From a virus (taxonomy: Duplodnaviria; Caudoviricetes): a stretch of 55,642 nt of DNA. Under the pieces are notes generated by a model that was not told the origin of the DNA, did not search any database, and was given only the letters and a program-made list of their open reading frames with translations. Of this stretch, positions 1 to 55,642 are shown piece after piece; within the stretch, counting starts at the first letter, position 1, and each line of letters begins with the position of its first letter. The stretch lies in the IMG/VR virus record IMGVR_UViG_3300037042_000951, positions 1-55,642 of that record. The stretch is one strand, 5' to 3'. The position numbers were made by a program, and so were the translations under genes.

Positions 1-691
1 CGATGACTGAACTCTTAGCTAACGACCGAGGGGATACGAACTGATTCCCTGCTCTCTTTGGATTAAAGATTACAGTATTCTCCTCTTGGTCTCCGCTACG
101 ATAAGACGCTAACCAATTCGGGTGCATAGCTACGCAAGAACGGATTGAACGATGGATACCATTCTCCGATGCCCACAACAACCACTCTTTCGGGCTAGGT
201 TTAGACATCTCAATCTTACACACACGATTCCCTGCATGGGCGAGCATAGAGTCACCGACACCATCTGTTGCATTATTAGATGTTGCAAAGATGATAGACC
301 CCTTGGGTAACGGCTCATCGCCTACCATTCTTTCTAGCATCATACGAGTAAAGATAATCTGTAATAGCTTTGGTGCTTTCATCAACTCGTCAAGGCAGAT
401 GACTTTCTTCTTGCCGTTGCCTAGCTTGAACAGACTCGACACATAGTATTCCAAGGTTCTTGTCTCATGGTTAGGAATAACCATACCAATGTCCGACATG
501 TCTTTGACAGGACAGTCCACATAGATAAAGTCATACTCCGCAGTCCCCAAGTCCTCCTCTAGCATATTCAGTAGGCTAGTCTTACCTACCCCAGGCTCAC
601 TAATAATTACTGGAGTAAGACTCTTACCAATGATAGGAATCGCTTTACGCAATTCGTCAATGGACATTGTTTCGTTTAGATTAAGTTTCAT
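1..691 (-). CDS. AAA+ ATPase (MoxR/AAA_5-like), runs off the window edge
   Basis: Translated by hand, absent from the ORF track: MKLNLNETMSIDELRKAIP..., Walker A variant SEPGVGKT, Walker B VICLDE, sensor ATSN, GNR, SPRS. Open to position 1. SD AAGGGAG upstream. Confidence 0.88.
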   Translation of the reverse strand, partial: MKLNLNETMSIDELRKAIPIIGKSLTPVIISEPGVGKTSLLNMLEEDLGTAEYDFIYVDCPVKDMSDIGMVIPNHETRTLEYYVSSLFKLGNGKKKVICLDELMKAPKLLQIIFTRMMLERMVGDEPLPKGSIIFATSNNATDGVGDSMLAHAGNRVCKIEMSKPSPKEWLLWASENGIHRSIRSCVAMHPNWLASYRSGDQEENTVIFNPKRAGNQFVSPRSLAKSSVI

Positions 692-712
692 GTAATTCTC
701 CCTTGTTTAAGT

Positions 713-1636
713 TTAGATTGATTGAAATGCACCGAACTTCGATAGGATGTCATCCACCCCTTGCTTCACGCTTTCACGCACCGCATCGCTTTCTCGAATA
801 TCCTCAGCAGATACACCGCTTAAGACTCTCTCCAACGATACAGACGCTTTGGCTAACTCTTCGTCATTCGTAAGATTGAACGACCTGAAGGTCTCGCACA
901 AGTCCTTAGCCTTATCGACTGTGGTCTCATAAATCTTACGCTTTTTGGTTTTGACTTCTCCATCTGTTGAACTGCTAATCTCGTCAACACCACAACAATG
1001 ACTAATTGACTCCATGACCTCCATGAACTGATTAGCAATATCAGCCATGACTTGTGGAACAATCTCATCATTGACTTGCTTTTGGTATGTAGTTTTTAAG
1101 TCCTCAGCCAAGTCCTGCGCTATGGCACAGCGATAGTCCGACTGTGGAACTTCTGCCACATACAACCTGATGCGGAACTTGTCCTTGATTTGGTCTACCG
1201 ATGGATACTCCCCTCGGTCAAACATATCCCCTTGCTTGAACGCCATGTTAGAAACAATTTGGGGATACTTAGCCAAGAACGCATCACGCAACGCAAAGTA
1301 AGCCTTCTCATGGTGTTGAAACTCTGTTTTGAACTTTGGCAAATTCACAACAGGCAACAACCGCAATGACCCATTCCAATCGTAAGTTGACCTACGAAGC
1401 CAGTTATAAACGGTCTGTCTATAATTGAGCAGTTGCTTATGGGTTGGGTCATCAGCTAAGAGATTCTTTACATACCGCCCTGCTGAATGGTCGGCCTTTT
1501 TAGCCGTTGTTACCTCGTTAGAGATAACTCTATCTTGCTTTGTCGCTGACCAAACGCTTACTTCTGCATTGACCAAGACTGCCGATGTCGCAAGACTAAT
1601 GACATGGTTCGGACTTTCTAACTGAATAACACTCAT
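713..1636 (-). CDS. Conserved phage helical protein (DUF3150-like), typical partner of AAA ATPase/VWA modules
   Basis: 307 aa ORF with SD GAGGTG. Family assignment is from recalled resemblance and adjacency to the ATPase. Confidence 0.6.
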   Translation of the reverse strand: MSVIQLESPNHVISLATSAVLVNAEVSVWSATKQDRVISNEVTTAKKADHSAGRYVKNLLADDPTHKQLLNYRQTVYNWLRRSTYDWNGSLRLLPVVNLPKFKTEFQHHEKAYFALRDAFLAKYPQIVSNMAFKQGDMFDRGEYPSVDQIKDKFRIRLYVAEVPQSDYRCAIAQDLAEDLKTTYQKQVNDEIVPQVMADIANQFMEVMESISHCCGVDEISSSTDGEVKTKKRKIYETTVDKAKDLCETFRSFNLTNDEELAKASVSLERVLSGVSAEDIRESDAVRESVKQGVDDILSKFGAFQSI

Positions 1637-1659
1637 ATTTCACCTCACTAAGGATTGAC

Positions 1660-1687
1660 TTCAATAACTGTTGAACTGTTATATAAC
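1660..1687. promoter_or_regulatory. 28-bp double-palindrome element, copy 1
   Basis: TTCAAT-AACT-GTTGAA-CT-GTTATATAAC; same spacing at 3504, 4100 and 5083. Confidence 0.7.
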
Positions 1688-1743
1688 GGTTCGGCTTAAC
1701 TGCTTACTGATACGACTTAAACATCTTCACTCCCAACAAACAT

Positions 1744-1766
1744 ATTATACCACATACTTTACATAT
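1744..1766 (-). promoter_or_regulatory. Extended -10 sigma70-type promoter (TGGTATAAT), copy 1
   Basis: 23-bp sequence identical to 3586-3608; intergenic, upstream of 713..1636. Confidence 0.75.
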
Positions 1767-1791
1767 CATAGGACTTTATACATCTTTTTTA

Positions 1792-2253
1792 TTACATCCA
1801 ATCGCAGTTAACTCCACGATAGATGCCAATCCAATCCCAATCATGTTCACCAAAATACTCTTCAGTGATGTCGTTGGTCTCTTCACCGATGCGAACAAAG
1901 ATACCTCCTATATGCTTGTTGCCTTTGGTCTCTCCATTCTTTTCATCTGTGTTCTCAGCCCAATCTTGGGCTAACTGCAACAAAGCCATATGGCACTTCA
2001 CATCGTCATAGTCCTCATACCACTTCACATCTTCAGCGAAGAAGTTCAACGCAAGGTTATCCTCGTCTACCTTCATCTCTGAATCCGAGATTGCTGAGGG
2101 GAACTTAACCTTTGCGTCAGCTAAGAATGTATAGAATGACCCCTTAGCCGACTGTATTTCTTGGTCGCTAGGGAACTCACCCCCTTCTGCTTCTTGTGGG
2201 CTAGGTAACGCAGTAAACCTTATGGTGTAAGCAACTGTTGAACGATAGCCCAT
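1792..2253 (-). CDS. Hypothetical phage protein (probable start MGYRSTVAY)
   Basis: Track ORF 1792..2376. ATG at 2253 directly follows the stop of 2255..2551 and has a purine-rich RBS. Confidence 0.65.
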   Translation of the reverse strand: MGYRSTVAYTIRFTALPSPQEAEGGEFPSDQEIQSAKGSFYTFLADAKVKFPSAISDSEMKVDEDNLALNFFAEDVKWYEDYDDVKCHMALLQLAQDWAENTDEKNGETKGNKHIGGIFVRIGEETNDITEEYFGEHDWDWIGIYRGVNCDWM

Positions 2254-2254
2254 A

Positions 2255-2551
2255 TTACCCCTCTTGCTTTTTTGATGGGTCGATACTGTCGCTTCCTGAA
2301 ATGCCCTGTTGATTTCTACTTTGAATCGTTCTTTCCGCATTTCGTCGGGCATTGTAGATAGCTTCTTCCGTCTCATACCTTGCTTCCTCCCACATTACTT
2401 GTTCTTGCACTTCACATAGTTCATTGAACTTATCAGCCATGCCTTGCTTGTCGCCACGCTTGTGGGCTTCTACTGCTTCCTTGAGAATTTGCAGTTCTCT
2501 CTTCAAAGAAGTCTTATAAAACTCGGTGATGTCTAGGTCTTTCTTGCTCAT
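2255..2551 (-). CDS. Hypothetical protein
   Basis: 98 aa, SD GGAGG, ATGA-coupled to the upstream ORF. Confidence 0.65.
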   Translation of the reverse strand: MSKKDLDITEFYKTSLKRELQILKEAVEAHKRGDKQGMADKFNELCEVQEQVMWEEARYETEEAIYNARRNAERTIQSRNQQGISGSDSIDPSKKQEG

Positions 2552-2628
2552 ACCAAACCTCCAATTAAGTTAATCATGAATATCATCAGTAAAACAAATA
2601 AAACTACAGCCCATGCTTTATCTCCCAT
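2548..2628 (-). CDS. 26-aa single-transmembrane peptide
   Basis: Hand translation MGDKAWAVVLFVLLMIFMINLIGGLV; SD GGAGGA; ATGA overlap with the next gene. Confidence 0.6.
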   Translation of the reverse strand: MGDKAWAVVLFVLLMIFMINLIGGLV

Positions 2629-2731
2629 GAGCTGTCCTCCTAGTAAACCAAGGGATAGGTTTGCGTAGTGTCTGCCCCCCTCGGTTCTTCCTACAATACT
2701 TGTGGTCTACTCGTGGGTCAATCCATTTCAT
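2618..2731 (-). CDS. 37-aa basic hypothetical peptide
   Basis: MKWIDPRVDHKYCRKNRGGQTLRKPIPWFTRRTAHGR; SD AGGGAG; ATGA-coupled. Confidence 0.5.
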   Translation of the reverse strand: MKWIDPRVDHKYCRKNRGGQTLRKPIPWFTRRTAHGR

Positions 2732-2877
2732 TTTGGTTCACTCCCTGTTGAATACAAACCCCATACATAGTCATAGAGAATATCAGTCAGCTTTTCGCTA
2801 TCCTTATACTTCCACCCATCATTCGTTATATATAAAAGCAAGGTGTCCAATGCTTCTAGTTCTTCCTTGGTCATCAT
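2728..2877 (-). CDS. 49-aa hypothetical protein
   Basis: MMTKEELEALDTLLLYITNDGWKYKD...GSEPK; ATGA overlaps at both ends. Confidence 0.55.
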   Translation of the reverse strand: MMTKEELEALDTLLLYITNDGWKYKDSEKLTDILYDYVWGLYSTGSEPK

Positions 2878-3098
2878 TTAACCAACCCTCCCTTGTTGTT
2901 TAATCCAATCAAGTCAGCCCTATCCGTAATCAACATATAGTTCGACTTGTGCATAGGTGCTATGGTTCGCTTCTTGTTAGCCATGTCAGCAATCTCATCA
3001 CCACAAGGCAGACACACCGCATAGCCAATGGCTAATCTCTTAGCGTCGTAGGTATCACCACATAGCTTGCACTGTGGGGTAAAAGTCTCATCAATCAT
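2874..3098 (-). CDS. C4 zinc-finger protein, DksA/TraR-finger-like
   Basis: CKLCG-x6-RL-x6-CLPC pattern. Confidence 0.65.
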   Translation of the reverse strand: MIDETFTPQCKLCGDTYDAKRLAIGYAVCLPCGDEIADMANKKRTIAPMHKSNYMLITDRADLIGLNNKGGLVK

Positions 3099-3285
3099 GG
3101 TTTATCTCCCGTTGTAGTTTTTGCATAATTGTCATCGCCTTCTTGCGCTGAGTGACGCTTGATGAGTCCATATAAAAGTGCGACACAATACTCAAGATGT
3201 AAGTTAAGTCTTCTTTGGTTATAGCTTTGGGTAAACCTTGCCAATCCGTAGCTAGTGCCATTTGCTCCATCTCTTCAAGATTCAT
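3091..3285 (-). CDS. Hypothetical protein
   Basis: 64 aa, SD GGAGGTG, coupled to its neighbours. Confidence 0.65.
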   Translation of the reverse strand: MNLEEMEQMALATDWQGLPKAITKEDLTYILSIVSHFYMDSSSVTQRKKAMTIMQKLQREINHD

Positions 3286-3479
3286 GACTCACCTCCCTGT
3301 TTGCCAAACGACTTCTCGTATGCGTCAAGCCACGCATTGAAGTCCTTCTCGTGTTGCGCCCATTCCTCAGCCTTCAGGTTATCCTGCGCCAAGTCTAGTT
3401 CTAACTGCCGTTGATGCTTTTCCATCTTGGCTAGGTTTTCTTCCCAATACTCGTTGAAGAGTTGTTTCACTCTGCCCAT
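3282..3479 (-). CDS. Hypothetical protein (probable start MGRVKQL)
   Basis: SD GGAGGTG upstream of ATG 3479; the longer track ORF would overlap the promoter. Confidence 0.65.
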   Translation of the reverse strand: MGRVKQLFNEYWEENLAKMEKHQRQLELDLAQDNLKAEEWAQHEKDFNAWLDAYEKSFGKQGGES

Positions 3480-3503
3480 ATCACACCTCCCGTTATGATT
3501 GAT

Positions 3504-3531
3504 TTCAATAGTCGTTGAACTCTTATTTAAG
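3504..3531. promoter_or_regulatory. 28-bp double-palindrome element, copy 2
   Basis: TTCAAT-AGTC-GTTGAA-CT-CTTATTTAAG. Confidence 0.7.
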
Positions 3532-3585
3532 GAATTGTTCCGACCGCTTGGATTGGCTTCTATTTTGTGCGCCTCTCCAGTAATC

Positions 3586-3608
3586 ATTATACCACATACT
3601 TTACATAT
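3586..3608 (-). promoter_or_regulatory. Extended -10 promoter (TGGTATAAT), copy 2
   Basis: Identical 23-mer to 1744-1766. Confidence 0.75.
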
Positions 3609-3681
3609 AATAGGCTTCTATCTGACTTTTTTAGGAGGGTCTTCTTGCTGATATTAGGCAAGATGCCAGTTTTTAGCGGTG

Positions 3682-4065
3682 TAAGTATTTGATATTCCTC
3701 GTGTTCTGATGTTCTGATGTCGTTAACTTTACGAATGGAACTGGAACAAGGTTTTTGCGTGGTGAGGGGAACTCTGTAAGTCCTTGTTTTGTATATATAA
3801 TATATATAATATAATAATAATAATAGGGGGCGAAAAGAGATTTGTTCCAATGTTCTGGGTGTTCTGAGGGTATGGTGGGAAAAGTGGGTTTTTGCTTTGC
3901 ACTCGCAAAATTAAGGAAACGACCTGACCAATTTTATTTTCACTTTCCCAAACCACATTTCTTGGTCAGAACACTGGAACACTGGAACAAAACACCGTAA
4001 CTACTTGATTTTGCACGGCTTTTCTTGTTCCAAACTTTGTTCCAGCCACGCTTTGTTCCAGAACG
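3682..4065. repeat. Iteron-like TGTTCY/RGAACA array with an AT-rich core and two IHF-consensus sites (putative replication origin)
   Basis: About a dozen short repeats in both orientations; AT run 3792-3824; WATCAANNNNTTR matches on the minus strand at 3682-3694 and 3998-4010. Confidence 0.6.
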
Positions 4066-4099
4066 ACTTCGCCAATACATTGTCTACAAGATGAGGCAC

Positions 4100-4127
4100 T
4101 TCAACACCTGTTGAACTCTTATATAAG
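4100..4127. promoter_or_regulatory. 28-bp double-palindrome element, copy 3
   Basis: TTCAAC-ACCT-GTTGAA-CT-CTTATATAAG. Confidence 0.7.
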
Positions 4128-4243
4128 GGGCTTGCCTAGGAATGGGCTTGGCGTTTTGCGTTGCGTCAGCAAAGGTATGTATATTAGATGCCACGCTTGA
4201 TTGCGCGCGCGAGGACAGATAACTGGTCTCATTTTCAGGACAC

Positions 4244-4276
4244 AAAAAAAGGGGAGAGAGCCTAAGCCCTCCCCCC
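4244..4276 (-). terminator. Rho-independent terminator
   Basis: GGGGGGAGGGC-TTAG-GCTCTCTCCCC followed by T7, downstream of 4293..4979. Confidence 0.85.
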
Positions 4277-4292
4277 TCAAAAACAATCTAGA

Positions 4293-4979
4293 TTACTTCT
4301 TAAATACAGCGTTGAAAGCCTGTATTGCTTTGTCTAACTTAGTGACATCTGCAAATTCGTCACCCTTAGCCTTAGCATTTTTGCAACGGGTTTTCATGGT
4401 ATCAAAAACCCCCTTATCGTTATAGAGCCATTCCATGAAAGCTAAATTACCTTTGCGTTGAGTAGTTTCACCATTACGCTCTTTCAGGATTTTATTACCC
4501 TCCGCTACTAATTTTTTGTAAGTAGTGGTTTCATACTTGTTGCAATCGGTGCGAATATCTGCAACGATTTTATGCAATGCTGGGCAATGAGTTTCTTTAA
4601 TCTTGCCCGCTTGTTGCTGGGTAAAACTAAACGCATAATCCACCCCGATATTTTTTAACTCAGGCTTTTTAGGCATTTCAATACCCTGTATTTGCATATC
4701 GCTGACCTTGATATACTTATCCTCAATAATGCAATACTGAATAGCGGGATTTAATTCTGAATGTTTACGCTTATAACCAGAGCGTATGCTCAAAATATCC
4801 TCGTCGCTAACATTATCAGGAAAACCCTTTACATGGTCTAACGCCCATGTAGCTAACTGTTTAACAGATTGCAAAACCCCGCCATGCCTATAACCTAAAT
4901 CAGGCAAGCTAGTGGGTTTATTAGAGTTACCAATTACAGCACCTTGCTCAAGGGCATTAACGAGCTTGGTTTTAGTCAT
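4293..4979 (-). CDS. Early hypothetical protein (monocistronic unit)
   Basis: 228 aa; own promoter (5050-5078), SD AGGGAG and terminator. Confidence 0.8.
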   Translation of the reverse strand: MTKTKLVNALEQGAVIGNSNKPTSLPDLGYRHGGVLQSVKQLATWALDHVKGFPDNVSDEDILSIRSGYKRKHSELNPAIQYCIIEDKYIKVSDMQIQGIEMPKKPELKNIGVDYAFSFTQQQAGKIKETHCPALHKIVADIRTDCNKYETTTYKKLVAEGNKILKERNGETTQRKGNLAFMEWLYNDKGVFDTMKTRCKNAKAKGDEFADVTKLDKAIQAFNAVFKK

Positions 4980-5049
4980 ATGACTATCTCCCTATTTATG
5001 CAATGAGTGGCAGATTGAAAGTAATCGACATCACTCAAGGCATGGCTAA

Positions 5050-5078
5050 ATTATGCGTTATCCCATGGGATTTGTAAA
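5050..5078 (-). promoter_or_regulatory. Sigma70 early promoter TTTACA-N17-CATAAT, copy 1
   Basis: Near-consensus boxes with 17-bp spacer; duplicated at 6389-6417. Confidence 0.8.
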
Positions 5079-5082
5079 GTAT

Positions 5083-5110
5083 TTCACCTTATGTTGAACC
5101 CTTATTTAAG
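5083..5110. promoter_or_regulatory. 28-bp double-palindrome element, copy 4
   Basis: TTCACC-TTAT-GTTGAA-CC-CTTATTTAAG, immediately upstream of the -35 box. Confidence 0.65.
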
Positions 5111-5172
5111 GAAATGTCTGCAAGCTCGCACACGCACACGAGGCACACGCTCGAAGACAAATAACTGGTATC

Positions 5173-5197
5173 AAACCCCACCACCGAAGTGGCAGGG
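5173..5197 (-). terminator. Terminator-like hairpin with cUUCGg loop
   Basis: CCCTGCCAC-TTCG-GTGGTGGGG-TTT after 5204..5413; the U tail is short. Confidence 0.65.
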
Positions 5198-5203
5198 CTG
5201 AGG

Positions 5204-5413
5204 TTACTGCGTCAATTCAAAGCTTGTTGCAAAGTAATCACAAACACCAGCCCTGATATAAGCATCAGGACCATCACCGATCTGCTTGGCGCGGATCGAA
5301 TCAATAAATACATCCCAATCGTTGCGCTTTACTGGGTCATTCAAGTCAAACCGAATTGTTTGAACATTTTGCATACCCGCTACGCGATACGTTACAACAG
5401 CAAATGATTTCAT
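5204..5413 (-). CDS. Early hypothetical protein
   Basis: 69 aa; SD AGGGAG supplied by repeat 5415-5466. Confidence 0.75.
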   Translation of the reverse strand: MKSFAVVTYRVAGMQNVQTIRFDLNDPVKRNDWDVFIDSIRAKQIGDGPDAYIRAGVCDYFATSFELTQ

Positions 5414-5414
5414 C

Positions 5415-5466
5415 TTAACTCCCTATTTAAAATGCGGGTGAAGCGCACCCGCTACGCTACTACTTA
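5415..5466 (-). repeat. 52-bp intergenic repeat (stop-hairpin-SD), copy 1
   Basis: 50/52 identical to 5802-5853. Confidence 0.92.
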
Positions 5467-5799
5467 CCAGAGGGACACTTTACTTCCGTCTGCATACACG
5501 ATGTACTGATTACCCTCTTCATCTACATGTTCTGTATATGTGCCTTGGTCAGTACGCTCAACCCACACTGCGCCAATTACTGAGGGAAAGTATTCCTGCC
5601 CAGCACATGGTGGATCATATAAAACACTACCAAAAGAATTAACGATATCTTCGCTAATTGGCTTTACAAATACCCTGCCTGTACTACTAGGCTTATGTGG
5701 TGGTGTGATGCCCTGAACTACTACTAACTCACCACGAAAGGTTTTAACTACATCACCAAGTATTACTGGGCTACCAGTATCTTCGTAAACTAATTGCAT
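5464..5799 (-). CDS. Early hypothetical protein (probable start MQLVYEDT)
   Basis: ATG at 5799 follows the SD in repeat 5802-5853. Confidence 0.75.
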   Translation of the reverse strand: MQLVYEDTGSPVILGDVVKTFRGELVVVQGITPPHKPSSTGRVFVKPISEDIVNSFGSVLYDPPCAGQEYFPSVIGAVWVERTDQGTYTEHVDEEGNQYIVYADGSKVSLW

Positions 5800-5801
5800 G
5801 A

Positions 5802-5853
5802 TTAACTCCCTATTTAAAATGGGGGTGAAGCGCACCCCCTACGCTACTACTTA
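5802..5853 (-). repeat. 52-bp intergenic repeat (stop-hairpin-SD), copy 2
   Basis: Differs from copy 1 only by one compensatory base pair in the stem. Confidence 0.92.
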
Positions 5854-6336
5854 GTCACACTGGATTGCGTACTTATCCTGTTTGACTAGCTCACTGCTTA
5901 CTACAACTTTACGGCATGTAGGACTGTCTGACTTTACAGTCGCATCTACTCGGACGTTAAACCCATCAAACTGAAACCGATAAACACGGTTCAGTAGCTC
6001 AGCATAGTCATGAGAGCTAACATCCCTGCTACCATCCAACGTTGCGAAGTACCACAACATACTAGCTAGACGATCGTCTTTAAAACTGTCTAGACCTGCT
6101 ACATAAAAAGCAAGTGACGGCTGACAGTAGGTAGCATCTACTCTGCACACTAGCGAATACTTTTCGCTATCCCAGCGATCACCTACAGGTTCAGGGCAAA
6201 CCATCTTGATGATGTGAGTCAACTGACGGCGCACTGCTTGCAACTGCTTGGCATTATTGCCTAGGCTATTACGGCTACGGATAATGTCTGCCTTGGCTTC
6301 GTCTAACAACTGTACTGCTGATGAAGTATTCTTCAT
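5851..6336 (-). CDS. First early gene, hypothetical protein
   Basis: 161 aa, SD AGGGAG, downstream of promoter 6389-6417. Confidence 0.8.
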   Translation of the reverse strand: MKNTSSAVQLLDEAKADIIRSRNSLGNNAKQLQAVRRQLTHIIKMVCPEPVGDRWDSEKYSLVCRVDATYCQPSLAFYVAGLDSFKDDRLASMLWYFATLDGSRDVSSHDYAELLNRVYRFQFDGFNVRVDATVKSDSPTCRKVVVSSELVKQDKYAIQCD

Positions 6337-6388
6337 TTGAATCTCCCTGTTGGGTTACTGGATCAAGCCAATCTCGATCCATGACTAA

Positions 6389-6417
6389 ATTATGCCTTAG
6401 CTGATAGGATTTGTAAA
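6389..6417 (-). promoter_or_regulatory. Sigma70 early promoter TTTACA-N17-CATAAT, copy 2
   Basis: Same boxes and flanks as 5050-5078. Confidence 0.8.
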
Positions 6418-6435
6418 GTATTTGGCTGGGCGCGA

Positions 6436-6746
6436 CCCCACCTACCCCCATCCCCCCATTTGGCTCAGATGGGACCCGCTCACCCCACACCCCATAAAGA
6501 ACACAAATAACTCCTCATTTTTCCAAATACACTCGGCATTAAGTACGTAGCCTTTCCTCTCCTAAACATTTCTCTAACCACATTTACTGAGTCATAAGTG
6601 GTGAATTTCCTCTAAGAATTGGCAGCAAGACGTACCTAGCCTTCCCATCATCTATAACACCCTCCCCCCATACATTCATAACCCCCACCCCCGTTAATTA
6701 ACACTAAAAGACTTTACATATATCTCGTTTATAGAAACACCCCCCG
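6436..6746. other. C-run-rich non-coding region at the divergence point (candidate genome end / packaging site)
   Basis: Many C4-C6 runs on the plus strand between the divergent early and terminase genes. Confidence 0.4.
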
Positions 6747-6832
6747 TCATCTTTTTTCAAGGTACTTGTTTCCTCTAATATTATTTTGTTGTACACTTCA
6801 GACATCTAGGGTTTTACGATGACCGAGAGTAG

Positions 6833-7393
6833 ATGGAAAATATAATCATTCCTCATATAGAAGAGGACGTACCGCTTCCAGCCAACGCTACCGAAGCCTT
6901 TCCAGAACTGTCTCCAAAAGAAGAGCTAGACGCCAGAGCAAGGACAATTACATTACTTGCCGAATTAAACAACACCCCACTTTATCCCACTGCTGAGCAT
7001 GTGGCACAGGCAACACAAATTGCCACTCAAATGATGAATGATCCAAAGGCTAGACCTGAGTTTAAGAACTATCCCAATGAGACATTGGCTTATTTGGCAG
7101 GTATGGTGTCCCAAATGAACGTGCAACTTGTGGACGACCTAGCTGAAATGAAGATGTATGTGGTCAATAAGCTGCTTTATGAGGTAGAACATGCTTCAAA
7201 TGCCAAAGATAGGCTCAGAGCCTTACGGGATTTGGGTGAAGTAGACGGAATTGACGCATTTAAGAAGCGTTCTGAGGTCACAATGAAGGTACAAAGCATC
7301 GAAGAGGTCGAAAAAGAGCTATTTGAGACGCTTTCTAGTCTAAAAAGTAAGGCAATTGACGTAGAAGTTAGAGAAGTCAAGCCTAAAAAATGA
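6833..7393 (+). CDS. Putative terminase small subunit
   Basis: Helical 186 aa protein, ATGA-coupled directly upstream of TerL. Assigned by position. Confidence 0.6.
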   Translation: MENIIIPHIEEDVPLPANATEAFPELSPKEELDARARTITLLAELNNTPLYPTAEHVAQATQIATQMMNDPKARPEFKNYPNETLAYLAGMVSQMNVQLVDDLAEMKMYVVNKLLYEVEHASNAKDRLRALRDLGEVDGIDAFKKRSEVTMKVQSIEEVEKELFETLSSLKSKAIDVEVREVKPKK

Positions 7394-8916
7394 GCGCCCA
7401 GCGTAAATTAACTAAAGAAGACATCGCAGAGATTGAAAAAGCGGTCCCTGGTATGCCGCCAGACGAGAAAAGGCGGACTTTAAAGCTACTCAAGACTTAT
7501 AAATCTGAAACTGTTAAGAAAGACGGCAAGGAAAACTTCCTTGAGTTTATTGACCATGTATATCCAGGCTATAAAGTAGGTGAACACCATGCGAAATTGG
7601 CTAGAATCTTTGAAGAAATCGCTGCAGGCAAGAAGAAGCGGGTTGTTGTTAACATTGCGCCGCGTCATGGTAAGTCAGAACTTATATCCTACCTCGCTCC
7701 TGCCTGGTTCTTGGGTAAGTATCCACATAAGAAGGTCATTATGGCTTCGCATACGGCTGATCTTGCTGTCAATTTCGGTCGTAGAGTTAGGAATCTCGTG
7801 GGTTCAGACTCTTATAAAGAAATATTTCCAGCGGTAGAACTGCAAGCCGACAGTAAATCGGCATCTAGATGGGGGACTAACTACAATGGAGAATACTTTG
7901 CTATTGGTGTTGGTGGTGCTTTGGCTGGTCGTGGTGCAGATCTATTTATCATTGACGACCCTCACTCTGAGCAAGACGCTAAACAGGGCAGAGCTGACGT
8001 TTTTCTACCAGCTTGGGAGTGGTTTCAATCTGGTCCTATTCAGCGTCTTATGCCTGGCGGGGCTATTATTGTCGTGATGACCCGTTGGTCAAAGCTTGAT
8101 TTGACAGGGCAAATTGTCAATCATATGGTCAAAAATGAGGATGCAGAAGACTGGGAAATAGTAGATTTTCCTGCGATTATGCCTTCAGGTAAACCGCTTT
8201 GGCCCGAATTCTGGTCTCTTGAAGAGTTATTAGCAAAGAAGGCTTCTTTGGATGTGCGGTACTGGAATGCCCAGTATCTACAACAACCTACCTCAGAAGA
8301 AGGCGCTTTAATTAAACGGGAATGGTGGCAAATTTGGGAAAAAGATGACCCACCCATGTGCGAATTTGTCATTATGTCTTTAGACGCAGCTCAGGAGGCA
8401 AACAATCGTGCGGATTACAATGCGCTCACAACGTGGGGGGTGTTTCTCAACGAAGAAACGAACAACTACAACATTATCCTACTCAATTCCATTAAAAAAC
8501 GGTTGGAGTTCCCAGACCTCAAAAAGCTTGTACTTGAAGAGTATAAGGAGTGGGAGCCAGATGCGTTTATGGTTGAAAAGAAGTCCAATGGGGCGGCTCT
8601 CTACCAGGAATTACGGCGCATGGGTGTACCAGTCGGGGAATTCACACCTGGCAAAGGTCAAGACAAAATCTCTCGCGTTAATGCTGTATCAGATTTGTTC
8701 TCAGCAGGGATTGTCTGGTCGCCAGAGCATCGGTGGGCGAAGGAAGTAATTGAAGAATGTAATGATTTCCCTAGCGGAGCGAACGACGATTTGGTAGACT
8801 CCACTACACTAGCCCTATTAAGATTTAGGCAGGGTGGATTTATTCGCCTGCCCAGTGACGAACCAGAAGACGATTTTTTATATAAATACGGCAGACGTAA
8901 AGCTGCGTATTACTAA
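7390..8916 (+). CDS. terL: Terminase large subunit
   Basis: Walker A APRHGKS, Walker B FIIDD, VMTRW motif, RNase H-like SLD...DDLVD. Confidence 0.96.
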   Translation: MSAQRKLTKEDIAEIEKAVPGMPPDEKRRTLKLLKTYKSETVKKDGKENFLEFIDHVYPGYKVGEHHAKLARIFEEIAAGKKKRVVVNIAPRHGKSELISYLAPAWFLGKYPHKKVIMASHTADLAVNFGRRVRNLVGSDSYKEIFPAVELQADSKSASRWGTNYNGEYFAIGVGGALAGRGADLFIIDDPHSEQDAKQGRADVFLPAWEWFQSGPIQRLMPGGAIIVVMTRWSKLDLTGQIVNHMVKNEDAEDWEIVDFPAIMPSGKPLWPEFWSLEELLAKKASLDVRYWNAQYLQQPTSEEGALIKREWWQIWEKDDPPMCEFVIMSLDAAQEANNRADYNALTTWGVFLNEETNNYNIILLNSIKKRLEFPDLKKLVLEEYKEWEPDAFMVEKKSNGAALYQELRRMGVPVGEFTPGKGQDKISRVNAVSDLFSAGIVWSPEHRWAKEVIEECNDFPSGANDDLVDSTTLALLRFRQGGFIRLPSDEPEDDFLYKYGRRKAAYY

Positions 8917-8925
8917 GGATAGATT

Positions 8926-11451
8926 ATGTCGATAGATAAAGCCCTGTATCAAGCCCCCGTCGGATTAGATTCGATTGTTGAAGAAGACCCAATTGAGATC
9001 GAGATCGAAGACCCAGAATCAGTAAAAATCGCTATGGGTGGTATGGAGATTGAGATTGAGCCTGAAGAAGAAACAGCCGATGATTTTGACGCCAACCTTG
9101 CGGAGTATATGAGTGAGGGTGAGCTTACTGAAATTGTAGGTGATTTATTAGGCGATTTTGACGACGACATCTCGGCTCGTAAAGATTGGATTCAGACTTA
9201 TGTAGATGGACTTGAGCTACTCGGCATGAAGATGGAAGACCGAACAGAACCTTGGGAAGGTGCTTGTGGAGTCTATCACCCATTGCTCTCCGAGGCTTTA
9301 GTAAAGTTTCAATCTGAGACCATTATGGAGACTTTCCCTTCAGCAGGTCCAGTAAAGACTGTGATTATCGGTAAAGAGACTCCACAGATTAAAGAAGCGG
9401 CTCAGCGTGTCCAAGATGACATGAATCATCAGTTAACAGATGTGATGCAGGAATACAGACCTGAACATGAAAGAATGATATGGGGCTTGGGTTTGGCGGG
9501 TAATGCGTTTAAGAAAGTGTATTACGACCCACATTTAGAGCGCCAAGTTTCTATGTTTATTCCAGCAGAAGACATCGTGGTTCCTTACGGTGCTTCTAAT
9601 TTACAAAGCTCCCCACGCGTGACCCATGTTATGCGCAAGACAGAGAACGAAGTTAAACGGCTTCAGTTTGCGGGCTTTTACCGAGATGTTGAACTAGACA
9701 CCCCCAGCGGTAGTTTGGATGAAGTTGAGAAAAAGATTGCGGAGAAGATGGGCTTTAGAGCTACATCGGACGACCGCTATAAGTTATTAGAGATGCACGT
9801 AGACCTTGATCTACCTGGCTATGAGGACAAGGATGAAGACGGAGAGATGACAGGTATTGCACTACCTTATGTTATAACGATTGAAAAAGGTACGCAGACT
9901 GTTCTATCTATCCGCAGAAACTGGAGACCTGAAGATGAAACCAAGCAAAAAAGGCAACACTTTGTACATTATGGCTATGTGCCTGGTTTTGGTTTTTATT
10001 GCTTCGGGCTTATTCATTTGGTTGGCGCCTTTGCTAAGTCGAGTACTAGTATTATCCGACAACTCGTTGATGCAGGGACATTATCAAATCTGCCAGGTGG
10101 CTTTAAGACCCGTGGCTTGCGGGTCAAAGGAGATGACACACCGATAAGTCCAGGAGAGTTCCGTGATGTAGACGTACCAAGCGGAGCAATCAAAGACAAC
10201 TTAATGACCTTGCCATACAAAGAGCCTAGCCAGGTTTTGTATAGTTTACTTGGAACCATTGTTGAAGAAGGCAGACGCTTTGCATCGGCAGGGGATATGA
10301 AGATTAGTGATATGAGCGGACAGGCTCCTGTGGGGACGACTCTGGCAATTTTAGAGAGAACCCTGAAGGTGATGAGTGCGGTTCAGTCAAGAGTCCATTA
10401 TTCGATGAAACAAGAGTTACGCTTGTTAAAGGAAATAATCCGTGACTATACGCCAGATGAATACAGCTATACCCCAGAAGAAGGTACGCCAAGAGCCAAA
10501 AAAGCGGACTATGACATGGTGGACGTTATTCCAGTCAGTGATCCTAATGCAGCGACGATGGCGCAGAAGATCGTTCAGTACCAAGCGGTTCTCCAGCTGG
10601 CTCAAGGCGCGCCCCAGATCTACAACTTACCGCAATTACACCGCCAGATGCTCGACGTCCTTGGGATCAGGAATGCCCAGAAGCTTATCCCGCTACAGGA
10701 AGACCAGAAACCGCGCGATCCTGTTTCGGAGAACATGGATGCGATGCGCAATAAACCGCTAAAAGCGTTTATGTATCAAGACCACGATGCGCATTTGATG
10801 GCTCACAATAACTTCTTGCAAGACCCCACTACGGCGGCAATACTAGGACAGAACCCCATGGCGCAGCAAATAACCGCTGCGATGCAAGCTCATATTGCGG
10901 AACATTTTGGCTTTAAATATCGTCAACTTATTGAACAGCAAGTTGGTGGACCGATACCTTATGTTGATATGGACGATGATGAAGCGTCTCTGCCACAAGA
11001 GTATGAGTTGGAGCTTTCCCGTTTAGTAGCTCAAGCTTCTCAGCAATTACTCACACAAAACCAAGCTGCTGCAGCGCAACAAGAAGCTCAGCAACAGGCA
11101 GAAGACCCAATTATCCAGATGCAGATTAAAGAATTGGAGATTAAAGCCGCAGAATTGCAACGCAAAATCGCAAAAGATACTAGCGATATTCAGAATGAAA
11201 GAGAGCGTTTATTAATTGATAAATTGCGTGTAGAAGGGCAATTAGAGCTTGAATCACACAAATTAGGTGTCCAAATCGCTAAAGATAAAGACCTCGCAGA
11301 CCGCAAAGAAACGGTAGAAGGTACAAAGATGGGTATAGATATTGTTAAAGCGAAAGACCAAATCAATGCCCAAAAGCTACAAATAGCCTCTCAATTAGCT
11401 ATAGCGGAGAGTAATAAAGGAAGTAATAAAGCCGAGAAAGGCAACAAATGA
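8926..11451 (+). CDS. Portal protein (P22-like, long Gln-rich C-terminal barrel)
   Basis: Follows TerL; 841 aa; GNAFKKVYYD and GFYCFGLIHL motifs; coiled-coil C-terminus. Confidence 0.9.
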   Translation: MSIDKALYQAPVGLDSIVEEDPIEIEIEDPESVKIAMGGMEIEIEPEEETADDFDANLAEYMSEGELTEIVGDLLGDFDDDISARKDWIQTYVDGLELLGMKMEDRTEPWEGACGVYHPLLSEALVKFQSETIMETFPSAGPVKTVIIGKETPQIKEAAQRVQDDMNHQLTDVMQEYRPEHERMIWGLGLAGNAFKKVYYDPHLERQVSMFIPAEDIVVPYGASNLQSSPRVTHVMRKTENEVKRLQFAGFYRDVELDTPSGSLDEVEKKIAEKMGFRATSDDRYKLLEMHVDLDLPGYEDKDEDGEMTGIALPYVITIEKGTQTVLSIRRNWRPEDETKQKRQHFVHYGYVPGFGFYCFGLIHLVGAFAKSSTSIIRQLVDAGTLSNLPGGFKTRGLRVKGDDTPISPGEFRDVDVPSGAIKDNLMTLPYKEPSQVLYSLLGTIVEEGRRFASAGDMKISDMSGQAPVGTTLAILERTLKVMSAVQSRVHYSMKQELRLLKEIIRDYTPDEYSYTPEEGTPRAKKADYDMVDVIPVSDPNAATMAQKIVQYQAVLQLAQGAPQIYNLPQLHRQMLDVLGIRNAQKLIPLQEDQKPRDPVSENMDAMRNKPLKAFMYQDHDAHLMAHNNFLQDPTTAAILGQNPMAQQITAAMQAHIAEHFGFKYRQLIEQQVGGPIPYVDMDDDEASLPQEYELELSRLVAQASQQLLTQNQAAAAQQEAQQQAEDPIIQMQIKELEIKAAELQRKIAKDTSDIQNERERLLIDKLRVEGQLELESHKLGVQIAKDKDLADRKETVEGTKMGIDIVKAKDQINAQKLQIASQLAIAESNKGSNKAEKGNK

Positions 11452-11633
11452 CAGGGTTAGAACTTTTAGTTAAGCAGTTAGATGAAAAGACAGAGCAGTT
11501 AAAAGAATCGGTAGTTATAGGTAATTTAGATCACGTTCAGTATCAAAGGCTTTGTGGAGAGATTAGAGGTCTGCTCCTTGCAAAGGGTTACGTATTAGAC
11601 CTCAGAGACAAATTGGAGAACACGGATGAGTGA
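11448..11633 (+). CDS. Small conserved head-module protein
   Basis: 61 aa with YQRLCGEIRGL; coupled to the portal and GroES genes. Confidence 0.75.
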   Translation: MTGLELLVKQLDEKTEQLKESVVIGNLDHVQYQRLCGEIRGLLLAKGYVLDLRDKLENTDE

Positions 11634-12030
11634 AACGTTAGACTTAAATAAGGCGGTAGATTTGGCGCAGCTGCTTGATAAGTCAAGTGAAGAAAAGGCA
11701 ACACAACTCCCTAAACCTTCTGGGTATCGCATTTTGTGCGCTATTCCTGAGGTAGAGAAAGAGTTTGACAGTGGGATTTTAAAAGCAGACGAAACCCTAA
11801 GATACGACGAATTGTTGACGACCGTATTGTTTGTCGTAGATTTAGGTCCAGATTGCTATAAAGACCCAACCCGTTTCCCAACTGGGGCTTGGTGTAAAAA
11901 AGGTGATTTTGTCCTTGTTAGACCTAACGCTGGCACTAGATTGGTTATTCACGGGCGCGAGTTCCGCATTATTAACGATGATTCTGTGGAAGGCGTAGTT
12001 GACGATCCCCGTGGCATTAAACGTAAATAA
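11626..12030 (+). CDS. groES: GroES/Cpn10-like co-chaperonin
   Basis: PSGYRIL, mobile-loop SGIL, KKGDFVL...AGTRLVIHGREFRIINDDSVEGVV follow the Cpn10 pattern. Confidence 0.85.
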   Translation: MSETLDLNKAVDLAQLLDKSSEEKATQLPKPSGYRILCAIPEVEKEFDSGILKADETLRYDELLTTVLFVVDLGPDCYKDPTRFPTGAWCKKGDFVLVRPNAGTRLVIHGREFRIINDDSVEGVVDDPRGIKRK

Positions 12031-12042
12031 GGAGAAGACGAT

Positions 12043-13047
12043 ATGGATAACTATAAGTTTCCTGATGAAGTAGATGACGTAAAAGATGAGGGTAAACCCG
12101 TAGAAGAGGAAGTAGAATCTAAGGGTAAACCCGTAGAAGACGAAGACAAGATCGAAATTGAGATTGAAGATGACACCCCTGTTGAAGATAGAGGTCGTAA
12201 AACTTCAAAACCTGATTTTGTCGAAAAAGTCGAAAAAGATGAATTAGACCAATATTCCCAAGAAGCACGAAGCAAAATTGATGCTTTTAGGAAGTTTTAT
12301 CATGATGAGCGTAGGGAGAAAGAAAAAGCCTTACGAGAGCAGCAAGAAGCTGTTCAAGTAGCTAAAAGCCTCTACGAAGAGATAAAACAGCTTAAAGGTA
12401 GGGTCAATTCTAGCGACGAAGCAGCAGTTAACTCCTTTAAAACAAGTGCCGAGCAGGAATTGGCAATGGCTAAGAAGGAATATAAAGAGGCTTATGACGC
12501 TGGAGATTCGGAAAAATTAGTCGAAGCACAGGATAAATTAACCTCCGCTAAGATGAAAATTGACAAAGCCTCTAGCTACGCTGAAAATATAAATCAACGA
12601 AGGGCTTTACAAGAGCAAGAAAATGAAGTAAAAATACCTCAACAGACGGAAGCAGCGCCTGTCCGTGACCAAAAAGCTTCGGCTTGGCAAGAGCGTAACT
12701 CTTGGTTTGGTCAAGATGACGAAATGACAAGCCTAGCCCTAGGGCTACACGAGAAGCTTGTCAAAGAAAACGGACTAGCATATGCAACCACTGACGAGTA
12801 TTACAAGCGCATAGATGAAACTATGCGTAGGCGATTTCCTGAAAACTTTCAGGATGAAAAAGTAGACGATGGTAGAAACGATGAAAAGGTAGCGGCTCGT
12901 GTAAAACCGAGTACCGTTGTTGCACCTGCGAGTAGAAGTACTTCTTCTAAAAAGATAAAATTGAATACGTCACAGTTATCTATAGCGAAGAAGCTAGGTC
13001 TAACCCCAGAGCAATACGCCCGTGAACTTTTAAAAATGGAGGCTTAA
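12043..13047 (+). CDS. Putative scaffolding protein
   Basis: Acidic N-terminus, coiled coil, C-terminal IAKKLGLTPEQYA; lies between portal and capsid. Confidence 0.75.
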   Translation: MDNYKFPDEVDDVKDEGKPVEEEVESKGKPVEDEDKIEIEIEDDTPVEDRGRKTSKPDFVEKVEKDELDQYSQEARSKIDAFRKFYHDERREKEKALREQQEAVQVAKSLYEEIKQLKGRVNSSDEAAVNSFKTSAEQELAMAKKEYKEAYDAGDSEKLVEAQDKLTSAKMKIDKASSYAENINQRRALQEQENEVKIPQQTEAAPVRDQKASAWQERNSWFGQDDEMTSLALGLHEKLVKENGLAYATTDEYYKRIDETMRRRFPENFQDEKVDDGRNDEKVAARVKPSTVVAPASRSTSSKKIKLNTSQLSIAKKLGLTPEQYARELLKMEA

Positions 13048-13497
13048 ATGCCAACAAACAGATTGCAAAGAGAAGTAGATAACCGTGAAGTAGCTGAGCG
13101 TCCTAAACAGTGGATGCCCCCCGATCTTCTCCCTGAGCCTGATAAACAGGCTGGTTATGCGTATCGTTGGATTCGTGTTTCAATGCTGGACAAGCCAGAC
13201 CCACGCAATATCTCATCGAAACTGAGAGAAGGTTGGGAGCCTGTCACGTTGGAAGAGCAACCCAAATTCAAACTGTTAGCTAATCCCAGTGGTCAGTTTA
13301 AAGACAACATTGAGATTGGCGGGTTATTGCTTTGCAAGACTCCCGAAGCATTTGTTGAACAACGGAAGGCTCATTACGACAAGCTAACCGCCCAACAGAC
13401 GGAGGCTGTAGACAATAATCTCATGCGCCAAAGCGACGCAAGGATGCCCCTCTTTAACGAGAGAAAGTCCTCAAGTAGCTTTGGAAAAGGAACTTAA
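13048..13497 (+). CDS. Conserved head-module protein
   Basis: 149 aa with YRWIR and LREGWEPV; coupled to the scaffold gene. Confidence 0.7.
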   Translation: MPTNRLQREVDNREVAERPKQWMPPDLLPEPDKQAGYAYRWIRVSMLDKPDPRNISSKLREGWEPVTLEEQPKFKLLANPSGQFKDNIEIGGLLLCKTPEAFVEQRKAHYDKLTAQQTEAVDNNLMRQSDARMPLFNERKSSSSFGKGT

Positions 13498-13514
13498 TTT
13501 TTTAGGAGATTTAA

Positions 13515-14414
13515 ATGGCTTATCCTATTATTGACGCCCCGTACGGGCTGAAGCCCATTAATCTTATTGGTGGACAAGTATTTGCTGGATCGACTCGCAA
13601 TATTCCGATTCAGTACGCATTTAACACCAATATTTTTTATGGCGATGTTGTAGGTATTGAGCGTGGTTTTGCCGTGCGTTGTGATCTGACACTTGGTAAT
13701 GCCACTATCCGTGGTGCTGCAGGTACTGGAATTGTTGGTGTATTTTTAGGTTGCACATTCACTAACCCTGTAACTAAGCAAAAGCAGTTTACTCAATTTT
13801 GGCCCGCTGGTACTTTGGCTGGTGACGCAGTTGCTATTGTGACTGACGATCCAGATACATTGTTCCGTACTGCGGTAGTTGGTGCTGGTGGTACTACCGC
13901 TATTGCTTCTGTTGCACGTATGGACATCGGTCAAAACGTTGAAGGCTCTAACTTGGCTGGTAACATCAATACTGGTAATTCGTCTAACGCTATCGTAGCT
14001 GCTAGCGCAGCGAATACTTCAACTTTACCTTTACGTATTGTTGACGTTGTTCCTGACACAGCTATTGTTGCTACAGCGGTTTTATCTAGTGGCGGCGGTG
14101 GTACAGCTTTATCTTGTACTGGTCTTACAAGAACGCTCCCACTTGGAACGGATGTTGCGTATTTAGCTGCTAATGGTCAACTAATTGGTACTGGCTCGCG
14201 TGTTTCAGCCGCTGTAGCAGGCACTGGAACACAGACTGTTAACATCAATTCCCAGGCTGTAACGGTTAATTCCCCGTTAGGTACTTCCTCTACGGCTATT
14301 ACTATTCCAGCAGCAAGCACTATGGTATTTACGATTTATCAAGAAGCGATTGTAAAATTCAATTTTGGTAATCATAGTTACTATAGCAATACTACCAACT
14401 CAGCTACAATATAA
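13515..14414 (+). CDS. Capsid decoration/cement protein
   Basis: A/G/T-rich beta protein directly upstream of the major capsid gene; SD AGGAG. Confidence 0.65.
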   Translation: MAYPIIDAPYGLKPINLIGGQVFAGSTRNIPIQYAFNTNIFYGDVVGIERGFAVRCDLTLGNATIRGAAGTGIVGVFLGCTFTNPVTKQKQFTQFWPAGTLAGDAVAIVTDDPDTLFRTAVVGAGGTTAIASVARMDIGQNVEGSNLAGNINTGNSSNAIVAASAANTSTLPLRIVDVVPDTAIVATAVLSSGGGGTALSCTGLTRTLPLGTDVAYLAANGQLIGTGSRVSAAVAGTGTQTVNINSQAVTVNSPLGTSSTAITIPAASTMVFTIYQEAIVKFNFGNHSYYSNTTNSATI

Positions 14415-14424
14415 GGAGCTATAA

Positions 14425-15336
14425 ATGGCTATTTCACGCGCACAACTATTGAAAGAGCTCCTTCCTGGCTTGAACGCCTTGTTCGGCTTGGAGTATGCTC
14501 GCTACGGTGAAGAACACAAAGAGATCTACGAAACTGAGACCTCTGAGCGTTCTTTTGAAGAAGAAACAAAACTGTCTGGATTCTCAGCTGCACCAGTCAA
14601 AAACGAAGGTTCTGCCATCGCTTATGACAATGCACAAGAGGCTTGGACAGCTCGCTACAACCACGAAACTATCGCCCTTGGCTTTAGCTTGACTGAAGAG
14701 GCAATTGAGGACAACCTCTATGATTCTTTAGCTGCTCGCTATACCAAAGGTCTGGCTCGTGCTATGTCTTATACCAAGCAGGTAAAAGCTGCTGCTGTAT
14801 TGAATAACGGCTTCTCATCTGCTTATGTAGGTGGTGATGGCGTTTCTCTGTTCAGCACTGCTCACCCACTAGTATCTGGCTCAACTAACAGTAACACCCC
14901 AGCCACTCAAGCTGATTTGAACGAAACTTCGTTGGAAAACGCAGTTATTCAGATCGCCGCTTGGACGGATGAGCGTGGTCTGTTGATCGCTGCCAAACCT
15001 AAGAAGTTGGTAATCCCACCCGCACTCATGTTCGTGGCAACTCGTTTGCTTGAGACTGAATTGCGTGTTGGTACCAACAATAACGACATCAATGCAATTA
15101 AGAACAATGGCTCGATTCCAGATGGTTACACTGTTAACCACTTCTTGACCGACACAAACGCATGGTTCTTGACCACTGATGTACCTAACGGTATGAAGCA
15201 TTTTGTACGTACACCATTGAGCAATTCAATGGACGGTGACTTTGACACTGGCAACGTGCGTTACAAGACCCGTGAGCGTTATAGCTTTGGTTGGTCTGAC
15301 CCACTCGGAATGTATGGATCGAGCGGTTCAATCTAA
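14425..15336 (+). CDS. Major capsid protein (HK97 fold, Mu gpT-like family)
   Basis: MAISRAQLLKELLPGLNALFG..., PKKLVIPPAL, RERYSFGWSD; strong SD; followed by a terminator. Confidence 0.92.
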   Translation: MAISRAQLLKELLPGLNALFGLEYARYGEEHKEIYETETSERSFEEETKLSGFSAAPVKNEGSAIAYDNAQEAWTARYNHETIALGFSLTEEAIEDNLYDSLAARYTKGLARAMSYTKQVKAAAVLNNGFSSAYVGGDGVSLFSTAHPLVSGSTNSNTPATQADLNETSLENAVIQIAAWTDERGLLIAAKPKKLVIPPALMFVATRLLETELRVGTNNNDINAIKNNGSIPDGYTVNHFLTDTNAWFLTTDVPNGMKHFVRTPLSNSMDGDFDTGNVRYKTRERYSFGWSDPLGMYGSSGSI

Positions 15337-15340
15337 AAGA

Positions 15341-15365
15341 AAGGGGGCCAAAAACCCCCTTTTTT
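15341..15365 (+). terminator. Rho-independent terminator after the capsid gene
   Basis: AGGGGG/CCCCCT stem followed by a T run. Confidence 0.8.
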
Positions 15366-15402
15366 ATTTGCTTTATTTATAATTTGGTGTAGTATTTAAT
15401 TA

Positions 15403-15475
15403 TCTGGGTGATTACCTGTACTGGACTGCCCCAGCAGACGATGCAACGATTGGTACAGGAACTTTTGCATAAGGA
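15403..15475 (+). ncRNA. Structured RNA element with interlocked helices (candidate Mu-gpT-DE-like motif)
   Basis: CTGGG/CCCAG, CCTGTAC(TGG)/(TTG)GTACAGG and ATGCAA/TTGCAT pairings in crossing order, downstream of a gpT-like capsid gene. Confidence 0.6.
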
Positions 15476-15483
15476 TTATTATC

Positions 15484-16158
15484 ATGGCACGTTCTACATT
15501 TGAAGGTCCGATTCTATCGGGTGATGTTCGTTTTGGTCCACAACGTAACGTAGGTTACGTAGTTTTAACTCAACAAGCTAATATCTTGTTAACTAATACA
15601 ACCCCAAATACCGTAGCCTATGGCGGTGCTTCTGGTCAATTTGTTGCCTCTAATGGTATTCCTAATTCAAACGGTACCGTATTTACGCCTGGTACCAACA
15701 CACCAGCTACTATTACTGCGGATACCTCAACAGCGCAATATCGTGGTGTTGTTTTTTATATACCAGTAGGTAGCTCACTTAAAAACGTATATATTGACAC
15801 CGTTGTACTTCCAACCAATGCTGGTAATTCAATTACCGTACAACCTTATGTCTCCAATACATTTGCTACTTCAACTGGAGCATTGGCTACTATGGCTACC
15901 CTATCAGGAGTAGGGCGTACAGTTGGCACATTTACTGCAGCGCAAATGGCATTTGGAACTTCATTTGCTACCCCGCTAGATGTGCCAGGAATTAATGGAA
16001 ATCCTGGTTTGTCTCAAGTGGTTGTAACTATCGGTATGACAGCAGGCAGTGGTTTAACTACTATTAATGCTGGGCAGTTAGTTGTGACAATCCAGTACAG
16101 ACAGCCTGATCCAAACATTGGTAGTGCAACTGCTTATCCATTTGGTAACTTTGACTAA
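15484..16158 (+). CDS. Virion structural protein (head decoration-like)
   Basis: MARSTFEGPI N-terminus; T/G-rich beta protein after the capsid gene. Confidence 0.65.
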   Translation: MARSTFEGPILSGDVRFGPQRNVGYVVLTQQANILLTNTTPNTVAYGGASGQFVASNGIPNSNGTVFTPGTNTPATITADTSTAQYRGVVFYIPVGSSLKNVYIDTVVLPTNAGNSITVQPYVSNTFATSTGALATMATLSGVGRTVGTFTAAQMAFGTSFATPLDVPGINGNPGLSQVVVTIGMTAGSGLTTINAGQLVVTIQYRQPDPNIGSATAYPFGNFD

Positions 16159-16170
16159 TTGATCCGAATT

Positions 16171-16193
16171 GGGGGGAATGTTCCCCCCTTTTT
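16171..16193 (+). terminator. Rho-independent terminator
   Basis: GGGGGGA-ATGT-TCCCCCC-TTTTT. Confidence 0.8.
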
Positions 16194-16213
16194 AAAAAAT
16201 TTAAGGAGATATC

Positions 16214-19075
16214 ATGTCAGGATGGACAGTAGTAGACACAGCAACAAATAAATCGCTACCTGTAGGCGGCACACAAAATTCGGGTACAGGTGTTCCCTAT
16301 ACTGCGCCTGTACCTTGGTCACAAGACCCCGTACAGAAAATGCGGGTTTCAACACCTCAGTCGTTAGTTGATACGGACTTTGAATATGGTACTCAACCTA
16401 CCAAATGGGAGTCTATTGCCCTTCAAAATAACCGTCAAAGCTGCTATTACATTGCGCAGCAGCCTATAAACGTTACTTCTATTGTGGGTAACAGCAATGG
16501 TCAAGGCACAGTAAACATTACATTTACGGGGACTATTCCTAATAACACACCTATTTATATTCAAAACTCTCTACTCTCCACTATTAATGGTTGGGCGTGG
16601 GTTTATAATGGTGGAACAAATACTACAGTTATAGCATTTATAGCTCCGCCACTTGCAGGCACTCTTGGTATTATTAATGGTCAACAATACTATCGTGCTA
16701 CACTAAGCTACGTTTATCTTGGTTATTTTTACTCTACAGGCAGTATATATGTTACCAATATACAGATTCTTAGTGGTGTCTCAACTATAATTACTACTAA
16801 TGAATCTCACGGTTTAAGTGCTGGCAGTTATGTTTATTTAAACTCTGCTCGCATTTTTGGTACTAGTAACTTAGGTGGGGCGTATATCGTTGAGTCAGTC
16901 CCTAATTACAATCAACTTTATATAAGAACTAACGGTTTTACTTCTAACTTTGGTATTTCGTTTTTTAACACACAAGTTCTTTATGCTCGTCCAGCTGGAT
17001 ATGTTGAACCTCGTACTTTTGATGGGGGTGTAGCGTTTTCAGCAGGCGCAGCAGTTCCTAATACACAGTTGATCCGCCAAACAAGACGTTATTTCCGTTA
17101 TCAGTCTGGTAAAGGTCTGCAGTTTTCTACTGGTTCGTGTTTAAAACCAGCACTGTTTGTAAATAGTCTTAATAGTCTTGGTGGCGGTACTGTCCAAGTT
17201 ATTACTCGCTATAACCATAACTTAGTGGTCGGTACACGAATTCAAGTTCAGGGTGCTAATCAAGGTTACTTTAACGGTACATTTACAGTTACCGCTATAA
17301 TTTCACCAACTCAATTTTATTATGTAATTTCTTCAAGTGGTGTAATCCCTCCTGGTCTTGCAACAGGTCCTGGAATTAGAGTTACCCCGTTATCTTGGTA
17401 TGGTTCTGTTAGCCGTCTTGGTATGTTTGACCAACAGAATGGTATGTTCTTTGAGTATGATGGACAGCAGCTATATGCAGTTTTGCGCAATAGCATAAAT
17501 CAAATTAGCGGTACTGTTCAAGTATTTCAAGGTTTTTCACAAGTTAATGGCACTGGAACAGCGTTTACAACTCAGCTGCAGCCAGGTCAGTTTATCGTTA
17601 TTCGTGGACAAACCTATCGTATAGTTGACATTAATAGTGATACTTTACTGTATGTAAGCCCAGAGTATCGTGGGCAATCAACTTTTGACGCGCTTGTTTC
17701 TCAGACTGTTGATTTAAGAATCCCACAGTCTCAATGGAATTTAGATAGATGTGATGGCACAGGTCCTTCTGGCTACAACATTGATCTAACCCGTATGCAG
17801 ATGTGGTACATCGACTACTCTTGGTATGGTGCTGGTTTTATTCGTTATGGACTTCGTGGTACTAACGGTCAAGTTACTTATGTACACCAAATCCAGAACA
17901 ACAATAGACAGTTTGAAGCCTATATGCGTTCGGGTAACATGGGTGCTCACTACGAGTTGTCTAGCCTTGGACCAATAACATATCCAGTACAGCAGCTTGG
18001 AGCTAGTTCAGCAGCTCTTACTGCAGATGTATCAAACACGGCTACTACCCTCCCAGTTAACTTCACTGGTTCATTTAACACTGGCGGCGGTATAGTACAA
18101 ATTACTTCAGGGACTACTGAATATATTAGTTATTCTGGTATATCAGGACTTAATTTAACTGGCTGCGTTCGTGGTTTTGGCGGTACTAGGGCAAATGACT
18201 ATGTTAATGGAACCACTGTTACACCATCATCAATACAACTAGCTGACGCAACGGGGTTCCCACCTTCTGGTACTCTAAAAGTATCACAAGCGTTTAACGT
18301 CACTGAGTATATAAGTTACGCAGCTATAACAAGTAATGGTATTGCTTATGGTTTAATTAGAGGCGTTACTGGCGGTTTTCCAAGTGCGTTTAATTTCACT
18401 GGCGGTACGACCGTTTCTCTTGAACTAGCTTCTCCAGATGCTGTACCTTCTTTATCACATTGGGGTTCATCTGTAATTATGGATGGTCGCTTTGATGATG
18501 ATAAGTCGTTAATTTTTAACTACGGTACCGCACCATTAACAACTAATACGTCTACCACTCAACTTACTCCAATTCTTGCTATCCGTGTTGCACCATCTGT
18601 GGATAATGGTACTACTGGAGTACTTGGGGCAAGAGAAGTTATTAACCGTATGCAGTTAGAGTTAGTTCAATTAGGTATTTATGCAACTGGACCGTTATTG
18701 GTTAACTTAGTTTTAAACGGATTTGCTACAAATTTTAGTGGTCAGTTTACTTCGCCAATAACACAGGGTGTTGGGGCTTATACATCATCATTGGCTCAAA
18801 TCGCTGTAAATAATCTTAACTCTGCACAGTTACAAGGTGGTGAGTCTGTATCAGCTGCGTTTACCAATACAAACGGTGAAACGACCCTAGATTTGTCTGG
18901 AGTTCGTGATTTGGGCAACTCGATTATAGGTGGCGGCATATCCAACTCTGTACCGTCTTCTTATGCTGGTGTTTACCCAGATGGTCCAGACATTTTGTAT
19001 GTATGTGTAACTCCTTTGACAGCAACGGCTATTACAGTTAATGCTCGTTTGTCTTGGAAAGAAGCACAGGCTTAA
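16214..19075 (+). CDS. Large beta-rich virion (fibre/spike-like) protein
   Basis: 953 aa; RQTRRYFRYQSGKG and YIDYSWYGAG lectin-like core interrupted by small repeated beta domains. Confidence 0.7.
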   Translation: MSGWTVVDTATNKSLPVGGTQNSGTGVPYTAPVPWSQDPVQKMRVSTPQSLVDTDFEYGTQPTKWESIALQNNRQSCYYIAQQPINVTSIVGNSNGQGTVNITFTGTIPNNTPIYIQNSLLSTINGWAWVYNGGTNTTVIAFIAPPLAGTLGIINGQQYYRATLSYVYLGYFYSTGSIYVTNIQILSGVSTIITTNESHGLSAGSYVYLNSARIFGTSNLGGAYIVESVPNYNQLYIRTNGFTSNFGISFFNTQVLYARPAGYVEPRTFDGGVAFSAGAAVPNTQLIRQTRRYFRYQSGKGLQFSTGSCLKPALFVNSLNSLGGGTVQVITRYNHNLVVGTRIQVQGANQGYFNGTFTVTAIISPTQFYYVISSSGVIPPGLATGPGIRVTPLSWYGSVSRLGMFDQQNGMFFEYDGQQLYAVLRNSINQISGTVQVFQGFSQVNGTGTAFTTQLQPGQFIVIRGQTYRIVDINSDTLLYVSPEYRGQSTFDALVSQTVDLRIPQSQWNLDRCDGTGPSGYNIDLTRMQMWYIDYSWYGAGFIRYGLRGTNGQVTYVHQIQNNNRQFEAYMRSGNMGAHYELSSLGPITYPVQQLGASSAALTADVSNTATTLPVNFTGSFNTGGGIVQITSGTTEYISYSGISGLNLTGCVRGFGGTRANDYVNGTTVTPSSIQLADATGFPPSGTLKVSQAFNVTEYISYAAITSNGIAYGLIRGVTGGFPSAFNFTGGTTVSLELASPDAVPSLSHWGSSVIMDGRFDDDKSLIFNYGTAPLTTNTSTTQLTPILAIRVAPSVDNGTTGVLGAREVINRMQLELVQLGIYATGPLLVNLVLNGFATNFSGQFTSPITQGVGAYTSSLAQIAVNNLNSAQLQGGESVSAAFTNTNGETTLDLSGVRDLGNSIIGGGISNSVPSSYAGVYPDGPDILYVCVTPLTATAITVNARLSWKEAQA

Positions 19076-19078
19076 TGT

Positions 19079-19399
19079 ATGGCAAAGTCTCCCGCATGGA
19101 CTCGCAAAGAAGGTAAGAACCCTGAAGGCGGCTTAAATGCCAAGGGCAGGGCGTCTTACAATGCTGCTAACCCTGGGAAACCAGGGCTAAAGCGTCCACA
19201 GCCAGAAGGTGGCTCAAGGCGGGATTCGTTCTGCGCTCGCATGAAGGGTATGAAACGTAAGTTAACTTCAGCCAAAACAGCTAACGACCCAGATAGTCGC
19301 ATCAACAAGTCTTTACGGGCTTGGAACTGCAAAGAAGGTGGGGCTGTTCGTGGCGGCGGCTGCGAGATTCGTGGCAAGACCAAAGGGAGAATGGTATGA
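19079..19399 (+). CDS. Small basic protein (DUF6321-like) with C-terminal GG/GKT tag
   Basis: GKNPEGGLNAKGR...RRDSFCARM...LRAWNC followed by KEGGAVRGGGCEIRGKTKGRMV. Confidence 0.8.
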   Translation: MAKSPAWTRKEGKNPEGGLNAKGRASYNAANPGKPGLKRPQPEGGSRRDSFCARMKGMKRKLTSAKTANDPDSRINKSLRAWNCKEGGAVRGGGCEIRGKTKGRMV

Positions 19400-19932
19400 G
19401 ACTTACAGGTCTTAATAAATCAATAACAAATGCGCTTGGGAAACTATCCCCCCAACCTAAACAAACAATTGTAAAAGGTCCTATAGGGTTTCCCGCTGGC
19501 GGTATGGGCGCTGCAATGAGAGGTGGTAGTGGCTTAACCCCAGTCGCAAGTCAAAGTGGTAGTGGCTTAACCCCAGTCGCAAGTCAAAGTGGTAGTGGCT
19601 TAACCCCAGTCGCAAGTCAAAGTGGTAGTGCTATGGGAATTACTCCCCCACCTGGAGGTGCTGGTTTAGCTTCTATGTCAACACAGCAAATGCAAGGGAT
19701 ACTAAAAGGAACGCCAGTAGGTTACTCTGGGCCTAAAATGACAAGTTTTTTTGGAAACAAACCACTTGCACGACACCAATTACAACAACCACCAACGCGT
19801 ATGAAAGAAGGTGGTTCAGTTAAAAATAAAACTAGCAGTAAAACCTACAAATCTGGTGGTTCTGTATCATCTGCCTCTAAACGTGCTGATGGCTGTGCTA
19901 TTAAAGGTAAGACCAGAGGAAAAATGGTATGA
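19396..19932 (+). CDS. Low-complexity basic protein with C-terminal tag (probable start ATG 19396)
   Basis: ATGA overlap with the upstream stop; ends KSGGSVSSASKRADGCAIKGKTRGKMV. Confidence 0.8.
   Translation: MRLTGLNKSITNALGKLSPQPKQTIVKGPIGFPAGGMGAAMRGGSGLTPVASQSGSGLTPVASQSGSGLTPVASQSGSAMGITPPPGGAGLASMSTQQMQGILKGTPVGYSGPKMTSFFGNKPLARHQLQQPPTRMKEGGSVKNKTSSKTYKSGGSVSSASKRADGCAIKGKTRGKMV
19523..19630 (+). repeat. 33-bp perfect tandem repeat, about 3.3 copies
   Basis: Encodes (SGLTPVASQSG)3. Confidence 0.95.
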
Positions 19933-20162
19933 ATGCGTTGGAACTTTGGACTGGCGGACTTACAATATTTATAGCGTTTATTGGGTACGTCATGCACGAA
20001 AAATTCAACGAACTAAAACGAATTGATATTCTATTAAACAAGACAAGAGAAGAGGTAGCCCGTGAAAACGTTACTAAAACAGAAGTTAAAAACATTATGG
20101 AGCACATTGATGCTCGCTTTAACAAGCTTGAAAGCAAAATTGACCAGCTTATTCAAAAGTAA
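19929..20162 (+). CDS. Small membrane protein (N-terminal TM + coiled coil)
   Basis: LWTGGLTIFIAFIGYVM followed by a heptad-rich tail. Confidence 0.75.
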   Translation: MNALELWTGGLTIFIAFIGYVMHEKFNELKRIDILLNKTREEVARENVTKTEVKNIMEHIDARFNKLESKIDQLIQK

Positions 20163-20165
20163 ATA

Positions 20166-20519
20166 ATGCCAAGTACATCTAAAAAGCAACATAAATTCAT
20201 GGCGGCGGTAGCCAAAAATCCATCGTTTGCCAAAAAAGTAGGAGTACCTGCTAGCGTTGGGCAGGAATTTTTAACTGCCGACAAAGGCAAAAAATTCAAT
20301 AAAGGTGGAGCTATGAAACACGAAGACATTAAGATGGACAAGAAGGTTGTCAAAAAAGCCGTTGGTATGCATGATAAACAACAGCATGGTGGTAAAAAAA
20401 CTAATCTAGCTACTCTTAAAAAAGGTGGCTCGGTATTTCGTAAAGCCGCTGACGGTGTTGCTACTAAAGGCAAGACCAAGGCTACTATGATTAAGATGAA
20501 TAAAGGCGGAGCTTGCTAA
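20166..20519 (+). CDS. Small Lys-rich protein with tag variant
   Basis: Ends LKKGGSVFRKAADGVATKGKTKATMIKMNKGGAC. Confidence 0.8.
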   Translation: MPSTSKKQHKFMAAVAKNPSFAKKVGVPASVGQEFLTADKGKKFNKGGAMKHEDIKMDKKVVKKAVGMHDKQQHGGKKTNLATLKKGGSVFRKAADGVATKGKTKATMIKMNKGGAC

Positions 20520-20520
20520 T

Positions 20521-21315
20521 ATGAAAAAGAAGATTCGTAAGTTTCAAGAAGGCGGCTTTAGCGCTGAGCAAGAAGAATGGCTAGGCGGAGCTGACCGTAC
20601 TGACCCATATATTTTGGCTCGCATGCGTAGAGCCGTGCCTGATAAGAAACCTATGGCTTCTGAAATGGGGGATGATTCCCCTGCAGGTAAATCTGGTTAT
20701 GGCGAAGAAAATGAATTACCGACCACTACTAGAGTCCCCAACGCCCCCACTAAGACCTCTACTGCGACTGTATCTAAACCCCCTGTTAAAAAACCTAGCC
20801 AAGCAGAAATAGATGCAGAGAAAAAACGCATGGAAGACATTGGCAAAAAGCAAGGTCTAAAAGGGTTTTATCCAGAAGAAATGCTTATTGGCGGCGGTGG
20901 TTTAAAAGTTCTACGGGAAGCAGGTAAAGCATTAGCTGGAAAAATAGCTGGAAACCGTGCATTAAAAGAGTATGTAGTGCCAAAACTACCTGCTCCTTCC
21001 TCTGGCTCTGGTACTCCTGCTTTACCCTCACCTACTCCAAAACTGACTTATGACAAGGCTGGTGCAAGGGCTAAAGCTCGTACCGAGCGGGCAGAAATGC
21101 GTGATGAGACTATGCGTAGAGAAAATGCTGAGCGATACGGCGTAACAGATACTGAAGCCCCTGGATATGAAGCACTACGTGGCGCGTTCATGCGTAAGGG
21201 TGGTAGAGTAAAAACTAAGACCAAATCCTATAAATCTGGCGGTACAGTATCCTCGGCTTCTAAACGAGCAGATGGTATTGCTACCAAAGGTAAAACCCGT
21301 GGGAAGATGTGCTAA
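20521..21315 (+). CDS. Disordered protein with C-terminal tag
   Basis: Ends YKSGGTVSSASKRADGIATKGKTRGKMC. Confidence 0.8.
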   Translation: MKKKIRKFQEGGFSAEQEEWLGGADRTDPYILARMRRAVPDKKPMASEMGDDSPAGKSGYGEENELPTTTRVPNAPTKTSTATVSKPPVKKPSQAEIDAEKKRMEDIGKKQGLKGFYPEEMLIGGGGLKVLREAGKALAGKIAGNRALKEYVVPKLPAPSSGSGTPALPSPTPKLTYDKAGARAKARTERAEMRDETMRRENAERYGVTDTEAPGYEALRGAFMRKGGRVKTKTKSYKSGGTVSSASKRADGIATKGKTRGKMC

Positions 21316-21849
21316 ATGCCGATTGAGCCTGTAGACCCTTCTAAAAAGGTTGGCGATGGTAAGAGTGATAAATACACTCCTCCCAAGGAAAAGTTCGGAC
21401 CTAGCGAGTACGATAAGGCAGCAGAGAAAGTGAAGCAAGATAACGAAAAACAACAAATTCGCAAGATGGGGGATGCTTTAGATAAAGCAGGTGTACCGCT
21501 CCCTAAAAAAGAGGCGTTCCCAAAAACCACAGCAGCATTTGAAGAAATTGCTAGATCTGATGCAGAGCGTGAAACGCGTAAAGCTAGGGCTGAAGTAAGC
21601 AGGATAGCAGGAGAGCAAAAAGCAAAAGTTAAAGCTGAAAGCCCCCGCACGTATACGGAAAGACTGCAAGATATGGGCAGACTGCCTAAACCTAGCGGTG
21701 CAGTTGGGGCAAAAATTGAACTTGAAAAAGGCATGATGGGTAGTAATATGCCAAAACCTAAGTTAAAAGCTGGTGGAGTAGTATCCTCTGCTTCTAAACG
21801 GGCTGATGGGTGTGCAGTTAAAGGTAAAACTAGAGGAAAAATGGTATGA
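21316..21849 (+). CDS. Charged protein with C-terminal tag
   Basis: Ends LKAGGVVSSASKRADGCAVKGKTRGKMV. Confidence 0.8.
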   Translation: MPIEPVDPSKKVGDGKSDKYTPPKEKFGPSEYDKAAEKVKQDNEKQQIRKMGDALDKAGVPLPKKEAFPKTTAAFEEIARSDAERETRKARAEVSRIAGEQKAKVKAESPRTYTERLQDMGRLPKPSGAVGAKIELEKGMMGSNMPKPKLKAGGVVSSASKRADGCAVKGKTRGKMV

Positions 21850-22118
21850 GACCTAGTCGTGGAATGGGAGCTATAAACCCTTCTAAAATGCCTGGTGCCA
21901 AGAAAAAGGCGCGTAGGGACGACACCGACTTTACCCAATTTAAAGAAGGCGGTAAGGTTAATGCTGCGGGTAATTACACCAAACCCAGTTTGCGTAAGCG
22001 GATTGTTTCTCAGGTGAAAGCAGCTGCAACACATGGTACTGGCGCAGGTCAATGGTCAGCTCGTAAAGCGCAGTTAGTAGCTAAAAAATATAAGGCGGCT
22101 GGCGGTGGCTATAAATGA
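21846..22118 (+). CDS. DUF5872-like N-terminal half
   Basis: YTKPSLRKRI...GQWSARKAQLVAKKYKAAGGGY. Confidence 0.7.
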   Translation: MRPSRGMGAINPSKMPGAKKKARRDDTDFTQFKEGGKVNAAGNYTKPSLRKRIVSQVKAAATHGTGAGQWSARKAQLVAKKYKAAGGGYK

Positions 22119-22363
22119 GTGGATTGGCAAAATCTCAGCGTTCTTTAAAGGCTTGGGGAGACCAGAAGTGGACAACCAAGTCAGGGAAGAAGTCGTCCGA
22201 GACAGGAGAAAGGTACCTGCCAAAAAAAGCAATCGAAGCCCTAAGCCCACAGGAGTACGCAGCAACAACACGAGCAAAACGAGCAGGAAAAGCACAGGGA
22301 AAGCAGTTCGTCCCGCAACCAAAAGCAGTAAAAGCAAAAGTAAAACCATTTAGGAAAATTTAA
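22115..22363 (+). CDS. DUF5872-like C-terminal half
   Basis: QRSLKAWGDQKWTTKSG...RYLPKKAIEALSPQEYAAT; ATGA-coupled. Confidence 0.7.
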   Translation: MSGLAKSQRSLKAWGDQKWTTKSGKKSSETGERYLPKKAIEALSPQEYAATTRAKRAGKAQGKQFVPQPKAVKAKVKPFRKI

Positions 22364-22377
22364 GAAAGGTATTAAAA

Positions 22378-22659
22378 ATGATTACGTTCACTCTTGATAA
22401 CAGAGCAGCAGAAGCAATGATGGCAACACTTAATGCCAATATCCCAAATGCTTCTTTTGTCCAAGAACTAAATGTTCAATACACTGAACAAACTGTTGTA
22501 GATATAATTGTGCCGCCAGAGCCAGTAGCTGAACCAGCTGAACCAGTAGTTGAGGCTGAGCCAGTAGTTGATGCTGAGCCAGAAACATTAGCTCCTGCTG
22601 AGACGTCAGCCCCACCAGAAGATGCACCAGAGGGATTAATTACGCCAGAGCAAGAGTAA
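22378..22659 (+). CDS. Acidic Pro/Glu-rich hypothetical protein
   Basis: 93 aa, in operon orientation, with RBS. Confidence 0.65.
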   Translation: MITFTLDNRAAEAMMATLNANIPNASFVQELNVQYTEQTVVDIIVPPEPVAEPAEPVVEAEPVVDAEPETLAPAETSAPPEDAPEGLITPEQE

Positions 22660-22662
22660 ACC

Positions 22663-23601
22663 ATGACTACATCCAGCACTACTACGTTTAATTTAGACCT
22701 CAATAACCTTGTTGAAGAGGCTTTTGAGCGTTGTGGCGCTGAAATTCGTTCTGGTTATGATATGCGGACTGCCCGCAGGTCTTTAAATTTATTGACTATT
22801 GAGTGGGCAAACCGTGGTATTAACCTGTGGACTATTGAGCAAGGTCAGATTCCAATTGTTACTGGGCAGCTGTCTTACCCCATTCCTTCTGACACAATTG
22901 ATCTTTTAGACCATGTAATTCGTAATGGGTCTGGGCAGAATCAGATAGATATTAATATCAGCCGTATTTCGGAGTCTACTTACTCTACGATTCCTAATAA
23001 GAATGCGCAGGGAAGACCTATTCAAGTCTGGATTAACCGTCAATCGGGTATGACTAACGCAGTTGCAGCAACTACTTTAATAGGGAATGGCACCTCAATT
23101 ATTCAAATTAACCCAACAGATACCACAATTGTAGTTGCCAATGCTTCTGGGTTAGCTACATCTGGCTATATTAAGATTGATTCAGAAACGATTGGTTACT
23201 CAAATGTATCAGGTAATCAACTATTAAATTGTTCTCGTGGGCAAAACAGTACAACCGCAGCCATACATTTTGCAGGCGCTCCTATCTATGTTCAAAACCT
23301 ACCAAATATCAATGTTTGGCCTACTGGAGATGGTGGGGGTCCGTACACATTTGTTTACTGGCGGTTAAGAAGAGTTCAAGATGCTGGTAATGGCGTTACA
23401 GAACAAGATATTCCTTTTAGATTTTTACCTTGTATGGTTGCTGGGTTAGCTTTTTACTTATCCCAAAAGTTACCAGATGCGTTGCCAAGAATGCAGTTTC
23501 TAAAGGCAGAATACGAAGAGCAGTGGTTAATGGCTTCTACAGAAGACAGAGATAAGGCAGCTAACCGATATGTACCTCGAAGTTTATATTATTCGGGGTA
23601 A
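22663..23601 (+). CDS. Head-tail adaptor/connector protein with an inserted beta domain
   Basis: Helical N-terminus (LVEEAFERCG..ARRSLNLL..WANRG), beta middle and helical C-terminus (CMVAGLAFYL), typical of podophage adaptors. Confidence 0.65.
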   Translation: MTTSSTTTFNLDLNNLVEEAFERCGAEIRSGYDMRTARRSLNLLTIEWANRGINLWTIEQGQIPIVTGQLSYPIPSDTIDLLDHVIRNGSGQNQIDINISRISESTYSTIPNKNAQGRPIQVWINRQSGMTNAVAATTLIGNGTSIIQINPTDTTIVVANASGLATSGYIKIDSETIGYSNVSGNQLLNCSRGQNSTTAAIHFAGAPIYVQNLPNINVWPTGDGGGPYTFVYWRLRRVQDAGNGVTEQDIPFRFLPCMVAGLAFYLSQKLPDALPRMQFLKAEYEEQWLMASTEDRDKAANRYVPRSLYYSG

Positions 23602-23604
23602 ATC

Positions 23605-24027
23605 GTGCCTAGTAAATTTAGTAGTGGTAAATATGCAATTGCCGAATGTGATCGGTGTGGGCAGCAATATAAGTTAAAACAGCTTAGAAAGCTGATCGTT
23701 AAACAACAAATATACGACATTAAAGTTTGTCCTACTTGTTGGGACCCAGATCAACCGCAGTTATCGTTGGGGCTATATCCAGTAAATGATCCACAGGCAT
23801 TACGAGAGCCAAGACCCGATATTAGCTATGTAAATTCAGGTTTAAATGGCTTACAATTGACTGAAACGATAACCACTAATGTTGACAGTAACGGGCAGGT
23901 TAGTGGGGGTAGTAGAACTATCCAGTGGGGGTGGAACCCTGTGGGCGGGGCTAGTAGTTTTGATAGTGAGCTAACCCCTAATAATTTAATTGCAGTAGGG
24001 CAAGTAGGTACGGTAACGGTAACATAA
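23605..24027 (+). CDS. Conserved Zn-ribbon virion-module protein
   Basis: CDRCG...CPTCWD, PQAL.EPRPD. Confidence 0.7.
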   Translation: MPSKFSSGKYAIAECDRCGQQYKLKQLRKLIVKQQIYDIKVCPTCWDPDQPQLSLGLYPVNDPQALREPRPDISYVNSGLNGLQLTETITTNVDSNGQVSGGSRTIQWGWNPVGGASSFDSELTPNNLIAVGQVGTVTVT

Positions 24028-24037
24028 GGAGATTATT

Positions 24038-24220
24038 GTGGGATACAAAAAAGATGCAGATGGCGTAGTTAGCAAAGGTAAGACTGATGCTAAAGTTTTC
24101 CCTAATGACGGTGCAAAAATCGTTGATAAGGGTCCAAAAGGTAGCAAAAGTAGCCTTAATAAGAATATGAAGTCTATGGGTCGTAATATGGCTCGTTGCG
24201 CTAATCAAAGGGGTCGATAA
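24038..24220 (+). CDS. Small basic protein with tag-like N-terminus
   Basis: SD AAGGAG + GTG; YKKDADGVVSKGKT. Confidence 0.7.
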   Translation: MGYKKDADGVVSKGKTDAKVFPNDGAKIVDKGPKGSKSSLNKNMKSMGRNMARCANQRGR

Positions 24221-24513
24221 TGGCTAAGTACTCTAAAAAAGTAATGGGTAAAGAAGTTGGCAACGCTGAAGTATATGCTGAGCCACATACCATGTCAGGT
24301 AAAAAAATTGGTACAAAAGAGGCTATGAAGGCTGTTAGCCGTCCCCCTGATCCAAACACCTTGTTGGCTAAACAATCGACTCCAGGTGGGCAGAACGTTG
24401 CTCGTGTCAGCATGGGTGATCCAGCTAGTGATAATGTCAAAACAACTGGTATCAAAATGAGGGGCACGGGCGCAGCAACTAAAGGTGTGATGTCTCGTGG
24501 ACCAATGGGCTAA
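24220..24513 (+). CDS. Small basic protein
   Basis: Ends GIKMRGTGAATKGVMSRGPMG. Confidence 0.75.
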   Translation: MAKYSKKVMGKEVGNAEVYAEPHTMSGKKIGTKEAMKAVSRPPDPNTLLAKQSTPGGQNVARVSMGDPASDNVKTTGIKMRGTGAATKGVMSRGPMG

Positions 24514-24525
24514 GGGTAAACCCTA

Positions 24526-25218
24526 ATGAACTACACTACTTTATTTACGACGATTAAGGGGTACGTTGAGAACGACTTTCCAGCTGCGTCATATACAAAC
24601 GTAGCGGGTACAGGCACGACTGGACTAACTTCTACGGAGCAAATTAATACATTTATTAGGCAGGCTGAACAACGTATATACAACACAGTACAGCTTCCAG
24701 CTTTAAGAAAAAATGTAACAGGTGCGTGTTTAGCAGGTAATCAATACCTAGGTATGCCTTCTGATTGGCTAGCTATGTTTTCTTTGGCTGTTATTCAACC
24801 TTCTGGCAGTATTACTGGAGGGCAGTCATTCTTACTTAATAAAGATGTAGAGTTTATTAGAGAGTCGTTTCCTTTCCCAGCTGTCGTCGGTGTGCCGTCT
24901 CATTACGCTATTTTTGACTCTAATACGTGTATTTTGGGACCAACTCCAGACAGTAGCTATTCGTTTGAAATGCACTATTACTATTATCCAGAAAGCATAG
25001 TTACGTCTAATAATACTTGGCTTGGTAATAATTTTGACTCAGCTTTGCTTTATGGTTCTTTATTAGAGGGCTACACCTATATGAAGGGTGAGGCAGATGT
25101 AATTGCAAACTATCAAAAAAGGTACGATGAGTCTATGGCGTTACTGAAACAATTAGGTGATGGCAAAGATCGACAAGATATGTACCGCACAGGTCAAGTA
25201 AGGTACCCAGTCAAATGA
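24526..25218 (+). CDS. Head-tail adaptor / tail tubular protein A-like
   Basis: FIRQAEQRIY, GPTPD, ALLYGSLLE pattern. Confidence 0.7.
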   Translation: MNYTTLFTTIKGYVENDFPAASYTNVAGTGTTGLTSTEQINTFIRQAEQRIYNTVQLPALRKNVTGACLAGNQYLGMPSDWLAMFSLAVIQPSGSITGGQSFLLNKDVEFIRESFPFPAVVGVPSHYAIFDSNTCILGPTPDSSYSFEMHYYYYPESIVTSNNTWLGNNFDSALLYGSLLEGYTYMKGEADVIANYQKRYDESMALLKQLGDGKDRQDMYRTGQVRYPVK

Positions 25219-25508
25219 TAATTACACAAGAAAATGGCACTGCTGTTGTAGGAAACGTGTTTGTACGGACTGTGGACAACCGTGGTCTTACACCAGAAGA
25301 ACTTGCAGAAACAGCACTTGATAAGATTCTTTACGTTGGAGATCAATCTCACCCAGCAATTCGTGAACAGGCTTTAGTTTTTAAAGAACATATCCGTGAG
25401 ATATTAGTAGTTTATATGAAAGAAGCGGTTAAAAACGATCGGGCGACTATTGCGAATAAATTAAAAAACGCTGGGCATCCTGAATTAATTAGTTTATTAG
25501 GAGAATAA
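25215..25508 (+). CDS. Conserved hypothetical protein
   Basis: 97 aa, coupled to its neighbours. Confidence 0.7.
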   Translation: MIITQENGTAVVGNVFVRTVDNRGLTPEELAETALDKILYVGDQSHPAIREQALVFKEHIREILVVYMKEAVKNDRATIANKLKNAGHPELISLLGE

Positions 25509-25509
25509 A

Positions 25510-25968
25510 ATGGCATTTTCTGGCAATTTCATGTGTACAAGTTTTAAACAACAGATTTTAGAAGCGGTGCATGACTTTCGCGGTGGTGGTGGTGGAGACT
25601 CTTTTTACTGTGCGCTGTATGATAATAGCGCTAATTTTACAGCAAATACCACCACATATACTTCAGTTAACGAAGTCCCAAATTCTGGATCCTATGTTGC
25701 TGGAGGGGGTCTGTTAGTCAATGTGTCTCCAACTACTAATGCCCCTGTAGGAACAACTGCGTTTCCAAGTTTTACTAACTTTTCTTGGACTAGCGCTACT
25801 ATTAATGCATATGGTGCGATGATTTATAACAGTACCCCAACACATACTTATACAAATCCTTCTGTAGTTATTTTGGATTTTGGGGGGCCAAAAAGCTCTG
25901 TATCAGGTACATTTCAAATTGTTTTTCCAGCAGCAACCGCTTCTACGGCGATTATTAGAATCGCTTAA
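25510..25968 (+). CDS. Tail-associated virion protein
   Basis: CTSFKQQIL...YVAGG...GAMIYN...VILDFG. Confidence 0.65.
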   Translation: MAFSGNFMCTSFKQQILEAVHDFRGGGGGDSFYCALYDNSANFTANTTTYTSVNEVPNSGSYVAGGGLLVNVSPTTNAPVGTTAFPSFTNFSWTSATINAYGAMIYNSTPTHTYTNPSVVILDFGGPKSSVSGTFQIVFPAATASTAIIRIA

Positions 25969-25980
25969 CAGGAAAACATA

Positions 25981-28077
25981 ATGGCGGACCGCTATTGGGT
26001 AGGTGGTACAGATGATTGGAGTTCTACCGCTGGTACTAAATGGGCTACCACTTCTGGTGGGGCTGGCGGAGCTAGTGTACCAACTAATGCTGATGATGTA
26101 TTTTTTGATGCGGCTTCAGGCGCAATTACTGTAACTATTTTAGGGACTGCAACTTGTCGTAATTTAAATTTTACAGGTTTTACGGGTAGCATGGGCAGTT
26201 TTAATGGGACGGTTCCCGTTTTAGTTGTTACGGGCAACCTTACTTTAAGTGCCACAATGGGTAATTTTGGTGATGGGTTTGGTGCCTGCCGAATTGTCCC
26301 ACCCAATATAGCTGTCACAATAACGACTAACGGAAAACAGTCTAGTTGGAATGGTTTTATTACCGCAAACGCAAGAGGGTTAACATTTGATAACAGTGGT
26401 GCTGGTAGTAGTGCATCAATTACGCTTTTAGATGATTTAAAAGTTCAAAGAGCCTATTTAACTGGTCGTGTTAGTTTAAATTTAAATAATTTTTCACTAG
26501 ATTTAATATCTGGTAGTACTGGACTTATAATTAATTGTGGTTCTATAGGACCTACACTAAATTTTGGCGCTACTGGAAAAATTATAGTACGAACTGGTGG
26601 GTCAGTACAAGTAGGTTTTTTTGCTAGCAGTGGTTTTTCAAATGTTACTTTTACAGGATCAAAACTTGTTTCTGTTGACATACTTAGTGCTACAACTTTA
26701 ATACAAAGTAGTGGGACTGTACCAACCTACGGCACTGCTGCACAAGCGCTTAATTATGTTTCGACTGCCGCTAACCAAGGATCGTTTTATTTTTATACTG
26801 CGGAAGATATAGATTGGAGTCTTGGTACTGGAGCTATACGAGCAGATAGAGCTTCTAATTTTATTTATGGAAATTGGAATTCAGGCACAAAAAATATAAG
26901 TAAAACACCAATTGCCGCCAACGCCTGTGCTGTAAATTTTGCAGCTAGTTCAGGTACAAAAACTATAAGTGGCACGGGAACATGGAGCGGTATTTCAATA
27001 GTTGTACAGCCTCAAGCAGCGGGTGTAACGTATAACTTAGGGACGGGCATAACACAAAATGCAGGAAATCAAAGATCTACTTTTACTTGGGCACCATTGG
27101 GTGGGGTTGCCTCAACTTTTAACACAAATAATTACCCAATTATAACAGGCGGTTTTGAAGCTAGTGGGGGTACATGTAATCTTGGTCTTACAGGAATATT
27201 TAGTTATGGCACTAATTTTGGTTCTCCAACTCCATACCTTGTTTCATTTGGTCCTGGTGTTAACGCTAGTAGTGCTACCATATATGCAGCAAATGCTAGT
27301 AGTAGATTATTAGCTAGTAACATGACAATTGGTACGTTGGATATATTGACTTCTTTAACAGTAACTATACCTCCTACTAGTTCAAATTTAACTTTTAATA
27401 ATATTACTAATAATACTGGGGCAACTAATACACAGATTGATTTTCCGTCAGGTGTAACAACTACTGTTAATAATTTTAACTATGGCGGACAAGCAACACC
27501 ATCACTTAATGTAGTACGTATAAGAAGCACTACTCCAGGAACAAGAGCTATATTAAGTAAAGCTAGTGGGACAGTTAATGCTAGCTATGTAGATATTCAA
27601 GATTCTGAGGCTACTGGAGGTGCTACTTGGACAGCGTTAGCTTCAAATGGAAACATAGACTCAGGTAATAATATTGGATGGGATTTTGGTACTACCGTAG
27701 TTAATGTAACAGGAGTAGCTGCGACGGGACAAGTTGGCACGGTACTTGTAGCGTTTGGAAACGTAGCTGTTAACGTTACGGGAGTTAGTGCTACAGGAGA
27801 AGTTGGAATAGTAACAGTACCTACGCTTGTAGAAGTAGTTGGAGTTCAAGCCACAGGAGAAGTTGGCATCGTTACTGTTTTTACTAGCACCGATGCTAAC
27901 GTAAATCTAATTGGCGTTCAAGCCACAGGAGAAGTTGGTATTTTATTCTTTTACCAATGGAGCATAATAATTGATACGCAAGACCCTGGTTGGGTTCCAG
28001 TTAACGATTTACAAACCCCTACTTGGGCTACAATTAACCCAAATACTTCACCCGTCTGGACAGACGTTGTTATATAA
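25981..28077 (+). CDS. Tail fibre/adhesin-like protein
   Basis: RYWVGGT..WATTSGGAGGASVPT..DDVFFD N-terminus, beta-helix-like body, C-terminal VxGVxATGxVG repeats. Confidence 0.7.
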   Translation: MADRYWVGGTDDWSSTAGTKWATTSGGAGGASVPTNADDVFFDAASGAITVTILGTATCRNLNFTGFTGSMGSFNGTVPVLVVTGNLTLSATMGNFGDGFGACRIVPPNIAVTITTNGKQSSWNGFITANARGLTFDNSGAGSSASITLLDDLKVQRAYLTGRVSLNLNNFSLDLISGSTGLIINCGSIGPTLNFGATGKIIVRTGGSVQVGFFASSGFSNVTFTGSKLVSVDILSATTLIQSSGTVPTYGTAAQALNYVSTAANQGSFYFYTAEDIDWSLGTGAIRADRASNFIYGNWNSGTKNISKTPIAANACAVNFAASSGTKTISGTGTWSGISIVVQPQAAGVTYNLGTGITQNAGNQRSTFTWAPLGGVASTFNTNNYPIITGGFEASGGTCNLGLTGIFSYGTNFGSPTPYLVSFGPGVNASSATIYAANASSRLLASNMTIGTLDILTSLTVTIPPTSSNLTFNNITNNTGATNTQIDFPSGVTTTVNNFNYGGQATPSLNVVRIRSTTPGTRAILSKASGTVNASYVDIQDSEATGGATWTALASNGNIDSGNNIGWDFGTTVVNVTGVAATGQVGTVLVAFGNVAVNVTGVSATGEVGIVTVPTLVEVVGVQATGEVGIVTVFTSTDANVNLIGVQATGEVGILFFYQWSIIIDTQDPGWVPVNDLQTPTWATINPNTSPVWTDVVI

Positions 28078-28088
28078 AGGTAAACAAA

Positions 28089-28922
28089 ATGCCATATTCT
28101 TCTTTAAAACTCGATTTAATGGTTACTGGTACCCAAAACAACCTTTGGGGGGACATTACAAATCTTAATATTGGAACAGCGCTTGAAGAAGCTATTGTTG
28201 GTAGAGCATCAGTAGTAATAGCTAATCCGCCAGCGTCTCCTCTAGCTGCAGATTTAACTTTAGTTGATTCCCCTGCTAGTCAAGTGGCTAGACATTTTAT
28301 ATTAGATATAACTTCAGCGGGCACTTTAGTTTCTACGCAAACTGTTCAAGTACCATCAATTGATAAGCCCTACATTATAGAAAACAACACTACAGGCGGG
28401 CAAGCGCTTTTAATTAAAACTGCTGGTGGTGCTGGAGTTACAGTCCCAGCTGGTACTAAAACACTAGTGTATGCATACAATGATGGTGTATCTAATAACG
28501 TAGTTTATGGAATTAATTACCTAAGTGCTCCTACTATTACAGGAGGAACTTTTACAGGCCCAACATTAAGCCAACCTATAACTAACGGTGGTAAATTAGT
28601 AGTAAGTGCTCTTGGTACTTTATTTACAGGTACAACAACTATTAATCTAGCAATTGCTCAGGTCTATACAGCCACTATAACTGCTAGTAATGTAATTACT
28701 TTTGCGTTTTCTAATGCACCACCAGCTGGGCAGTCTCAAGTAGTTTTACTACGATTAACAAACGGCGGTAGCGGAACAATAGTCTGGCCCGCAGGTACTA
28801 AGTTTGCAAACGGAGGCACTGCTCCATCTCTAACAATATCTGGCGTAGATATGCTAGGTATTTATTATGACGTTACTACAACTACATATATGGTATTTGT
28901 TATTGGGACAGACATACAATGA
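28089..28922 (+). CDS. Tail fibre/baseplate-like structural protein
   Basis: WGDITN N-terminal module; C-terminal ..WP...F.GG.AP.L....VD module typical of fibre proteins. Confidence 0.65.
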   Translation: MPYSSLKLDLMVTGTQNNLWGDITNLNIGTALEEAIVGRASVVIANPPASPLAADLTLVDSPASQVARHFILDITSAGTLVSTQTVQVPSIDKPYIIENNTTGGQALLIKTAGGAGVTVPAGTKTLVYAYNDGVSNNVVYGINYLSAPTITGGTFTGPTLSQPITNGGKLVVSALGTLFTGTTTINLAIAQVYTATITASNVITFAFSNAPPAGQSQVVLLRLTNGGSGTIVWPAGTKFANGGTAPSLTISGVDMLGIYYDVTTTTYMVFVIGTDIQ

Positions 28923-31456
28923 GTTCTGAACTTTTAATTATGGGTAGTTCACCACAGTCTTATACATTAGATGCGTGGGGTCAAAACCCAAGGGGACAGC
29001 TTGGAGAAAATCCACATTATTTTGGGTTTCAACAACTAACAACAGGGGCGTTATCTACAGAAAATTTTGTTCAAGTCGAGAGTTGTGGTTTTGCTCATTT
29101 TGCTTTAACTAGCGGGGGAAACTTATATGGCTGGGGCAATTCAGAAGCTATAGGAAGTGGTGTTTTTCTTAATTATGTTAGTTATTTAACACCCCAGTTA
29201 GTATTGTCTAATGTAGCCAAGTTTTCTATTGGGAATGGGCAGTTTGCTTCTCCCTCCGCTGATTATATAGTTATGGCTATTAAAACAGACGGCACTTTAT
29301 GGATGACAGGAAACACTAATTACAATTGGGGGAGAACCTCGTTTACATATGCTACAGATTGGAATATATGGACCCAAGTAAATACGGTTGGGTCAATTTG
29401 TCAAAAAGTATCAGTTTCTAAAAATGATTTTGGGACTAGTAGTTTATTTGCGTTATTACTAAAAACTGACGGCACTATGTGGGCTATAGGAAACAATGCT
29501 AATGGGCAGCTAGGGCAAGGCAATACAACTAGTAATTTTGCTGTTTTTCAGCAAGTAAAAGGTACTGGTGGGGTTGGATTTTTAACTAACGTTGTTGATA
29601 TATCTGCAGGCGGATACAGTTCATATGCTGTTATTAGTTCTGGCGCTGCTTATGGGTGGGGGCTTAACAGTAATGGAGAAGTTGGTGATGGGACTACGTT
29701 TCCAACCAATGTAACTTCGCCTTCACAGATTAAGTATGGGGCTGTTTTAGGTGGTGCTAATGTATCTACAGCTGAAAAAATATTTGCATGGAGTAGGGGT
29801 GCATACATAACTGTAACGCCAGGATCAGGTCCAGTTGCCTATCAATTAAAAACTAATTTATATGGGTGGGGTAAAGCAGATAGTACTAACCTCGCACTAA
29901 CTGATTTTTGGGCTGGTTCTAGTACAACTGCTGCGCTACCTATAATCGGGGCTAAAAATTCAATAGGTGCACTTCTTCCTGAGCCACTTACTGTTACTAA
30001 AGTGATGGGGTCTTTATTTGCAAATACAGCAATTATAACTAGTGGTGGTTTGTTGCTTAATTGGGGTGGTATTGCTAATAATGCGTGGGGGCAAGCTGGT
30101 AGAAGCGAAGCTCTTCAATATGGCAGTATTTTATACCCAACAGCTGTAGATGCTGCCACAAATTGGTCTTTTATACCTGAAGTAGAAGCTGCTACAAACG
30201 ATTTTACCTATGGGTTTAGCGCACCCGCAGCTCATACGTTAGCTGGCAAGTCAAATAATAAAATTTATGGAACAGGGGCTAATATTCAACAGTCATTCGG
30301 TATATATAATAAAAATAATAGCCCTACTCAAATTGGAACAAATCGCCAATGGATAACTTTATCTTCTGGTGATGACGAAGTTAGTCTATTTATAAATAAT
30401 CAAGGTGAACTTTATGGTGTTGGAAATAACACTCTTTCGCCACTTGGAAATTTAGGAAGTCCATCTCGCTTTTCGCCTACACAGTTATCTGCCATAACTA
30501 CTCCGTGGGTTGACGTTTCTACAAATGGTTATTCAAGCGCAGCTATTCTTAAAGGCGGTATTTTATATGCTTGGGGATATAACAATCAAGGCGAGTGTGG
30601 TTCTGGTGTACCAACTATTACTTCAATTTCGCAAGTAATAAACTATACTGGGGGACTTCCAACTAGTGGAGCATTATCTGTATTTATGGGTGGCTTTATT
30701 AGTCAGGGGTGGAGTTCTGTTCTTTACGATAACGGAAAAGTTTATACTTCTGGCAGTAATTTATATTATACGCTTGGTAATGGCGGTGGTGGCATTTTTA
30801 ACCGTGTTTTTTTTGCTCCAGTTCAAGATTACACTTTTAATGATTTACAAAATGTAGAAAAAGTTTGGTATGGTTATGCCCATGCTTTCGCTAAATTAAG
30901 TGTCGGTGATCCAGCATCTGGTGGCAACAATATATTTGCGTGGGGGGATAATAGTACAGGCGCACTAGGAGTTGGAAACACAAGTGTTTATACTCGTGCA
31001 ACACCATCTGGTGTATATAATCCTTTCCTTGAAATAACAAAAATTGTAGGTGGAGATGGATTTTCTATAGTCCTTTTTGCTGACGGAACCGTTGAAGCGA
31101 CGGGGACAAATACTTATGGGCAGTTAGGTAACGGCACTACCACGAATACTACGGTATTTGCTCCTGTAAGAAATTCAACTAATACGGCGGATTTAATTGA
31201 TGTTGTTGATATTGGTGCTACCCGCGACTCCGCATTTGCTGTTCTCTCAAATGGTGACGTTTTCTTATGGGGGAGAAACACTATAAATACTGGGTTTCCA
31301 GCTAAAACAGCTGATCCTTATTATGGGCTTCTTGTTCCAAGTGACAACACAGCGTTTTTTACATTACCTACATTAGTTGGAAATTACCCAAACGTAGCTT
31401 CTATACCAACAACTCCTACAGCAATTAATGCTGCTTTTTTATTAAGGAATATATGA
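28919..31456 (+). CDS. RCC1/BLIP-II repeat beta-propeller protein (probable receptor-binding protein)
   Basis: Repeated DGTxWxxGxNxxGQLG units. Confidence 0.85.
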   Translation: MSSELLIMGSSPQSYTLDAWGQNPRGQLGENPHYFGFQQLTTGALSTENFVQVESCGFAHFALTSGGNLYGWGNSEAIGSGVFLNYVSYLTPQLVLSNVAKFSIGNGQFASPSADYIVMAIKTDGTLWMTGNTNYNWGRTSFTYATDWNIWTQVNTVGSICQKVSVSKNDFGTSSLFALLLKTDGTMWAIGNNANGQLGQGNTTSNFAVFQQVKGTGGVGFLTNVVDISAGGYSSYAVISSGAAYGWGLNSNGEVGDGTTFPTNVTSPSQIKYGAVLGGANVSTAEKIFAWSRGAYITVTPGSGPVAYQLKTNLYGWGKADSTNLALTDFWAGSSTTAALPIIGAKNSIGALLPEPLTVTKVMGSLFANTAIITSGGLLLNWGGIANNAWGQAGRSEALQYGSILYPTAVDAATNWSFIPEVEAATNDFTYGFSAPAAHTLAGKSNNKIYGTGANIQQSFGIYNKNNSPTQIGTNRQWITLSSGDDEVSLFINNQGELYGVGNNTLSPLGNLGSPSRFSPTQLSAITTPWVDVSTNGYSSAAILKGGILYAWGYNNQGECGSGVPTITSISQVINYTGGLPTSGALSVFMGGFISQGWSSVLYDNGKVYTSGSNLYYTLGNGGGGIFNRVFFAPVQDYTFNDLQNVEKVWYGYAHAFAKLSVGDPASGGNNIFAWGDNSTGALGVGNTSVYTRATPSGVYNPFLEITKIVGGDGFSIVLFADGTVEATGTNTYGQLGNGTTTNTTVFAPVRNSTNTADLIDVVDIGATRDSAFAVLSNGDVFLWGRNTINTGFPAKTADPYYGLLVPSDNTAFFTLPTLVGNYPNVASIPTTPTAINAAFLLRNI

Positions 31457-31713
31457 AATACGTAAAAATTGAAAACGGGGAAATTGTCTGGGGGCCAGCA
31501 TTTATTCCAAGAACGTGGAAAAACATAAGCGGGTTTCATAACTTATCTCCAGAAGCGCTTAAAGAACTTGGATGGCTACCGTTTATTGACGCTGAACCTC
31601 CATACCCTAATTTTATAAAACTAAATGTTACTTATGAGATAAACGAAGAAAATGTATTAGAAAAATGTGAGTTTCAAGAAGTAATACCTGAAGAACCAGA
31701 ACAAAAAACTTGA
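31453..31713 (+). CDS. Putative tail fibre assembly/chaperone protein
   Basis: 86 aa with LKELGWLP, directly after the fibre genes. Confidence 0.5.
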   Translation: MKYVKIENGEIVWGPAFIPRTWKNISGFHNLSPEALKELGWLPFIDAEPPYPNFIKLNVTYEINEENVLEKCEFQEVIPEEPEQKT

Positions 31714-31730
31714 GGTGTAAAAATTGAGCT

Positions 31731-32183
31731 ATGTCAGACGAACTTGGATTAGGGGCTGGTGCCAAGGGTATCAGCGAAGGGTTTAAGACTGGTCGAGAGG
31801 CTGGGCGGGAAATCGCCAAGAACATTGAAGATGTTCATAAGGAAGCAGTAGATGTAGCAAAGCAGCAAGCAAATGCAAAGATTCGTGAGCGTAGAGAAGC
31901 AGAGTTTAGGAAGGAACGGGCAATATTTAAAGCCCTTGAAGAGTACCGACACCGTAAGAAAATATCGGACGAAGAGTATAAGTTAAGGGTAGATTTTATT
32001 AAGCAGTACGGCACAAAAGAGTGGCAGAAGCTGATAGACATCAAGACGGAGATTGAGAAGCTAGAGAAAGAAGACCGCAAGTATTTTGATGCGGAGTTGG
32101 AAAAAGTTAAGTGGGTGCAATTCTGGTGTTTCTTAGCGGCTGCATGGATTGCTTATTTTATTGTATGGGGGTCTAAAAGATGA
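31731..32183 (+). CDS. Coiled-coil protein with C-terminal TM (lysis region)
   Basis: Ends FWCFLAAAWIAYFIVWG. Confidence 0.7.
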   Translation: MSDELGLGAGAKGISEGFKTGREAGREIAKNIEDVHKEAVDVAKQQANAKIRERREAEFRKERAIFKALEEYRHRKKISDEEYKLRVDFIKQYGTKEWQKLIDIKTEIEKLEKEDRKYFDAELEKVKWVQFWCFLAAAWIAYFIVWGSKR

Positions 32184-32440
32184 ATATGCAAGATCTTTTA
32201 AAAGCGGTTATTCCTATTGTGGTTGTTTGCTTAGGCTGGTTGCTTGGTCAGGTATCGTCATTCCAAACCCGTCTTACTCAGATTGAAGGCAAGATGCCAT
32301 CCCTAATTACCAACGAGGGCGTACCAACCGACAGCCCAATATCCGCAGAACGCAGAACCAAGATGAAAGAAGAATTTTACAAAGAACTAAACGATCTTAA
32401 TGTACGGGTCAAACTCCTTGAAGAAAGAGCAAAAAAATGA
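32180..32440 (+). CDS. Membrane protein, N-terminal TM + coiled coil (lysis region)
   Basis: AVIPIVVVCLGWLLG. Confidence 0.7.
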   Translation: MNMQDLLKAVIPIVVVCLGWLLGQVSSFQTRLTQIEGKMPSLITNEGVPTDSPISAERRTKMKEEFYKELNDLNVRVKLLEERAKK

Positions 32441-32919
32441 TTACCCTGTTTACTACCCTTATATCGTTCCTGTCAGGGGGATTGCCTAACCTACTAGGAT
32501 TCTTCCAAGACAAATCCGACAAAAAGCATGAGATGGACATGGCTCGTTTGCAGACGGAACGGGAACTCCAGATGATGGAGAGAGGCTTTCAAGCTCAAGC
32601 CCATGTAGAAGAGATCAAGACCCAGCAGATAGAGATGCAGACCCAAGCCCAAGAAAGGGCGTCTTTGTATGCTCACGACATCGAGATTGGCAAGGGTGCT
32701 TCTCAGTGGGTTACAAATTCACGGGCTATGGTTAGACCAGCCATTACCTATGGTATGTTCATCATGTTTATGTTTGTGGAGATCTTTGGGTTCTGGTTTG
32801 CCTTTCATCGGGAAGTGGCTTTTGACGTAGCCCTAAACCTCCTATGGGATGATGAGACCCAGATTATCTGGGCAAGTATTGTTTCTTTCTGGTTTGGCAC
32901 ACAGGCGTTCAAGAAGTGA
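32437..32919 (+). CDS. Putative holin (3TM GTA-holin-like)
   Basis: VRPAITY...IVSFWFG signature, upstream of the endolysin. Confidence 0.7.
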   Translation: MITLFTTLISFLSGGLPNLLGFFQDKSDKKHEMDMARLQTERELQMMERGFQAQAHVEEIKTQQIEMQTQAQERASLYAHDIEIGKGASQWVTNSRAMVRPAITYGMFIMFMFVEIFGFWFAFHREVAFDVALNLLWDDETQIIWASIVSFWFGTQAFKK

Positions 32920-33023
32920 ACGAGTTTATTGCCTTATTTAATGCTTATCCTTTTGGCGTTTGCCTTGGATTAGCAGTTTTTATTAACTACACTTTTTTAC
33001 TAATTGTCCATGCGTGTGAGTGA
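32916..33023 (+). CDS. 35-aa hydrophobic peptide between holin and endolysin
   Basis: GTGA overlap with the holin stop; MNEFIALFNAYPFGVCLGLAVFINYTFLLIVHACE. Confidence 0.5.
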   Translation: MNEFIALFNAYPFGVCLGLAVFINYTFLLIVHACE

Positions 33024-33486
33024 TAAAGCCATCAAAATGATTAAGCACCACGAGGGTGTCCGTCAGCGTCCATACCGCTGTCCCGCTAAATTGTGGACGA
33101 TTGGTGTCGGGCATGTACTCTACCCACGGCAGGGTGCTTTAAAAATAGATGAACGGGATAGTACCCCACTGGAATACAAAGATGACCGTACCTTTTCGAT
33201 GGAGGAAGTAGATGACATTCTTAGAGATGACCTTAATCGCTTTGAGCGAGGTGTTGAACGCTACTGTCCCGTTAAGCTCACTCAAGGTCAGTTCGATGCT
33301 CTTGTATCTTTTAGCTTTAATGTTGGTCTGGGAACACTACAGCGCTCAACCCTCCGTCAGAAGGTTATTCGGGGCGAAATGGAAGAGGCGGCAGAGGAGT
33401 TCTTGAAATATACGCTGGCTGGGGGTAAAGTACTGAAAGGCTTAGTCACTCGCAGAAACGACGAACGAGCATTATTTTTATCTTAG
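33010..33486 (+). CDS. Endolysin, GH24 lysozyme
   Basis: E-x8-C-x5-T triad (HEGVRQRPYRCPAKLWTIG), QFDALVSFSFNVG, GLVTRR. ATG 33010 preferred over TTG 33004. Confidence 0.93.
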   Translation: MRVSDKAIKMIKHHEGVRQRPYRCPAKLWTIGVGHVLYPRQGALKIDERDSTPLEYKDDRTFSMEEVDDILRDDLNRFERGVERYCPVKLTQGQFDALVSFSFNVGLGTLQRSTLRQKVIRGEMEEAAEEFLKYTLAGGKVLKGLVTRRNDERALFLS

Positions 33487-33497
33487 GGTAAACCCGT

Positions 33498-35390
33498 ATG
33501 CCATTTATTAAAGTACAACTAAAACCAGGTGTTAACAGAGACCAAACCAATTACACCAACGAGGGTGGGTGGTATGAGTGCGACAAAATTCGGTTTAGAT
33601 CTGGGATGCCGCAAAAAATAGGTGGATGGTTAAAAGCTGTTTTTACAGCTTTAATTGGCACATGCCGTCAAATGTTTGGTTGGTATACTACTTTTGGTGA
33701 TAACCTTTTAGCTCTTGGCACAAACATAAAAGTTTATATAGATGCAGGTGGTGCTTTCTACGATATTACGCCGTTGCGTCAAACAACTGCTCCTGGGGAT
33801 ATTACATTTTCTGCAGTAACAATAGCTCCTTTTTCATCTACTATTACTGTAACTGACGCAGCTCATGGTTGTGTTGACGGTTCGTACGTAACATATAGTG
33901 GTGCAGTATCCTTGGGTGGCAATATTACAGCTGCGGTTCTAAACCAAGAATATGTAGTTGATCTTGTTATATCTAGTAGTCAATACACAATAACTGCAAA
34001 GAATACTAGTGGCGTTACGGTTATTTCTAACGCTTCTGATATTGGAAACGGTGGTGTTCTTACAGTAGGGCGGTACCAAATAAACCCAGGTGCGGCTGGT
34101 GGAACTTATGGTTATGGCTGGGGTACTGGGACTTGGGGTCGTGGCACATGGGGTTCTCCGTCAAGTGTGCCTTATATTAATGCTCAAACAGACTGGATAT
34201 TTGCCAATTTTAATAACGATTTATTAATGAATCGTAGAGAGAACAATAGAGGTCCTATTTATATATGGGAACGGGGCGTCTTATCTACTCCAGGAGTAGC
34301 GTTAGTAACTAGGGCAGTTTTGTTATCTTCTATTGCAGGTGCGTCTGATGTTCCTGCAGAAGTTGGGATTATCTTAGTTTCTCAGAACGATAAACATTTA
34401 CTTGCTTTTGGTGCTACTGAGTACGCAGGTGCTACTTATAACCCCCTGTTAATACGCTGGGCAAACCAAGATGAGCCAGAAAATTGGACTCCTTTAGTTA
34501 CTAATTCAGCAGGATTTTTACAAGTTTCTCGTGGTTCTAGGATTATTACAGCACTCCCAACCCGCCAAGAGATACTAGTATTTACAGATACTACTCTTAA
34601 TTCTTTGCAGTTCCTTGGCACTACAGATGTATTTGGTATACAAGAACTGTCAGACAATATTTCTGTGGCTAGTGTTAGGTCTGTCACTATGGCTAGTAAC
34701 GTAGTTTACTGGATGGGAATTGACAAATTTTATGCCTATAACGGTAGAGTAGAAACACTGCCATGTACACTTCGTAATCATGTTTTCCAAAACTTAAACT
34801 ACGACCAATTAGATCAAATTATTTGTGGCACAAATGAAGGCTGGAATGAAGTATGGTGGTTCTACCCAACAGCTAATAGTTCAACCAATGATGCATATGT
34901 TATTTATAGTCATGTAGATAAAATTTGGTATTACGGGTCTATAAATAGAACCGCTTGGATAGATAATCCATTACGCCAGTATCCCCAAGCAGTGGGCGGG
35001 CAGTATTTGTATAACCACGAAGAAGGCATTAACGATGACATAGCGCCTATGAATGCTTATATTAGATCTTCCGATTTTGATTTAGCAGAGGGCGAAAACT
35101 ATATGCTTCTAAGACGTTTGATACCAGATGTGGAATTTGGGGGTTCTACTGCCGCAACGCCAGCTGTTGATATCACTCTTTACCCAAGAAACTATCCAGG
35201 AACTGCATCATTTAATGGAGCAGTCAATACTAGACCTATTATCGAAACTTCAGCAAATATCTATACAGAACAAGTATTTATAAGAAGCCGTGCTCGGCAA
35301 ATGGCGCTTCAAATAGCGTCTGATGAGTTAGGTGTTCAATGGCAATTAGGTAGTCCTCGGATAGATGCTAGACCAGATGGAAAACAATAA
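33498..35390 (+). CDS. Tail nozzle / packaged-DNA stabilization protein (P22 gp10 / T7 gp12-like)
   Basis: KIRFRSG.PQKIGGW N-terminus, beta-propeller-like body, IRSRARQ..WQLG C-terminus; precedes the ejection genes. Confidence 0.7.
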   Translation: MPFIKVQLKPGVNRDQTNYTNEGGWYECDKIRFRSGMPQKIGGWLKAVFTALIGTCRQMFGWYTTFGDNLLALGTNIKVYIDAGGAFYDITPLRQTTAPGDITFSAVTIAPFSSTITVTDAAHGCVDGSYVTYSGAVSLGGNITAAVLNQEYVVDLVISSSQYTITAKNTSGVTVISNASDIGNGGVLTVGRYQINPGAAGGTYGYGWGTGTWGRGTWGSPSSVPYINAQTDWIFANFNNDLLMNRRENNRGPIYIWERGVLSTPGVALVTRAVLLSSIAGASDVPAEVGIILVSQNDKHLLAFGATEYAGATYNPLLIRWANQDEPENWTPLVTNSAGFLQVSRGSRIITALPTRQEILVFTDTTLNSLQFLGTTDVFGIQELSDNISVASVRSVTMASNVVYWMGIDKFYAYNGRVETLPCTLRNHVFQNLNYDQLDQIICGTNEGWNEVWWFYPTANSSTNDAYVIYSHVDKIWYYGSINRTAWIDNPLRQYPQAVGGQYLYNHEEGINDDIAPMNAYIRSSDFDLAEGENYMLLRRLIPDVEFGGSTAATPAVDITLYPRNYPGTASFNGAVNTRPIIETSANIYTEQVFIRSRARQMALQIASDELGVQWQLGSPRIDARPDGKQ

Positions 35391-35662
35391 TGTCTTTATA
35401 TAACATTCGTGCCCCTTCGTTACCAGTTCAACCTGACGAGTATGACAATCGTCAAATGGATCAATTCCAAAATGCTTTGCGTTTGTATTTTAATCGTTTA
35501 GATGACTATAACTCTCAAGCGTCTGTTGTGCCTAGTGGGACTACAGCGGACAGACCAACATTAAGTTTACAGATTGGTCAGTATTATTTTGACACTACGA
35601 TAGGACGTCCAATTTGGTGGAACGGTACTAATTGGATAAATGCTGCTGGAACTGTAGTTTAA
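35390..35662 (+). CDS. Small tail-associated protein
   Basis: LRLYFNRLD plus GTTADRP..GQYYFDTT..PIWWNG module. Confidence 0.65.
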   Translation: MSLYNIRAPSLPVQPDEYDNRQMDQFQNALRLYFNRLDDYNSQASVVPSGTTADRPTLSLQIGQYYFDTTIGRPIWWNGTNWINAAGTVV

Positions 35663-35711
35663 AAGGTAATAAGATGATAAACTCTAACCCAAATAACCCT
35701 AAGAGGCTTGT

Positions 35712-37631
35712 ATGGCAGGCTTAAAATCACTCGCTCAAGAACTTCAAAGCAAAGGTCGCGATGGCGACACTATTCTTGCTCATATTAATCCTCAAGAAGC
35801 GGGTATTTTAAAAGCCCTTGGCGGTTCTGGAACTATTAACCCGCATACGGGTTTACCCGAATTTCGTTTTTGGAAATCAGTAGCCAATGCTGTTGCCGCT
35901 CCGTTTAGAGCAGTTAATGAGGTTATTAAAGCCGTTCCTGTTATTGGTCCAGCCATTGACAGAGGTCTAGTAAGTCTTGACAAAGCCGTAGGAAGTGCTA
36001 TCCCTGGGGGCTGGAATACCTTAGCTCAGACAGCTTTAGCCTTTACTCCTATTGGGTTGCCAGCAAAAGTAGGTCTTGCAGCCTTGGGCGGTAGCGGGGC
36101 TTTTGGAAAAGAAGGTAAATTTAATCTTCAACGCGCCCTTATGAGTGGCGCTATGGCTTATGGTATGAATCAGCTAACCGCTGGTCTTCAAAATGCTGGC
36201 ACTACGTCAACGGCGTTATCAAGTGCTGATGTAGTACCAATGGATGCTCTTTCTGATGTTACAGGTAGCGCAGTTGGTTCTGGAGGGGTTAATGCCGCTA
36301 CGGGAGAAATAGGTAGCGGATTGGCTGGTAATGCAAGTGGTTATATGGGTGCTGATATGCCAGTATCCGATGTGCTTGGTAATGTATCTGGATACGATGT
36401 TGGAGCGCCATTAGGATCACCTCAGTCTATTGGCTCAGAACTTATGAGAGGCAATATTGGTAATGTTGCAGAAAGAGGAATAGCTAGTGTAAAAGACACA
36501 CTAGGTTCAATGTCAATGCCATCAATGCCCTCAATGCCCTCAATGCCCTCAATGTCTGATCTGGGAACTACGGGAACTAACTTGTCCGCTGCTGGAGAAG
36601 GTTTTAAGAATCTTACTGGGTTTGGACCTGAGGGATTTAGTGGAATAGGAGAAGCCGCTACTAAGTTTGCTGCGCCTGTAACAACTAAAGGTATGGCAGC
36701 TCTTGGAATTGGTGCTATGGGTCTGTCTGCTTTAGATGAGCAACAAAAAATGCTTGATGAACAATATGCGTCAGGAAACATAGCTCAAGCAGAATACGAT
36801 GCAGGAACAGCAAGAATCAATGAATCTCGTGCCCGTAGTGAACAGGCTATGAGGGATAACCCATATCAGTTTTACGCTGGAGGGGATGTAGAATTTTCTG
36901 AAGGCGACCAAGTGAGGGGCTATGCTGCTGGTGGGCAGATTAAAAGTTATGCTAATGGTGGTCCTCTTGGCGCTATTGGAGCGCAACAAACTGCACAGAC
37001 TCAGTCTTCTTTTGCGCAAAGTCCTTACGAAAGTAGTCATCCATATGATATGGGTGATACGTTTGGTAAAGCCACACAAAGCTTTCCTAGTACACAACAA
37101 GCAATAGGTTTATCAGGCAATGGTTTAATGAGTATGTTTAACCCACCTGCACAACAAGCAATAGGTCTATCAGGCAATGATTTAATGGATATGTTTAAGC
37201 CACCTGCACAACAAAGCTATCCTAGTGCTAATCAAAACCCAAATACAGGTGTAGGTAGTTTTGCGGGTCCTAGCTCATTTTATGGTGGCGGCGGCGGGGG
37301 CGGGGGCGGTGGTAGTGGAGGGGCTTTCCCACTAGAAGGTCAATATGGTATTGTAAAAATGGCGGCTGGTGGTATGCCCCCACGGTTTTTATCAGGTGGT
37401 GGCGATGGCATGAGCGACTCTATTAGAGCAAATATCGAAGGAAAACAAGAAGCTAGACTAGCAGATGGGGAATTTGTAATCCCTGCTGATGTAGTGTCGC
37501 ACCTTGGTAACGGTTCTTCCAAGGCTGGTGCAAAACAGTTATATAGCATGATGGATAGAGTGCGCCAAGCTAGAGTAGGTACTAAAAAGCAAGGTAAACA
37601 AATTAACTCACGCAAATTAATGGCTGCGTAA
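35712..37631 (+). CDS. Internal virion (ejection) protein
   Basis: GRDGDTILAHINP..GSGTINP.TGLPEF N-terminus; GDGMSDSI..ARLADGEFVIPADVVS C-terminus; G/A/S-rich. Confidence 0.7.
   Translation: MAGLKSLAQELQSKGRDGDTILAHINPQEAGILKALGGSGTINPHTGLPEFRFWKSVANAVAAPFRAVNEVIKAVPVIGPAIDRGLVSLDKAVGSAIPGGWNTLAQTALAFTPIGLPAKVGLAALGGSGAFGKEGKFNLQRALMSGAMAYGMNQLTAGLQNAGTTSTALSSADVVPMDALSDVTGSAVGSGGVNAATGEIGSGLAGNASGYMGADMPVSDVLGNVSGYDVGAPLGSPQSIGSELMRGNIGNVAERGIASVKDTLGSMSMPSMPSMPSMPSMSDLGTTGTNLSAAGEGFKNLTGFGPEGFSGIGEAATKFAAPVTTKGMAALGIGAMGLSALDEQQKMLDEQYASGNIAQAEYDAGTARINESRARSEQAMRDNPYQFYAGGDVEFSEGDQVRGYAAGGQIKSYANGGPLGAIGAQQTAQTQSSFAQSPYESSHPYDMGDTFGKATQSFPSTQQAIGLSGNGLMSMFNPPAQQAIGLSGNDLMDMFKPPAQQSYPSANQNPNTGVGSFAGPSSFYGGGGGGGGGGSGGAFPLEGQYGIVKMAAGGMPPRFLSGGGDGMSDSIRANIEGKQEARLADGEFVIPADVVSHLGNGSSKAGAKQLYSMMDRVRQARVGTKKQGKQINSRKLMAA
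36507..36557 (+). repeat. 9-bp tandem repeat (SMP)n
   Basis: TCAATGCCC-type units, about 5 copies. Confidence 0.9.
37093..37214 (+). repeat. 57-bp imperfect tandem duplication
   Basis: QQAIGLSGNGLMSMFNPPA / QQAIGLSGNDLMDMFKPPA. Confidence 0.9.
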
Positions 37632-37641
37632 AGGATAAATT

Positions 37642-38559
37642 ATGGCAACTACAACAACTACAGTCACAGGACAACAGTCGATCCCAACCGAGTTAATGCC
37701 GTTCTTTACAGGTACGGGCACTGCGGGTCAACCTGGTTATTCTCCTGGTTTATTACCTAAAGCCCAAGAAATATTTTCTAAAAACTATGCAACTGGTTAT
37801 GGAACTGATTTTATAAATAGTGGTTTAGCAGGATCGGGCCGTGTTGCTAGTTTGCAACCAAATCAGGTACAAGTCGGTCAAGAACTTAAAGGTATGACCA
37901 CTCCAAAGCAGTTCCAAACTGGGTATGGTTCAGCGCAACTAGGTCTAGGGGCTTTAGGGTCTATGTTAAGCCCTGAAATGACTCAGATGTACATGTCTCC
38001 TTATATGCAAAACGTGCTTGATGTTAATAAAGCAGAAGCTATGCGAGAGGCCCAAAAAGGATTAGTAGGTCAAAATATGGCAGCTGCCCGTCAAGGAACA
38101 TATGGTGGGGCTAGAAACGCCCTAATGATGTCTGAAGCAGACCGAAATCTACAAACTAAACTTGGTCAAATTCAAGCTCAAGGCATGCAGGGTGCATTTG
38201 ATGCAGCGCAAAAAGCTCAGTTAGCTCAAGCCCAGCAGTATGGACAGTTAGGGGATGTATTAACTAAATCAGGTATATCTCAGCAAGGTGCGGATATTGA
38301 CCGTCTTAAAACTCTAGGAGCTTACGGCGACTTAGAAAGAGGTATTCAGCAACAAAATATTGACGCTAGATATCAAGACTTTCTTAAAAGAATTGGCTTT
38401 GATCAAGAACAACTTGGTAGTATGGCTGACATCCTCCGTGGTGTGCCAATTGCTAAAACGGGTGAATCTTCCTCTACTACAACTCCCCCGCCTAGTTTTG
38501 CTAGTCAACTAGCTGGTATGGGATTGTCAGGTCTGTCTTTATATAACATGTTTAAATAA
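37642..38559 (+). CDS. Internal virion (DNA transfer) protein
   Basis: Gln/Gly-rich; YMSPY, GTYGGAR, hydrophobic C-terminal LAGMGLSGLSLY. Confidence 0.7.
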   Translation: MATTTTTVTGQQSIPTELMPFFTGTGTAGQPGYSPGLLPKAQEIFSKNYATGYGTDFINSGLAGSGRVASLQPNQVQVGQELKGMTTPKQFQTGYGSAQLGLGALGSMLSPEMTQMYMSPYMQNVLDVNKAEAMREAQKGLVGQNMAAARQGTYGGARNALMMSEADRNLQTKLGQIQAQGMQGAFDAAQKAQLAQAQQYGQLGDVLTKSGISQQGADIDRLKTLGAYGDLERGIQQQNIDARYQDFLKRIGFDQEQLGSMADILRGVPIAKTGESSSTTTPPPSFASQLAGMGLSGLSLYNMFK

Positions 38560-38568
38560 GAGGCAATT

Positions 38569-40467
38569 ATGAGTTTATCCCAAGCCCTTAAAGAAACAGT
38601 ACACGACAGTAAAAATCTAGATCTGTTAGCTAATTTGCCACAAACTTTGATTATTCAGATGGGGCAAAGAAAAGAACTTACGCCTGAAGAAGTTACTTTA
38701 ATTATTGGTAAAAAAGGGCAGCAAATTGAAGAGGCGGCGCAACGCAAAGCATTAGCACAGGTCAGCGAACAACCCATGCCAAGCGTCATAGAACAGAAGA
38801 TGATGCAGATTGCTCAGGCTGAGAACCCAGCTCCAGAGCCACAAATGCAGCCACAAATGATGGCTGAAGCACCTATGCCTCAGTTACCAGAAGAGGTAGG
38901 TATTGCCCAGAACCCCGTGCCCCCTATGCAGATGGCTGGTGGCGGAATTATTTCGTTTAGTGGCGAAGATGGTAGCTACGTTGAAGAAGACGATGACGAC
39001 GACGAGACTGATGCTCTAATCTTCGGTTTGTTGCAAAAGATGCGATCTAGTTCAGGTCGGGCTACTCCAAGCGTTGGTATTGCTAGTGGGTATGAAGATA
39101 GAGAAGAGCGCTCAGGCGATATGGTAGACCGTCTACGAGCACAGATTATGGCTAAAGAAAGTGGTGGACGACGCTATGATAAGTCTGGCAAATTGCTTAC
39201 CTCTTCTAAAGGGGCTGAAGGCGAAATGCAGGTTATGCCCTACACCGCAAGAGACCCAGGTTTTGGTATTAGACCAGCTAGAGACGGCAGTCCTGACGAG
39301 CTACGGCGCGTAGGTGATGAGTATGCAGAGGCTATGTATAACCGCTACGGTGACTCTAAACTGGCTATGATTGCCTACAACATGGGACCTGGAGCTACTG
39401 ATAAATGGCTGGCTTCTGGCGCTGACCCACGCAGGCTACCAAAAGAAACCCAAGGGTATATCCGTGGCGTAAGCCTTGCCGAAGGTGGCGAGGTTAAAGG
39501 CTATGCAGGACCAGAAGGTAGCGTAGTAGAAACGGAAGAGCCAAGTTCTGTATTTGATAGGCTATTCGGGGGCGGTGATCGCCTTAAAGAGTATCAAGAT
39601 AGATTAGCTAGACAACAAGAATTTGAGCGGGTTACTCGTGAGCAACCTGGATTCTTCCAAAAGACTACTAGCGCAGAACGTAACAAAGCTGAAGCTGACT
39701 TAGCTGCCGCAGAAGCAGCACGTAGAGGACCACGTTCTGCTAAACCTTCTGGGGAAACTTTTGTAGACCCAAATATTACTGCACTGCAAAAAAGAAAAGA
39801 TTACGACAAAAAAATAGATACTAGCGGAGAGGGGGTTCAAAACTTAGTCGCTGCTAAAAAAGAAGAACTAACTCCAGAGCAAGAGCTGTTTAACGAAATA
39901 CGTGCTGACATGAAGGCACGAAGAGCAGCTTTAGCAGAAGATAGGAAGATGGATAAGTGGCGAGCTGGTTTAGCTGCTGGCGCTAAAATGATGATGAATA
40001 CATCTCCTTATACTATGGTAGGACTTGGTAGTGGGGTTGATGCAGGAGCGCAGTCTATGGCTGAGTCTAAAAAACTTCGTGCCGCAGAAGAAGCTGGCAT
40101 TGCCACTGGAATGGGTAGCCTGTATAAAAATCAATTGATTTCAAAACTAAAAGATGCACAAATATCTGATACCAAAGCATTTAGAGAAACCCAATTAAAT
40201 GACGCTCGAATCAAATCCACAGAAACTAGATTAGCTGAAGCGCTTAGAAACCCTAATAATCTACGCCAACAACAAATGCTTGATATTTACGAAATGCAAT
40301 TTAGTCAAGGCAAATTAGATAAAGATAAACTGCCTGAGCTTCAAAGACTAAGAGCTTGGCGAACAAATCTTGAGGCGGGTATTAGAAATAGAATGGCATC
40401 TGGTGGTGGCGGTGCGGGATATACACCAACTCAAACACAAACTGCGGCTCTTAACAAGTATTCATAA
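38569..40467 (+). CDS. Ejection protein with an SLT lytic transglycosylase domain
   Basis: KESGG...GAEGEMQVMP...AYNMGPG...ETQGYI (GH23 motifs). Confidence 0.88.
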   Translation: MSLSQALKETVHDSKNLDLLANLPQTLIIQMGQRKELTPEEVTLIIGKKGQQIEEAAQRKALAQVSEQPMPSVIEQKMMQIAQAENPAPEPQMQPQMMAEAPMPQLPEEVGIAQNPVPPMQMAGGGIISFSGEDGSYVEEDDDDDETDALIFGLLQKMRSSSGRATPSVGIASGYEDREERSGDMVDRLRAQIMAKESGGRRYDKSGKLLTSSKGAEGEMQVMPYTARDPGFGIRPARDGSPDELRRVGDEYAEAMYNRYGDSKLAMIAYNMGPGATDKWLASGADPRRLPKETQGYIRGVSLAEGGEVKGYAGPEGSVVETEEPSSVFDRLFGGGDRLKEYQDRLARQQEFERVTREQPGFFQKTTSAERNKAEADLAAAEAARRGPRSAKPSGETFVDPNITALQKRKDYDKKIDTSGEGVQNLVAAKKEELTPEQELFNEIRADMKARRAALAEDRKMDKWRAGLAAGAKMMMNTSPYTMVGLGSGVDAGAQSMAESKKLRAAEEAGIATGMGSLYKNQLISKLKDAQISDTKAFRETQLNDARIKSTETRLAEALRNPNNLRQQQMLDIYEMQFSQGKLDKDKLPELQRLRAWRTNLEAGIRNRMASGGGGAGYTPTQTQTAALNKYS

Positions 40468-40469
40468 CT

Positions 40470-43400
40470 ATGGCTGATTTACAACAGCTATATAGCGCCC
40501 TAGAAAAAGCGGATGCTGCTGGTGATGTTGCGTCTGCTAAACAACTAGCCGACTGGATACGTGCTGAACAAGGCGGATTTAGCCCAGCTGCACCAGAAAA
40601 ACTTGAACTACCCCCTGTAGAGCCAGCAACTGGTTTCAGTTCTTTTATTCCCGCCGTTAAACGTGGCGCGTTGGGTCTCCAGTCGCTTGTGGCAGACGTA
40701 GCACCAGCAATGGCTGGGCGTGTAGCAGAGCGTCTAAATGTACCTGGCGCAAAAGAATATGCTGACCGCCAGATGCGTGAGGCTCAGGAAGCCCAAGAGT
40801 ATATACAACAGCGCTATCCCTCAGCCGTATCTAGTTATAAAGACATCAAGGGCGGGGGCGACTTACTAACATACGTAGTTGAGTCGGTTGGCGAGTTACT
40901 TCCTTCAATGATTCCTTCTGTATTAACGGGTGGCGCAGCGGGTATTGCTGGGCGTGGTGCAGCCATTGCAGCTAGAGAGGCGGCTGAAAAAGCTTCGTTA
41001 GAGACCGCTAAGAAGAGCCTGCTCACGTACAGTGGGTCTAAGCTTTCCCAACAGGAATTAGTTAATTTAGCCACGGCAGACGCTATTAAAGCGGGCCAGG
41101 CTGCAGCACAGAGAGCGGTGCTCAAGTATCAAGCTGCTGGTGCAATAGGCGGTTCGGCTATGCAGAACGTACCTGAGGTTTATCAGAATATTGCTGAAGA
41201 AACAGGCAAGGAAGACCTTGGCGCTGCCCTTCTATTTGGCGGCTTTAACTCTGTACTAGATGCCATTACGCCTATAACCTTACTACGCAAAGCCAAAGGT
41301 GTTGGTCTTACCGAGAAAGAACTTATTGGCGCATGGTACAAGCGGGCAGGCAAAGGGGTATTAACTGGGTTTGCTACAGAAGGCGCAACGGAAGCAGTCC
41401 AAGAGATGTCGTCAGCTGCAGCTGAAAAGTTTGTTGACGAGAATAAGAACTTCTTTACTGAGAAGAATTTTGAGCGGTTTATCAATGCTGGACTCAAGGG
41501 TGGTATTGGTGGTGGCGCAGTTAGTGGTGTGGCAAACATACCGTTTGGTAGAAAAGAAGAACCACCTACGCCTTCTATACCTGAAACCCCTGAAGCCGTT
41601 ACCCCTGCAATGCCTGGCGCAGAGCCTGCTAAACAAGGTGCGCTTTCAAACGATGACATAGAGAAGTTTTTAAATCCTGAGGCAAAAGAAGAAGTTAAAA
41701 AAGAAGAAGCCAAGAAAGTAGACCTTGATTCAGATACTTTTGATATGCCTACTGCTTCAGAAAAAATTGCATCGCTAAAAGCAGATAACGACAGAATTCA
41801 GAATAAACTAGCTACAGGGCAATATAAAAACGCCCCAGCAGTTAGTGCTGCAAATGCAAAGATTGCTAGGCAGAAGACAGAGATAGAAACACTTGAAGCT
41901 AAATTAGCTGAAGGAGATAAAAATGTTACTGACAGAACTGACGTTACAGGAGGTGGAGTTAGCGCTGAAGTATCTGGCGGACCCAAACCAAGTGGAACCC
42001 CCGAAGAAATTGCAGCATCTGAGCGATCTGGAGTGGTTGACGCTGGAAGTGCTGCAGAGCAGGCTGCTGTTGGAGATGCAAAACAGCAAGGTACATTAAC
42101 TTCAACAAAAGTAATCCACGACAAAGAAAAAGATGTATGGAATTACAACGATGATAAAGAATTAGTTGAATCTGCGGGACCAACAACAGCTATACAACAC
42201 AAGTCGGGTATTGCTAAAGAACAAGGTATTACTAAAACATACATTGATGGCAATAGAGTTACTTTTGAACTAGACAACGGTGGGGACATTGCCGTTAAAT
42301 TTAATAAAGGTAGAACCTCTGTATATTTAAACAAACCAGACAAAATGATGGGTTTTAGACCTGCTGGGTCTTTTCATGAAGACATTGACAATATACAAAA
42401 AGACAGCACTACTTTTGGGTTTGATAAATTACAAGATTTTGTACCGCCTAAACTTGCAAAAGCAATTCAAAATGCAGCCAAGAATATTAGTAGCTCCACA
42501 AAAGAAGTTGCAGATCCTTCTGAATTTATTAAACCTTTCTTAAAAGAAGCTGTAGATTCTGACGGGTACTCTGCCTTATGGGGTGAAAGAGAAAAAAGCG
42601 CTGAACAATTTAAAAAAGAATTACAAGGACAAGGAACTGCGCCTACTACCAAAAAAACAGTTACTCCTACTACAACTAAAAAAGAAGAAGCTCCAGTAGA
42701 CCAAGCTACTTTAGTAATACCGCCTGGAGACAAAGAAGTAGCAACAGAAGTAACTCCGCCAAAGGCTGAATTTAAAGGTGAATCTGCGTTTACCTCAGGG
42801 ACAGAAAGACGGTTTATCGAGCCTAAAGTAACTGAAGAAACTTTATATCCTAAAGCTATTGCTTTACGAGAAGCACAAAAATCAAAGCCAAAACCTACTG
42901 TTGAAGAAGTTGCTAAAACTAAACAATCTGTCAAAAACGTTAAAGAGGCGGCAACAGATGTAATTTCTGGTAAAACAGCTGATAGATATAATGCTTTAAC
43001 CCCAGAAGAAAAGGCTATGGTGGACACCGCCGTAGCAAAATACAAGTCGCTATTGGAGTTTAAAGAAGCTAAACCCATGAGCAAGCGGAAGGAAAAACCT
43101 CCGCCAGGCGTTATTTATAAGCCAAGACAGTACAACAAAATACTCAAAGAAGAAAAAGCCGCAGCTGAGAAAGCCGCTACTGAACCTCCTGTACCTAAAA
43201 AACTGTCTCTGATAGAGGAAAGGATGGCTGAGCTTAGAGCTATTCCTTCTTATGGTTCCGCTAATCTAGAAGCAATAGAGGGATTGCGTGGCGGTACTAC
43301 GATTGGGCTTATGTCCAACCTAATGCATGGCGACTTGCGTGGTGCGCTGCAAGAAATAGTTCAAGATACATCTGGGCAATTTACTAAGCTAGATAGAATG

Positions 43401-46400
43401 GTAGCTAAACGCCTACTACAATCAGACACCCTACCTACCCTGCGTGTAGTGCCAACCAGCGAACTTAATGGTAAATTGGGGCAGTATGATGCAGCTACAG
43501 ATATAGCTTCTATTAGTGAAGACGCAATGACTTCACATGTTGTGCTACACGAGACACTACACGGATTTACCCTAGCTATCATCAAAGCGCACAAAGATGG
43601 AGTCAAGTTTAACCAAGGTGTTGCTAATCTTGAGAAGTTATACAACCATTTAAAAGAGACCTATCCAGACTTAAAAGATAAATATGGCATGAAGAACCTT
43701 GCAGAATTTGTCTCTGAGGCTATGTCTAACCCTGAATTCCAAGAGCAGTTAAATGCTCTCCCATACGAGCGTGGCAACTTAGTAATTAATGCTTTTGTTG
43801 AATTTGTTAAAGATGTTTTAAATGTACTTGGTATTGGTCCAGGTAAAGACTTTACAGCCCTAGCTTATGCCCTAGTGTCCGCAGAAAGTATATTAACTGA
43901 GGGGCGTAGATTAGAGGCTACAAACCCACCACCAGCAACGGCAGCCCTTGCACCAGATGCTACTGCTAGACCAGAACCTGAGCCACCTACATACAAAGAA
44001 GGAACTACCAATCTAAAAGAGTGGGCAACAAGCATACCTAAGGTTGCTGATACACCCGCTGCGTCAATTAAAAAAGCGCTTGGGGAAAATGAACGATATG
44101 GCACATTTCAACTCGTGGCAAAACTTTTACAAAATAGTCGCCGTGCTATACAAAACTGGGAGAACCGTCTAGAAAAAGCTAAAAAGATTATGTATTACGG
44201 CGAGAACCAAAACAATATATTTGGCGATATTAGCGCTTCTTCTGGTAGAGCTGAACACTTTTTTAACTTCTACCTTGCTACGGCTTCCAAAGATTTATAT
44301 GATGCAATTGGTAGATATGCTAACGCACGAGGTTTGTCAGATCAAGACGCTCTTATAGAATTACAACAAGTATTTGTTTCACTCCACGAACCAGAGCGCC
44401 GTAGAGCTAAGTATGTATTAAATGTTCCGTTGCCTTTAGAAGCAGCTATGGAACGTAAGAAGATTATGTCTTTGGTCAGGTCTAATCAGATCAATGAAGA
44501 ACAAGCTGAACGACTGAGAGCAAGACTAGACGCATTGGTAGAAAACCCTGCTAATAAATTAAAAGAAGGTGTTAAGGGATATGGCGCAAACCCAGATGAA
44601 GGATTTTCTTATCTTCCTCAAGACGAACAATCAGCCTACTATAACGTAGTCAGCGGAATTGACCCTAAAGTATTTAAGATGGCTATAACAGAACTATATG
44701 AGCCAAATAAAGCGTTAATTGACCCTATACAAAAAGCTATTAAAGTACTCCAAAAAGGAACTAAAGAGCTAGACACAAGAGCTAACTATTGGGCGCAACC
44801 TGTTAATAACGTAGTTGCATTTTACGGGTACGACAATTACGTGCCGTTTAAAGGTAAGCCTGGAGAAACACAAAGCAAAATAGATGACGAGTTAGAACCT
44901 CATGGCAAAGTTAATGGTAGAGAATTACAAGAAGCACCTTTTGCGTTTGAAGGTCGTTTATCTGATCCTGATAATCCTTTGCTACAGACTTTGGCTGACG
45001 GAGTTCGGTCCGCTTTACGTGCTGGGCGTGGCGGCACTATGTATGGGGCTGATGGTAAACCTCTACTAGATAGTAAGGGCGAGCCTACCCAGTTTGGTAC
45101 AACACACGCTATAGTAAACGCAATTAAACAAGGCTTGATTGAAGGCAAGCCTGTAGAGACTATAAGCTTTGCGCAACGGTATGATGCTGCAGTTTTAGAA
45201 AAGCTAAAACAAAAAGGCGAAAACAACTTCTTCCACTACAAACCAGACGGCAGTATTGAGATATGGTCAATTGAAGATAAGGCTCTAAGAGAAGCAATAC
45301 GCCGTACCTATCAACAAAACAATCCTTTAGTGGACACATTCTCTAGAATCACCAGCTGGATTGGTCAAGGACATACTCGCTACAACCCTGCTTTTGCGCC
45401 TAAGAACTTCGTTGCTGATACTTTGGCTAACGCTGGAATTATTGGTGCTGAACTAGGTGTAAGCAAGTTTGGGGGAGTTATAGGAGAAGTAGCTAAAAAC
45501 GGTCTAGGCAAAGCCTTCACGTTCTCACGGTTGTATGGCGCTAAGAATTTTGCAGAAATAGAACGTTTAGCCAAAACTGATGACTACATCAAAGACATGT
45601 ATGAGTATGTCAAGGGTGGTGGAAAAGTATCTTACGTATCAGGTATTGGTGCGCAAAGCCAATTCCAAAGGATGCAAGAGACGCTTGGAAGATCCAAAAT
45701 AGCCTCCACTAAGGAACAGATTGATTCAGTTATTGATACCTTCTGGGCAGAGCCTTTTGAATTGGCAAGCCGTGTAGCCGCTTATAGGGTGACTAAAGCA
45801 GATTACATTAACAACCAAAAAATGAGTCCAGAAGCAGCTAAGACAAAAGCTATTTCATACGTCAAGAACCTAGCTAACTTTGAACAGACAGGTGATTACG
45901 GTAAAGCGTTGGGTGCATTCTTCGTGTTCTTCCGTGCGTCAGCAACTGGAGCAGTTAGAGCCATTGATGCTTTAGCGCCAATATTTGTAGACCCAAATAC
46001 TGAATTCCTAAGATTGCCAGAGTCAGTACGCTTGGACCCAGAGGCTAAGAAAACTTTCTTTGAGAATCATTACAAGCAACGCCGCACCGCCCAAGCCATG
46101 TTAGCTGCAATTGCTGGTACTGGGGTAATGGTTTATTACATGGCGCTACTAATGTCTGACGATGATGACGAAGGAAGAAACAGAACCGCTATAGATGACA
46201 TGGATAGATGGACTAGGTTTGCACGGTTCCCCATCCCAGGTACAGATGTAATCGTTCAGATTCCTTGGGGCTTTGGACTGGGTGCTTTTGCTGCAGCTGG
46301 GGCACAGGTCGCTTCGCTATTAGTAGGCAACAGTTCTTTTGGGCAAGTCTTTAACAATATTAAAGATGTTGGCATGGACTCTTTCCTGCCTTTACCTACG

Positions 46401-47114
46401 TCAAAAATTAACATGTTTGAGAACCCAGCAGCTTGGGCAATGGATTCAATTACCCCTTCGATTGCTAGACCGTTCTTTGAGTATGCGATGAACTTAGATG
46501 GATTAGGCAGAGAGATTTATAACAACCGTCAATCCCGTGTAGGAGATGCCTATACAGGCGGGGATAATATCCCTGAGCTATACAAAGATGCCGCTAGAAT
46601 GCTTGCAAACATTACAAATGGAGGCATAGACGTAAGCCCTAACACCATGTATTTCTTTGCAAACAATTATGTGGACGGTCTATCTAGGATTATCCATAAC
46701 AGCTACGGTATCGGTATGACAGCAGCAGGTCAGAAGCAGTTTAATCCCAAGACCGACACCATGATTCTTGATAGCTTCTTTGGCGCACCGTCTAACGTAG
46801 ATGCTAGAGAGTTCTCTAAGGTCGAGAACCAGATCAAAGAAAAAGAACGTAAGTTAAATATGTTCAAGAGCGACCCAATCCGCTATGCCGAGTATGTAGC
46901 TGCTAATCCGTTTGACGAAACCATCGTACAGATATACAACCAAAGTGTTGGGACAGGTTTAAATAAACTACGGGAACAGTCAAACATGTATCGTAAGATG
47001 CCTGACCTTAGCCCAAAAGATCGTAAAGAATTAGTTGATATGATTAAAGCTCAAGAGAACTTGTACAAGAGGCATTTAATAGGTGTGTTTGAAGCGTACG
47101 ATATTACGCCTTAA
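40470..47114 (+). CDS. Giant ejection/polyvalent protein with zincin-like HExxH and LPD38-like C-terminus
   Basis: 2214 aa; VLHETLHG...EFVSEAMSNPEF; C-terminal QIPWGFG..PFFEYAMN.DGLGREIY. Confidence 0.75.
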   Translation: MADLQQLYSALEKADAAGDVASAKQLADWIRAEQGGFSPAAPEKLELPPVEPATGFSSFIPAVKRGALGLQSLVADVAPAMAGRVAERLNVPGAKEYADRQMREAQEAQEYIQQRYPSAVSSYKDIKGGGDLLTYVVESVGELLPSMIPSVLTGGAAGIAGRGAAIAAREAAEKASLETAKKSLLTYSGSKLSQQELVNLATADAIKAGQAAAQRAVLKYQAAGAIGGSAMQNVPEVYQNIAEETGKEDLGAALLFGGFNSVLDAITPITLLRKAKGVGLTEKELIGAWYKRAGKGVLTGFATEGATEAVQEMSSAAAEKFVDENKNFFTEKNFERFINAGLKGGIGGGAVSGVANIPFGRKEEPPTPSIPETPEAVTPAMPGAEPAKQGALSNDDIEKFLNPEAKEEVKKEEAKKVDLDSDTFDMPTASEKIASLKADNDRIQNKLATGQYKNAPAVSAANAKIARQKTEIETLEAKLAEGDKNVTDRTDVTGGGVSAEVSGGPKPSGTPEEIAASERSGVVDAGSAAEQAAVGDAKQQGTLTSTKVIHDKEKDVWNYNDDKELVESAGPTTAIQHKSGIAKEQGITKTYIDGNRVTFELDNGGDIAVKFNKGRTSVYLNKPDKMMGFRPAGSFHEDIDNIQKDSTTFGFDKLQDFVPPKLAKAIQNAAKNISSSTKEVADPSEFIKPFLKEAVDSDGYSALWGEREKSAEQFKKELQGQGTAPTTKKTVTPTTTKKEEAPVDQATLVIPPGDKEVATEVTPPKAEFKGESAFTSGTERRFIEPKVTEETLYPKAIALREAQKSKPKPTVEEVAKTKQSVKNVKEAATDVISGKTADRYNALTPEEKAMVDTAVAKYKSLLEFKEAKPMSKRKEKPPPGVIYKPRQYNKILKEEKAAAEKAATEPPVPKKLSLIEERMAELRAIPSYGSANLEAIEGLRGGTTIGLMSNLMHGDLRGALQEIVQDTSGQFTKLDRMVAKRLLQSDTLPTLRVVPTSELNGKLGQYDAATDIASISEDAMTSHVVLHETLHGFTLAIIKAHKDGVKFNQGVANLEKLYNHLKETYPDLKDKYGMKNLAEFVSEAMSNPEFQEQLNALPYERGNLVINAFVEFVKDVLNVLGIGPGKDFTALAYALVSAESILTEGRRLEATNPPPATAALAPDATARPEPEPPTYKEGTTNLKEWATSIPKVADTPAASIKKALGENERYGTFQLVAKLLQNSRRAIQNWENRLEKAKKIMYYGENQNNIFGDISASSGRAEHFFNFYLATASKDLYDAIGRYANARGLSDQDALIELQQVFVSLHEPERRRAKYVLNVPLPLEAAMERKKIMSLVRSNQINEEQAERLRARLDALVENPANKLKEGVKGYGANPDEGFSYLPQDEQSAYYNVVSGIDPKVFKMAITELYEPNKALIDPIQKAIKVLQKGTKELDTRANYWAQPVNNVVAFYGYDNYVPFKGKPGETQSKIDDELEPHGKVNGRELQEAPFAFEGRLSDPDNPLLQTLADGVRSALRAGRGGTMYGADGKPLLDSKGEPTQFGTTHAIVNAIKQGLIEGKPVETISFAQRYDAAVLEKLKQKGENNFFHYKPDGSIEIWSIEDKALREAIRRTYQQNNPLVDTFSRITSWIGQGHTRYNPAFAPKNFVADTLANAGIIGAELGVSKFGGVIGEVAKNGLGKAFTFSRLYGAKNFAEIERLAKTDDYIKDMYEYVKGGGKVSYVSGIGAQSQFQRMQETLGRSKIASTKEQIDSVIDTFWAEPFELASRVAAYRVTKADYINNQKMSPEAAKTKAISYVKNLANFEQTGDYGKALGAFFVFFRASATGAVRAIDALAPIFVDPNTEFLRLPESVRLDPEAKKTFFENHYKQRRTAQAMLAAIAGTGVMVYYMALLMSDDDDEGRNRTAIDDMDRWTRFARFPIPGTDVIVQIPWGFGLGAFAAAGAQVASLLVGNSSFGQVFNNIKDVGMDSFLPLPTSKINMFENPAAWAMDSITPSIARPFFEYAMNLDGLGREIYNNRQSRVGDAYTGGDNIPELYKDAARMLANITNGGIDVSPNTMYFFANNYVDGLSRIIHNSYGIGMTAAGQKQFNPKTDTMILDSFFGAPSNVDAREFSKVENQIKEKERKLNMFKSDPIRYAEYVAANPFDETIVQIYNQSVGTGLNKLREQSNMYRKMPDLSPKDRKELVDMIKAQENLYKRHLIGVFEAYDITP
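41923..42099 (+). CDS. Nested +1-frame 58-aa protein inside the giant gene
   Basis: SD AAGGAG 6 nt before ATG; MLLTELTLQEVELALKYLADPNQVEPPKKLQHLSDLEWLTLEVLQSRLLLEMQNSKVH. Confidence 0.6.
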   Translation: MLLTELTLQEVELALKYLADPNQVEPPKKLQHLSDLEWLTLEVLQSRLLLEMQNSKVH

Positions 47115-47317
47115 CCAACTCGCCACACACGAATACCCATGATGCCGTCTTTCATAGCGGCAAAAGCTTTGACTCTTAGGTTATGTTTTTTAGAGGCTTC
47201 AACTACGGAGTAAATAGCCTCGGCAGACTTTAGAGTGGGGATAAAGAAACTATCCCCGACCTCCATGCCGTCAAACGGAAACAACCAGATTGGCTCACTG
47301 AACAGATTGTTGCTCAT
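47111..47317 (-). CDS. Small conserved protein, possibly DNA-binding (probable start MSNNL)
   Basis: FPFDGMEVGDSFFIP...GIRVWR motif. Confidence 0.7.
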   Translation of the reverse strand: MSNNLFSEPIWLFPFDGMEVGDSFFIPTLKSAEAIYSVVEASKKHNLRVKAFAAMKDGIMGIRVWRVG

Positions 47318-50213
47318 CAGATACAGGTATAAGTGGTACAGATTTAAAGAAATAGCAGTTGACGTTAACGCTATCTGGCGCACCCTTCCAACCAGACGCT
47401 AAACGCTTTTTATCTTTCTTATCCAAAACACCTTTCTTCTTCATAACATGCAAGAAATTCTCTTCGCTATACCCATGCTCAGCTAGCCATTTGGTCATGG
47501 TCATTGTAGACACATAGGACATTCCCTCATCCAAGTCAACGCGCACCGCTAGTTTCCTATGGGGGGAGGGGGTAGATATAACCTTGTCGTTGACAATTGC
47601 TAGCGTAGCGCCTATGTGGTCTAAGAAAAACTCTCCTAACACGCTTTCAAAGTCGGTGTCATTAATTGCGTTACCACCGTCTTTCTTGGCAAGCATCAAG
47701 CTAACCATGACGTCATATATCCTGTCTAAGTCATAGTCAATTAGACCCGCATCTTTGGCAATCTCGCCACCTGTCATGCATACAGAGATTAAATCTTCGT
47801 AGTATCTGTTAACTGCGTCATTACCAAAGTCTTTCTTAAAACGTTTTACCCATAAGTCCATCTGTTTTAATATTCTGTCTTCACCCCATAGAATCATTTT
47901 GTGGGCATATATCGGACCAGCATGCCCATAGTTTTTACGAAACTCGTCAAATATTTCTTTACCTTTCTCAGGGTGGTCTTTGAGTATTTGTGGCTTGTGT
48001 ACAAACAACTCCACCATACGAGCAGTCTCACCGTAGGGGGTGGACTTCTTTTTCTTAACAATACCAATAAGGGCGTGGTTAGTTGTATAAAAGCCGATGG
48101 TAGAAGAAGTTATGTCTTGAGAACGCTCAGCCATACTTGTGCCTGAGAGCCGCATCTTGGCTTCTCCTTGAGCAATCCTATGAATAAACTTACCGACTGC
48201 CGCAGGGTCCTTATCACCCGCTTCGTCAATACCAACTAAGATATTCTTAGATGTCATAATCCTAGTATGTGCCGCGTTATCTGTTGTTTCAAACACACTT
48301 AGCTTTTTAGGGTTGCCCCAGACGCTTAGCGCCGCATACAACGAACCAGTCTTGGCTGAACCAGACTCACCCTCATAAGAAAGCGACACTCCATCGGTAG
48401 AAGCAAACTGCATCAAGGGCGCACCGAATCCAGTCAAAGCACCGAAAGCATGCATCTCCAACCCTGGGAGATCGCTTAATTGTTGCGCTGCCCATTTCCA
48501 CTTCTCAAAGTCACCTTTCTTAACCAACGCTTTTGTTACGTTAGCGGCATTAGGAGAAGTAGGAGCATCTCTGCCTTCTGGTCCTGTCTCTTCTGTAACC
48601 TCAAGGCTACCAATAACGAATGTCTGATTGTCGTCATGCCACCCCATTTGGTTGCGCATAATTTCAGCAGGTCCAGAATTTTGGAAATATCTTCCCCATT
48701 TCATAACATACTCCGATACTTGTTTAGCGTAGTTTTGGTTAAAGAATACGCCGTTGCCAGTCAATATCTTCCTGCAATCTTCTGGAGCGTATACCGTCTT
48801 CATAGAAATCATAAACTCACGGATGCCGTCATTAGGTAGGTGCAAACGCAACATAAGGCACTCACCATCATTAGGACTGTAGATACGGCGGTAAGCATAG
48901 AAGTCATGCTCCGATAGCAACACGGCATCTACATCGTGGTATTTCTTGGTTTCTTTGTCAAACTTAGCAGGTGGTTGGAAGTAGATACCCCCGTTTATTC
49001 CACGGACAAATGGTGCTAAGTATTCTGGGAACTCTGGAACTTTTTTGGAATTCGTAGTCTTCCGAACTGGGTCCGCCTTATCTGACGGGCTTTCTGAGGT
49101 GGGTTCGTCATGTTCTGGTTCTGGCTCGTCTCCTTCTGTTCTGGCTGTATTGAGGACTCTGGCGAGCTTGATTGGGTTTCCGAGTTTACGGTTGGGGCAT
49201 CCGTCACAGATGCCTGGGTTGCGCGCATCAAAAGTAGCGCAGGTATGCGGACCGCTTTTTTCGACACTTAGTATGGTCTCCAATTTTTTGTTAACTGTAT
49301 CAGGAGAATAACCGACATAGTCTTTAGATACTAGGTGTACCATCTCCTCCTTGTTTTCGCAGTGCGCTGCGATGGTCATAACGCTATGCCATATGGGTTC
49401 TTCTAAATGCTCAGCGTTCTCAAATGCGTACTGAATCTGCGCACATCCTTTTCCCTCGGCAGTTAGTTCTAGGATTCTAGGGAAGCTATTGACAAAGTTG
49501 TCTAGCTTACGCATCTTCTTAGTTTCTTCGTCCAGACCCTTTGGTATAAGACTTAATACATTGTTGCTTGGGGCTTCTATGTGTCCTAGAAAATCCTTGA
49601 AAGACTCGAAATCATACTGATGAAACTCAGTATCTATGAACTTAGCTTGTGATGGTGGGTCAGTTTTATAGTTCAGGGAGTCAGGCACACGCATGATTCG
49701 TGCCGCCTCTGCCATTACCGCTGGGTCTGCAAGCAGTCTCTCTAGTACATAATCCTTGAACTTAAGCGCATAGGGCATGTAGTCATTAATCTTGACCTCT
49801 TCGTTTAGCAACCAATATGCATGTATGCCCGTGCCTGAGTCAATGCGCACAGGTGGGGGTAGTTCGCTTTCTGCTAGAAATTTATCCAGCGCTTTAAGCG
49901 CGTCTTCCTTAGTAGCATAACCCTTACCACTCTCAGCCTTATCTTCACCAACATCCAGATCAATAAAGAACGAACGAAAGTATACGCAATCATCCTTCTT
50001 ACGGCTATAACCCTCGAACGTACCCAACGCAACATAGGTATTCCAACCTTTCTTTTTAAATACTTCAACTTGTTTTAATAAATCATCAATACTCTCGGCA
50101 AACTTATTTGTAACTTTGCCCTTGCCAGCCTCACCTTGCTCTATCCCAGTAGCGCAATAAACGCCCTGCGTAGCCAATGCTTTCTCATAAAATTGTTTTA
50201 ACATATATGGCAC
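47295..50213 (-). CDS. Primase-helicase (AEP/RepB-like primase + DUF927-type P-loop helicase)
   Basis: FFIDLD, SGTGIHAYW, RIMRVP; Cys cluster; GESGSAKT and GIDE. Start may be ATG 50204. Confidence 0.85.
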   Translation of the reverse strand: MPYMLKQFYEKALATQGVYCATGIEQGEAGKGKVTNKFAESIDDLLKQVEVFKKKGWNTYVALGTFEGYSRKKDDCVYFRSFFIDLDVGEDKAESGKGYATKEDALKALDKFLAESELPPPVRIDSGTGIHAYWLLNEEVKINDYMPYALKFKDYVLERLLADPAVMAEAARIMRVPDSLNYKTDPPSQAKFIDTEFHQYDFESFKDFLGHIEAPSNNVLSLIPKGLDEETKKMRKLDNFVNSFPRILELTAEGKGCAQIQYAFENAEHLEEPIWHSVMTIAAHCENKEEMVHLVSKDYVGYSPDTVNKKLETILSVEKSGPHTCATFDARNPGICDGCPNRKLGNPIKLARVLNTARTEGDEPEPEHDEPTSESPSDKADPVRKTTNSKKVPEFPEYLAPFVRGINGGIYFQPPAKFDKETKKYHDVDAVLLSEHDFYAYRRIYSPNDGECLMLRLHLPNDGIREFMISMKTVYAPEDCRKILTGNGVFFNQNYAKQVSEYVMKWGRYFQNSGPAEIMRNQMGWHDDNQTFVIGSLEVTEETGPEGRDAPTSPNAANVTKALVKKGDFEKWKWAAQQLSDLPGLEMHAFGALTGFGAPLMQFASTDGVSLSYEGESGSAKTGSLYAALSVWGNPKKLSVFETTDNAAHTRIMTSKNILVGIDEAGDKDPAAVGKFIHRIAQGEAKMRLSGTSMAERSQDITSSTIGFYTTNHALIGIVKKKKSTPYGETARMVELFVHKPQILKDHPEKGKEIFDEFRKNYGHAGPIYAHKMILWGEDRILKQMDLWVKRFKKDFGNDAVNRYYEDLISVCMTGGEIAKDAGLIDYDLDRIYDVMVSLMLAKKDGGNAINDTDFESVLGEFFLDHIGATLAIVNDKVISTPSPHRKLAVRVDLDEGMSYVSTMTMTKWLAEHGYSEENFLHVMKKKGVLDKKDKKRLASGWKGAPDSVNVNCYFFKSVPLIPVSDEQQSVQ

Positions 50214-50218
50214 AGTCT

Positions 50219-50241
50219 AAAAAGCCGAGTTTCCTCGGCTT
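50219..50241 (-). terminator. Terminator-like hairpin directly upstream of the primase gene
   Basis: Minus strand reads AAGCCGAG-GAAA-CTCGGCTTTTT. Confidence 0.65.
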
Positions 50242-50309
50242 GGTTAATGGGTGGGGTGGACTAGGTAGTTTGTTATTTCATCCTTTCAGCAATCATGCGC
50301 CCCGTTGTT

Positions 50310-50618
50310 TTAATCTTCTTTAAGCATGTCCTCAATATAGTTTTTTGCTTCTACTAAATTTCTAGCTGGTAACAAACCAGACTTTATATCTTTCTCTACT
50401 AGACTCATAAAAGCATCAACTAGTTGTATACGCTTTGGTCGTATAGGACCGCCACGAAACCAAGTATGTAGAGCCATCCGTGATATGTTAAATACTTTGC
50501 AAACATAACTAGCAGGTAAGTTAGCTTCAACACATAGCTTCGCTAACGCCTGTCCAGTCATAATTGCATCAGGCTTACTTAAAGTTAATAAAAACTTATT
50601 ACTATAGCTTCGTGGCAT
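50310..50618 (-). CDS. HTH-type DNA-binding protein
   Basis: LPASYVCKVFNISRMALHTWFRG resembles an XRE HTH. Confidence 0.65.
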   Translation of the reverse strand: MPRSYSNKFLLTLSKPDAIMTGQALAKLCVEANLPASYVCKVFNISRMALHTWFRGGPIRPKRIQLVDAFMSLVEKDIKSGLLPARNLVEAKNYIEDMLKED

Positions 50619-50626
50619 ACCTTGTC

Positions 50627-51481
50627 CTACGCTTTCTTAGACCACTTCTTGACGATGTCAGTAACATCGTTGCCTTCAGCTTTAACTGCTTTAGGCGCAC
50701 TCTCACGCTTTACTGGCTCAGCAGCTTCTGGAGCAGCAACTTCATCTGCACCGCCATCTTGCTGATATACAGTTAACTTCACTGCATTCTCTGCAGTCGC
50801 ACTCTTGCCTTGTGCTTTAACCGTTTCGTAGTCTTCTTCAGCAACGGCAGCTGATGGTGAGAACAAGACTTTGGCATACTTAGTCTTTGTATCAAACTGC
50901 ATCTTAGTTACAACACGCCCTGCGCTAACATTGTTTTGAGCGAGCATATTGATATAAGCCTTGAAGGGCCAACGACCACCGTCTTCTTTACCGAAAGCTG
51001 ACGTAGCTGGGATTACTAACTGCATGATGTCACCCTTTGGATCGTTAGGAAGAACAACCGCAGTTCTCCAAGACAAACGACACGCAGTACCTGTACCGCC
51101 TGTACCTGAACCTTTTGCACTGTTAGGGCATTGGTCACAAGTAGTAGCTACTGGGCTTTTAACATCCGCATCGGGCTTCTTAGAGTCAGACGACCAGCAG
51201 GTAGGAGAAACTTTCTCTCCCTCTTTGTATGCTTCTGCATAGAAAGTACGGCTTGGGTCATGCGCCATCTTCACAAAAATAATGTTCATATGACGGTCTT
51301 CAATAGCACCAATCTCTTTGCCGTTAGCCATCTTACGGAATACACCGCCAGCGATTGAGATACGTTTGTTACCGCTAGTAGTAGCTACACTACCACCTGC
51401 AACGGCTAATGTATCCTCATCCAATCCTGTTGTAACTAGGGCTGGGTTGCTTTTTAATAAAACTGATAATTCGTTACTCAT
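50627..51481 (-). CDS. Putative ssDNA-binding/replication protein
   Basis: RISIAGGVFR, CWSSD..CDQCP..ACR, acidic tail ending in W; lies in the replication module. Confidence 0.55.
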   Translation of the reverse strand: MSNELSVLLKSNPALVTTGLDEDTLAVAGGSVATTSGNKRISIAGGVFRKMANGKEIGAIEDRHMNIIFVKMAHDPSRTFYAEAYKEGEKVSPTCWSSDSKKPDADVKSPVATTCDQCPNSAKGSGTGGTGTACRLSWRTAVVLPNDPKGDIMQLVIPATSAFGKEDGGRWPFKAYINMLAQNNVSAGRVVTKMQFDTKTKYAKVLFSPSAAVAEEDYETVKAQGKSATAENAVKLTVYQQDGGADEVAAPEAAEPVKRESAPKAVKAEGNDVTDIVKKWSKKA

Positions 51482-51505
51482 AATTTAACTCCACTAAATA
51501 GACTA

Positions 51506-51904
51506 TTAGGAAACGCTTGTTGGTTTACGCACGGTAACACCAAACTCACGCATAACATTCACACCAGGAGGTAGACCTTCGTCTTGTCTCTCAGTGATGA
51601 ATTCTTTGAAATTACCCTGATGGATACGGCGCTCTAGAAGTTCTAAGGCTTGGTGTTCAAGCACATAGTCTCTAAAGTGTTCCCAATCCGTGCAGAAGTA
51701 ACGTTCGGTTAATTTGCGAATCACAGTACCTTTGTCTGTCTTGATACTTGTCGCATTTGTTTCATTGCAGATAGATAACAGAGCTTGTTCTAGCCTAGCC
51801 ATCTCTTCTTTTACTACAGCATCTTTTGCTTCCCACTCATTACGCAAACGGTCACGCTCATTCCTTAACGTAATAAATGTTTCTACTAACTGATCGGTGT
51901 TCAT
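51506..51904 (-). CDS. Conserved replication-module protein
   Basis: Coiled coil + SIKTDKGTV..DW..LLERRI..PPGV. Confidence 0.7.
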   Translation of the reverse strand: MNTDQLVETFITLRNERDRLRNEWEAKDAVVKEEMARLEQALLSICNETNATSIKTDKGTVIRKLTERYFCTDWEHFRDYVLEHQALELLERRIHQGNFKEFITERQDEGLPPGVNVMREFGVTVRKPTSVS

Positions 51905-53478
51905 TTGTTTTCTCCTAAACCGAGTTCTGACTTATATAAATCAACTAATTTTTCATGCATATCTACTTTATTTTGCAACACTTCGTACATCCTTCTTTCA
52001 ACTGGAGAACCTTGCAAATGCACTACTGTCATCTTGTTCTTTTGACCTACCCTGTCAATGCGAGCAATACATTGTAAGTACGTTTCAACACTAGTAACAG
52101 GAGACCAAAACACTACAGTATTAGCAGCTGTAAGCGTTACTCCATGACTCGCAGCTTGCGGTTGTATTACAAGGATTCTTGGGTTGTCTGCTTCTTGAAA
52201 TCTGTTGATGATTAGACTGCGTTCTTTTGCAGGTACATCCCCATTGATAACTTCGTTTGTGATTCCCTCCTCTGTTAAGAACTTACAAACTAACTGTATC
52301 GTGTGTCGATACGGTACAAAAATAATTAGCTTGTGTTCTGTCTCTTCGATAACTTCTAGTAGAGCGTTCTTGCGTGGTGCTATATCGAACTCAACTACCT
52401 CCCTTTCATCAGTATATACTGCCCCTCCTGATAATTGCAATAGCTTATTTAAATTTGTTGCAGCATTTACTGTAGTGATTTGTTCACCTGCCGCTTGTAT
52501 AAGCATATCTTTCTTGAGAGCGTTATAGAACTTGGTAGCCTGTGGTGACAGTGGTACTTCTCGTGTCTGATACATCACATCAGGCAAATCTAAACACTCA
52601 TTTTTTGTAAAACGAATTGCTGGTTGCAGTGCATCAAATACTTTTTGCTTTGCATCATTTTTTGGAATCCACTTAAACCGTGATAGTTGATGCATAACTT
52701 TATCTTTCCACACTGTCATTGTGCGTGGCACATTCTGTGGCGATACGAGTTTGGCTATACCAAATGCATCTATTGGTGATTGTGAGGCGGGTGTCCCTGT
52801 TAACATCCACAACCTCGTGGTTGGTTTCATCAATTTAGCTAATGCTTTCCATCTTTTAGTCGTAACGTTTTTATAAGCGTTTGCTTCATCAATCACTATT
52901 AGGTCAAACCCTATTTTTTCTAACTCATTGAAAACTATACTGACACCGTCGTAGTTTATGATGATGAACTCATAGTCTCCTTGAAGAATCTTTTTACGCT
53001 TGTCTGGGCTACCGTACGCTACAGCAACTCGTCTATGCATTGCAGTTTTAAAAATATCCGCTTGCCATGCTGAATACATAATTGACAGCGGACATATCAC
53101 TAACACTTTTTTGACATGGTTCTGAGTCATCAAGTAATCAGCAGCCCAAATAACAGATGATGTCTTTCCTGTTCCTGCTTCGTTAAAACAAAACGCGCGC
53201 ATGTTAATAGACAGGAACGCTGAAGTAACTCTTTGGTGATCGAAAGGCTTAAACAGTCCAGGCCAGTTGTAGTTAGCCGTTATGGGTGAGGGTAGTGGCT
53301 TGTTAAACTTAATTAGCCGATTAAGCAGGGTTAGTTCTTCTACACCCCAATAAACCAAAACTTCTGAGAGATTCCCTTTAGTCTCTATAAGTTCGCTTTT
53401 CTCTATGTTGTTTATTACGCTTGGCACAAGGTCTGTTGGGAGCGTAAAGCGAACTGCTGTGTTATCTACTATTTTCAT
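51901..53478 (-). CDS. SNF2-family helicase
   Basis: EAGTGKT, VICP, IDEA, LTGTP, HGVTLT, ARIDRVGQ. Confidence 0.93.
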   Translation of the reverse strand: MKIVDNTAVRFTLPTDLVPSVINNIEKSELIETKGNLSEVLVYWGVEELTLLNRLIKFNKPLPSPITANYNWPGLFKPFDHQRVTSAFLSINMRAFCFNEAGTGKTSSVIWAADYLMTQNHVKKVLVICPLSIMYSAWQADIFKTAMHRRVAVAYGSPDKRKKILQGDYEFIIINYDGVSIVFNELEKIGFDLIVIDEANAYKNVTTKRWKALAKLMKPTTRLWMLTGTPASQSPIDAFGIAKLVSPQNVPRTMTVWKDKVMHQLSRFKWIPKNDAKQKVFDALQPAIRFTKNECLDLPDVMYQTREVPLSPQATKFYNALKKDMLIQAAGEQITTVNAATNLNKLLQLSGGAVYTDEREVVEFDIAPRKNALLEVIEETEHKLIIFVPYRHTIQLVCKFLTEEGITNEVINGDVPAKERSLIINRFQEADNPRILVIQPQAASHGVTLTAANTVVFWSPVTSVETYLQCIARIDRVGQKNKMTVVHLQGSPVERRMYEVLQNKVDMHEKLVDLYKSELGLGENK

Positions 53479-53497
53479 GTTTTCCTTAACTAAGTTT

Positions 53498-53640
53498 TAA
53501 CTAAAACCCCTTACGGGGGTTAGTCGTCTAGCCCATTACCACCCAAACAGGGAGGTAAAAAGTGGTACGGCTAGCTGACATGGTTTAAGCCTGAGAATCA
53601 CCAAAGGCAAGCTTGTTTGTTACCCACTCATGTCTTACGG
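53498..53640 (-). ncRNA. Putative structured leader RNA of the helicase operon
   Basis: GACATG/CATGTC; CTAGCC-TACCAC/GTGGTA-GGCTAG; CCCC-GTAA-GGGG hairpins. Confidence 0.45.
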
Positions 53641-53665
53641 TAAACAAATACTTTACACTAAAACT

Positions 53666-53977
53666 TTACTTTTTGCGCTCTTTTTTGCTGGTTTCAGATA
53701 CCAAATTACCCTTAGAGTCCCGCTTAAAAGACCGATTTTTAGCCACCGTAGTAATGTAGACCCCCTGTTTATTAGAGCCTCCCTTGTCTAGTGCCTTGCG
53801 GTGGGCTACATCTTTGCCCTCTCGTGCATCTGCCTTGCCGTTGCCGTTGCCATCAGGCATCTTCTTGTCTACGCCCCGTCTAGCTCGCTGGCGTTCCATA
53901 CGATTGCCATGCTCTCCACGAGCCTTTTGTTGCTGGTATTCCTTCTTGTAAGGTCTTGGTTTAGTAACGTAGGGCAT
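53666..53977 (-). CDS. HNH-like small basic protein (probable start MPYVTKPR)
   Basis: KDVAHRKALDKGGSN...NRS; SD AAGGAG. Confidence 0.6.
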   Translation of the reverse strand: MPYVTKPRPYKKEYQQQKARGEHGNRMERQRARRGVDKKMPDGNGNGKADAREGKDVAHRKALDKGGSNKQGVYITTVAKNRSFKRDSKGNLVSETSKKERKK

Positions 53978-54630
53978 TATCTCTCCTTGTGATGTTCGCA
54001 AGACCTAACTGGACACCACCCACATAGCCCCGTAGGATTCGCTTGCCATGTATCATTTTCGTACGAATAGGTCAAACGAGCAAGGTCTGGGGTAAAAGCA
54101 TCCCAAAGTTCATCCTTAGTCTCACGGTTATATTCCTCTGTAATAAAACTATTATTCATGACGAACATCAGTCCAGCCTTGACGTTATTGACTTGGGGGA
54201 AATGTTCAAAGACCATCAGCGCCATGAGCTTTAACTGCTTTGGGTCCGCATATTTATTGCTACCCGTCTTGTAATCAACAATAAAGGCATCCTCGCCATC
54301 GACTACTAGGAAGTCAACTATACCCCTTACCCAACAGTCTTCTGCGCTCCATTTACAGGCTTTCTTGTCAAAATTAAGTGCCATACGAAGCTCAGGGTGG
54401 AATTCCCCAGGTATTTCTTTAAGGCTGTCCATCAATGGAGCAAATCTCTGATAGTTTTCTGCTAACGGTTCTCCGTCTTTGATATAGTTTTCCAATGCCT
54501 TGTGGACTTGGTTTCCGTAGAGAATCTGTTGAGTCATCTCCTTCTGATAGTTCTTGAGGACCTTGACTTCTTGATACTGCTTTGGGCAATTTATATAATC
54601 TTTGAGAGAGGAGAATGACCAAGTAAACAT
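53977..54630 (-). CDS. PD-(D/E)xK exonuclease (Cas4/RecB-like)
   Basis: N-terminal CP, GIVD..IVDYKTG, QLKLMAL, C-terminal CGWCPVRSC. Confidence 0.88.
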   Translation of the reverse strand: MFTWSFSSLKDYINCPKQYQEVKVLKNYQKEMTQQILYGNQVHKALENYIKDGEPLAENYQRFAPLMDSLKEIPGEFHPELRMALNFDKKACKWSAEDCWVRGIVDFLVVDGEDAFIVDYKTGSNKYADPKQLKLMALMVFEHFPQVNNVKAGLMFVMNNSFITEEYNRETKDELWDAFTPDLARLTYSYENDTWQANPTGLCGWCPVRSCEHHKER

Positions 54631-54650
54631 AACTATTCCTTAACTGAGTT

Positions 54651-54917
54651 TCACTTTATATATTTTGGCATACAAGTAACGTCAACGGGTGCTTCAGATA
54701 AAAAACCGTTTACCTTACGTCTTGTAGTAATAACTACAGGTCTTGTGCCAGCCGATTCGCAATCCATAATAGCGTTAATCATTTCATTACGGGTCATAAC
54801 ATAGGTACTCTTATCTACAAGAACTTCTGTATTAGGTAGCCTTGCTATAGGATCACTATTAAACATGGAACATCCACTTAATATACTTACTGCTGATATA
54901 ACTAATACCTTTTTCAT
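54651..54917 (-). CDS. Lipoprotein
   Basis: MKK-hydrophobic-LSGC lipobox. Confidence 0.8.
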   Translation of the reverse strand: MKKVLVISAVSILSGCSMFNSDPIARLPNTEVLVDKSTYVMTRNEMINAIMDCESAGTRPVVITTRRKVNGFLSEAPVDVTCMPKYIK

Positions 54918-55195
54918 CTTAACTCCCTTTGGTTAAAAAACCCATGTGAATACGTTCGCAAGCTTTCGTAGGGTAAGCTCACAACAACCCTTGATTCATC
55001 CGATGCCCAACAACCTGCTGTAGTTTTACCATCTGCTTGATAAACATAAACTATGTAAGTTTTTGGTATGTCGCAGGGTATATCTGTTAAAGCAACAGTT
55101 GCGTTCTTAAGCTTTCCTTGGGCTATGACACCCTGAGCTAATATATTTGTACTTACCAGCAATAGCAGTGTTACTAAATATCTTTTCATTAGCAT
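54914..55195 (-). CDS. Secreted/periplasmic small protein
   Basis: Signal peptide ending ILA; Cys pair (PC..GCW). Confidence 0.7.
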   Translation of the reverse strand: MLMKRYLVTLLLLVSTNILAQGVIAQGKLKNATVALTDIPCDIPKTYIVYVYQADGKTTAGCWASDESRVVVSLPYESLRTYSHGFFNQRELR

Positions 55196-55410
55196 CTCCC
55201 ATCCATAAGATTTTCTACTTCCCGTTTTAGTCTAACATTTTCTTTTTGAAGATTGTTTATTTCTTCAAGCAGTAATTGCATCTGTTGACGCAACATCTCT
55301 TCACGAGTTTCCTGTTCTATGTAGTCTCCTAGCGTTTTTACACTAGCACCGCTATCTACAATATGTGGGGGTGATGCGTTCTGTCTGTCCTCAGTTGTCC
55401 AAGTTGTCAT
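55189..55410 (-). CDS. Hypothetical coiled-coil protein
   Basis: 73 aa, ATGA-coupled. Confidence 0.7.
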   Translation of the reverse strand: MTTWTTEDRQNASPPHIVDSGASVKTLGDYIEQETREEMLRQQMQLLLEEINNLQKENVRLKREVENLMDGRC

Positions 55411-55565
55411 TTCTTTTGTGCCTTTCTCAGTTCTTTAATTTCTTCAAGCATTTTTTCCATTAGGTCTGCGCAGTAGCCAACAAAAGGAAATTTGGTTGTT
55501 CCATCAGCAACACTGCGTGCCAGCCCAATAGTATTTTCAACTGTTCGTATGCTCACCTTTCTCAT
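55407..55565 (-). CDS. 52-aa hypothetical protein ending LRKAQKK
   Basis: Hand translation MRKVSIRTVENTIGLARS...EIKELRKAQKK; ATGA overlaps at both ends. Confidence 0.65.
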   Translation of the reverse strand: MRKVSIRTVENTIGLARSVADGTTKFPFVGYCADLMEKMLEEIKELRKAQKK

Positions 55566-55642
55566 TTCTCTTGTGCCTTTCCTGTTTCACAAAACATCTG
55601 CTTGCTAAACGCATCCAATACCGCTTGCCTTGTTCTGTCATC
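55562..55642 (-). CDS. 3' end of a truncated ORF ending GKAQEK
   Basis: Open from the window edge: DDRTRQAVLDAFSKQMFCETGKAQEK*. Confidence 0.5.
   Translation of the reverse strand, partial: DDRTRQAVLDAFSKQMFCETGKAQEK

Follow-up and report, generated by a model that had tools for sequence, protein, structure and literature searches.

The window (the whole 55,642-nt stretch of phage DNA analysed here) carries a hypervariable cassette of tagged late genes between its capsid and head-tail adaptor genes, in which five of six consecutive genes at 19079-21849 carry the same C-terminal peptide tag. On the basis of sequence comparison and analysis of the related loci, we tentatively propose, at somewhat less than an even chance, that this tag is a portable C-terminal anchor that would load polycationic proteins into the phage head. 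The tagged loci examined numbered 94 (80 from IMG/VR and 14 from MAGs), all of one podovirus lineage, and the features of the window that bear on this proposal are listed below.

12043-13047, plus strand: putative scaffold gene (334 aa, acidic N-terminal part)
within 12043..15336, plus strand: head-assembly genes for proteins of 149 aa and 299 aa
14425-15336, plus strand: major capsid protein gene (Pfam Phage_capsid_4 and Mu gpT)
19079..19399, plus strand: g1 (106 aa), DUF6321 body (residues 12-82) and a short tag variant, KEGGAVRGGGCEIRGKTKGRMV (nt 19331-19396; profile match at 19322-19396, E 1.4e-13)
19396..19932, plus strand: g2 (178 aa), Gly/Pro/Ser/Gln-rich body and tag (19840-19929, E 1.5e-20)
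19929..20162, plus strand: g3 (77 aa), untagged, hydrophobic N-terminal segment followed by a charged, helical-looking tail
20166..20519, plus strand: g4 (117 aa), conserved 43-aa N-module and tag (20412-20492, E 2.8e-15)
20521..21315, plus strand: g5 (264 aa), mosaic basic body and tag ending KMC (21223-21312, E 3.6e-19)
21316..21849, plus strand: g6 (177 aa), conserved N-terminal motif, two long predicted helices and tag (21757-21846, E 7.8e-20)
21846..22118, plus strand: g7, untagged small basic protein (PHROG 17747/14910 matches cover g7 and g8)
22115..22363, plus strand: g8, untagged small basic protein, the cassette end just upstream of the adaptor gene
22663..23601, plus strand: head-tail adaptor gene (Pfam SU10_adaptor), right border of the cassette region, present in 72 of the 80 IMG/VR loci
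24038..24220, plus strand: g9 (60 aa), tag core ADGVVSKGKT at the N-terminus (24044-24094, E 0.004)
24220..24513, plus strand: g10 (97 aa), C-terminus RGTGAATKGVMSRGPMG (24460-24510), tag-like by eye only and negative with the profile

The tag has the consensus K-x-GG-x-V...(A/G)(D/G)G-(C/I/V)-(A/E)-x-(K/R)-GKT-(K/R)..M(V/I/C) and is about 25 residues long (range 22-30). A 30-position profile run over the 55.6-kb record returned exactly five strong matches (E 1.4e-13 to 1.5e-20), each at the position given by the first-pass annotation, whose count of five tagged genes out of six was thereby borne out. The only further match was the weak, N-terminal one in g9, at the place where that annotation had put the variant ADGVVSKGKT. 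For its second variant, RGTGAATKG in g10, only the visual resemblance stood and the profile was negative; the end of HTVC023P gp51, YSRGGGAAVRGMGFKGVF, is similar, and RGTGAATKGVMSRGPMG may possibly be a distant form of the tag in a gene with homologues in 38 of the 80 loci. Three tags do end in ATGGTATGA, as had been noticed, and the ATG embedded there starts the next gene, an overlap that recurred in 51 of 172 stop-ending tags across related loci. The tagged and structural genes lie on one strand with overlapping stop and start codons, among them the g1 stop with the g2 start (ATGA) and the g6 stop with the g7 start. Additional repeat-like elements were seen in three genes: a perfect 33-nt tandem repeat (19523-19630) and an extra KEGGSV element in the g2 body, an extra RKGGRV element in the g5 body, and, after the g4 tag, an 8-aa extension KMNKGGAC (20493-20516) resembling the beginning of one more repeat unit.

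At the DNA level the tag copies at 19849-19932, 21232-21315 and 21766-21849 are 74-85% identical, and the window's three standard-length tags, 84-92% identical as peptides, use the same codon at only 45-64% of identical residues. Pairs of standard tags (63 tags, 52 sources) had a same-codon fraction of 0.449 if both came from one genome (13 pairs) and of 0.400 if they came from different genomes (1,940 pairs); pooled codon usage would predict 0.367. Because synonymous sites are near random between copies, the earlier suggestion that selection acts on the peptide was confirmed, and the near-random sharing of codons rules out that conservation of the RNA or DNA itself produced the repeat. No sign of gene conversion or of recent within-genome duplication emerged, none of the 13 pairs from one genome having a same-codon fraction of at least 0.9. 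The tag had also been suggested to double as a recombination anchor, an idea that found no support because copies within a genome have diverged synonymously as much as those between genomes and the DNA identity of the window's copies is no higher than 74-85%. The DNA repeat family D2 takes in 24050-24084, inside g9.

Searched against 1.84 billion proteins, the tag profile matched 5,554 representatives (50% identity clusters), nearly all at the C-terminus, and no model covering the tag was found in Pfam, PHROG or NCBIfam. We counted 239 copies in 81 sources, 74 of which held at least two, and each locus had one to six tagged genes. The tag ended exactly at the stop in 172 of the 239 copies, with only a stereotyped 8-9-aa extension in 40 more, and ran to the last residue in 137 of the 150 top representatives. 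Relatives of the lineage include Pelagibacter phage HTVC023P and the Planktothrix/Synechococcus phages Pag-Yong1/MinM2. A tblastn search with g6 and the g5 tag region gave no match in 50,697 phage records; to conclude from this that cultured phages lack the tag would be wrong, because inspection by eye reveals divergent tags in Pag-Yong1/MinM2/Pra-JY27 and HTVC023P, with GRT (Pag-Yong1) and GMG (HTVC023P) in the place of G-K-T. Scanning IMG/VR with the Pag-Yong1 variant yielded only three loci, all weak. The ESM Atlas returned only viral clusters without names, and PDB sequence matches of the profile, to designed propeller repeats through a KFETGGSVHS-like repeat (3.9-5.2 bits per stretch), were discarded as spurious. 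Our literature search found no paper on DUF6321, Pag-Yong1, cyanophage MinM2 or Pra-JY27 and no virion proteomics of any tagged protein; the main texts of two HTVC023P-group papers make no mention of C-terminal, internal virion, mass spectrometry or scaffold, and contain "proteom" solely within "proteomic tree".

Cysteine makes up 3.2% of tag residues and 0.10% of body residues. Of the 491 non-identical tags, 456 fitted a regular expression, and these had a cysteine in the middle only (300), downstream only (84), at neither position (58) or at both (14), a distribution with a Fisher p of 5e-38 uncorrected for relatedness. A hairpin with one cysteine per tag, placing the thiol at one spot, was considered and rejected, given that many tags of the g6 family have no cysteine, that the capsid protein has none either, and that 51 of 464 tags stop early at ...GKTRA, which also goes against a one-cysteine rule. 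We keep the cysteine pattern as an unexplained observation, with no mechanism attached.

The neighbourhood of the cassette is all but constant. All 80 IMG/VR loci and 13 of the 14 MAG loci share the gene order capsid, DUF6321, g3, tagged genes, g7 and g8, adaptor, and in all loci that reach the capsid gene the tagged genes follow it on the same strand, 4-7 kb further downstream. Sequence search of the PDB gave no relative for the capsid protein, whose identity is 79-92% across the 45 loci (of 80) that extend to its gene; the position of the 334-aa protein upstream of that gene suggests a scaffold. No head-module protein matched a prohead protease family in PHROGs or Pfam, a search that a protease could escape, and the sole "protease" matches there were to capsid-protease fusion families, covering the capsid part. 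With no such protease found in the head module by that search, T4-style processing of the tag seems unlikely. Co-occurrence of the tag with this capsid family, which had been proposed as a check, held for the loci of the lineage itself and broke down in five of seven cultured relatives, in which no tag was found within 10 kb either side of the capsid gene (HTVC027P, DSL-LC04, CRP-902 and QDWS535, capsid identity 49-65%; GB2A, 41%). Judging from these relatives, the capsid family does not need the tag, and any capsid receptor would have to be lineage-specific.

The bodies in front of the tag are diverse, mosaic, lysine-rich and largely non-globular. The absence of evident homology among the five bodies, reported from inspection, was upheld (best pairwise E 0.27 in a ten-sequence database), and 227 bodies fell into 82 BLAST clusters with 62 singletons; together with the 5,554 representatives, these clusters bear out a modular C-terminal unit on diverse N-terminal bodies. 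No homologue of the g2 body was found among the 80 loci at E 1e-5, and the g5 body is tied to others solely through short common modules. The g6 body family comprises 672 clusters, and among the matches listed its members are about 51-96% identical to g6 and tagged in 120 of 120 cases; AF2 predicted helices at 31-57 and 72-108 of g6 and no globular fold (pLDDT 64.7, pTM 0.24). Lysine accounts for 13% of residues in tagged proteins, which have a median pI of 9.52 and are net negative in only 4% of cases, against a pI of 5.5 for other structural proteins. This basic composition fits the DNA-condensing cargo that had been envisaged, while its anti-defence counterpart was not substantiated, as neither an enzyme nor a known anti-defence domain appeared among 150 representative tagged proteins (Pfam, one spurious match; PHROG, five matches, all to one short N-terminal module). 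Some proteins are hardly more than one or two tags (39-73 aa), and tandem tags also exist. The untagged g3, putatively a small membrane protein to judge from its hydrophobic N-terminal stretch, is a conserved cassette member with homologues in 48 of 80 loci and a tag in none of 54 ORFs. Homologues of g7 and g8, found in 73 and 56 of the 80 loci, are never tagged and cluster with DUF6321 in the unrelated pelagiphage HTVC033P. Because the g1, g7 and g8 families also occur together where the capsid is a different one, as in HTVC033P, the job of these small basic proteins is possibly not tied to one capsid.

A portable head-loading anchor has to be weighed against binding of phosphate or DNA, its main rival because the invariant residues of the tag are G-x4-G-K-T, a Walker A pattern. 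G-x4-G-K-[ST] occurred in 461 of 491 non-identical tagged proteins and in 309 of 9,820 composition-matched shuffled tails (3.1%). Read in this way, the tag would be a small element binding phosphate or nucleic acid (DNA, RNA, polyphosphate, nucleotides) and not an address. The lysine-rich bodies would contribute charge in bulk, DNA would be coated or condensed by the proteins late in infection or in the particle, and the C-terminal place would reflect the spread of the module and not a need to dock. A preprint (bioRxiv 10.1101/2020.07.30.228619) describes binding of ssDNA, NTPs and polyphosphate by 40-residue polypeptides that contain one P-loop, and they share G-x4-G-K-T with the tag, which differs in having no strand-loop-helix, Walker B or predicted fold. 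Mini-proteins of one tag or tandem tags, the N-terminal copy in g9, the strongly basic character of both tag and bodies and the patchy presence of the tag inside the capsid family also speak for such an element. When predicted alone by AF2, the tag region gave no fold (pLDDT 59.6); the peptide thus does not appear to fold by itself, as would be expected of one that orders on a ligand. Yet the surroundings of a P-loop are absent: only 2-5 residues follow the Thr before the protein ends, no hydrophobic strand precedes the loop and no helix comes after it, and the Pfam searches gave no P-loop family. On these sequence and model grounds, the Walker A likeness is a match of pattern that does not make the tag a P-loop NTPase. 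The GRT and GMG variants fall at the loop itself, and phosphate binding gives no evident reason either for the exact C-terminal place in 172 of 239 copies or for the restriction to one phage lineage. DNA binding alone would also leave presence in the head unexplained, because proteins cannot pass the portal with the DNA. We therefore regard binding of phosphate or nucleic acid as possible although somewhat unlikely.

Three other explanations seem less probable to us. The tag could be a short linear motif recognised by a different hub, be it the portal, adaptor or tail, a chaperone of the phage or a protein of the host, with bodies that are ejected effectors or factors of assembly or takeover; the cassette adjoins the adaptor gene across loci, turns over fast behind a constant tag as in an arms race with a common delivery or docking step, and is accompanied in this lineage by g7 and g8, neither of which turned up in the loci from the seven cultured relatives. 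A 12-fold hub would, however, have to serve up to six tagged proteins, the bodies of 150 representatives showed no recognisable effector domains, and no candidate partner tracks the presence and absence of the tag, g8 occurring in tagless phages as well, which makes this an improbable reading. We give a distinctly poorer chance to plain paralogy, by which one small gene was duplicated and its N-terminal parts drifted behind a constrained C-terminus without modular tagging. Tandem genes on one strand in one to six copies, the fast divergence expected of low-complexity basic sequence and the longer C-terminal stretch common to g2 and g5 (45 aa) agree with duplication, but the bodies are joined by short shuffled modules and not by graded similarity, and two of them are units in their own right. 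The g1 body matched Pfam DUF6321 (PF19846) at 67.4 bits (gathering cutoff 28.5), an independent family found without the tag in hundreds of cyanophage and pelagiphage genomes and forming, in a T4-like cyanophage, the C-terminal domain of a protein labelled "structural protein"; its orthologues carried a cleanly appended tag in 13 of 78 cases and ended cleanly without it in 65. The g4 N-module likewise occurs in jumbo phages, at the start of proteins that are in some cases labelled virion structural, both in PHROGs and in 121Q-type phages. Given the independence of DUF6321 and the g4 N-module, the tag was therefore fused to pre-existing bodies, at least in g1 and g4. That the tagged proteins are cationic polypeptides active in lysis or on the envelope, with a tag targeting membrane or cell wall, is highly improbable: the putative membrane protein g3 does lie within the cassette, a peptidase M15 lies in the capsid-to-adaptor interval of HTVC023P and the small basic protein cluster of HTVC033P adjoins an amidase, but the window's endolysin is 11 kb away (33004-33486), the tag is neither amphipathic nor hydrophobic, and up to six long disordered polycations would be an unusual lysis toolkit.

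For a head-loading anchor, by comparison, the conservation of the tag across diverse bodies, the constant head-gene neighbourhood, the basic composition and the links of DUF6321 and the g4 N-module to proteins annotated as virion structural all argue in favour, and the mini-proteins, tandem tags and N-terminal copy in g9 would be odd for a pure address label. The tag would dock polycationic bodies onto one common site during head assembly; the docked polycations would be incorporated inside the head, come to lie with the packaged DNA, and act as counter-ions, be ejected along with the DNA, or both. Swapping bodies behind a constant tag would then allow the internal protein set to change fast. 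When the capsid protein and the 46-residue tag region were modelled as a complex, the score was 0.00, with no controls and from a shallow alignment (45 rows, at least 82% identical), which counts neither for nor against docking. A more specific form of head loading, plug-and-play, in which the Walker-A-like tag would dock polycations in the procapsid and hand them to the incoming DNA, strikes us as unlikely.

Precedents exist for parts of such a system. In T4 the capsid-targeting sequence (CTS) has about 10 residues and is removed by the prohead protease, and some T4 internal proteins have a reported anti-restriction role. PMC3012670 describes T-even internal proteins as highly diverse, with only a capsid-targeting sequence in common and with lysines that contact DNA phosphates, and those of T4 as small, basic, fast-evolving products of a polymorphic locus that the CTS directs into the prohead and that are then injected with the DNA. 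The cassette recalls IPI, IPII and IPIII in its hypervariability, constant tag and lysine-rich bodies, but the T4 CTS is N-terminal and binds the scaffolding core, whereas the tag sits at the C-terminus, spans 22-30 residues and has no sequence relation to it; with 172 of 239 copies ending at the stop, it is no N-terminal leader of about 10 residues. Closer in placement are the encapsulins, whose cargo proteins, from unrelated families, carry at the C-terminus a short loading peptide; this peptide attaches to the luminal side of the HK97-fold shell, suffices for loading and is portable to foreign proteins (PMC7355545). The tag shares with them a conserved C-terminal peptide on unrelated proteins encoded near an HK97-fold shell gene. 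Encapsulin peptides, however, have about 10 residues, a hydrophobic luminal pocket and folded enzymes as cargo, whereas the tag is basic and glycine-rich, sits on non-globular polycations and would have as its shell a DNA-filled phage capsid. The P22 scaffolding protein docks onto the inside of the capsid through a basic C-terminal coat-binding domain, a helix-turn-helix, and adenovirus pVIc is a basic C-terminal peptide with a single cysteine that rides DNA inside the virion. The P22 element sits on a single scaffold protein, whereas the tag is common to many proteins, and neither peptide would be expected to resemble the tag in sequence.

The tag marks thousands of unannotated proteins in a lineage that ranks among the most abundant uncultured inland-water phages and whose capsid protein alone forms more than 8,000 clusters at 90% identity. 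If plug-and-play loading were true, the tag would become the first signal known in tailed phages to target capsids from the C-terminus, as well as a ready means of packaging foreign proteins, and the co-injected set would be exchangeable by body swap. Possible uses include a compact, transferable peptide with which proteins could be brought into capsids or onto DNA, and if the partner were DNA and not the capsid, a 25-residue natural phosphate-binding module would still be of interest. Once known, the docking partner of the tag would give a role to the whole hypervariable cassette and would tell whether these podoviruses possess, like T4, a set of internal or ejected proteins that can be exchanged.

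As the first-pass annotation had proposed, five genes of the window, g1, g2, g4, g5 and g6, share a C-terminal peptide of about 25 residues (the tag), the gene g3 lacks it, and the remainders of the five proteins (the bodies) showed no significant pairwise similarity. A 30-position profile built from these five tags and run against the whole record found exactly these five (E 1.4e-13 to 1.5e-20), with one further weak match at the N-terminus of g9 (E 0.004). The window, a 55,642-bp virus record of IMG/VR with an estimated completeness of 88%, carries a podovirus-type structural block on its + strand, in which the tagged genes are placed between the gene for a 953-aa protein and the adaptor gene.

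Structural block and tagged cassette of the window
7390-8916, +, large terminase
8926-11451, +, portal
11626-12030, +, GroES-like protein
12043-13047, +, 334-aa protein, acidic at its N-terminal side, taken as scaffold-like because it is encoded upstream of the capsid gene
among the head genes, +, 149-aa and 299-aa proteins, with the major capsid protein
14425-15336, +, major capsid protein, Mu-gpT-type
16214-19075, +, 953-aa protein
19079-19399, +, g1, tagged
19396-19932, +, g2, tagged
19929-20162, +, g3, untagged
20166-20519, +, g4, tagged
20521-21315, +, g5, tagged
21316-21849, +, g6, tagged
21846-22118 and 22115-22363, +, g7 and g8, untagged
22663-23601, +, head-tail adaptor, SU10-type (tail genes also lie in the block)
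24038-24220, g9
24220-24513, g10
33004-33486, +, endolysin
38569-40467, +, 632-aa transglycosylase-domain protein
40470-47114, +, 2,214-aa protein, weak match to virion RNA polymerases (E 5.5e-4)

The DNA copies of the tag (about 19850-19932, 21232-21315 and 21766-21849) were 74-85% identical. The three standard-length window copies had 84-92% peptide identity and used the same codon at just 45-64% of identical residues. In a set of 63 standard tags drawn from 52 sources, pairs from one genome had a same-codon fraction of 0.449 and pairs from different genomes one of 0.400, where chance predicts 0.367. Because codon sharing is this close to chance, it is the peptide, rather than the DNA or RNA, that is conserved, which bears out the suggested selection on the peptide; copies inside one genome are old, being neither recent duplicates nor homogenised. 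Near-random codon sharing and the modest DNA identity give no support to the further suggestion that the tag doubles as a recombination anchor. The stop/start overlaps at ATGGTATGA are real in the window, and overlaps of this type occurred at 51 of 172 terminal tags of related loci; they are ordinary translational coupling.

The tag unit begins with K-x-GG-x-(V/I/M), followed by a short Ser/Ala-rich linker, (A/G)(D/G)G-(C/I/V)-(A/E)-x-(K/R)-G-K-T-(K/R) and usually G-x-(M/F)-(V/I/C); GG, G, G, K and T were without variation in 143 tags. Some tags end early, at ...GKT(R/K)(A/I) (51/464), and others are extended by KM-x-x-GG-x-C (40/239), which looks like the start of another unit. Tandem tags exist. 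Some mini-proteins, 39-73 aa long, consist of barely more than one or two tags, and additional K-x-GG-x-V elements are dispersed through the bodies at 0.44 per body. The invariant G-x4-G-K-T, present in 461 of 491 proteins, is a Walker A pattern; lacking the strand-loop-helix surroundings that P-loop proteins have, the tag is not a P-loop NTPase. AF2 gave no fold for the tag alone (pLDDT 59.6), and the capsid-protein complex prediction used a shallow capsid alignment. Hardly any cysteine lies outside the tag (3.2% of tag residues vs 0.10% of body residues; for example the window tags at 19840-19929 and 21223-21312), and the capsid protein has none. It usually occupies one of two alternative positions, either within ...DG-C-A... 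(300 tags) or downstream near the C-terminus (84), seldom both (14); 58 tags have no cysteine, and exceptions to the pattern are many.

Across 468 bodies the median pI was 9.52, with 78% above 9 and only 4% net negative. Lysine made up 13% of residues, alanine 11.5%, glycine 9.8% and methionine 5.2%, and bulky hydrophobic residues 21%, vs 32% in the remaining structural proteins of the phage. Among 150 tagged representatives, Pfam returned a single, spurious match and PHROG five, all to one family that corresponds to the 43-residue N-terminal module of g4; this module also heads jumbo-phage proteins, some annotated as virion structural. DUF6321, the domain of g1, is the C-terminus of a T4-like cyanophage protein annotated 'structural protein'. 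AF2 on g6 (101 sequences) predicted a pair of long helices without a globular fold (pTM 0.24). Single-linkage BLAST clustering of 227 bodies yielded 82 clusters, 62 of them singletons, the biggest (93 members) being joined through short shuffled modules of 30-63 residues and not by full-length similarity. DUF6321 orthologues ended cleanly at ...AWNC in 65 cases and had the tag appended in 13, while the g6 body family (672 clusters) carried it in 120 of 120 among the members listed. The modularity and interchangeable bodies foreseen in the first-pass annotation were upheld by the 82 clusters and by DUF6321 with and without the tag. The anti-defence cargo it envisaged was not found in enzyme-like form, small non-enzymatic inhibitors being possible. 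Within g2, a perfect 33-nt tandem repeat (19523-19630; three overlapping 42-nt copies, 100% identity) encodes GSGLTPVASQS three times and looks like a recent expansion within a low-complexity body.

When 1.84 billion cluster representatives were searched exhaustively with HMMER, 5,554 matched at E ≤1e-3 and 252 at E ≤1e-10, and in the 150 best representatives the tag extended to the last residue in 137, with 8-11 residues beyond it in 10 more. Against 5.8 billion proteins, a word-indexed search yielded 5,033 matches, every named one 'hypothetical' and DUF6321 the only Pfam family among them; Pfam, PHROGs and NCBIfam hold no model of the tag. The pattern matched IMG/VR at least 600 times; 500 of these matches were confirmed, and the best 80 loci were analysed. 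A search of one genome per species over 185,579 prokaryote species added 14 loci, all on MAG contigs and none in isolates. These were binned under at least 10 unrelated taxa (Microbacteriaceae, Crocinitomicaceae, Bdellovibrionota, Clostridia, Methylopumilus and others) and are likely mis-binned phage contigs, so their taxon labels are no evidence of host.

The neighbourhood of the window recurred in 80/80 IMG/VR loci and 13/14 MAG loci. From the left, the capsid gene is followed by a variable insert, the DUF6321 gene (g1), g3 and between one and six tagged genes whose order varies; next are g7, g8 and the adaptor, then a zinc-ribbon-like protein of 140 aa, g9 in some cases, g10 and a tail/virion protein of 230 aa. 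Capsid gene identity was 79-92% in the 45 of 80 loci reaching that gene and 85-90% in five MAG loci, and at least two tags were present in 74 of 81 sources. All counts of this kind are taken over related sequences and are not phylogenetically independent. Based on the body clusters, DUF6321 with and without the tag, and this context, the tag is a module fused to pre-existing bodies in a hypervariable cassette of one phage lineage, where 'lineage-specific' rests on 94 best-scoring loci, all of one lineage, and seven cultured relatives.

Several neighbours of the cassette have their own distribution. Over 84-97% of its length, the 953-aa protein matches virion structural/'fiber' proteins of T4-like cyanomyophages (S-RIM44, Syn1, S-PM2) at 36-39% identity. 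Its gene, within a podovirus head module, was found in only 2/80 related loci; this decoration or fibre gene was probably acquired by transfer and may hint at the host. A very acidic, Pro/Glu/Ala/Val-rich 93-aa protein (22378-22659), directly between the basic cassette and the adaptor, had a homologue in only 1/80 loci with the low-complexity filter on. The 140-aa protein (23605-24027), kept in 63/80, has a CxxC...CxxC arrangement (Cys 15, 18, 42, 45) resembling a zinc ribbon. An 845-aa protein (28919-31456), several stretches of which match PHROG families labelled 'regulator of chromosome condensation' (best E 3.4e-40), was taken as an RCC1-like repeat protein on that label and, among tail genes, is probably a propeller-type tail or receptor-binding protein. 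The 2,214-aa protein, which comes after the 632-aa protein, forms with it a candidate pair of large internal or ejected proteins in the style of N4.

Capsid proteins of cultured phages match that of the window at 70% identity in Synechococcus phage MinM2, Planktothrix phage Pag-Yong1 and phage Pra-JY27, at 64-65% in phage DSL-LC04 and the Pelagibacter phages HTVC023P and HTVC027P, at 56% in the Roseobacter phages CRP-901 and CRP-902, at 49% in an Alcaligenes phage and at about 40% in Caulobacter phages. A BLAST search of 50,697 phage records did not detect the tag. By eye, a 308-aa Pag-Yong1/MinM2 protein encoded between capsid and adaptor ends in ...YAKGGAVKRERYASGGMIGRDGCAKRGRTKGRFI, and HTVC023P gp51, immediately upstream of the adaptor, in ...YSRGGGAAVRGMGFKGVF. 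The other five cultured relatives had no tag-like C-terminus within 10 kb of the capsid gene, and g7-g10 were likewise absent at their loci; the capsid family is therefore independent of the tag, which has expanded in the lineage of the window. Records OQ594354, OL906435 and PP438419, assigned to three cyanobacterial hosts (Synechococcus, Planktothrix, Planktothricoides), have the same 65,014 bp and identical matches and may be one phage. Pelagibacter phage HTVC033P, picked up via its g8 homologue, carries at 6400-7800 homologues of g7, g8 and DUF6321 and lysine-rich mini-ORFs beside an amidase gene; a cluster of small basic proteins seems to move among aquatic phage families, in this phage without the tag.

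The tag is a portable, strongly selected, almost always C-terminal peptide; it is common to many unrelated polycationic proteins that turn over fast and are encoded in the head genes' block of one phage lineage. As a hypothesis, in line with the capsid loading proposed by the first-pass annotation, we tentatively favour a common docking step, in which the tag would build these proteins into the head and the docked polycations would end up beside the DNA. This reading is favoured because of the terminal tag, the head-module context, the virion links of two bodies and the T-even parallel: according to PMC3012670, T-even internal proteins are highly diverse, share only a capsid-targeting sequence and touch DNA phosphates with their lysines, a diverse set with one targeting peptide closely parallel to ours. 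The nearest C-terminal precedent is the encapsulin cargo peptide, on an HK97-fold shell (PMC7355545).

The main rival, a tag that would itself bind phosphate or nucleic acid, we consider rather unlikely, yet it draws on the Walker-A-like invariant residues, the existence of tag-only proteins, g9 with its N-terminal copy, the patchiness of the tag across the capsid family and experiments, reported in bioRxiv 10.1101/2020.07.30.228619, in which minimal P-loop polypeptides bound ssDNA and polyphosphate. That the tag serves another hub, such as the portal, the adaptor or a host protein, appears improbable; plain paralogy of the tagged genes, contradicted for g1 and g4, is very improbable, and a role of the tagged proteins as lysis-related polycations is the faintest prospect. 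Head docking and phosphate binding are compatible, as docking of these proteins can come first and DNA binding next.

What the first reader, a model, noticed from the sequence alone, without database searches (positions are those of the whole stretch)
41911..42099. Overprinted gene with a strong RBS inside the 2214-aa ejection gene
Seen: AAGGAG-ataaaa-ATG opens a 58-codon +1-frame ORF encoding two amphipathic Leu/Glu helices joined by a Pro linker. In the main frame the same DNA encodes a low-complexity G/A/S/T linker, the pattern expected when the constraint lies on the nested frame. Inference: a real nested gene, perhaps a chaperone or inhibitor of the ejection protein's enzymatic domain, or an exclusion factor.
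Basis: partly seen in the sequence, partly recalled or inferred. Interest (0 to 1): 0.7.

Follow-up and report, generated by a model that had tools for sequence, protein, structure and literature searches.

The report
Conserved hidden gene inside phage ejection gene
A 58-codon gene with its own ribosome-binding site is hidden in a second reading frame inside a giant phage virion-protein gene, and comparison with dozens of related uncultured phages shows that this small hidden protein, not the overlapping stretch of the big protein, is what evolution conserves.

Summary
AAGGAG (41911-41916), a 6-nt spacer and ATG (41923) open a 58-codon ORF (41923..42099) in the +1 frame of the 2214-aa ORF 40470..47114.

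Its length alone is unremarkable: the same gene holds four +1 ATG ORFs of 55-58 codons. Comparison settles it.
- Of 58 distinct 5'-complete orthologous big ORFs from uncultured phages (32-96% identity), 55 carry a homologous nested ORF, always in the +1 frame. The three without it form one clade.
- All 56 distinct nested sequences have a start codon (48 ATG, 5 GTG, 3 TTG) behind an SD-like core, and a stop at the same place.
- The selection ratio (omega) is 0.18 in the nested frame and 1.29 in the main frame.
- Three other +1 ORFs of similar length are broken by stops in orthologues beyond the two or three nearest.

The product is a 6.8-kDa acidic protein with two main helices and no match in Pfam, PHROGs or PDB. 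The overlapped main-frame stretch is a G/A/S/T/P-rich linker between mosaic modules, and homology starts at the SD and ends at the stop.

A real, unannotated nested gene is about 0.9 likely. Its function is unproven. My best guess, at about 0.45, is a core partner or chaperone of the ejection protein.

The parts
41911..41916 (+). Shine-Dalgarno sequence AAGGAG of the nested gene, 6 nt upstream of its ATG
   Evidence: One search shows the sequence. All 56 distinct family members have an SD-like core of at least 4 nt within -17..-3 of the chosen start (AAGGAG in 27). My start-choice rule preferred candidates with an SD, which biases this count. On the + strand of the window, AAGGAG followed by ATG otherwise occurs only at 3 real gene starts. 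Homology in environmental contigs begins exactly here.
41923..42099 (+). Nested gene: 58 codons plus TAA, in the +1 frame of the big ORF. It encodes a 6.8-kDa acidic (pI 4.9) protein with two main helices.
   Evidence: It is conserved in 55 of 58 distinct 5'-complete orthologues. Omega in the nested frame is 0.18. AlphaFold2 mean pLDDT is 86.9. pI and mass come.
40470..47114 (+). Host gene: a 2214-aa virion (putative ejection, 'polyvalent') protein and the last gene of the structural module.
   Evidence: ORF. Pfam LPD38 (PF18857) matches at E = 6.1e-18, 66 bits against a cut-off of 27. It follows a lysozyme-like virion protein. Its ATG lies 2 nt after the upstream stop and has no SD.
41922..42098 (+). 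Main-frame stretch overlapped by the nested gene (about aa 485-543 of the big protein): a G/A/S/T/P-rich linker evolving without amino-acid constraint but kept open.
   Evidence: Only 6 of the columns here are invariant among 6 orthologues, against 26 of 58 in the nested frame. Omega in the main frame is 1.29. Random synonymous recoding of the nested proteins leaves the main frame open in only 1.1% of trials, so its openness is itself selected.
43548..43562 (+). HExxH motif (H1027-E1028-x-x-H1031) of the big protein (context only).
   Evidence: Translation. H1027, E1028 and H1031 are invariant in alignment A2 of 6 orthologues. No Pfam peptidase model matched.
46206..46730 (+). LPD38 domain of the big protein, aa 1913-2087 (context only).
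42099..42682 (+). Indel-variable segment of the big gene immediately after the nested stop.
   Evidence: One environmental contig replaces 584 nt with 14 nt, an in-frame loss of 190 codons. L008 and L014 lack the same stretch.

Best explanation
Window 41923..42099 is a genuine, independently translated protein-coding gene nested in the +1 frame of the giant virion-protein gene.

Shown:
- The ORF, an SD-like core, a start codon and the stop position are kept across a deep family of uncultured, mostly freshwater phages.
- Selection acts on the amino-acid sequence of the nested frame. The overlapped main-frame segment is only required to stay open.

Inferred:
- Ribosomes start at the internal SD/ATG on the late structural mRNA. 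They make a roughly 57-aa acidic protein (two main helices joined by a Pro-containing loop) that exposes conserved Leu, Trp and Glu positions.

My preferred mechanism, inferred at about 0.45 of the functional probability, is a core morphogenetic or ejection role. The small protein would act on the product of the gene it sits in: a dedicated partner or chaperone that keeps the long, partly disordered, membrane-active ejection protein competent for packaging or release. This would parallel other phage gene pairs in which the embedded gene's product works with the host gene's product (Rz/Rz1).

The confidence figure below is for the gene being real and protein-coding, not for this function.
For: Family sampled without reference to the nested ORF.
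- The scans used only the big protein: 6 viral loci and the best 80 of 107 metagenome loci.
- Profile search of six-frame translations covered 87 loci including the window, giving 82 distinct big ORFs, 58 of them 5'-complete. Of those 58, 55 have the nested ORF.
- Of all 61 distinct hits, 60 lie in +1 of the longest open frame. The exception is L063, whose big ORF is split; there the nested ORF lies in +1 of the piece that contains it.

Initiation and termination signals (56 distinct sequences).
- Starts: ATG 48, GTG 5, TTG 3.
- SD-like core present in all 56 (AAGGAG in 27).
- Lengths 55-67 aa; stops TAG 30, TAA 25, TGA 1.

Selection.
- In 20 independent pairs, the substitution rate per site is 0.347 for changes synonymous in the nested frame but not in the main frame. 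The reverse class runs at 0.047, a ratio of 7.3 (bootstrap 5.0-14.1). Omega is 0.18 nested and 1.29 main.
- Variability by main-frame codon position is 0.529/0.491/0.318 in the overlap. In the C-terminal 330 aa of the same gene it is 0.363/0.262/0.605.
- Amino-acid identity is 0.428 in the nested frame and 0.254 in the main frame over the same bases. Nested is higher in 1535 of 1540 pairs.
- Of 13 well-supported variants in environmental contigs, 8 are synonymous only in the nested frame, 3 only in the main frame and 2 in neither.

Controls.
- In 17 sequences the finding's ORF has 0 stops. Of the three other 55-58-codon +1 ATG ORFs of the gene, 41485 and 42376 are intact and aligned only in the window and at most its two nearest relatives (L008, L014). 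44902 is broken in 6 of 17 and open in the rest without conserved sequence. The 96-codon TTG ORF is also broken outside the nearest relatives.
- The direct antisense frame is open in 0 of 56.

Frameshift fusion is unlikely. In L030, L033, L035 and L050 a stop codon directly precedes the ATG in the nested frame.

Family breadth. A profile of 6 sequences finds 66 cluster representatives at E <= 1e-3 among 1.84 billion proteins.

For a core rather than accessory role.
- Retention is near-universal, selection is strong, and the gene sits in the late structural operon.
- It is retained although the upstream 350-520 aa fall into at least 7 mutually unrelated module types.
Against: - There is no direct evidence of translation: no Ribo-seq, proteomics or cultured relative. 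The nearest cultured phages share only about 23% identity over the C-terminal third, and the one examined lacks the ORF.
- One clade (L082, L084, L087) does without the gene.
- The amino-acid identity comparison uses an alignment guided by the nested frame, and the SD tally uses a start-choice rule that favours SD-bearing starts. Both lean towards the claim.
- Nothing links the protein physically to the big protein. There is no sequence, family or fold match to any known chaperone. The N-terminal domain next to it is not conserved where the nested gene is.
- Proteins born by overprinting are often accessory factors (general knowledge; review PMC8227390, listing and abstract only).
Confidence: 0.9

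Rival explanations
1. The nested gene is real, but its product acts independently of the ejection protein, for example in host takeover, counter-defence, superinfection exclusion or lysis timing. On this reading the big gene's linker was merely a tolerant place for a new gene to arise.
For: - The protein is small and acidic: pI 4.1-5.8 in all 56, mean net charge -4.4.
- The overlapped main-frame stretch is unconstrained.
- The flanking modules of the big protein are exchanged freely while the small gene stays.
- No detectable link to the big protein was found.
- Overprinted viral genes are often accessory (general knowledge; PMC8227390, abstract only).
- Polyvalent proteins are proposed to act in conflicts with the host (PMC5512222, passages seen).
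Against: - Accessory and counter-defence genes usually show patchy distribution and fast turnover. This one is kept in 55 of 58 distinct orthologues spanning 32-96% identity, with omega 0.18.
- It lies in the late structural operon with no convincing promoter of its own: 1 promoter-like site against 1.7 expected in shuffles.
Confidence: 0.35
2. It is not a gene. The open +1 frame would be a by-product of a hydrophilic linker that lacks the T-in-second-position codons needed for +1 stops. Alternatively, the conservation would reflect a nucleic-acid element such as an RNA structure or a recombination site.
For: - ORFs of this length are common in the +1 frame of this gene.
- The island of homology coincides with module boundaries, as a recombination joint would.
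Against: - With the main-frame proteins fixed, random synonymous codons leave the +1 frame open in only 5.9% of trials.
- A nucleic-acid constraint does not predict a 7.3-fold excess of changes that are silent in one particular frame.
- It does not predict a conserved start codon behind an SD with a fixed stop position.
- It does not predict a confidently folded product.
- Other +1 ORFs of the gene decay in orthologues.
Confidence: 0.04
3. The +1 segment is reached by programmed ribosomal frameshifting from the main frame. This would give an N-terminal module fused to the helical peptide, or a trans-frame version of the big protein, rather than a separately initiated small protein.
For: - Phage structural genes use programmed frameshifts, for example P2 E/E' as annotated.
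- An internal SD can stimulate +1 shifting, as in prfB (recalled).
Against: - In most loci the nested frame is closed by a stop 0-5 codons upstream of the start. In L030, L033, L035 and L050 the stop abuts the ATG.
- A start codon is kept in all 56.
- There is no zero-frame stop or slippery run at the junction in the window.
Confidence: 0.03
4. The product is a diverged tail-assembly chaperone of the P2 gpE type (Pfam Phage_TAC_7).
For: One family member, P0006, matches PF10109 at 23.3 bits against a cut-off of 25, E = 6.6e-05, residues 16-47.
Against: - Only 1 of 52 members matches at E <= 1.
- hhalign of the 52-sequence alignment against P2 gpE gives probability 0.26%.
- hhalign of the 56-sequence alignment against 10 gpE-type proteins gives probability 0.13%. 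The gpE profile finds no nested member below E = 0.46.
Confidence: 0.02

Closest known systems
Lambda Rz/Rz1 and other embedded two-component spanin genes (PMC6139136, passages read)
   Same: A small gene lies wholly embedded in the +1 frame of a larger phage late gene, with its own SD and start. In the spanins the two products act together. The frame tolerating the overlap is the less constrained or less structured one.
   Different: - The host gene here is a roughly 2200-aa virion or ejection protein, not an i-spanin.
- The nested product has no signal peptide or lipobox: the window's peptide has no Cys, and 45 of 56 members have none.
- The nested product is the ordered, conserved partner, and the host-gene segment is the disordered one.
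- The function is unknown.
Overprinted (de novo, out-of-frame) genes of viruses in general (review PMC8227390, listing and abstract only; selection method PMC4316641, abstract only)
   Same: Two proteins are read from one stretch of DNA in different frames, with asymmetric selection and one partner rich in disorder-promoting residues.
   Different: - This is a large dsDNA tailed phage, where coding-space pressure is weak.
- The embedded frame, not the long frame, carries the constraint. The overlap may therefore have arisen by the long ORF reading across an older small gene rather than by birth of the small gene. This is unresolved.
LPD38-bearing phage 'polyvalent' proteins, such as phi24B gp47 (2811 aa, proposed ejection protein; bioRxiv 10.64898/2026.04.10.717836, passage) and PTXU04_00025 (2198 aa, needed for efficient infection; bioRxiv 10.1101/2023.09.18.558157, passages). 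The class is defined in PMC5512222 (passages).
   Same: The host gene has a Pfam LPD38 domain above cut-off, an HExxH motif, a comparable size and a position in the virion module.
   Different: - No nested gene is mentioned in the passages I read. A term search of PMC5512222 found 'overlapping' 0 times and 'nested' only in a structural sense.
- Cultured phages in the 'phages' collection match only the C-terminal third at about 23% identity. The Vibrio phage examined has no homologous nested ORF.
Small acidic helical chaperones of secreted or translocated proteins, such as type III secretion co-chaperones (recalled; analogy only)
   Same: Very small, acidic, amphipathic helices, encoded next to (here inside) the gene of a large protein that is exported in an unfolded or extended state.
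   Different: There is no sequence or fold match and binding has not been shown. This is a 'works like' suggestion, not a claim of membership.

Membership tests
Functional out-of-frame nested (overlapping) protein-coding gene | The alternative frame stays open in orthologues far beyond chance. | tested here: met
   55 of 58 distinct 5'-complete orthologues have it. The chance of an open frame given the main-frame protein is 5.9% per sequence. Other +1 ORFs of the same gene are broken in orthologues.
Functional out-of-frame nested (overlapping) protein-coding gene | Its own translation-initiation signals are conserved. | tested here: met
   There is a start codon in 56 of 56 distinct sequences (ATG 48, GTG 5, TTG 3) and an SD-like core in 56 of 56 (AAGGAG in 27). 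Caveat: my start-choice rule preferred SD-bearing candidates.
Functional out-of-frame nested (overlapping) protein-coding gene | Purifying selection acts on the amino-acid sequence of the nested frame. | tested here: met
   Omega is 0.18 nested against 1.29 main. The rate ratio of nested-silent to main-silent changes is 7.3 (5.0-14.1) in 20 independent pairs.
Functional out-of-frame nested (overlapping) protein-coding gene | The protein product is detected. | not testable with these tools
   There is no cultured relative and no Ribo-seq or proteome. One metatranscriptome contig (88% identical, 41963-42098) shows at most that the region may be transcribed.
Embedded o-spanin (Rz1-like) | N-terminal lipoprotein signal with a lipobox Cys, and a host gene that is an i-spanin. 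| tested here: not met
   The window peptide has no Cys, and 45 of 56 members have none. The host gene is a 2214-aa LPD38 protein.
Phage_TAC_7 (P2 gpE-type tail assembly chaperone, PF10109) | Sequence or profile similarity to the family. | tested here: not met
   1 of 52 members reaches 23.3 bits, below the cut-off of 25. hhalign probabilities are 0.26% and 0.13%.
LPD38-type phage polyvalent / ejection protein (host gene) | Pfam LPD38 domain above the gathering score. | tested here: met
   PF18857 matches at 66 bits against 27, E = 6.1e-18, aa 1913-2087.
LPD38-type phage polyvalent / ejection protein (host gene) | Packaged in the virion and ejected into the host. | not testable with these tools
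   Only context is available: it is the last gene of the structural module, after a lysozyme-like virion protein.
Known small helical folds in PDB / BFVD | Structural match above background. | tested here: inconclusive
   Foldseek against pdb and BFVD gives a best E of 2.5-2.6. VIA-align wide gives a best Z of 5.2, below the typical background of 7-8.

The most novel reading that the evidence does not exclude
The 188-nt unit (SD + nested gene) is the oldest and only fixed element of the first 1000 or so codons. Under this reading the giant ORF is assembled by reading across it in another frame.

The unit would then do double duty:
- It encodes an essential small acidic partner of the ejection machinery.
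- It serves as the conserved homology joint at which interchangeable N-terminal and middle modules are recombined onto the constant C-terminal half.

The G/A/S/T 'linker' of the big protein would be the newer, passive frame, the reverse of classical overprinting.
Probability: 0.2. Interest if true: 0.8.

Novelty: new variant of a known kind. Interest (0 to 1): 0.66.

Why it matters
- **Missed by annotation.** Standard gene callers forbid genes nested in the same strand. This family is therefore absent from annotated phage genomes and from Pfam and PHROGs. Yet it has 66 cluster representatives at 50% identity in public data, and the stretch or close variants occur in freshwater metagenomes of many studies.
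- **An unusually clean case.** It shows dual coding in a large dsDNA phage. One frame is under strong protein-level selection and the other is kept merely open. The boundaries coincide with mosaic module junctions of a giant ejection or 'polyvalent' protein.
- **If the partner model holds.** It would identify a missing assembly or ejection factor for a protein class shown to matter for infection in at least one coliphage (bioRxiv 10.1101/2023.09.18.558157, passages).
- **If the accessory model holds.** It would be a widespread new small phage effector.
- **Either way.** It argues for frame-aware comparative screens of long phage structural genes.

Tried and rejected
**Searches with the region, the peptide or the big protein**
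- blastn of the region and tblastn of the peptide against 50,697 phage records found no match.
- The search for related loci with the 6-peptide alignment in viral contigs matched 599 patterns, but none was confirmed by its tblastn step. L002-L007 do contain the gene, so this is a sensitivity failure of that route, not absence.
- A scan of genome contigs with the big-protein alignment confirmed none of 141 pattern matches.

**Family, structure and feature look-ups for the peptide**
- Pfam and PHROGs gave 0 families for the window peptide.
- phrog_5825 (unknown function, 208 positions) is hit weakly by 10 of 52 members, best E 0.022. It is not found in the window or in the Vibrio phage record. 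I treated it as coiled-coil-like noise.
- A PDB sequence profile search gave a best E of 0.062, a leucine-rich repeat.
- The ESM Atlas gave a best feature score of 0.88 to unnamed clusters, below the level the tool calls meaningful.
- Foldseek against pdb and BFVD, and VIA-align wide, gave nothing above background.
- The Phage_TAC_7 lead was followed through P2 gpE and 9 relatives and rejected.

**Other tests**
- Complex prediction of the nested peptide (alignment A3) with the C-terminal 655 aa of the big protein (alignment A4) returned 'no answer (no support, and no evidence against)'. It is not used either way. The HExxH domain, the N-terminal domain and a homo-oligomer were not tested, because only one job was available.
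- The promoter and terminator scan of 41300-42400 found 1 promoter-like site against 1.7 expected, which is no evidence for a separate transcript.
- The idea that the conserved N-terminal domain (aa 50-365) is the partner was weakened. That domain is undetectable in many loci that keep the nested gene.
- Direct-antisense coding was considered, because codon positions 1 and 3 vary similarly. It was rejected: that frame is open in 0 of 56.
- The RNA run X19 holds one 152-nt contig over 41963-42098 at 88% identity. The tool warns that DNA can be present in such libraries, so I do not count it as expression.
- The tree is the quick IQ-TREE search. The careful one did not finish in 288 s. The root is a midpoint, so loss versus late gain in the L082/L084/L087 clade is undecided.

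**Rows dropped**
- The 18 5'-truncated loci without a hit (631-1865 aa available) were not counted as absences.
- L001 is a copy of the window.
- The 47 rows of A4 and 52 rows of A3 were hand-picked subsets of 73 and about 120 available sequences.

**Not seen**
- Supplementary files of all papers were closed and not seen. Those of PMC6139136 and of the CRISPRi-ART preprint might bear on embedded genes and on tiling data.
- A claim that this family is not in print rests only on searches.
Full report
**1. The observation**

The sequence reads AAGGAG (41911-41916), ATAAAA, ATG (41923). The ORF 41923..42099 has 58 codons and lies in the +1 frame of the 2214-aa ORF 40470..47114.

Length alone means little. 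The same gene holds four +1-frame ATG ORFs of 55-58 codons and a 96-codon TTG ORF. The initiation signal is more telling. Of 7 AAGGAG sites on the + strand of the window, 4 are followed by ATG at a 4-9 nt spacer. Three of those are starts of large structural genes, and the fourth is this ORF.

**2. Context**

The window is a tailed-phage record of 55.6 kb, estimated 88% complete. PHROG matches mark these genes:
- terminase (7390)
- portal (8926)
- major head protein (14425)
- further virion proteins
- a lysozyme-like virion protein (38569..40467)
- replication genes on the minus strand

The big gene closes the structural module. Its ATG lies 2 nt after the upstream stop and has no SD. It carries Pfam LPD38 (66 bits, cut-off 27) and an invariant HExxH motif at H1027-H1031.

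LPD38 proteins of this size are regarded as phage 'polyvalent' proteins (PMC5512222, passages). One is proposed to be a packaged ejection protein (bioRxiv 10.64898/2026.04.10.717836, passage). Another is needed for efficient infection (bioRxiv 10.1101/2023.09.18.558157, passages). 'Ejection gene' is therefore a reasonable label, though unproven.

**3. Relatives, sampled without regard to the nested ORF**

Scans used only the big protein. They gave 6 loci from viral contigs and the best 80 of 107 confirmed loci from metagenome contigs, spanning 32-96% identity.

In the first six loci the homologous +1 frame is open. It begins with AAGGAG or GAGGAG plus ATG (GTG in L005) and ends at the same position. 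Of 58 nested-frame columns, 26 are invariant. In the main frame of the same stretch only 6 are.

A profile of the peptide was run on six-frame translations of all loci, then rebuilt from 56 distinct sequences. The result:
- 87 loci including the window gave 82 distinct big ORFs, 58 of them 5'-complete.
- 55 of the 58 carry the nested ORF.
- Of 61 distinct hits, 60 lie in +1 of the longest open frame. The exception is L063, whose big ORF is split; there the nested ORF lies in +1 of the piece that contains it.
- The three complete ORFs without it are L082, L084 and L087. They have no comparable ORF in any frame. Together with the 5'-cut L081 they form one clade (SH-aLRT 100; quick tree, midpoint root).
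- 18 5'-truncated loci without a hit are not counted as absences.

**4. Signals**

Among the 56 distinct nested sequences:
- Start codons are ATG 48, GTG 5, TTG 3.
- An SD-like core lies within -17..-3 of the start in all 56: AAGGAG 27, AGGAG 9, GAGG 7, GGAG 5, AGGAGG 4, AGGA 3, AAGG 1.
- Lengths are 55-67 aa.
- Stops are TAG 30, TAA 25, TGA 1.

My rule for choosing among candidate starts preferred those with an SD, so the SD tally is somewhat biased.

In most loci a stop closes the nested frame 0-5 codons upstream of the start. In L030, L033, L035 and L050 the stop abuts the ATG. That leaves no room for entry by frameshifting.

**5. Selection**

I made counts in the spirit of the overlapping-gene method of PMC4316641. 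I saw only that paper's abstract, and the implementation is my own simplified version. Twenty independent sequence pairs (4-34% divergent) gave these substitutions per site:

| Class | Rate |
|---|---|
| Silent in nested, replacing in main | 0.347 |
| Silent in main, replacing in nested | 0.047 |
| Replacing in both | 0.061 |

- The ratio of the first two classes is 7.3 (bootstrap 5.0-14.1).
- Omega is 0.18 in the nested frame and 1.29 in the main frame.

Codon-position variability agrees. In the overlap, main-frame positions 1, 2 and 3 differ in 0.529, 0.491 and 0.318 of pairwise comparisons. In the C-terminal 330 aa of the same gene the figures are 0.363, 0.262 and 0.605.

Amino-acid identity over the same bases is 0.428 in the nested frame and 0.254 in the main frame. 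Nested is higher in 1535 of 1540 pairs. This alignment was guided by the nested frame.

Thirteen well-supported variants in environmental contigs split as follows: 8 silent only in the nested frame, 3 silent only in the main frame, 2 replacing in both.

**6. Controls**

- In 17 sequences the finding's ORF has no stop. Of the three other 55-58-codon +1 ATG ORFs, 41485 and 42376 are intact and aligned only in the window and at most L008 and L014. 44902 is broken in 6 of 17 and open in the rest without conserved sequence. The 96-codon TTG ORF is broken outside L008 and L014.
- The direct antisense frame, which codon-position variability alone could not exclude, is open in 0 of 56.
- Random synonymous recoding with the main-frame protein fixed keeps the +1 frame open in 5.9% of trials, and in 2.0% for the window.
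- Recoding with the nested protein fixed keeps the main frame open in 1.1% of trials.

Both frames are therefore actively maintained: the nested one for its sequence, the main one for being open. Recoding also gives a main-frame G+A+S+T+P fraction of 0.45, against 0.57 observed and 0.36 for the whole protein. The 'low-complexity linker' is thus largely the shadow of Leu/Glu/Gln codons read one base earlier.

**7. The product**

The window's protein is 6.8 kDa with pI 4.9. Across the family, pI is 4.1-5.8, mean net charge is -4.4 and Leu makes up 23%.

In a 52-sequence alignment, L30 is invariant. L6, E12, A14, L18, P27, L33, W38, L48 and E51 are at least 90% conserved. AlphaFold2 on that alignment gives mean pLDDT 86.9, pTM 0.67, a short helical turn at 2-5, main helices at 8-19 and 35-54, and a Pro-containing loop between them.

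No family or fold match stands out:
- Pfam and PHROGs: 0 families for the window peptide.
- PDB sequence profile: best E 0.062.
- Foldseek against PDB and BFVD: best E about 2.5.
- VIA-align wide: best Z 5.2, below background.
- ESM Atlas: 0.88 to unnamed clusters.

One member, P0006, nearly reaches the Pfam Phage_TAC_7 cut-off. Profile-profile comparison with P2 gpE and nine relatives gives probabilities of 0.26% and 0.13%, so that lead is rejected.

A profile search of 1.84 billion proteins finds 66 cluster representatives at E <= 1e-3. Most are 48-111 aa and match through to their C-terminus. The family is large but only sporadically called as a gene.

**8. An island between mosaic modules**

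The 350-520 aa of the big ORF upstream of the nested gene fall into at least seven groups with little or no blastp similarity to one another. The 400 aa downstream are nearly as varied. A profile of the window's N-terminal domain (aa 50-365) is undetectable in many loci that keep the nested gene.

Ungapped nucleotide identity among the 56 sequences:

| Region | Identity |
|---|---|
| Upstream of the SD | 0.32-0.34 |
| SD region | 0.50 |
| Inside the ORF | 0.38-0.54 |
| Stop codon | 0.82 |
| After the stop | 0.31-0.34 |

Contigs of public freshwater runs show the same boundaries. Pieces begin at 41911 and end at 42098. One abundant contig replaces the 584 nt after the stop with 14 nt, an in-frame loss of 190 codons. 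The stretch or close variants occur in runs from many studies, most labelled freshwater.

**9. What it most likely does**

Shown: this is a protein-coding nested gene under purifying selection, with conserved initiation and termination signals.

Inferred: the protein is translated from the late structural mRNA at its own SD/ATG.

Function is open. I favour a core role with the ejection protein, at about 0.45, for these reasons:
- The gene is near-universal in the family and strongly constrained.
- It sits in the structural operon.
- It is retained through wholesale exchange of neighbouring modules.
- Embedded phage genes such as Rz1 typically act with the product of their host gene (PMC6139136, passages).

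Its size, acidity and amphipathic helices resemble small secretion chaperones. That resemblance is recalled and is analogy only.

The main rival, at about 0.35, is an independent host-directed role. Non-coding, frameshift and tail-assembly-chaperone readings are each below 0.05.

**10. Novelty**

Nested +1 genes in phage late genes are a known kind. This family, its host gene class, and the inverted asymmetry (ordered nested protein, unconstrained host-gene linker, boundaries at module junctions) are not described in anything my four literature searches returned. No Pfam or PHROG family covers it, and no cultured phage carrying it was found.

Noticed in passing
window 40470-43300 and loci L015-L076 (big ORF, first ~1000 codons): The N-terminal 350-520 aa of the big protein fall into at least 7 groups with little or no blastp similarity between them, and the 400 aa after the nested gene are nearly as mosaic. 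Only the C-terminal ~1000 aa are shared by all.
   Followed up: partly
window 42099-42682: An abundant environmental contig (run X3) replaces these 584 nt with 14 nt, an in-frame loss of 190 codons, starting right after the nested stop. L008 and L014 (92% identical big protein) lack the same stretch.
   Followed up: partly
L082, L084, L087 (and the 5'-cut L081): One well-supported clade of big-protein orthologues has no nested ORF in any frame. Its first ~1200 aa are unrelated to the others, and a further 1000-1100-aa ORF sits directly upstream in L082 and L087 (589 aa in L084).
   Followed up: partly
window 40465-40472: The ATG of the big gene lies 2 nt after the stop of the upstream 632-aa lysozyme-like virion protein gene and has no SD, which suggests translational coupling.
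   Followed up: no
window 28919-31456: An 845-aa protein in the tail region has strong PHROG matches annotated 'regulator of chromosome condensation' (RCC1-like repeats), next to tail-fibre-like genes.
   Followed up: no
L063 2029-8143: The big ORF is split into two frames. The piece 2029-3897 (623 aa) holds the nested gene and the rest continues in another frame. This is either a frameshift, a sequencing error or a genuine split.
   Followed up: no
window 41371-41661, 41485-41661, 42376-42543, 44902-45069: Other +1-frame ORFs of 55-96 codons in the big gene are not conserved. Most are interrupted or deleted in orthologues beyond the nearest relatives; the 44902 frame stays open in several without conserved sequence.
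   Followed up: yes
L079 2268-2502: A high-GC relative still carries a recognisable nested gene (E = 2.4e-9 with the second-round profile) despite very different codon composition.
   Followed up: partly
window 41963-42098: One contig of a freshwater metatranscriptome library (run X19) covers the 3' two-thirds of a related nested gene at 88% identity and ends at its stop codon. The library may contain DNA.
   Followed up: no
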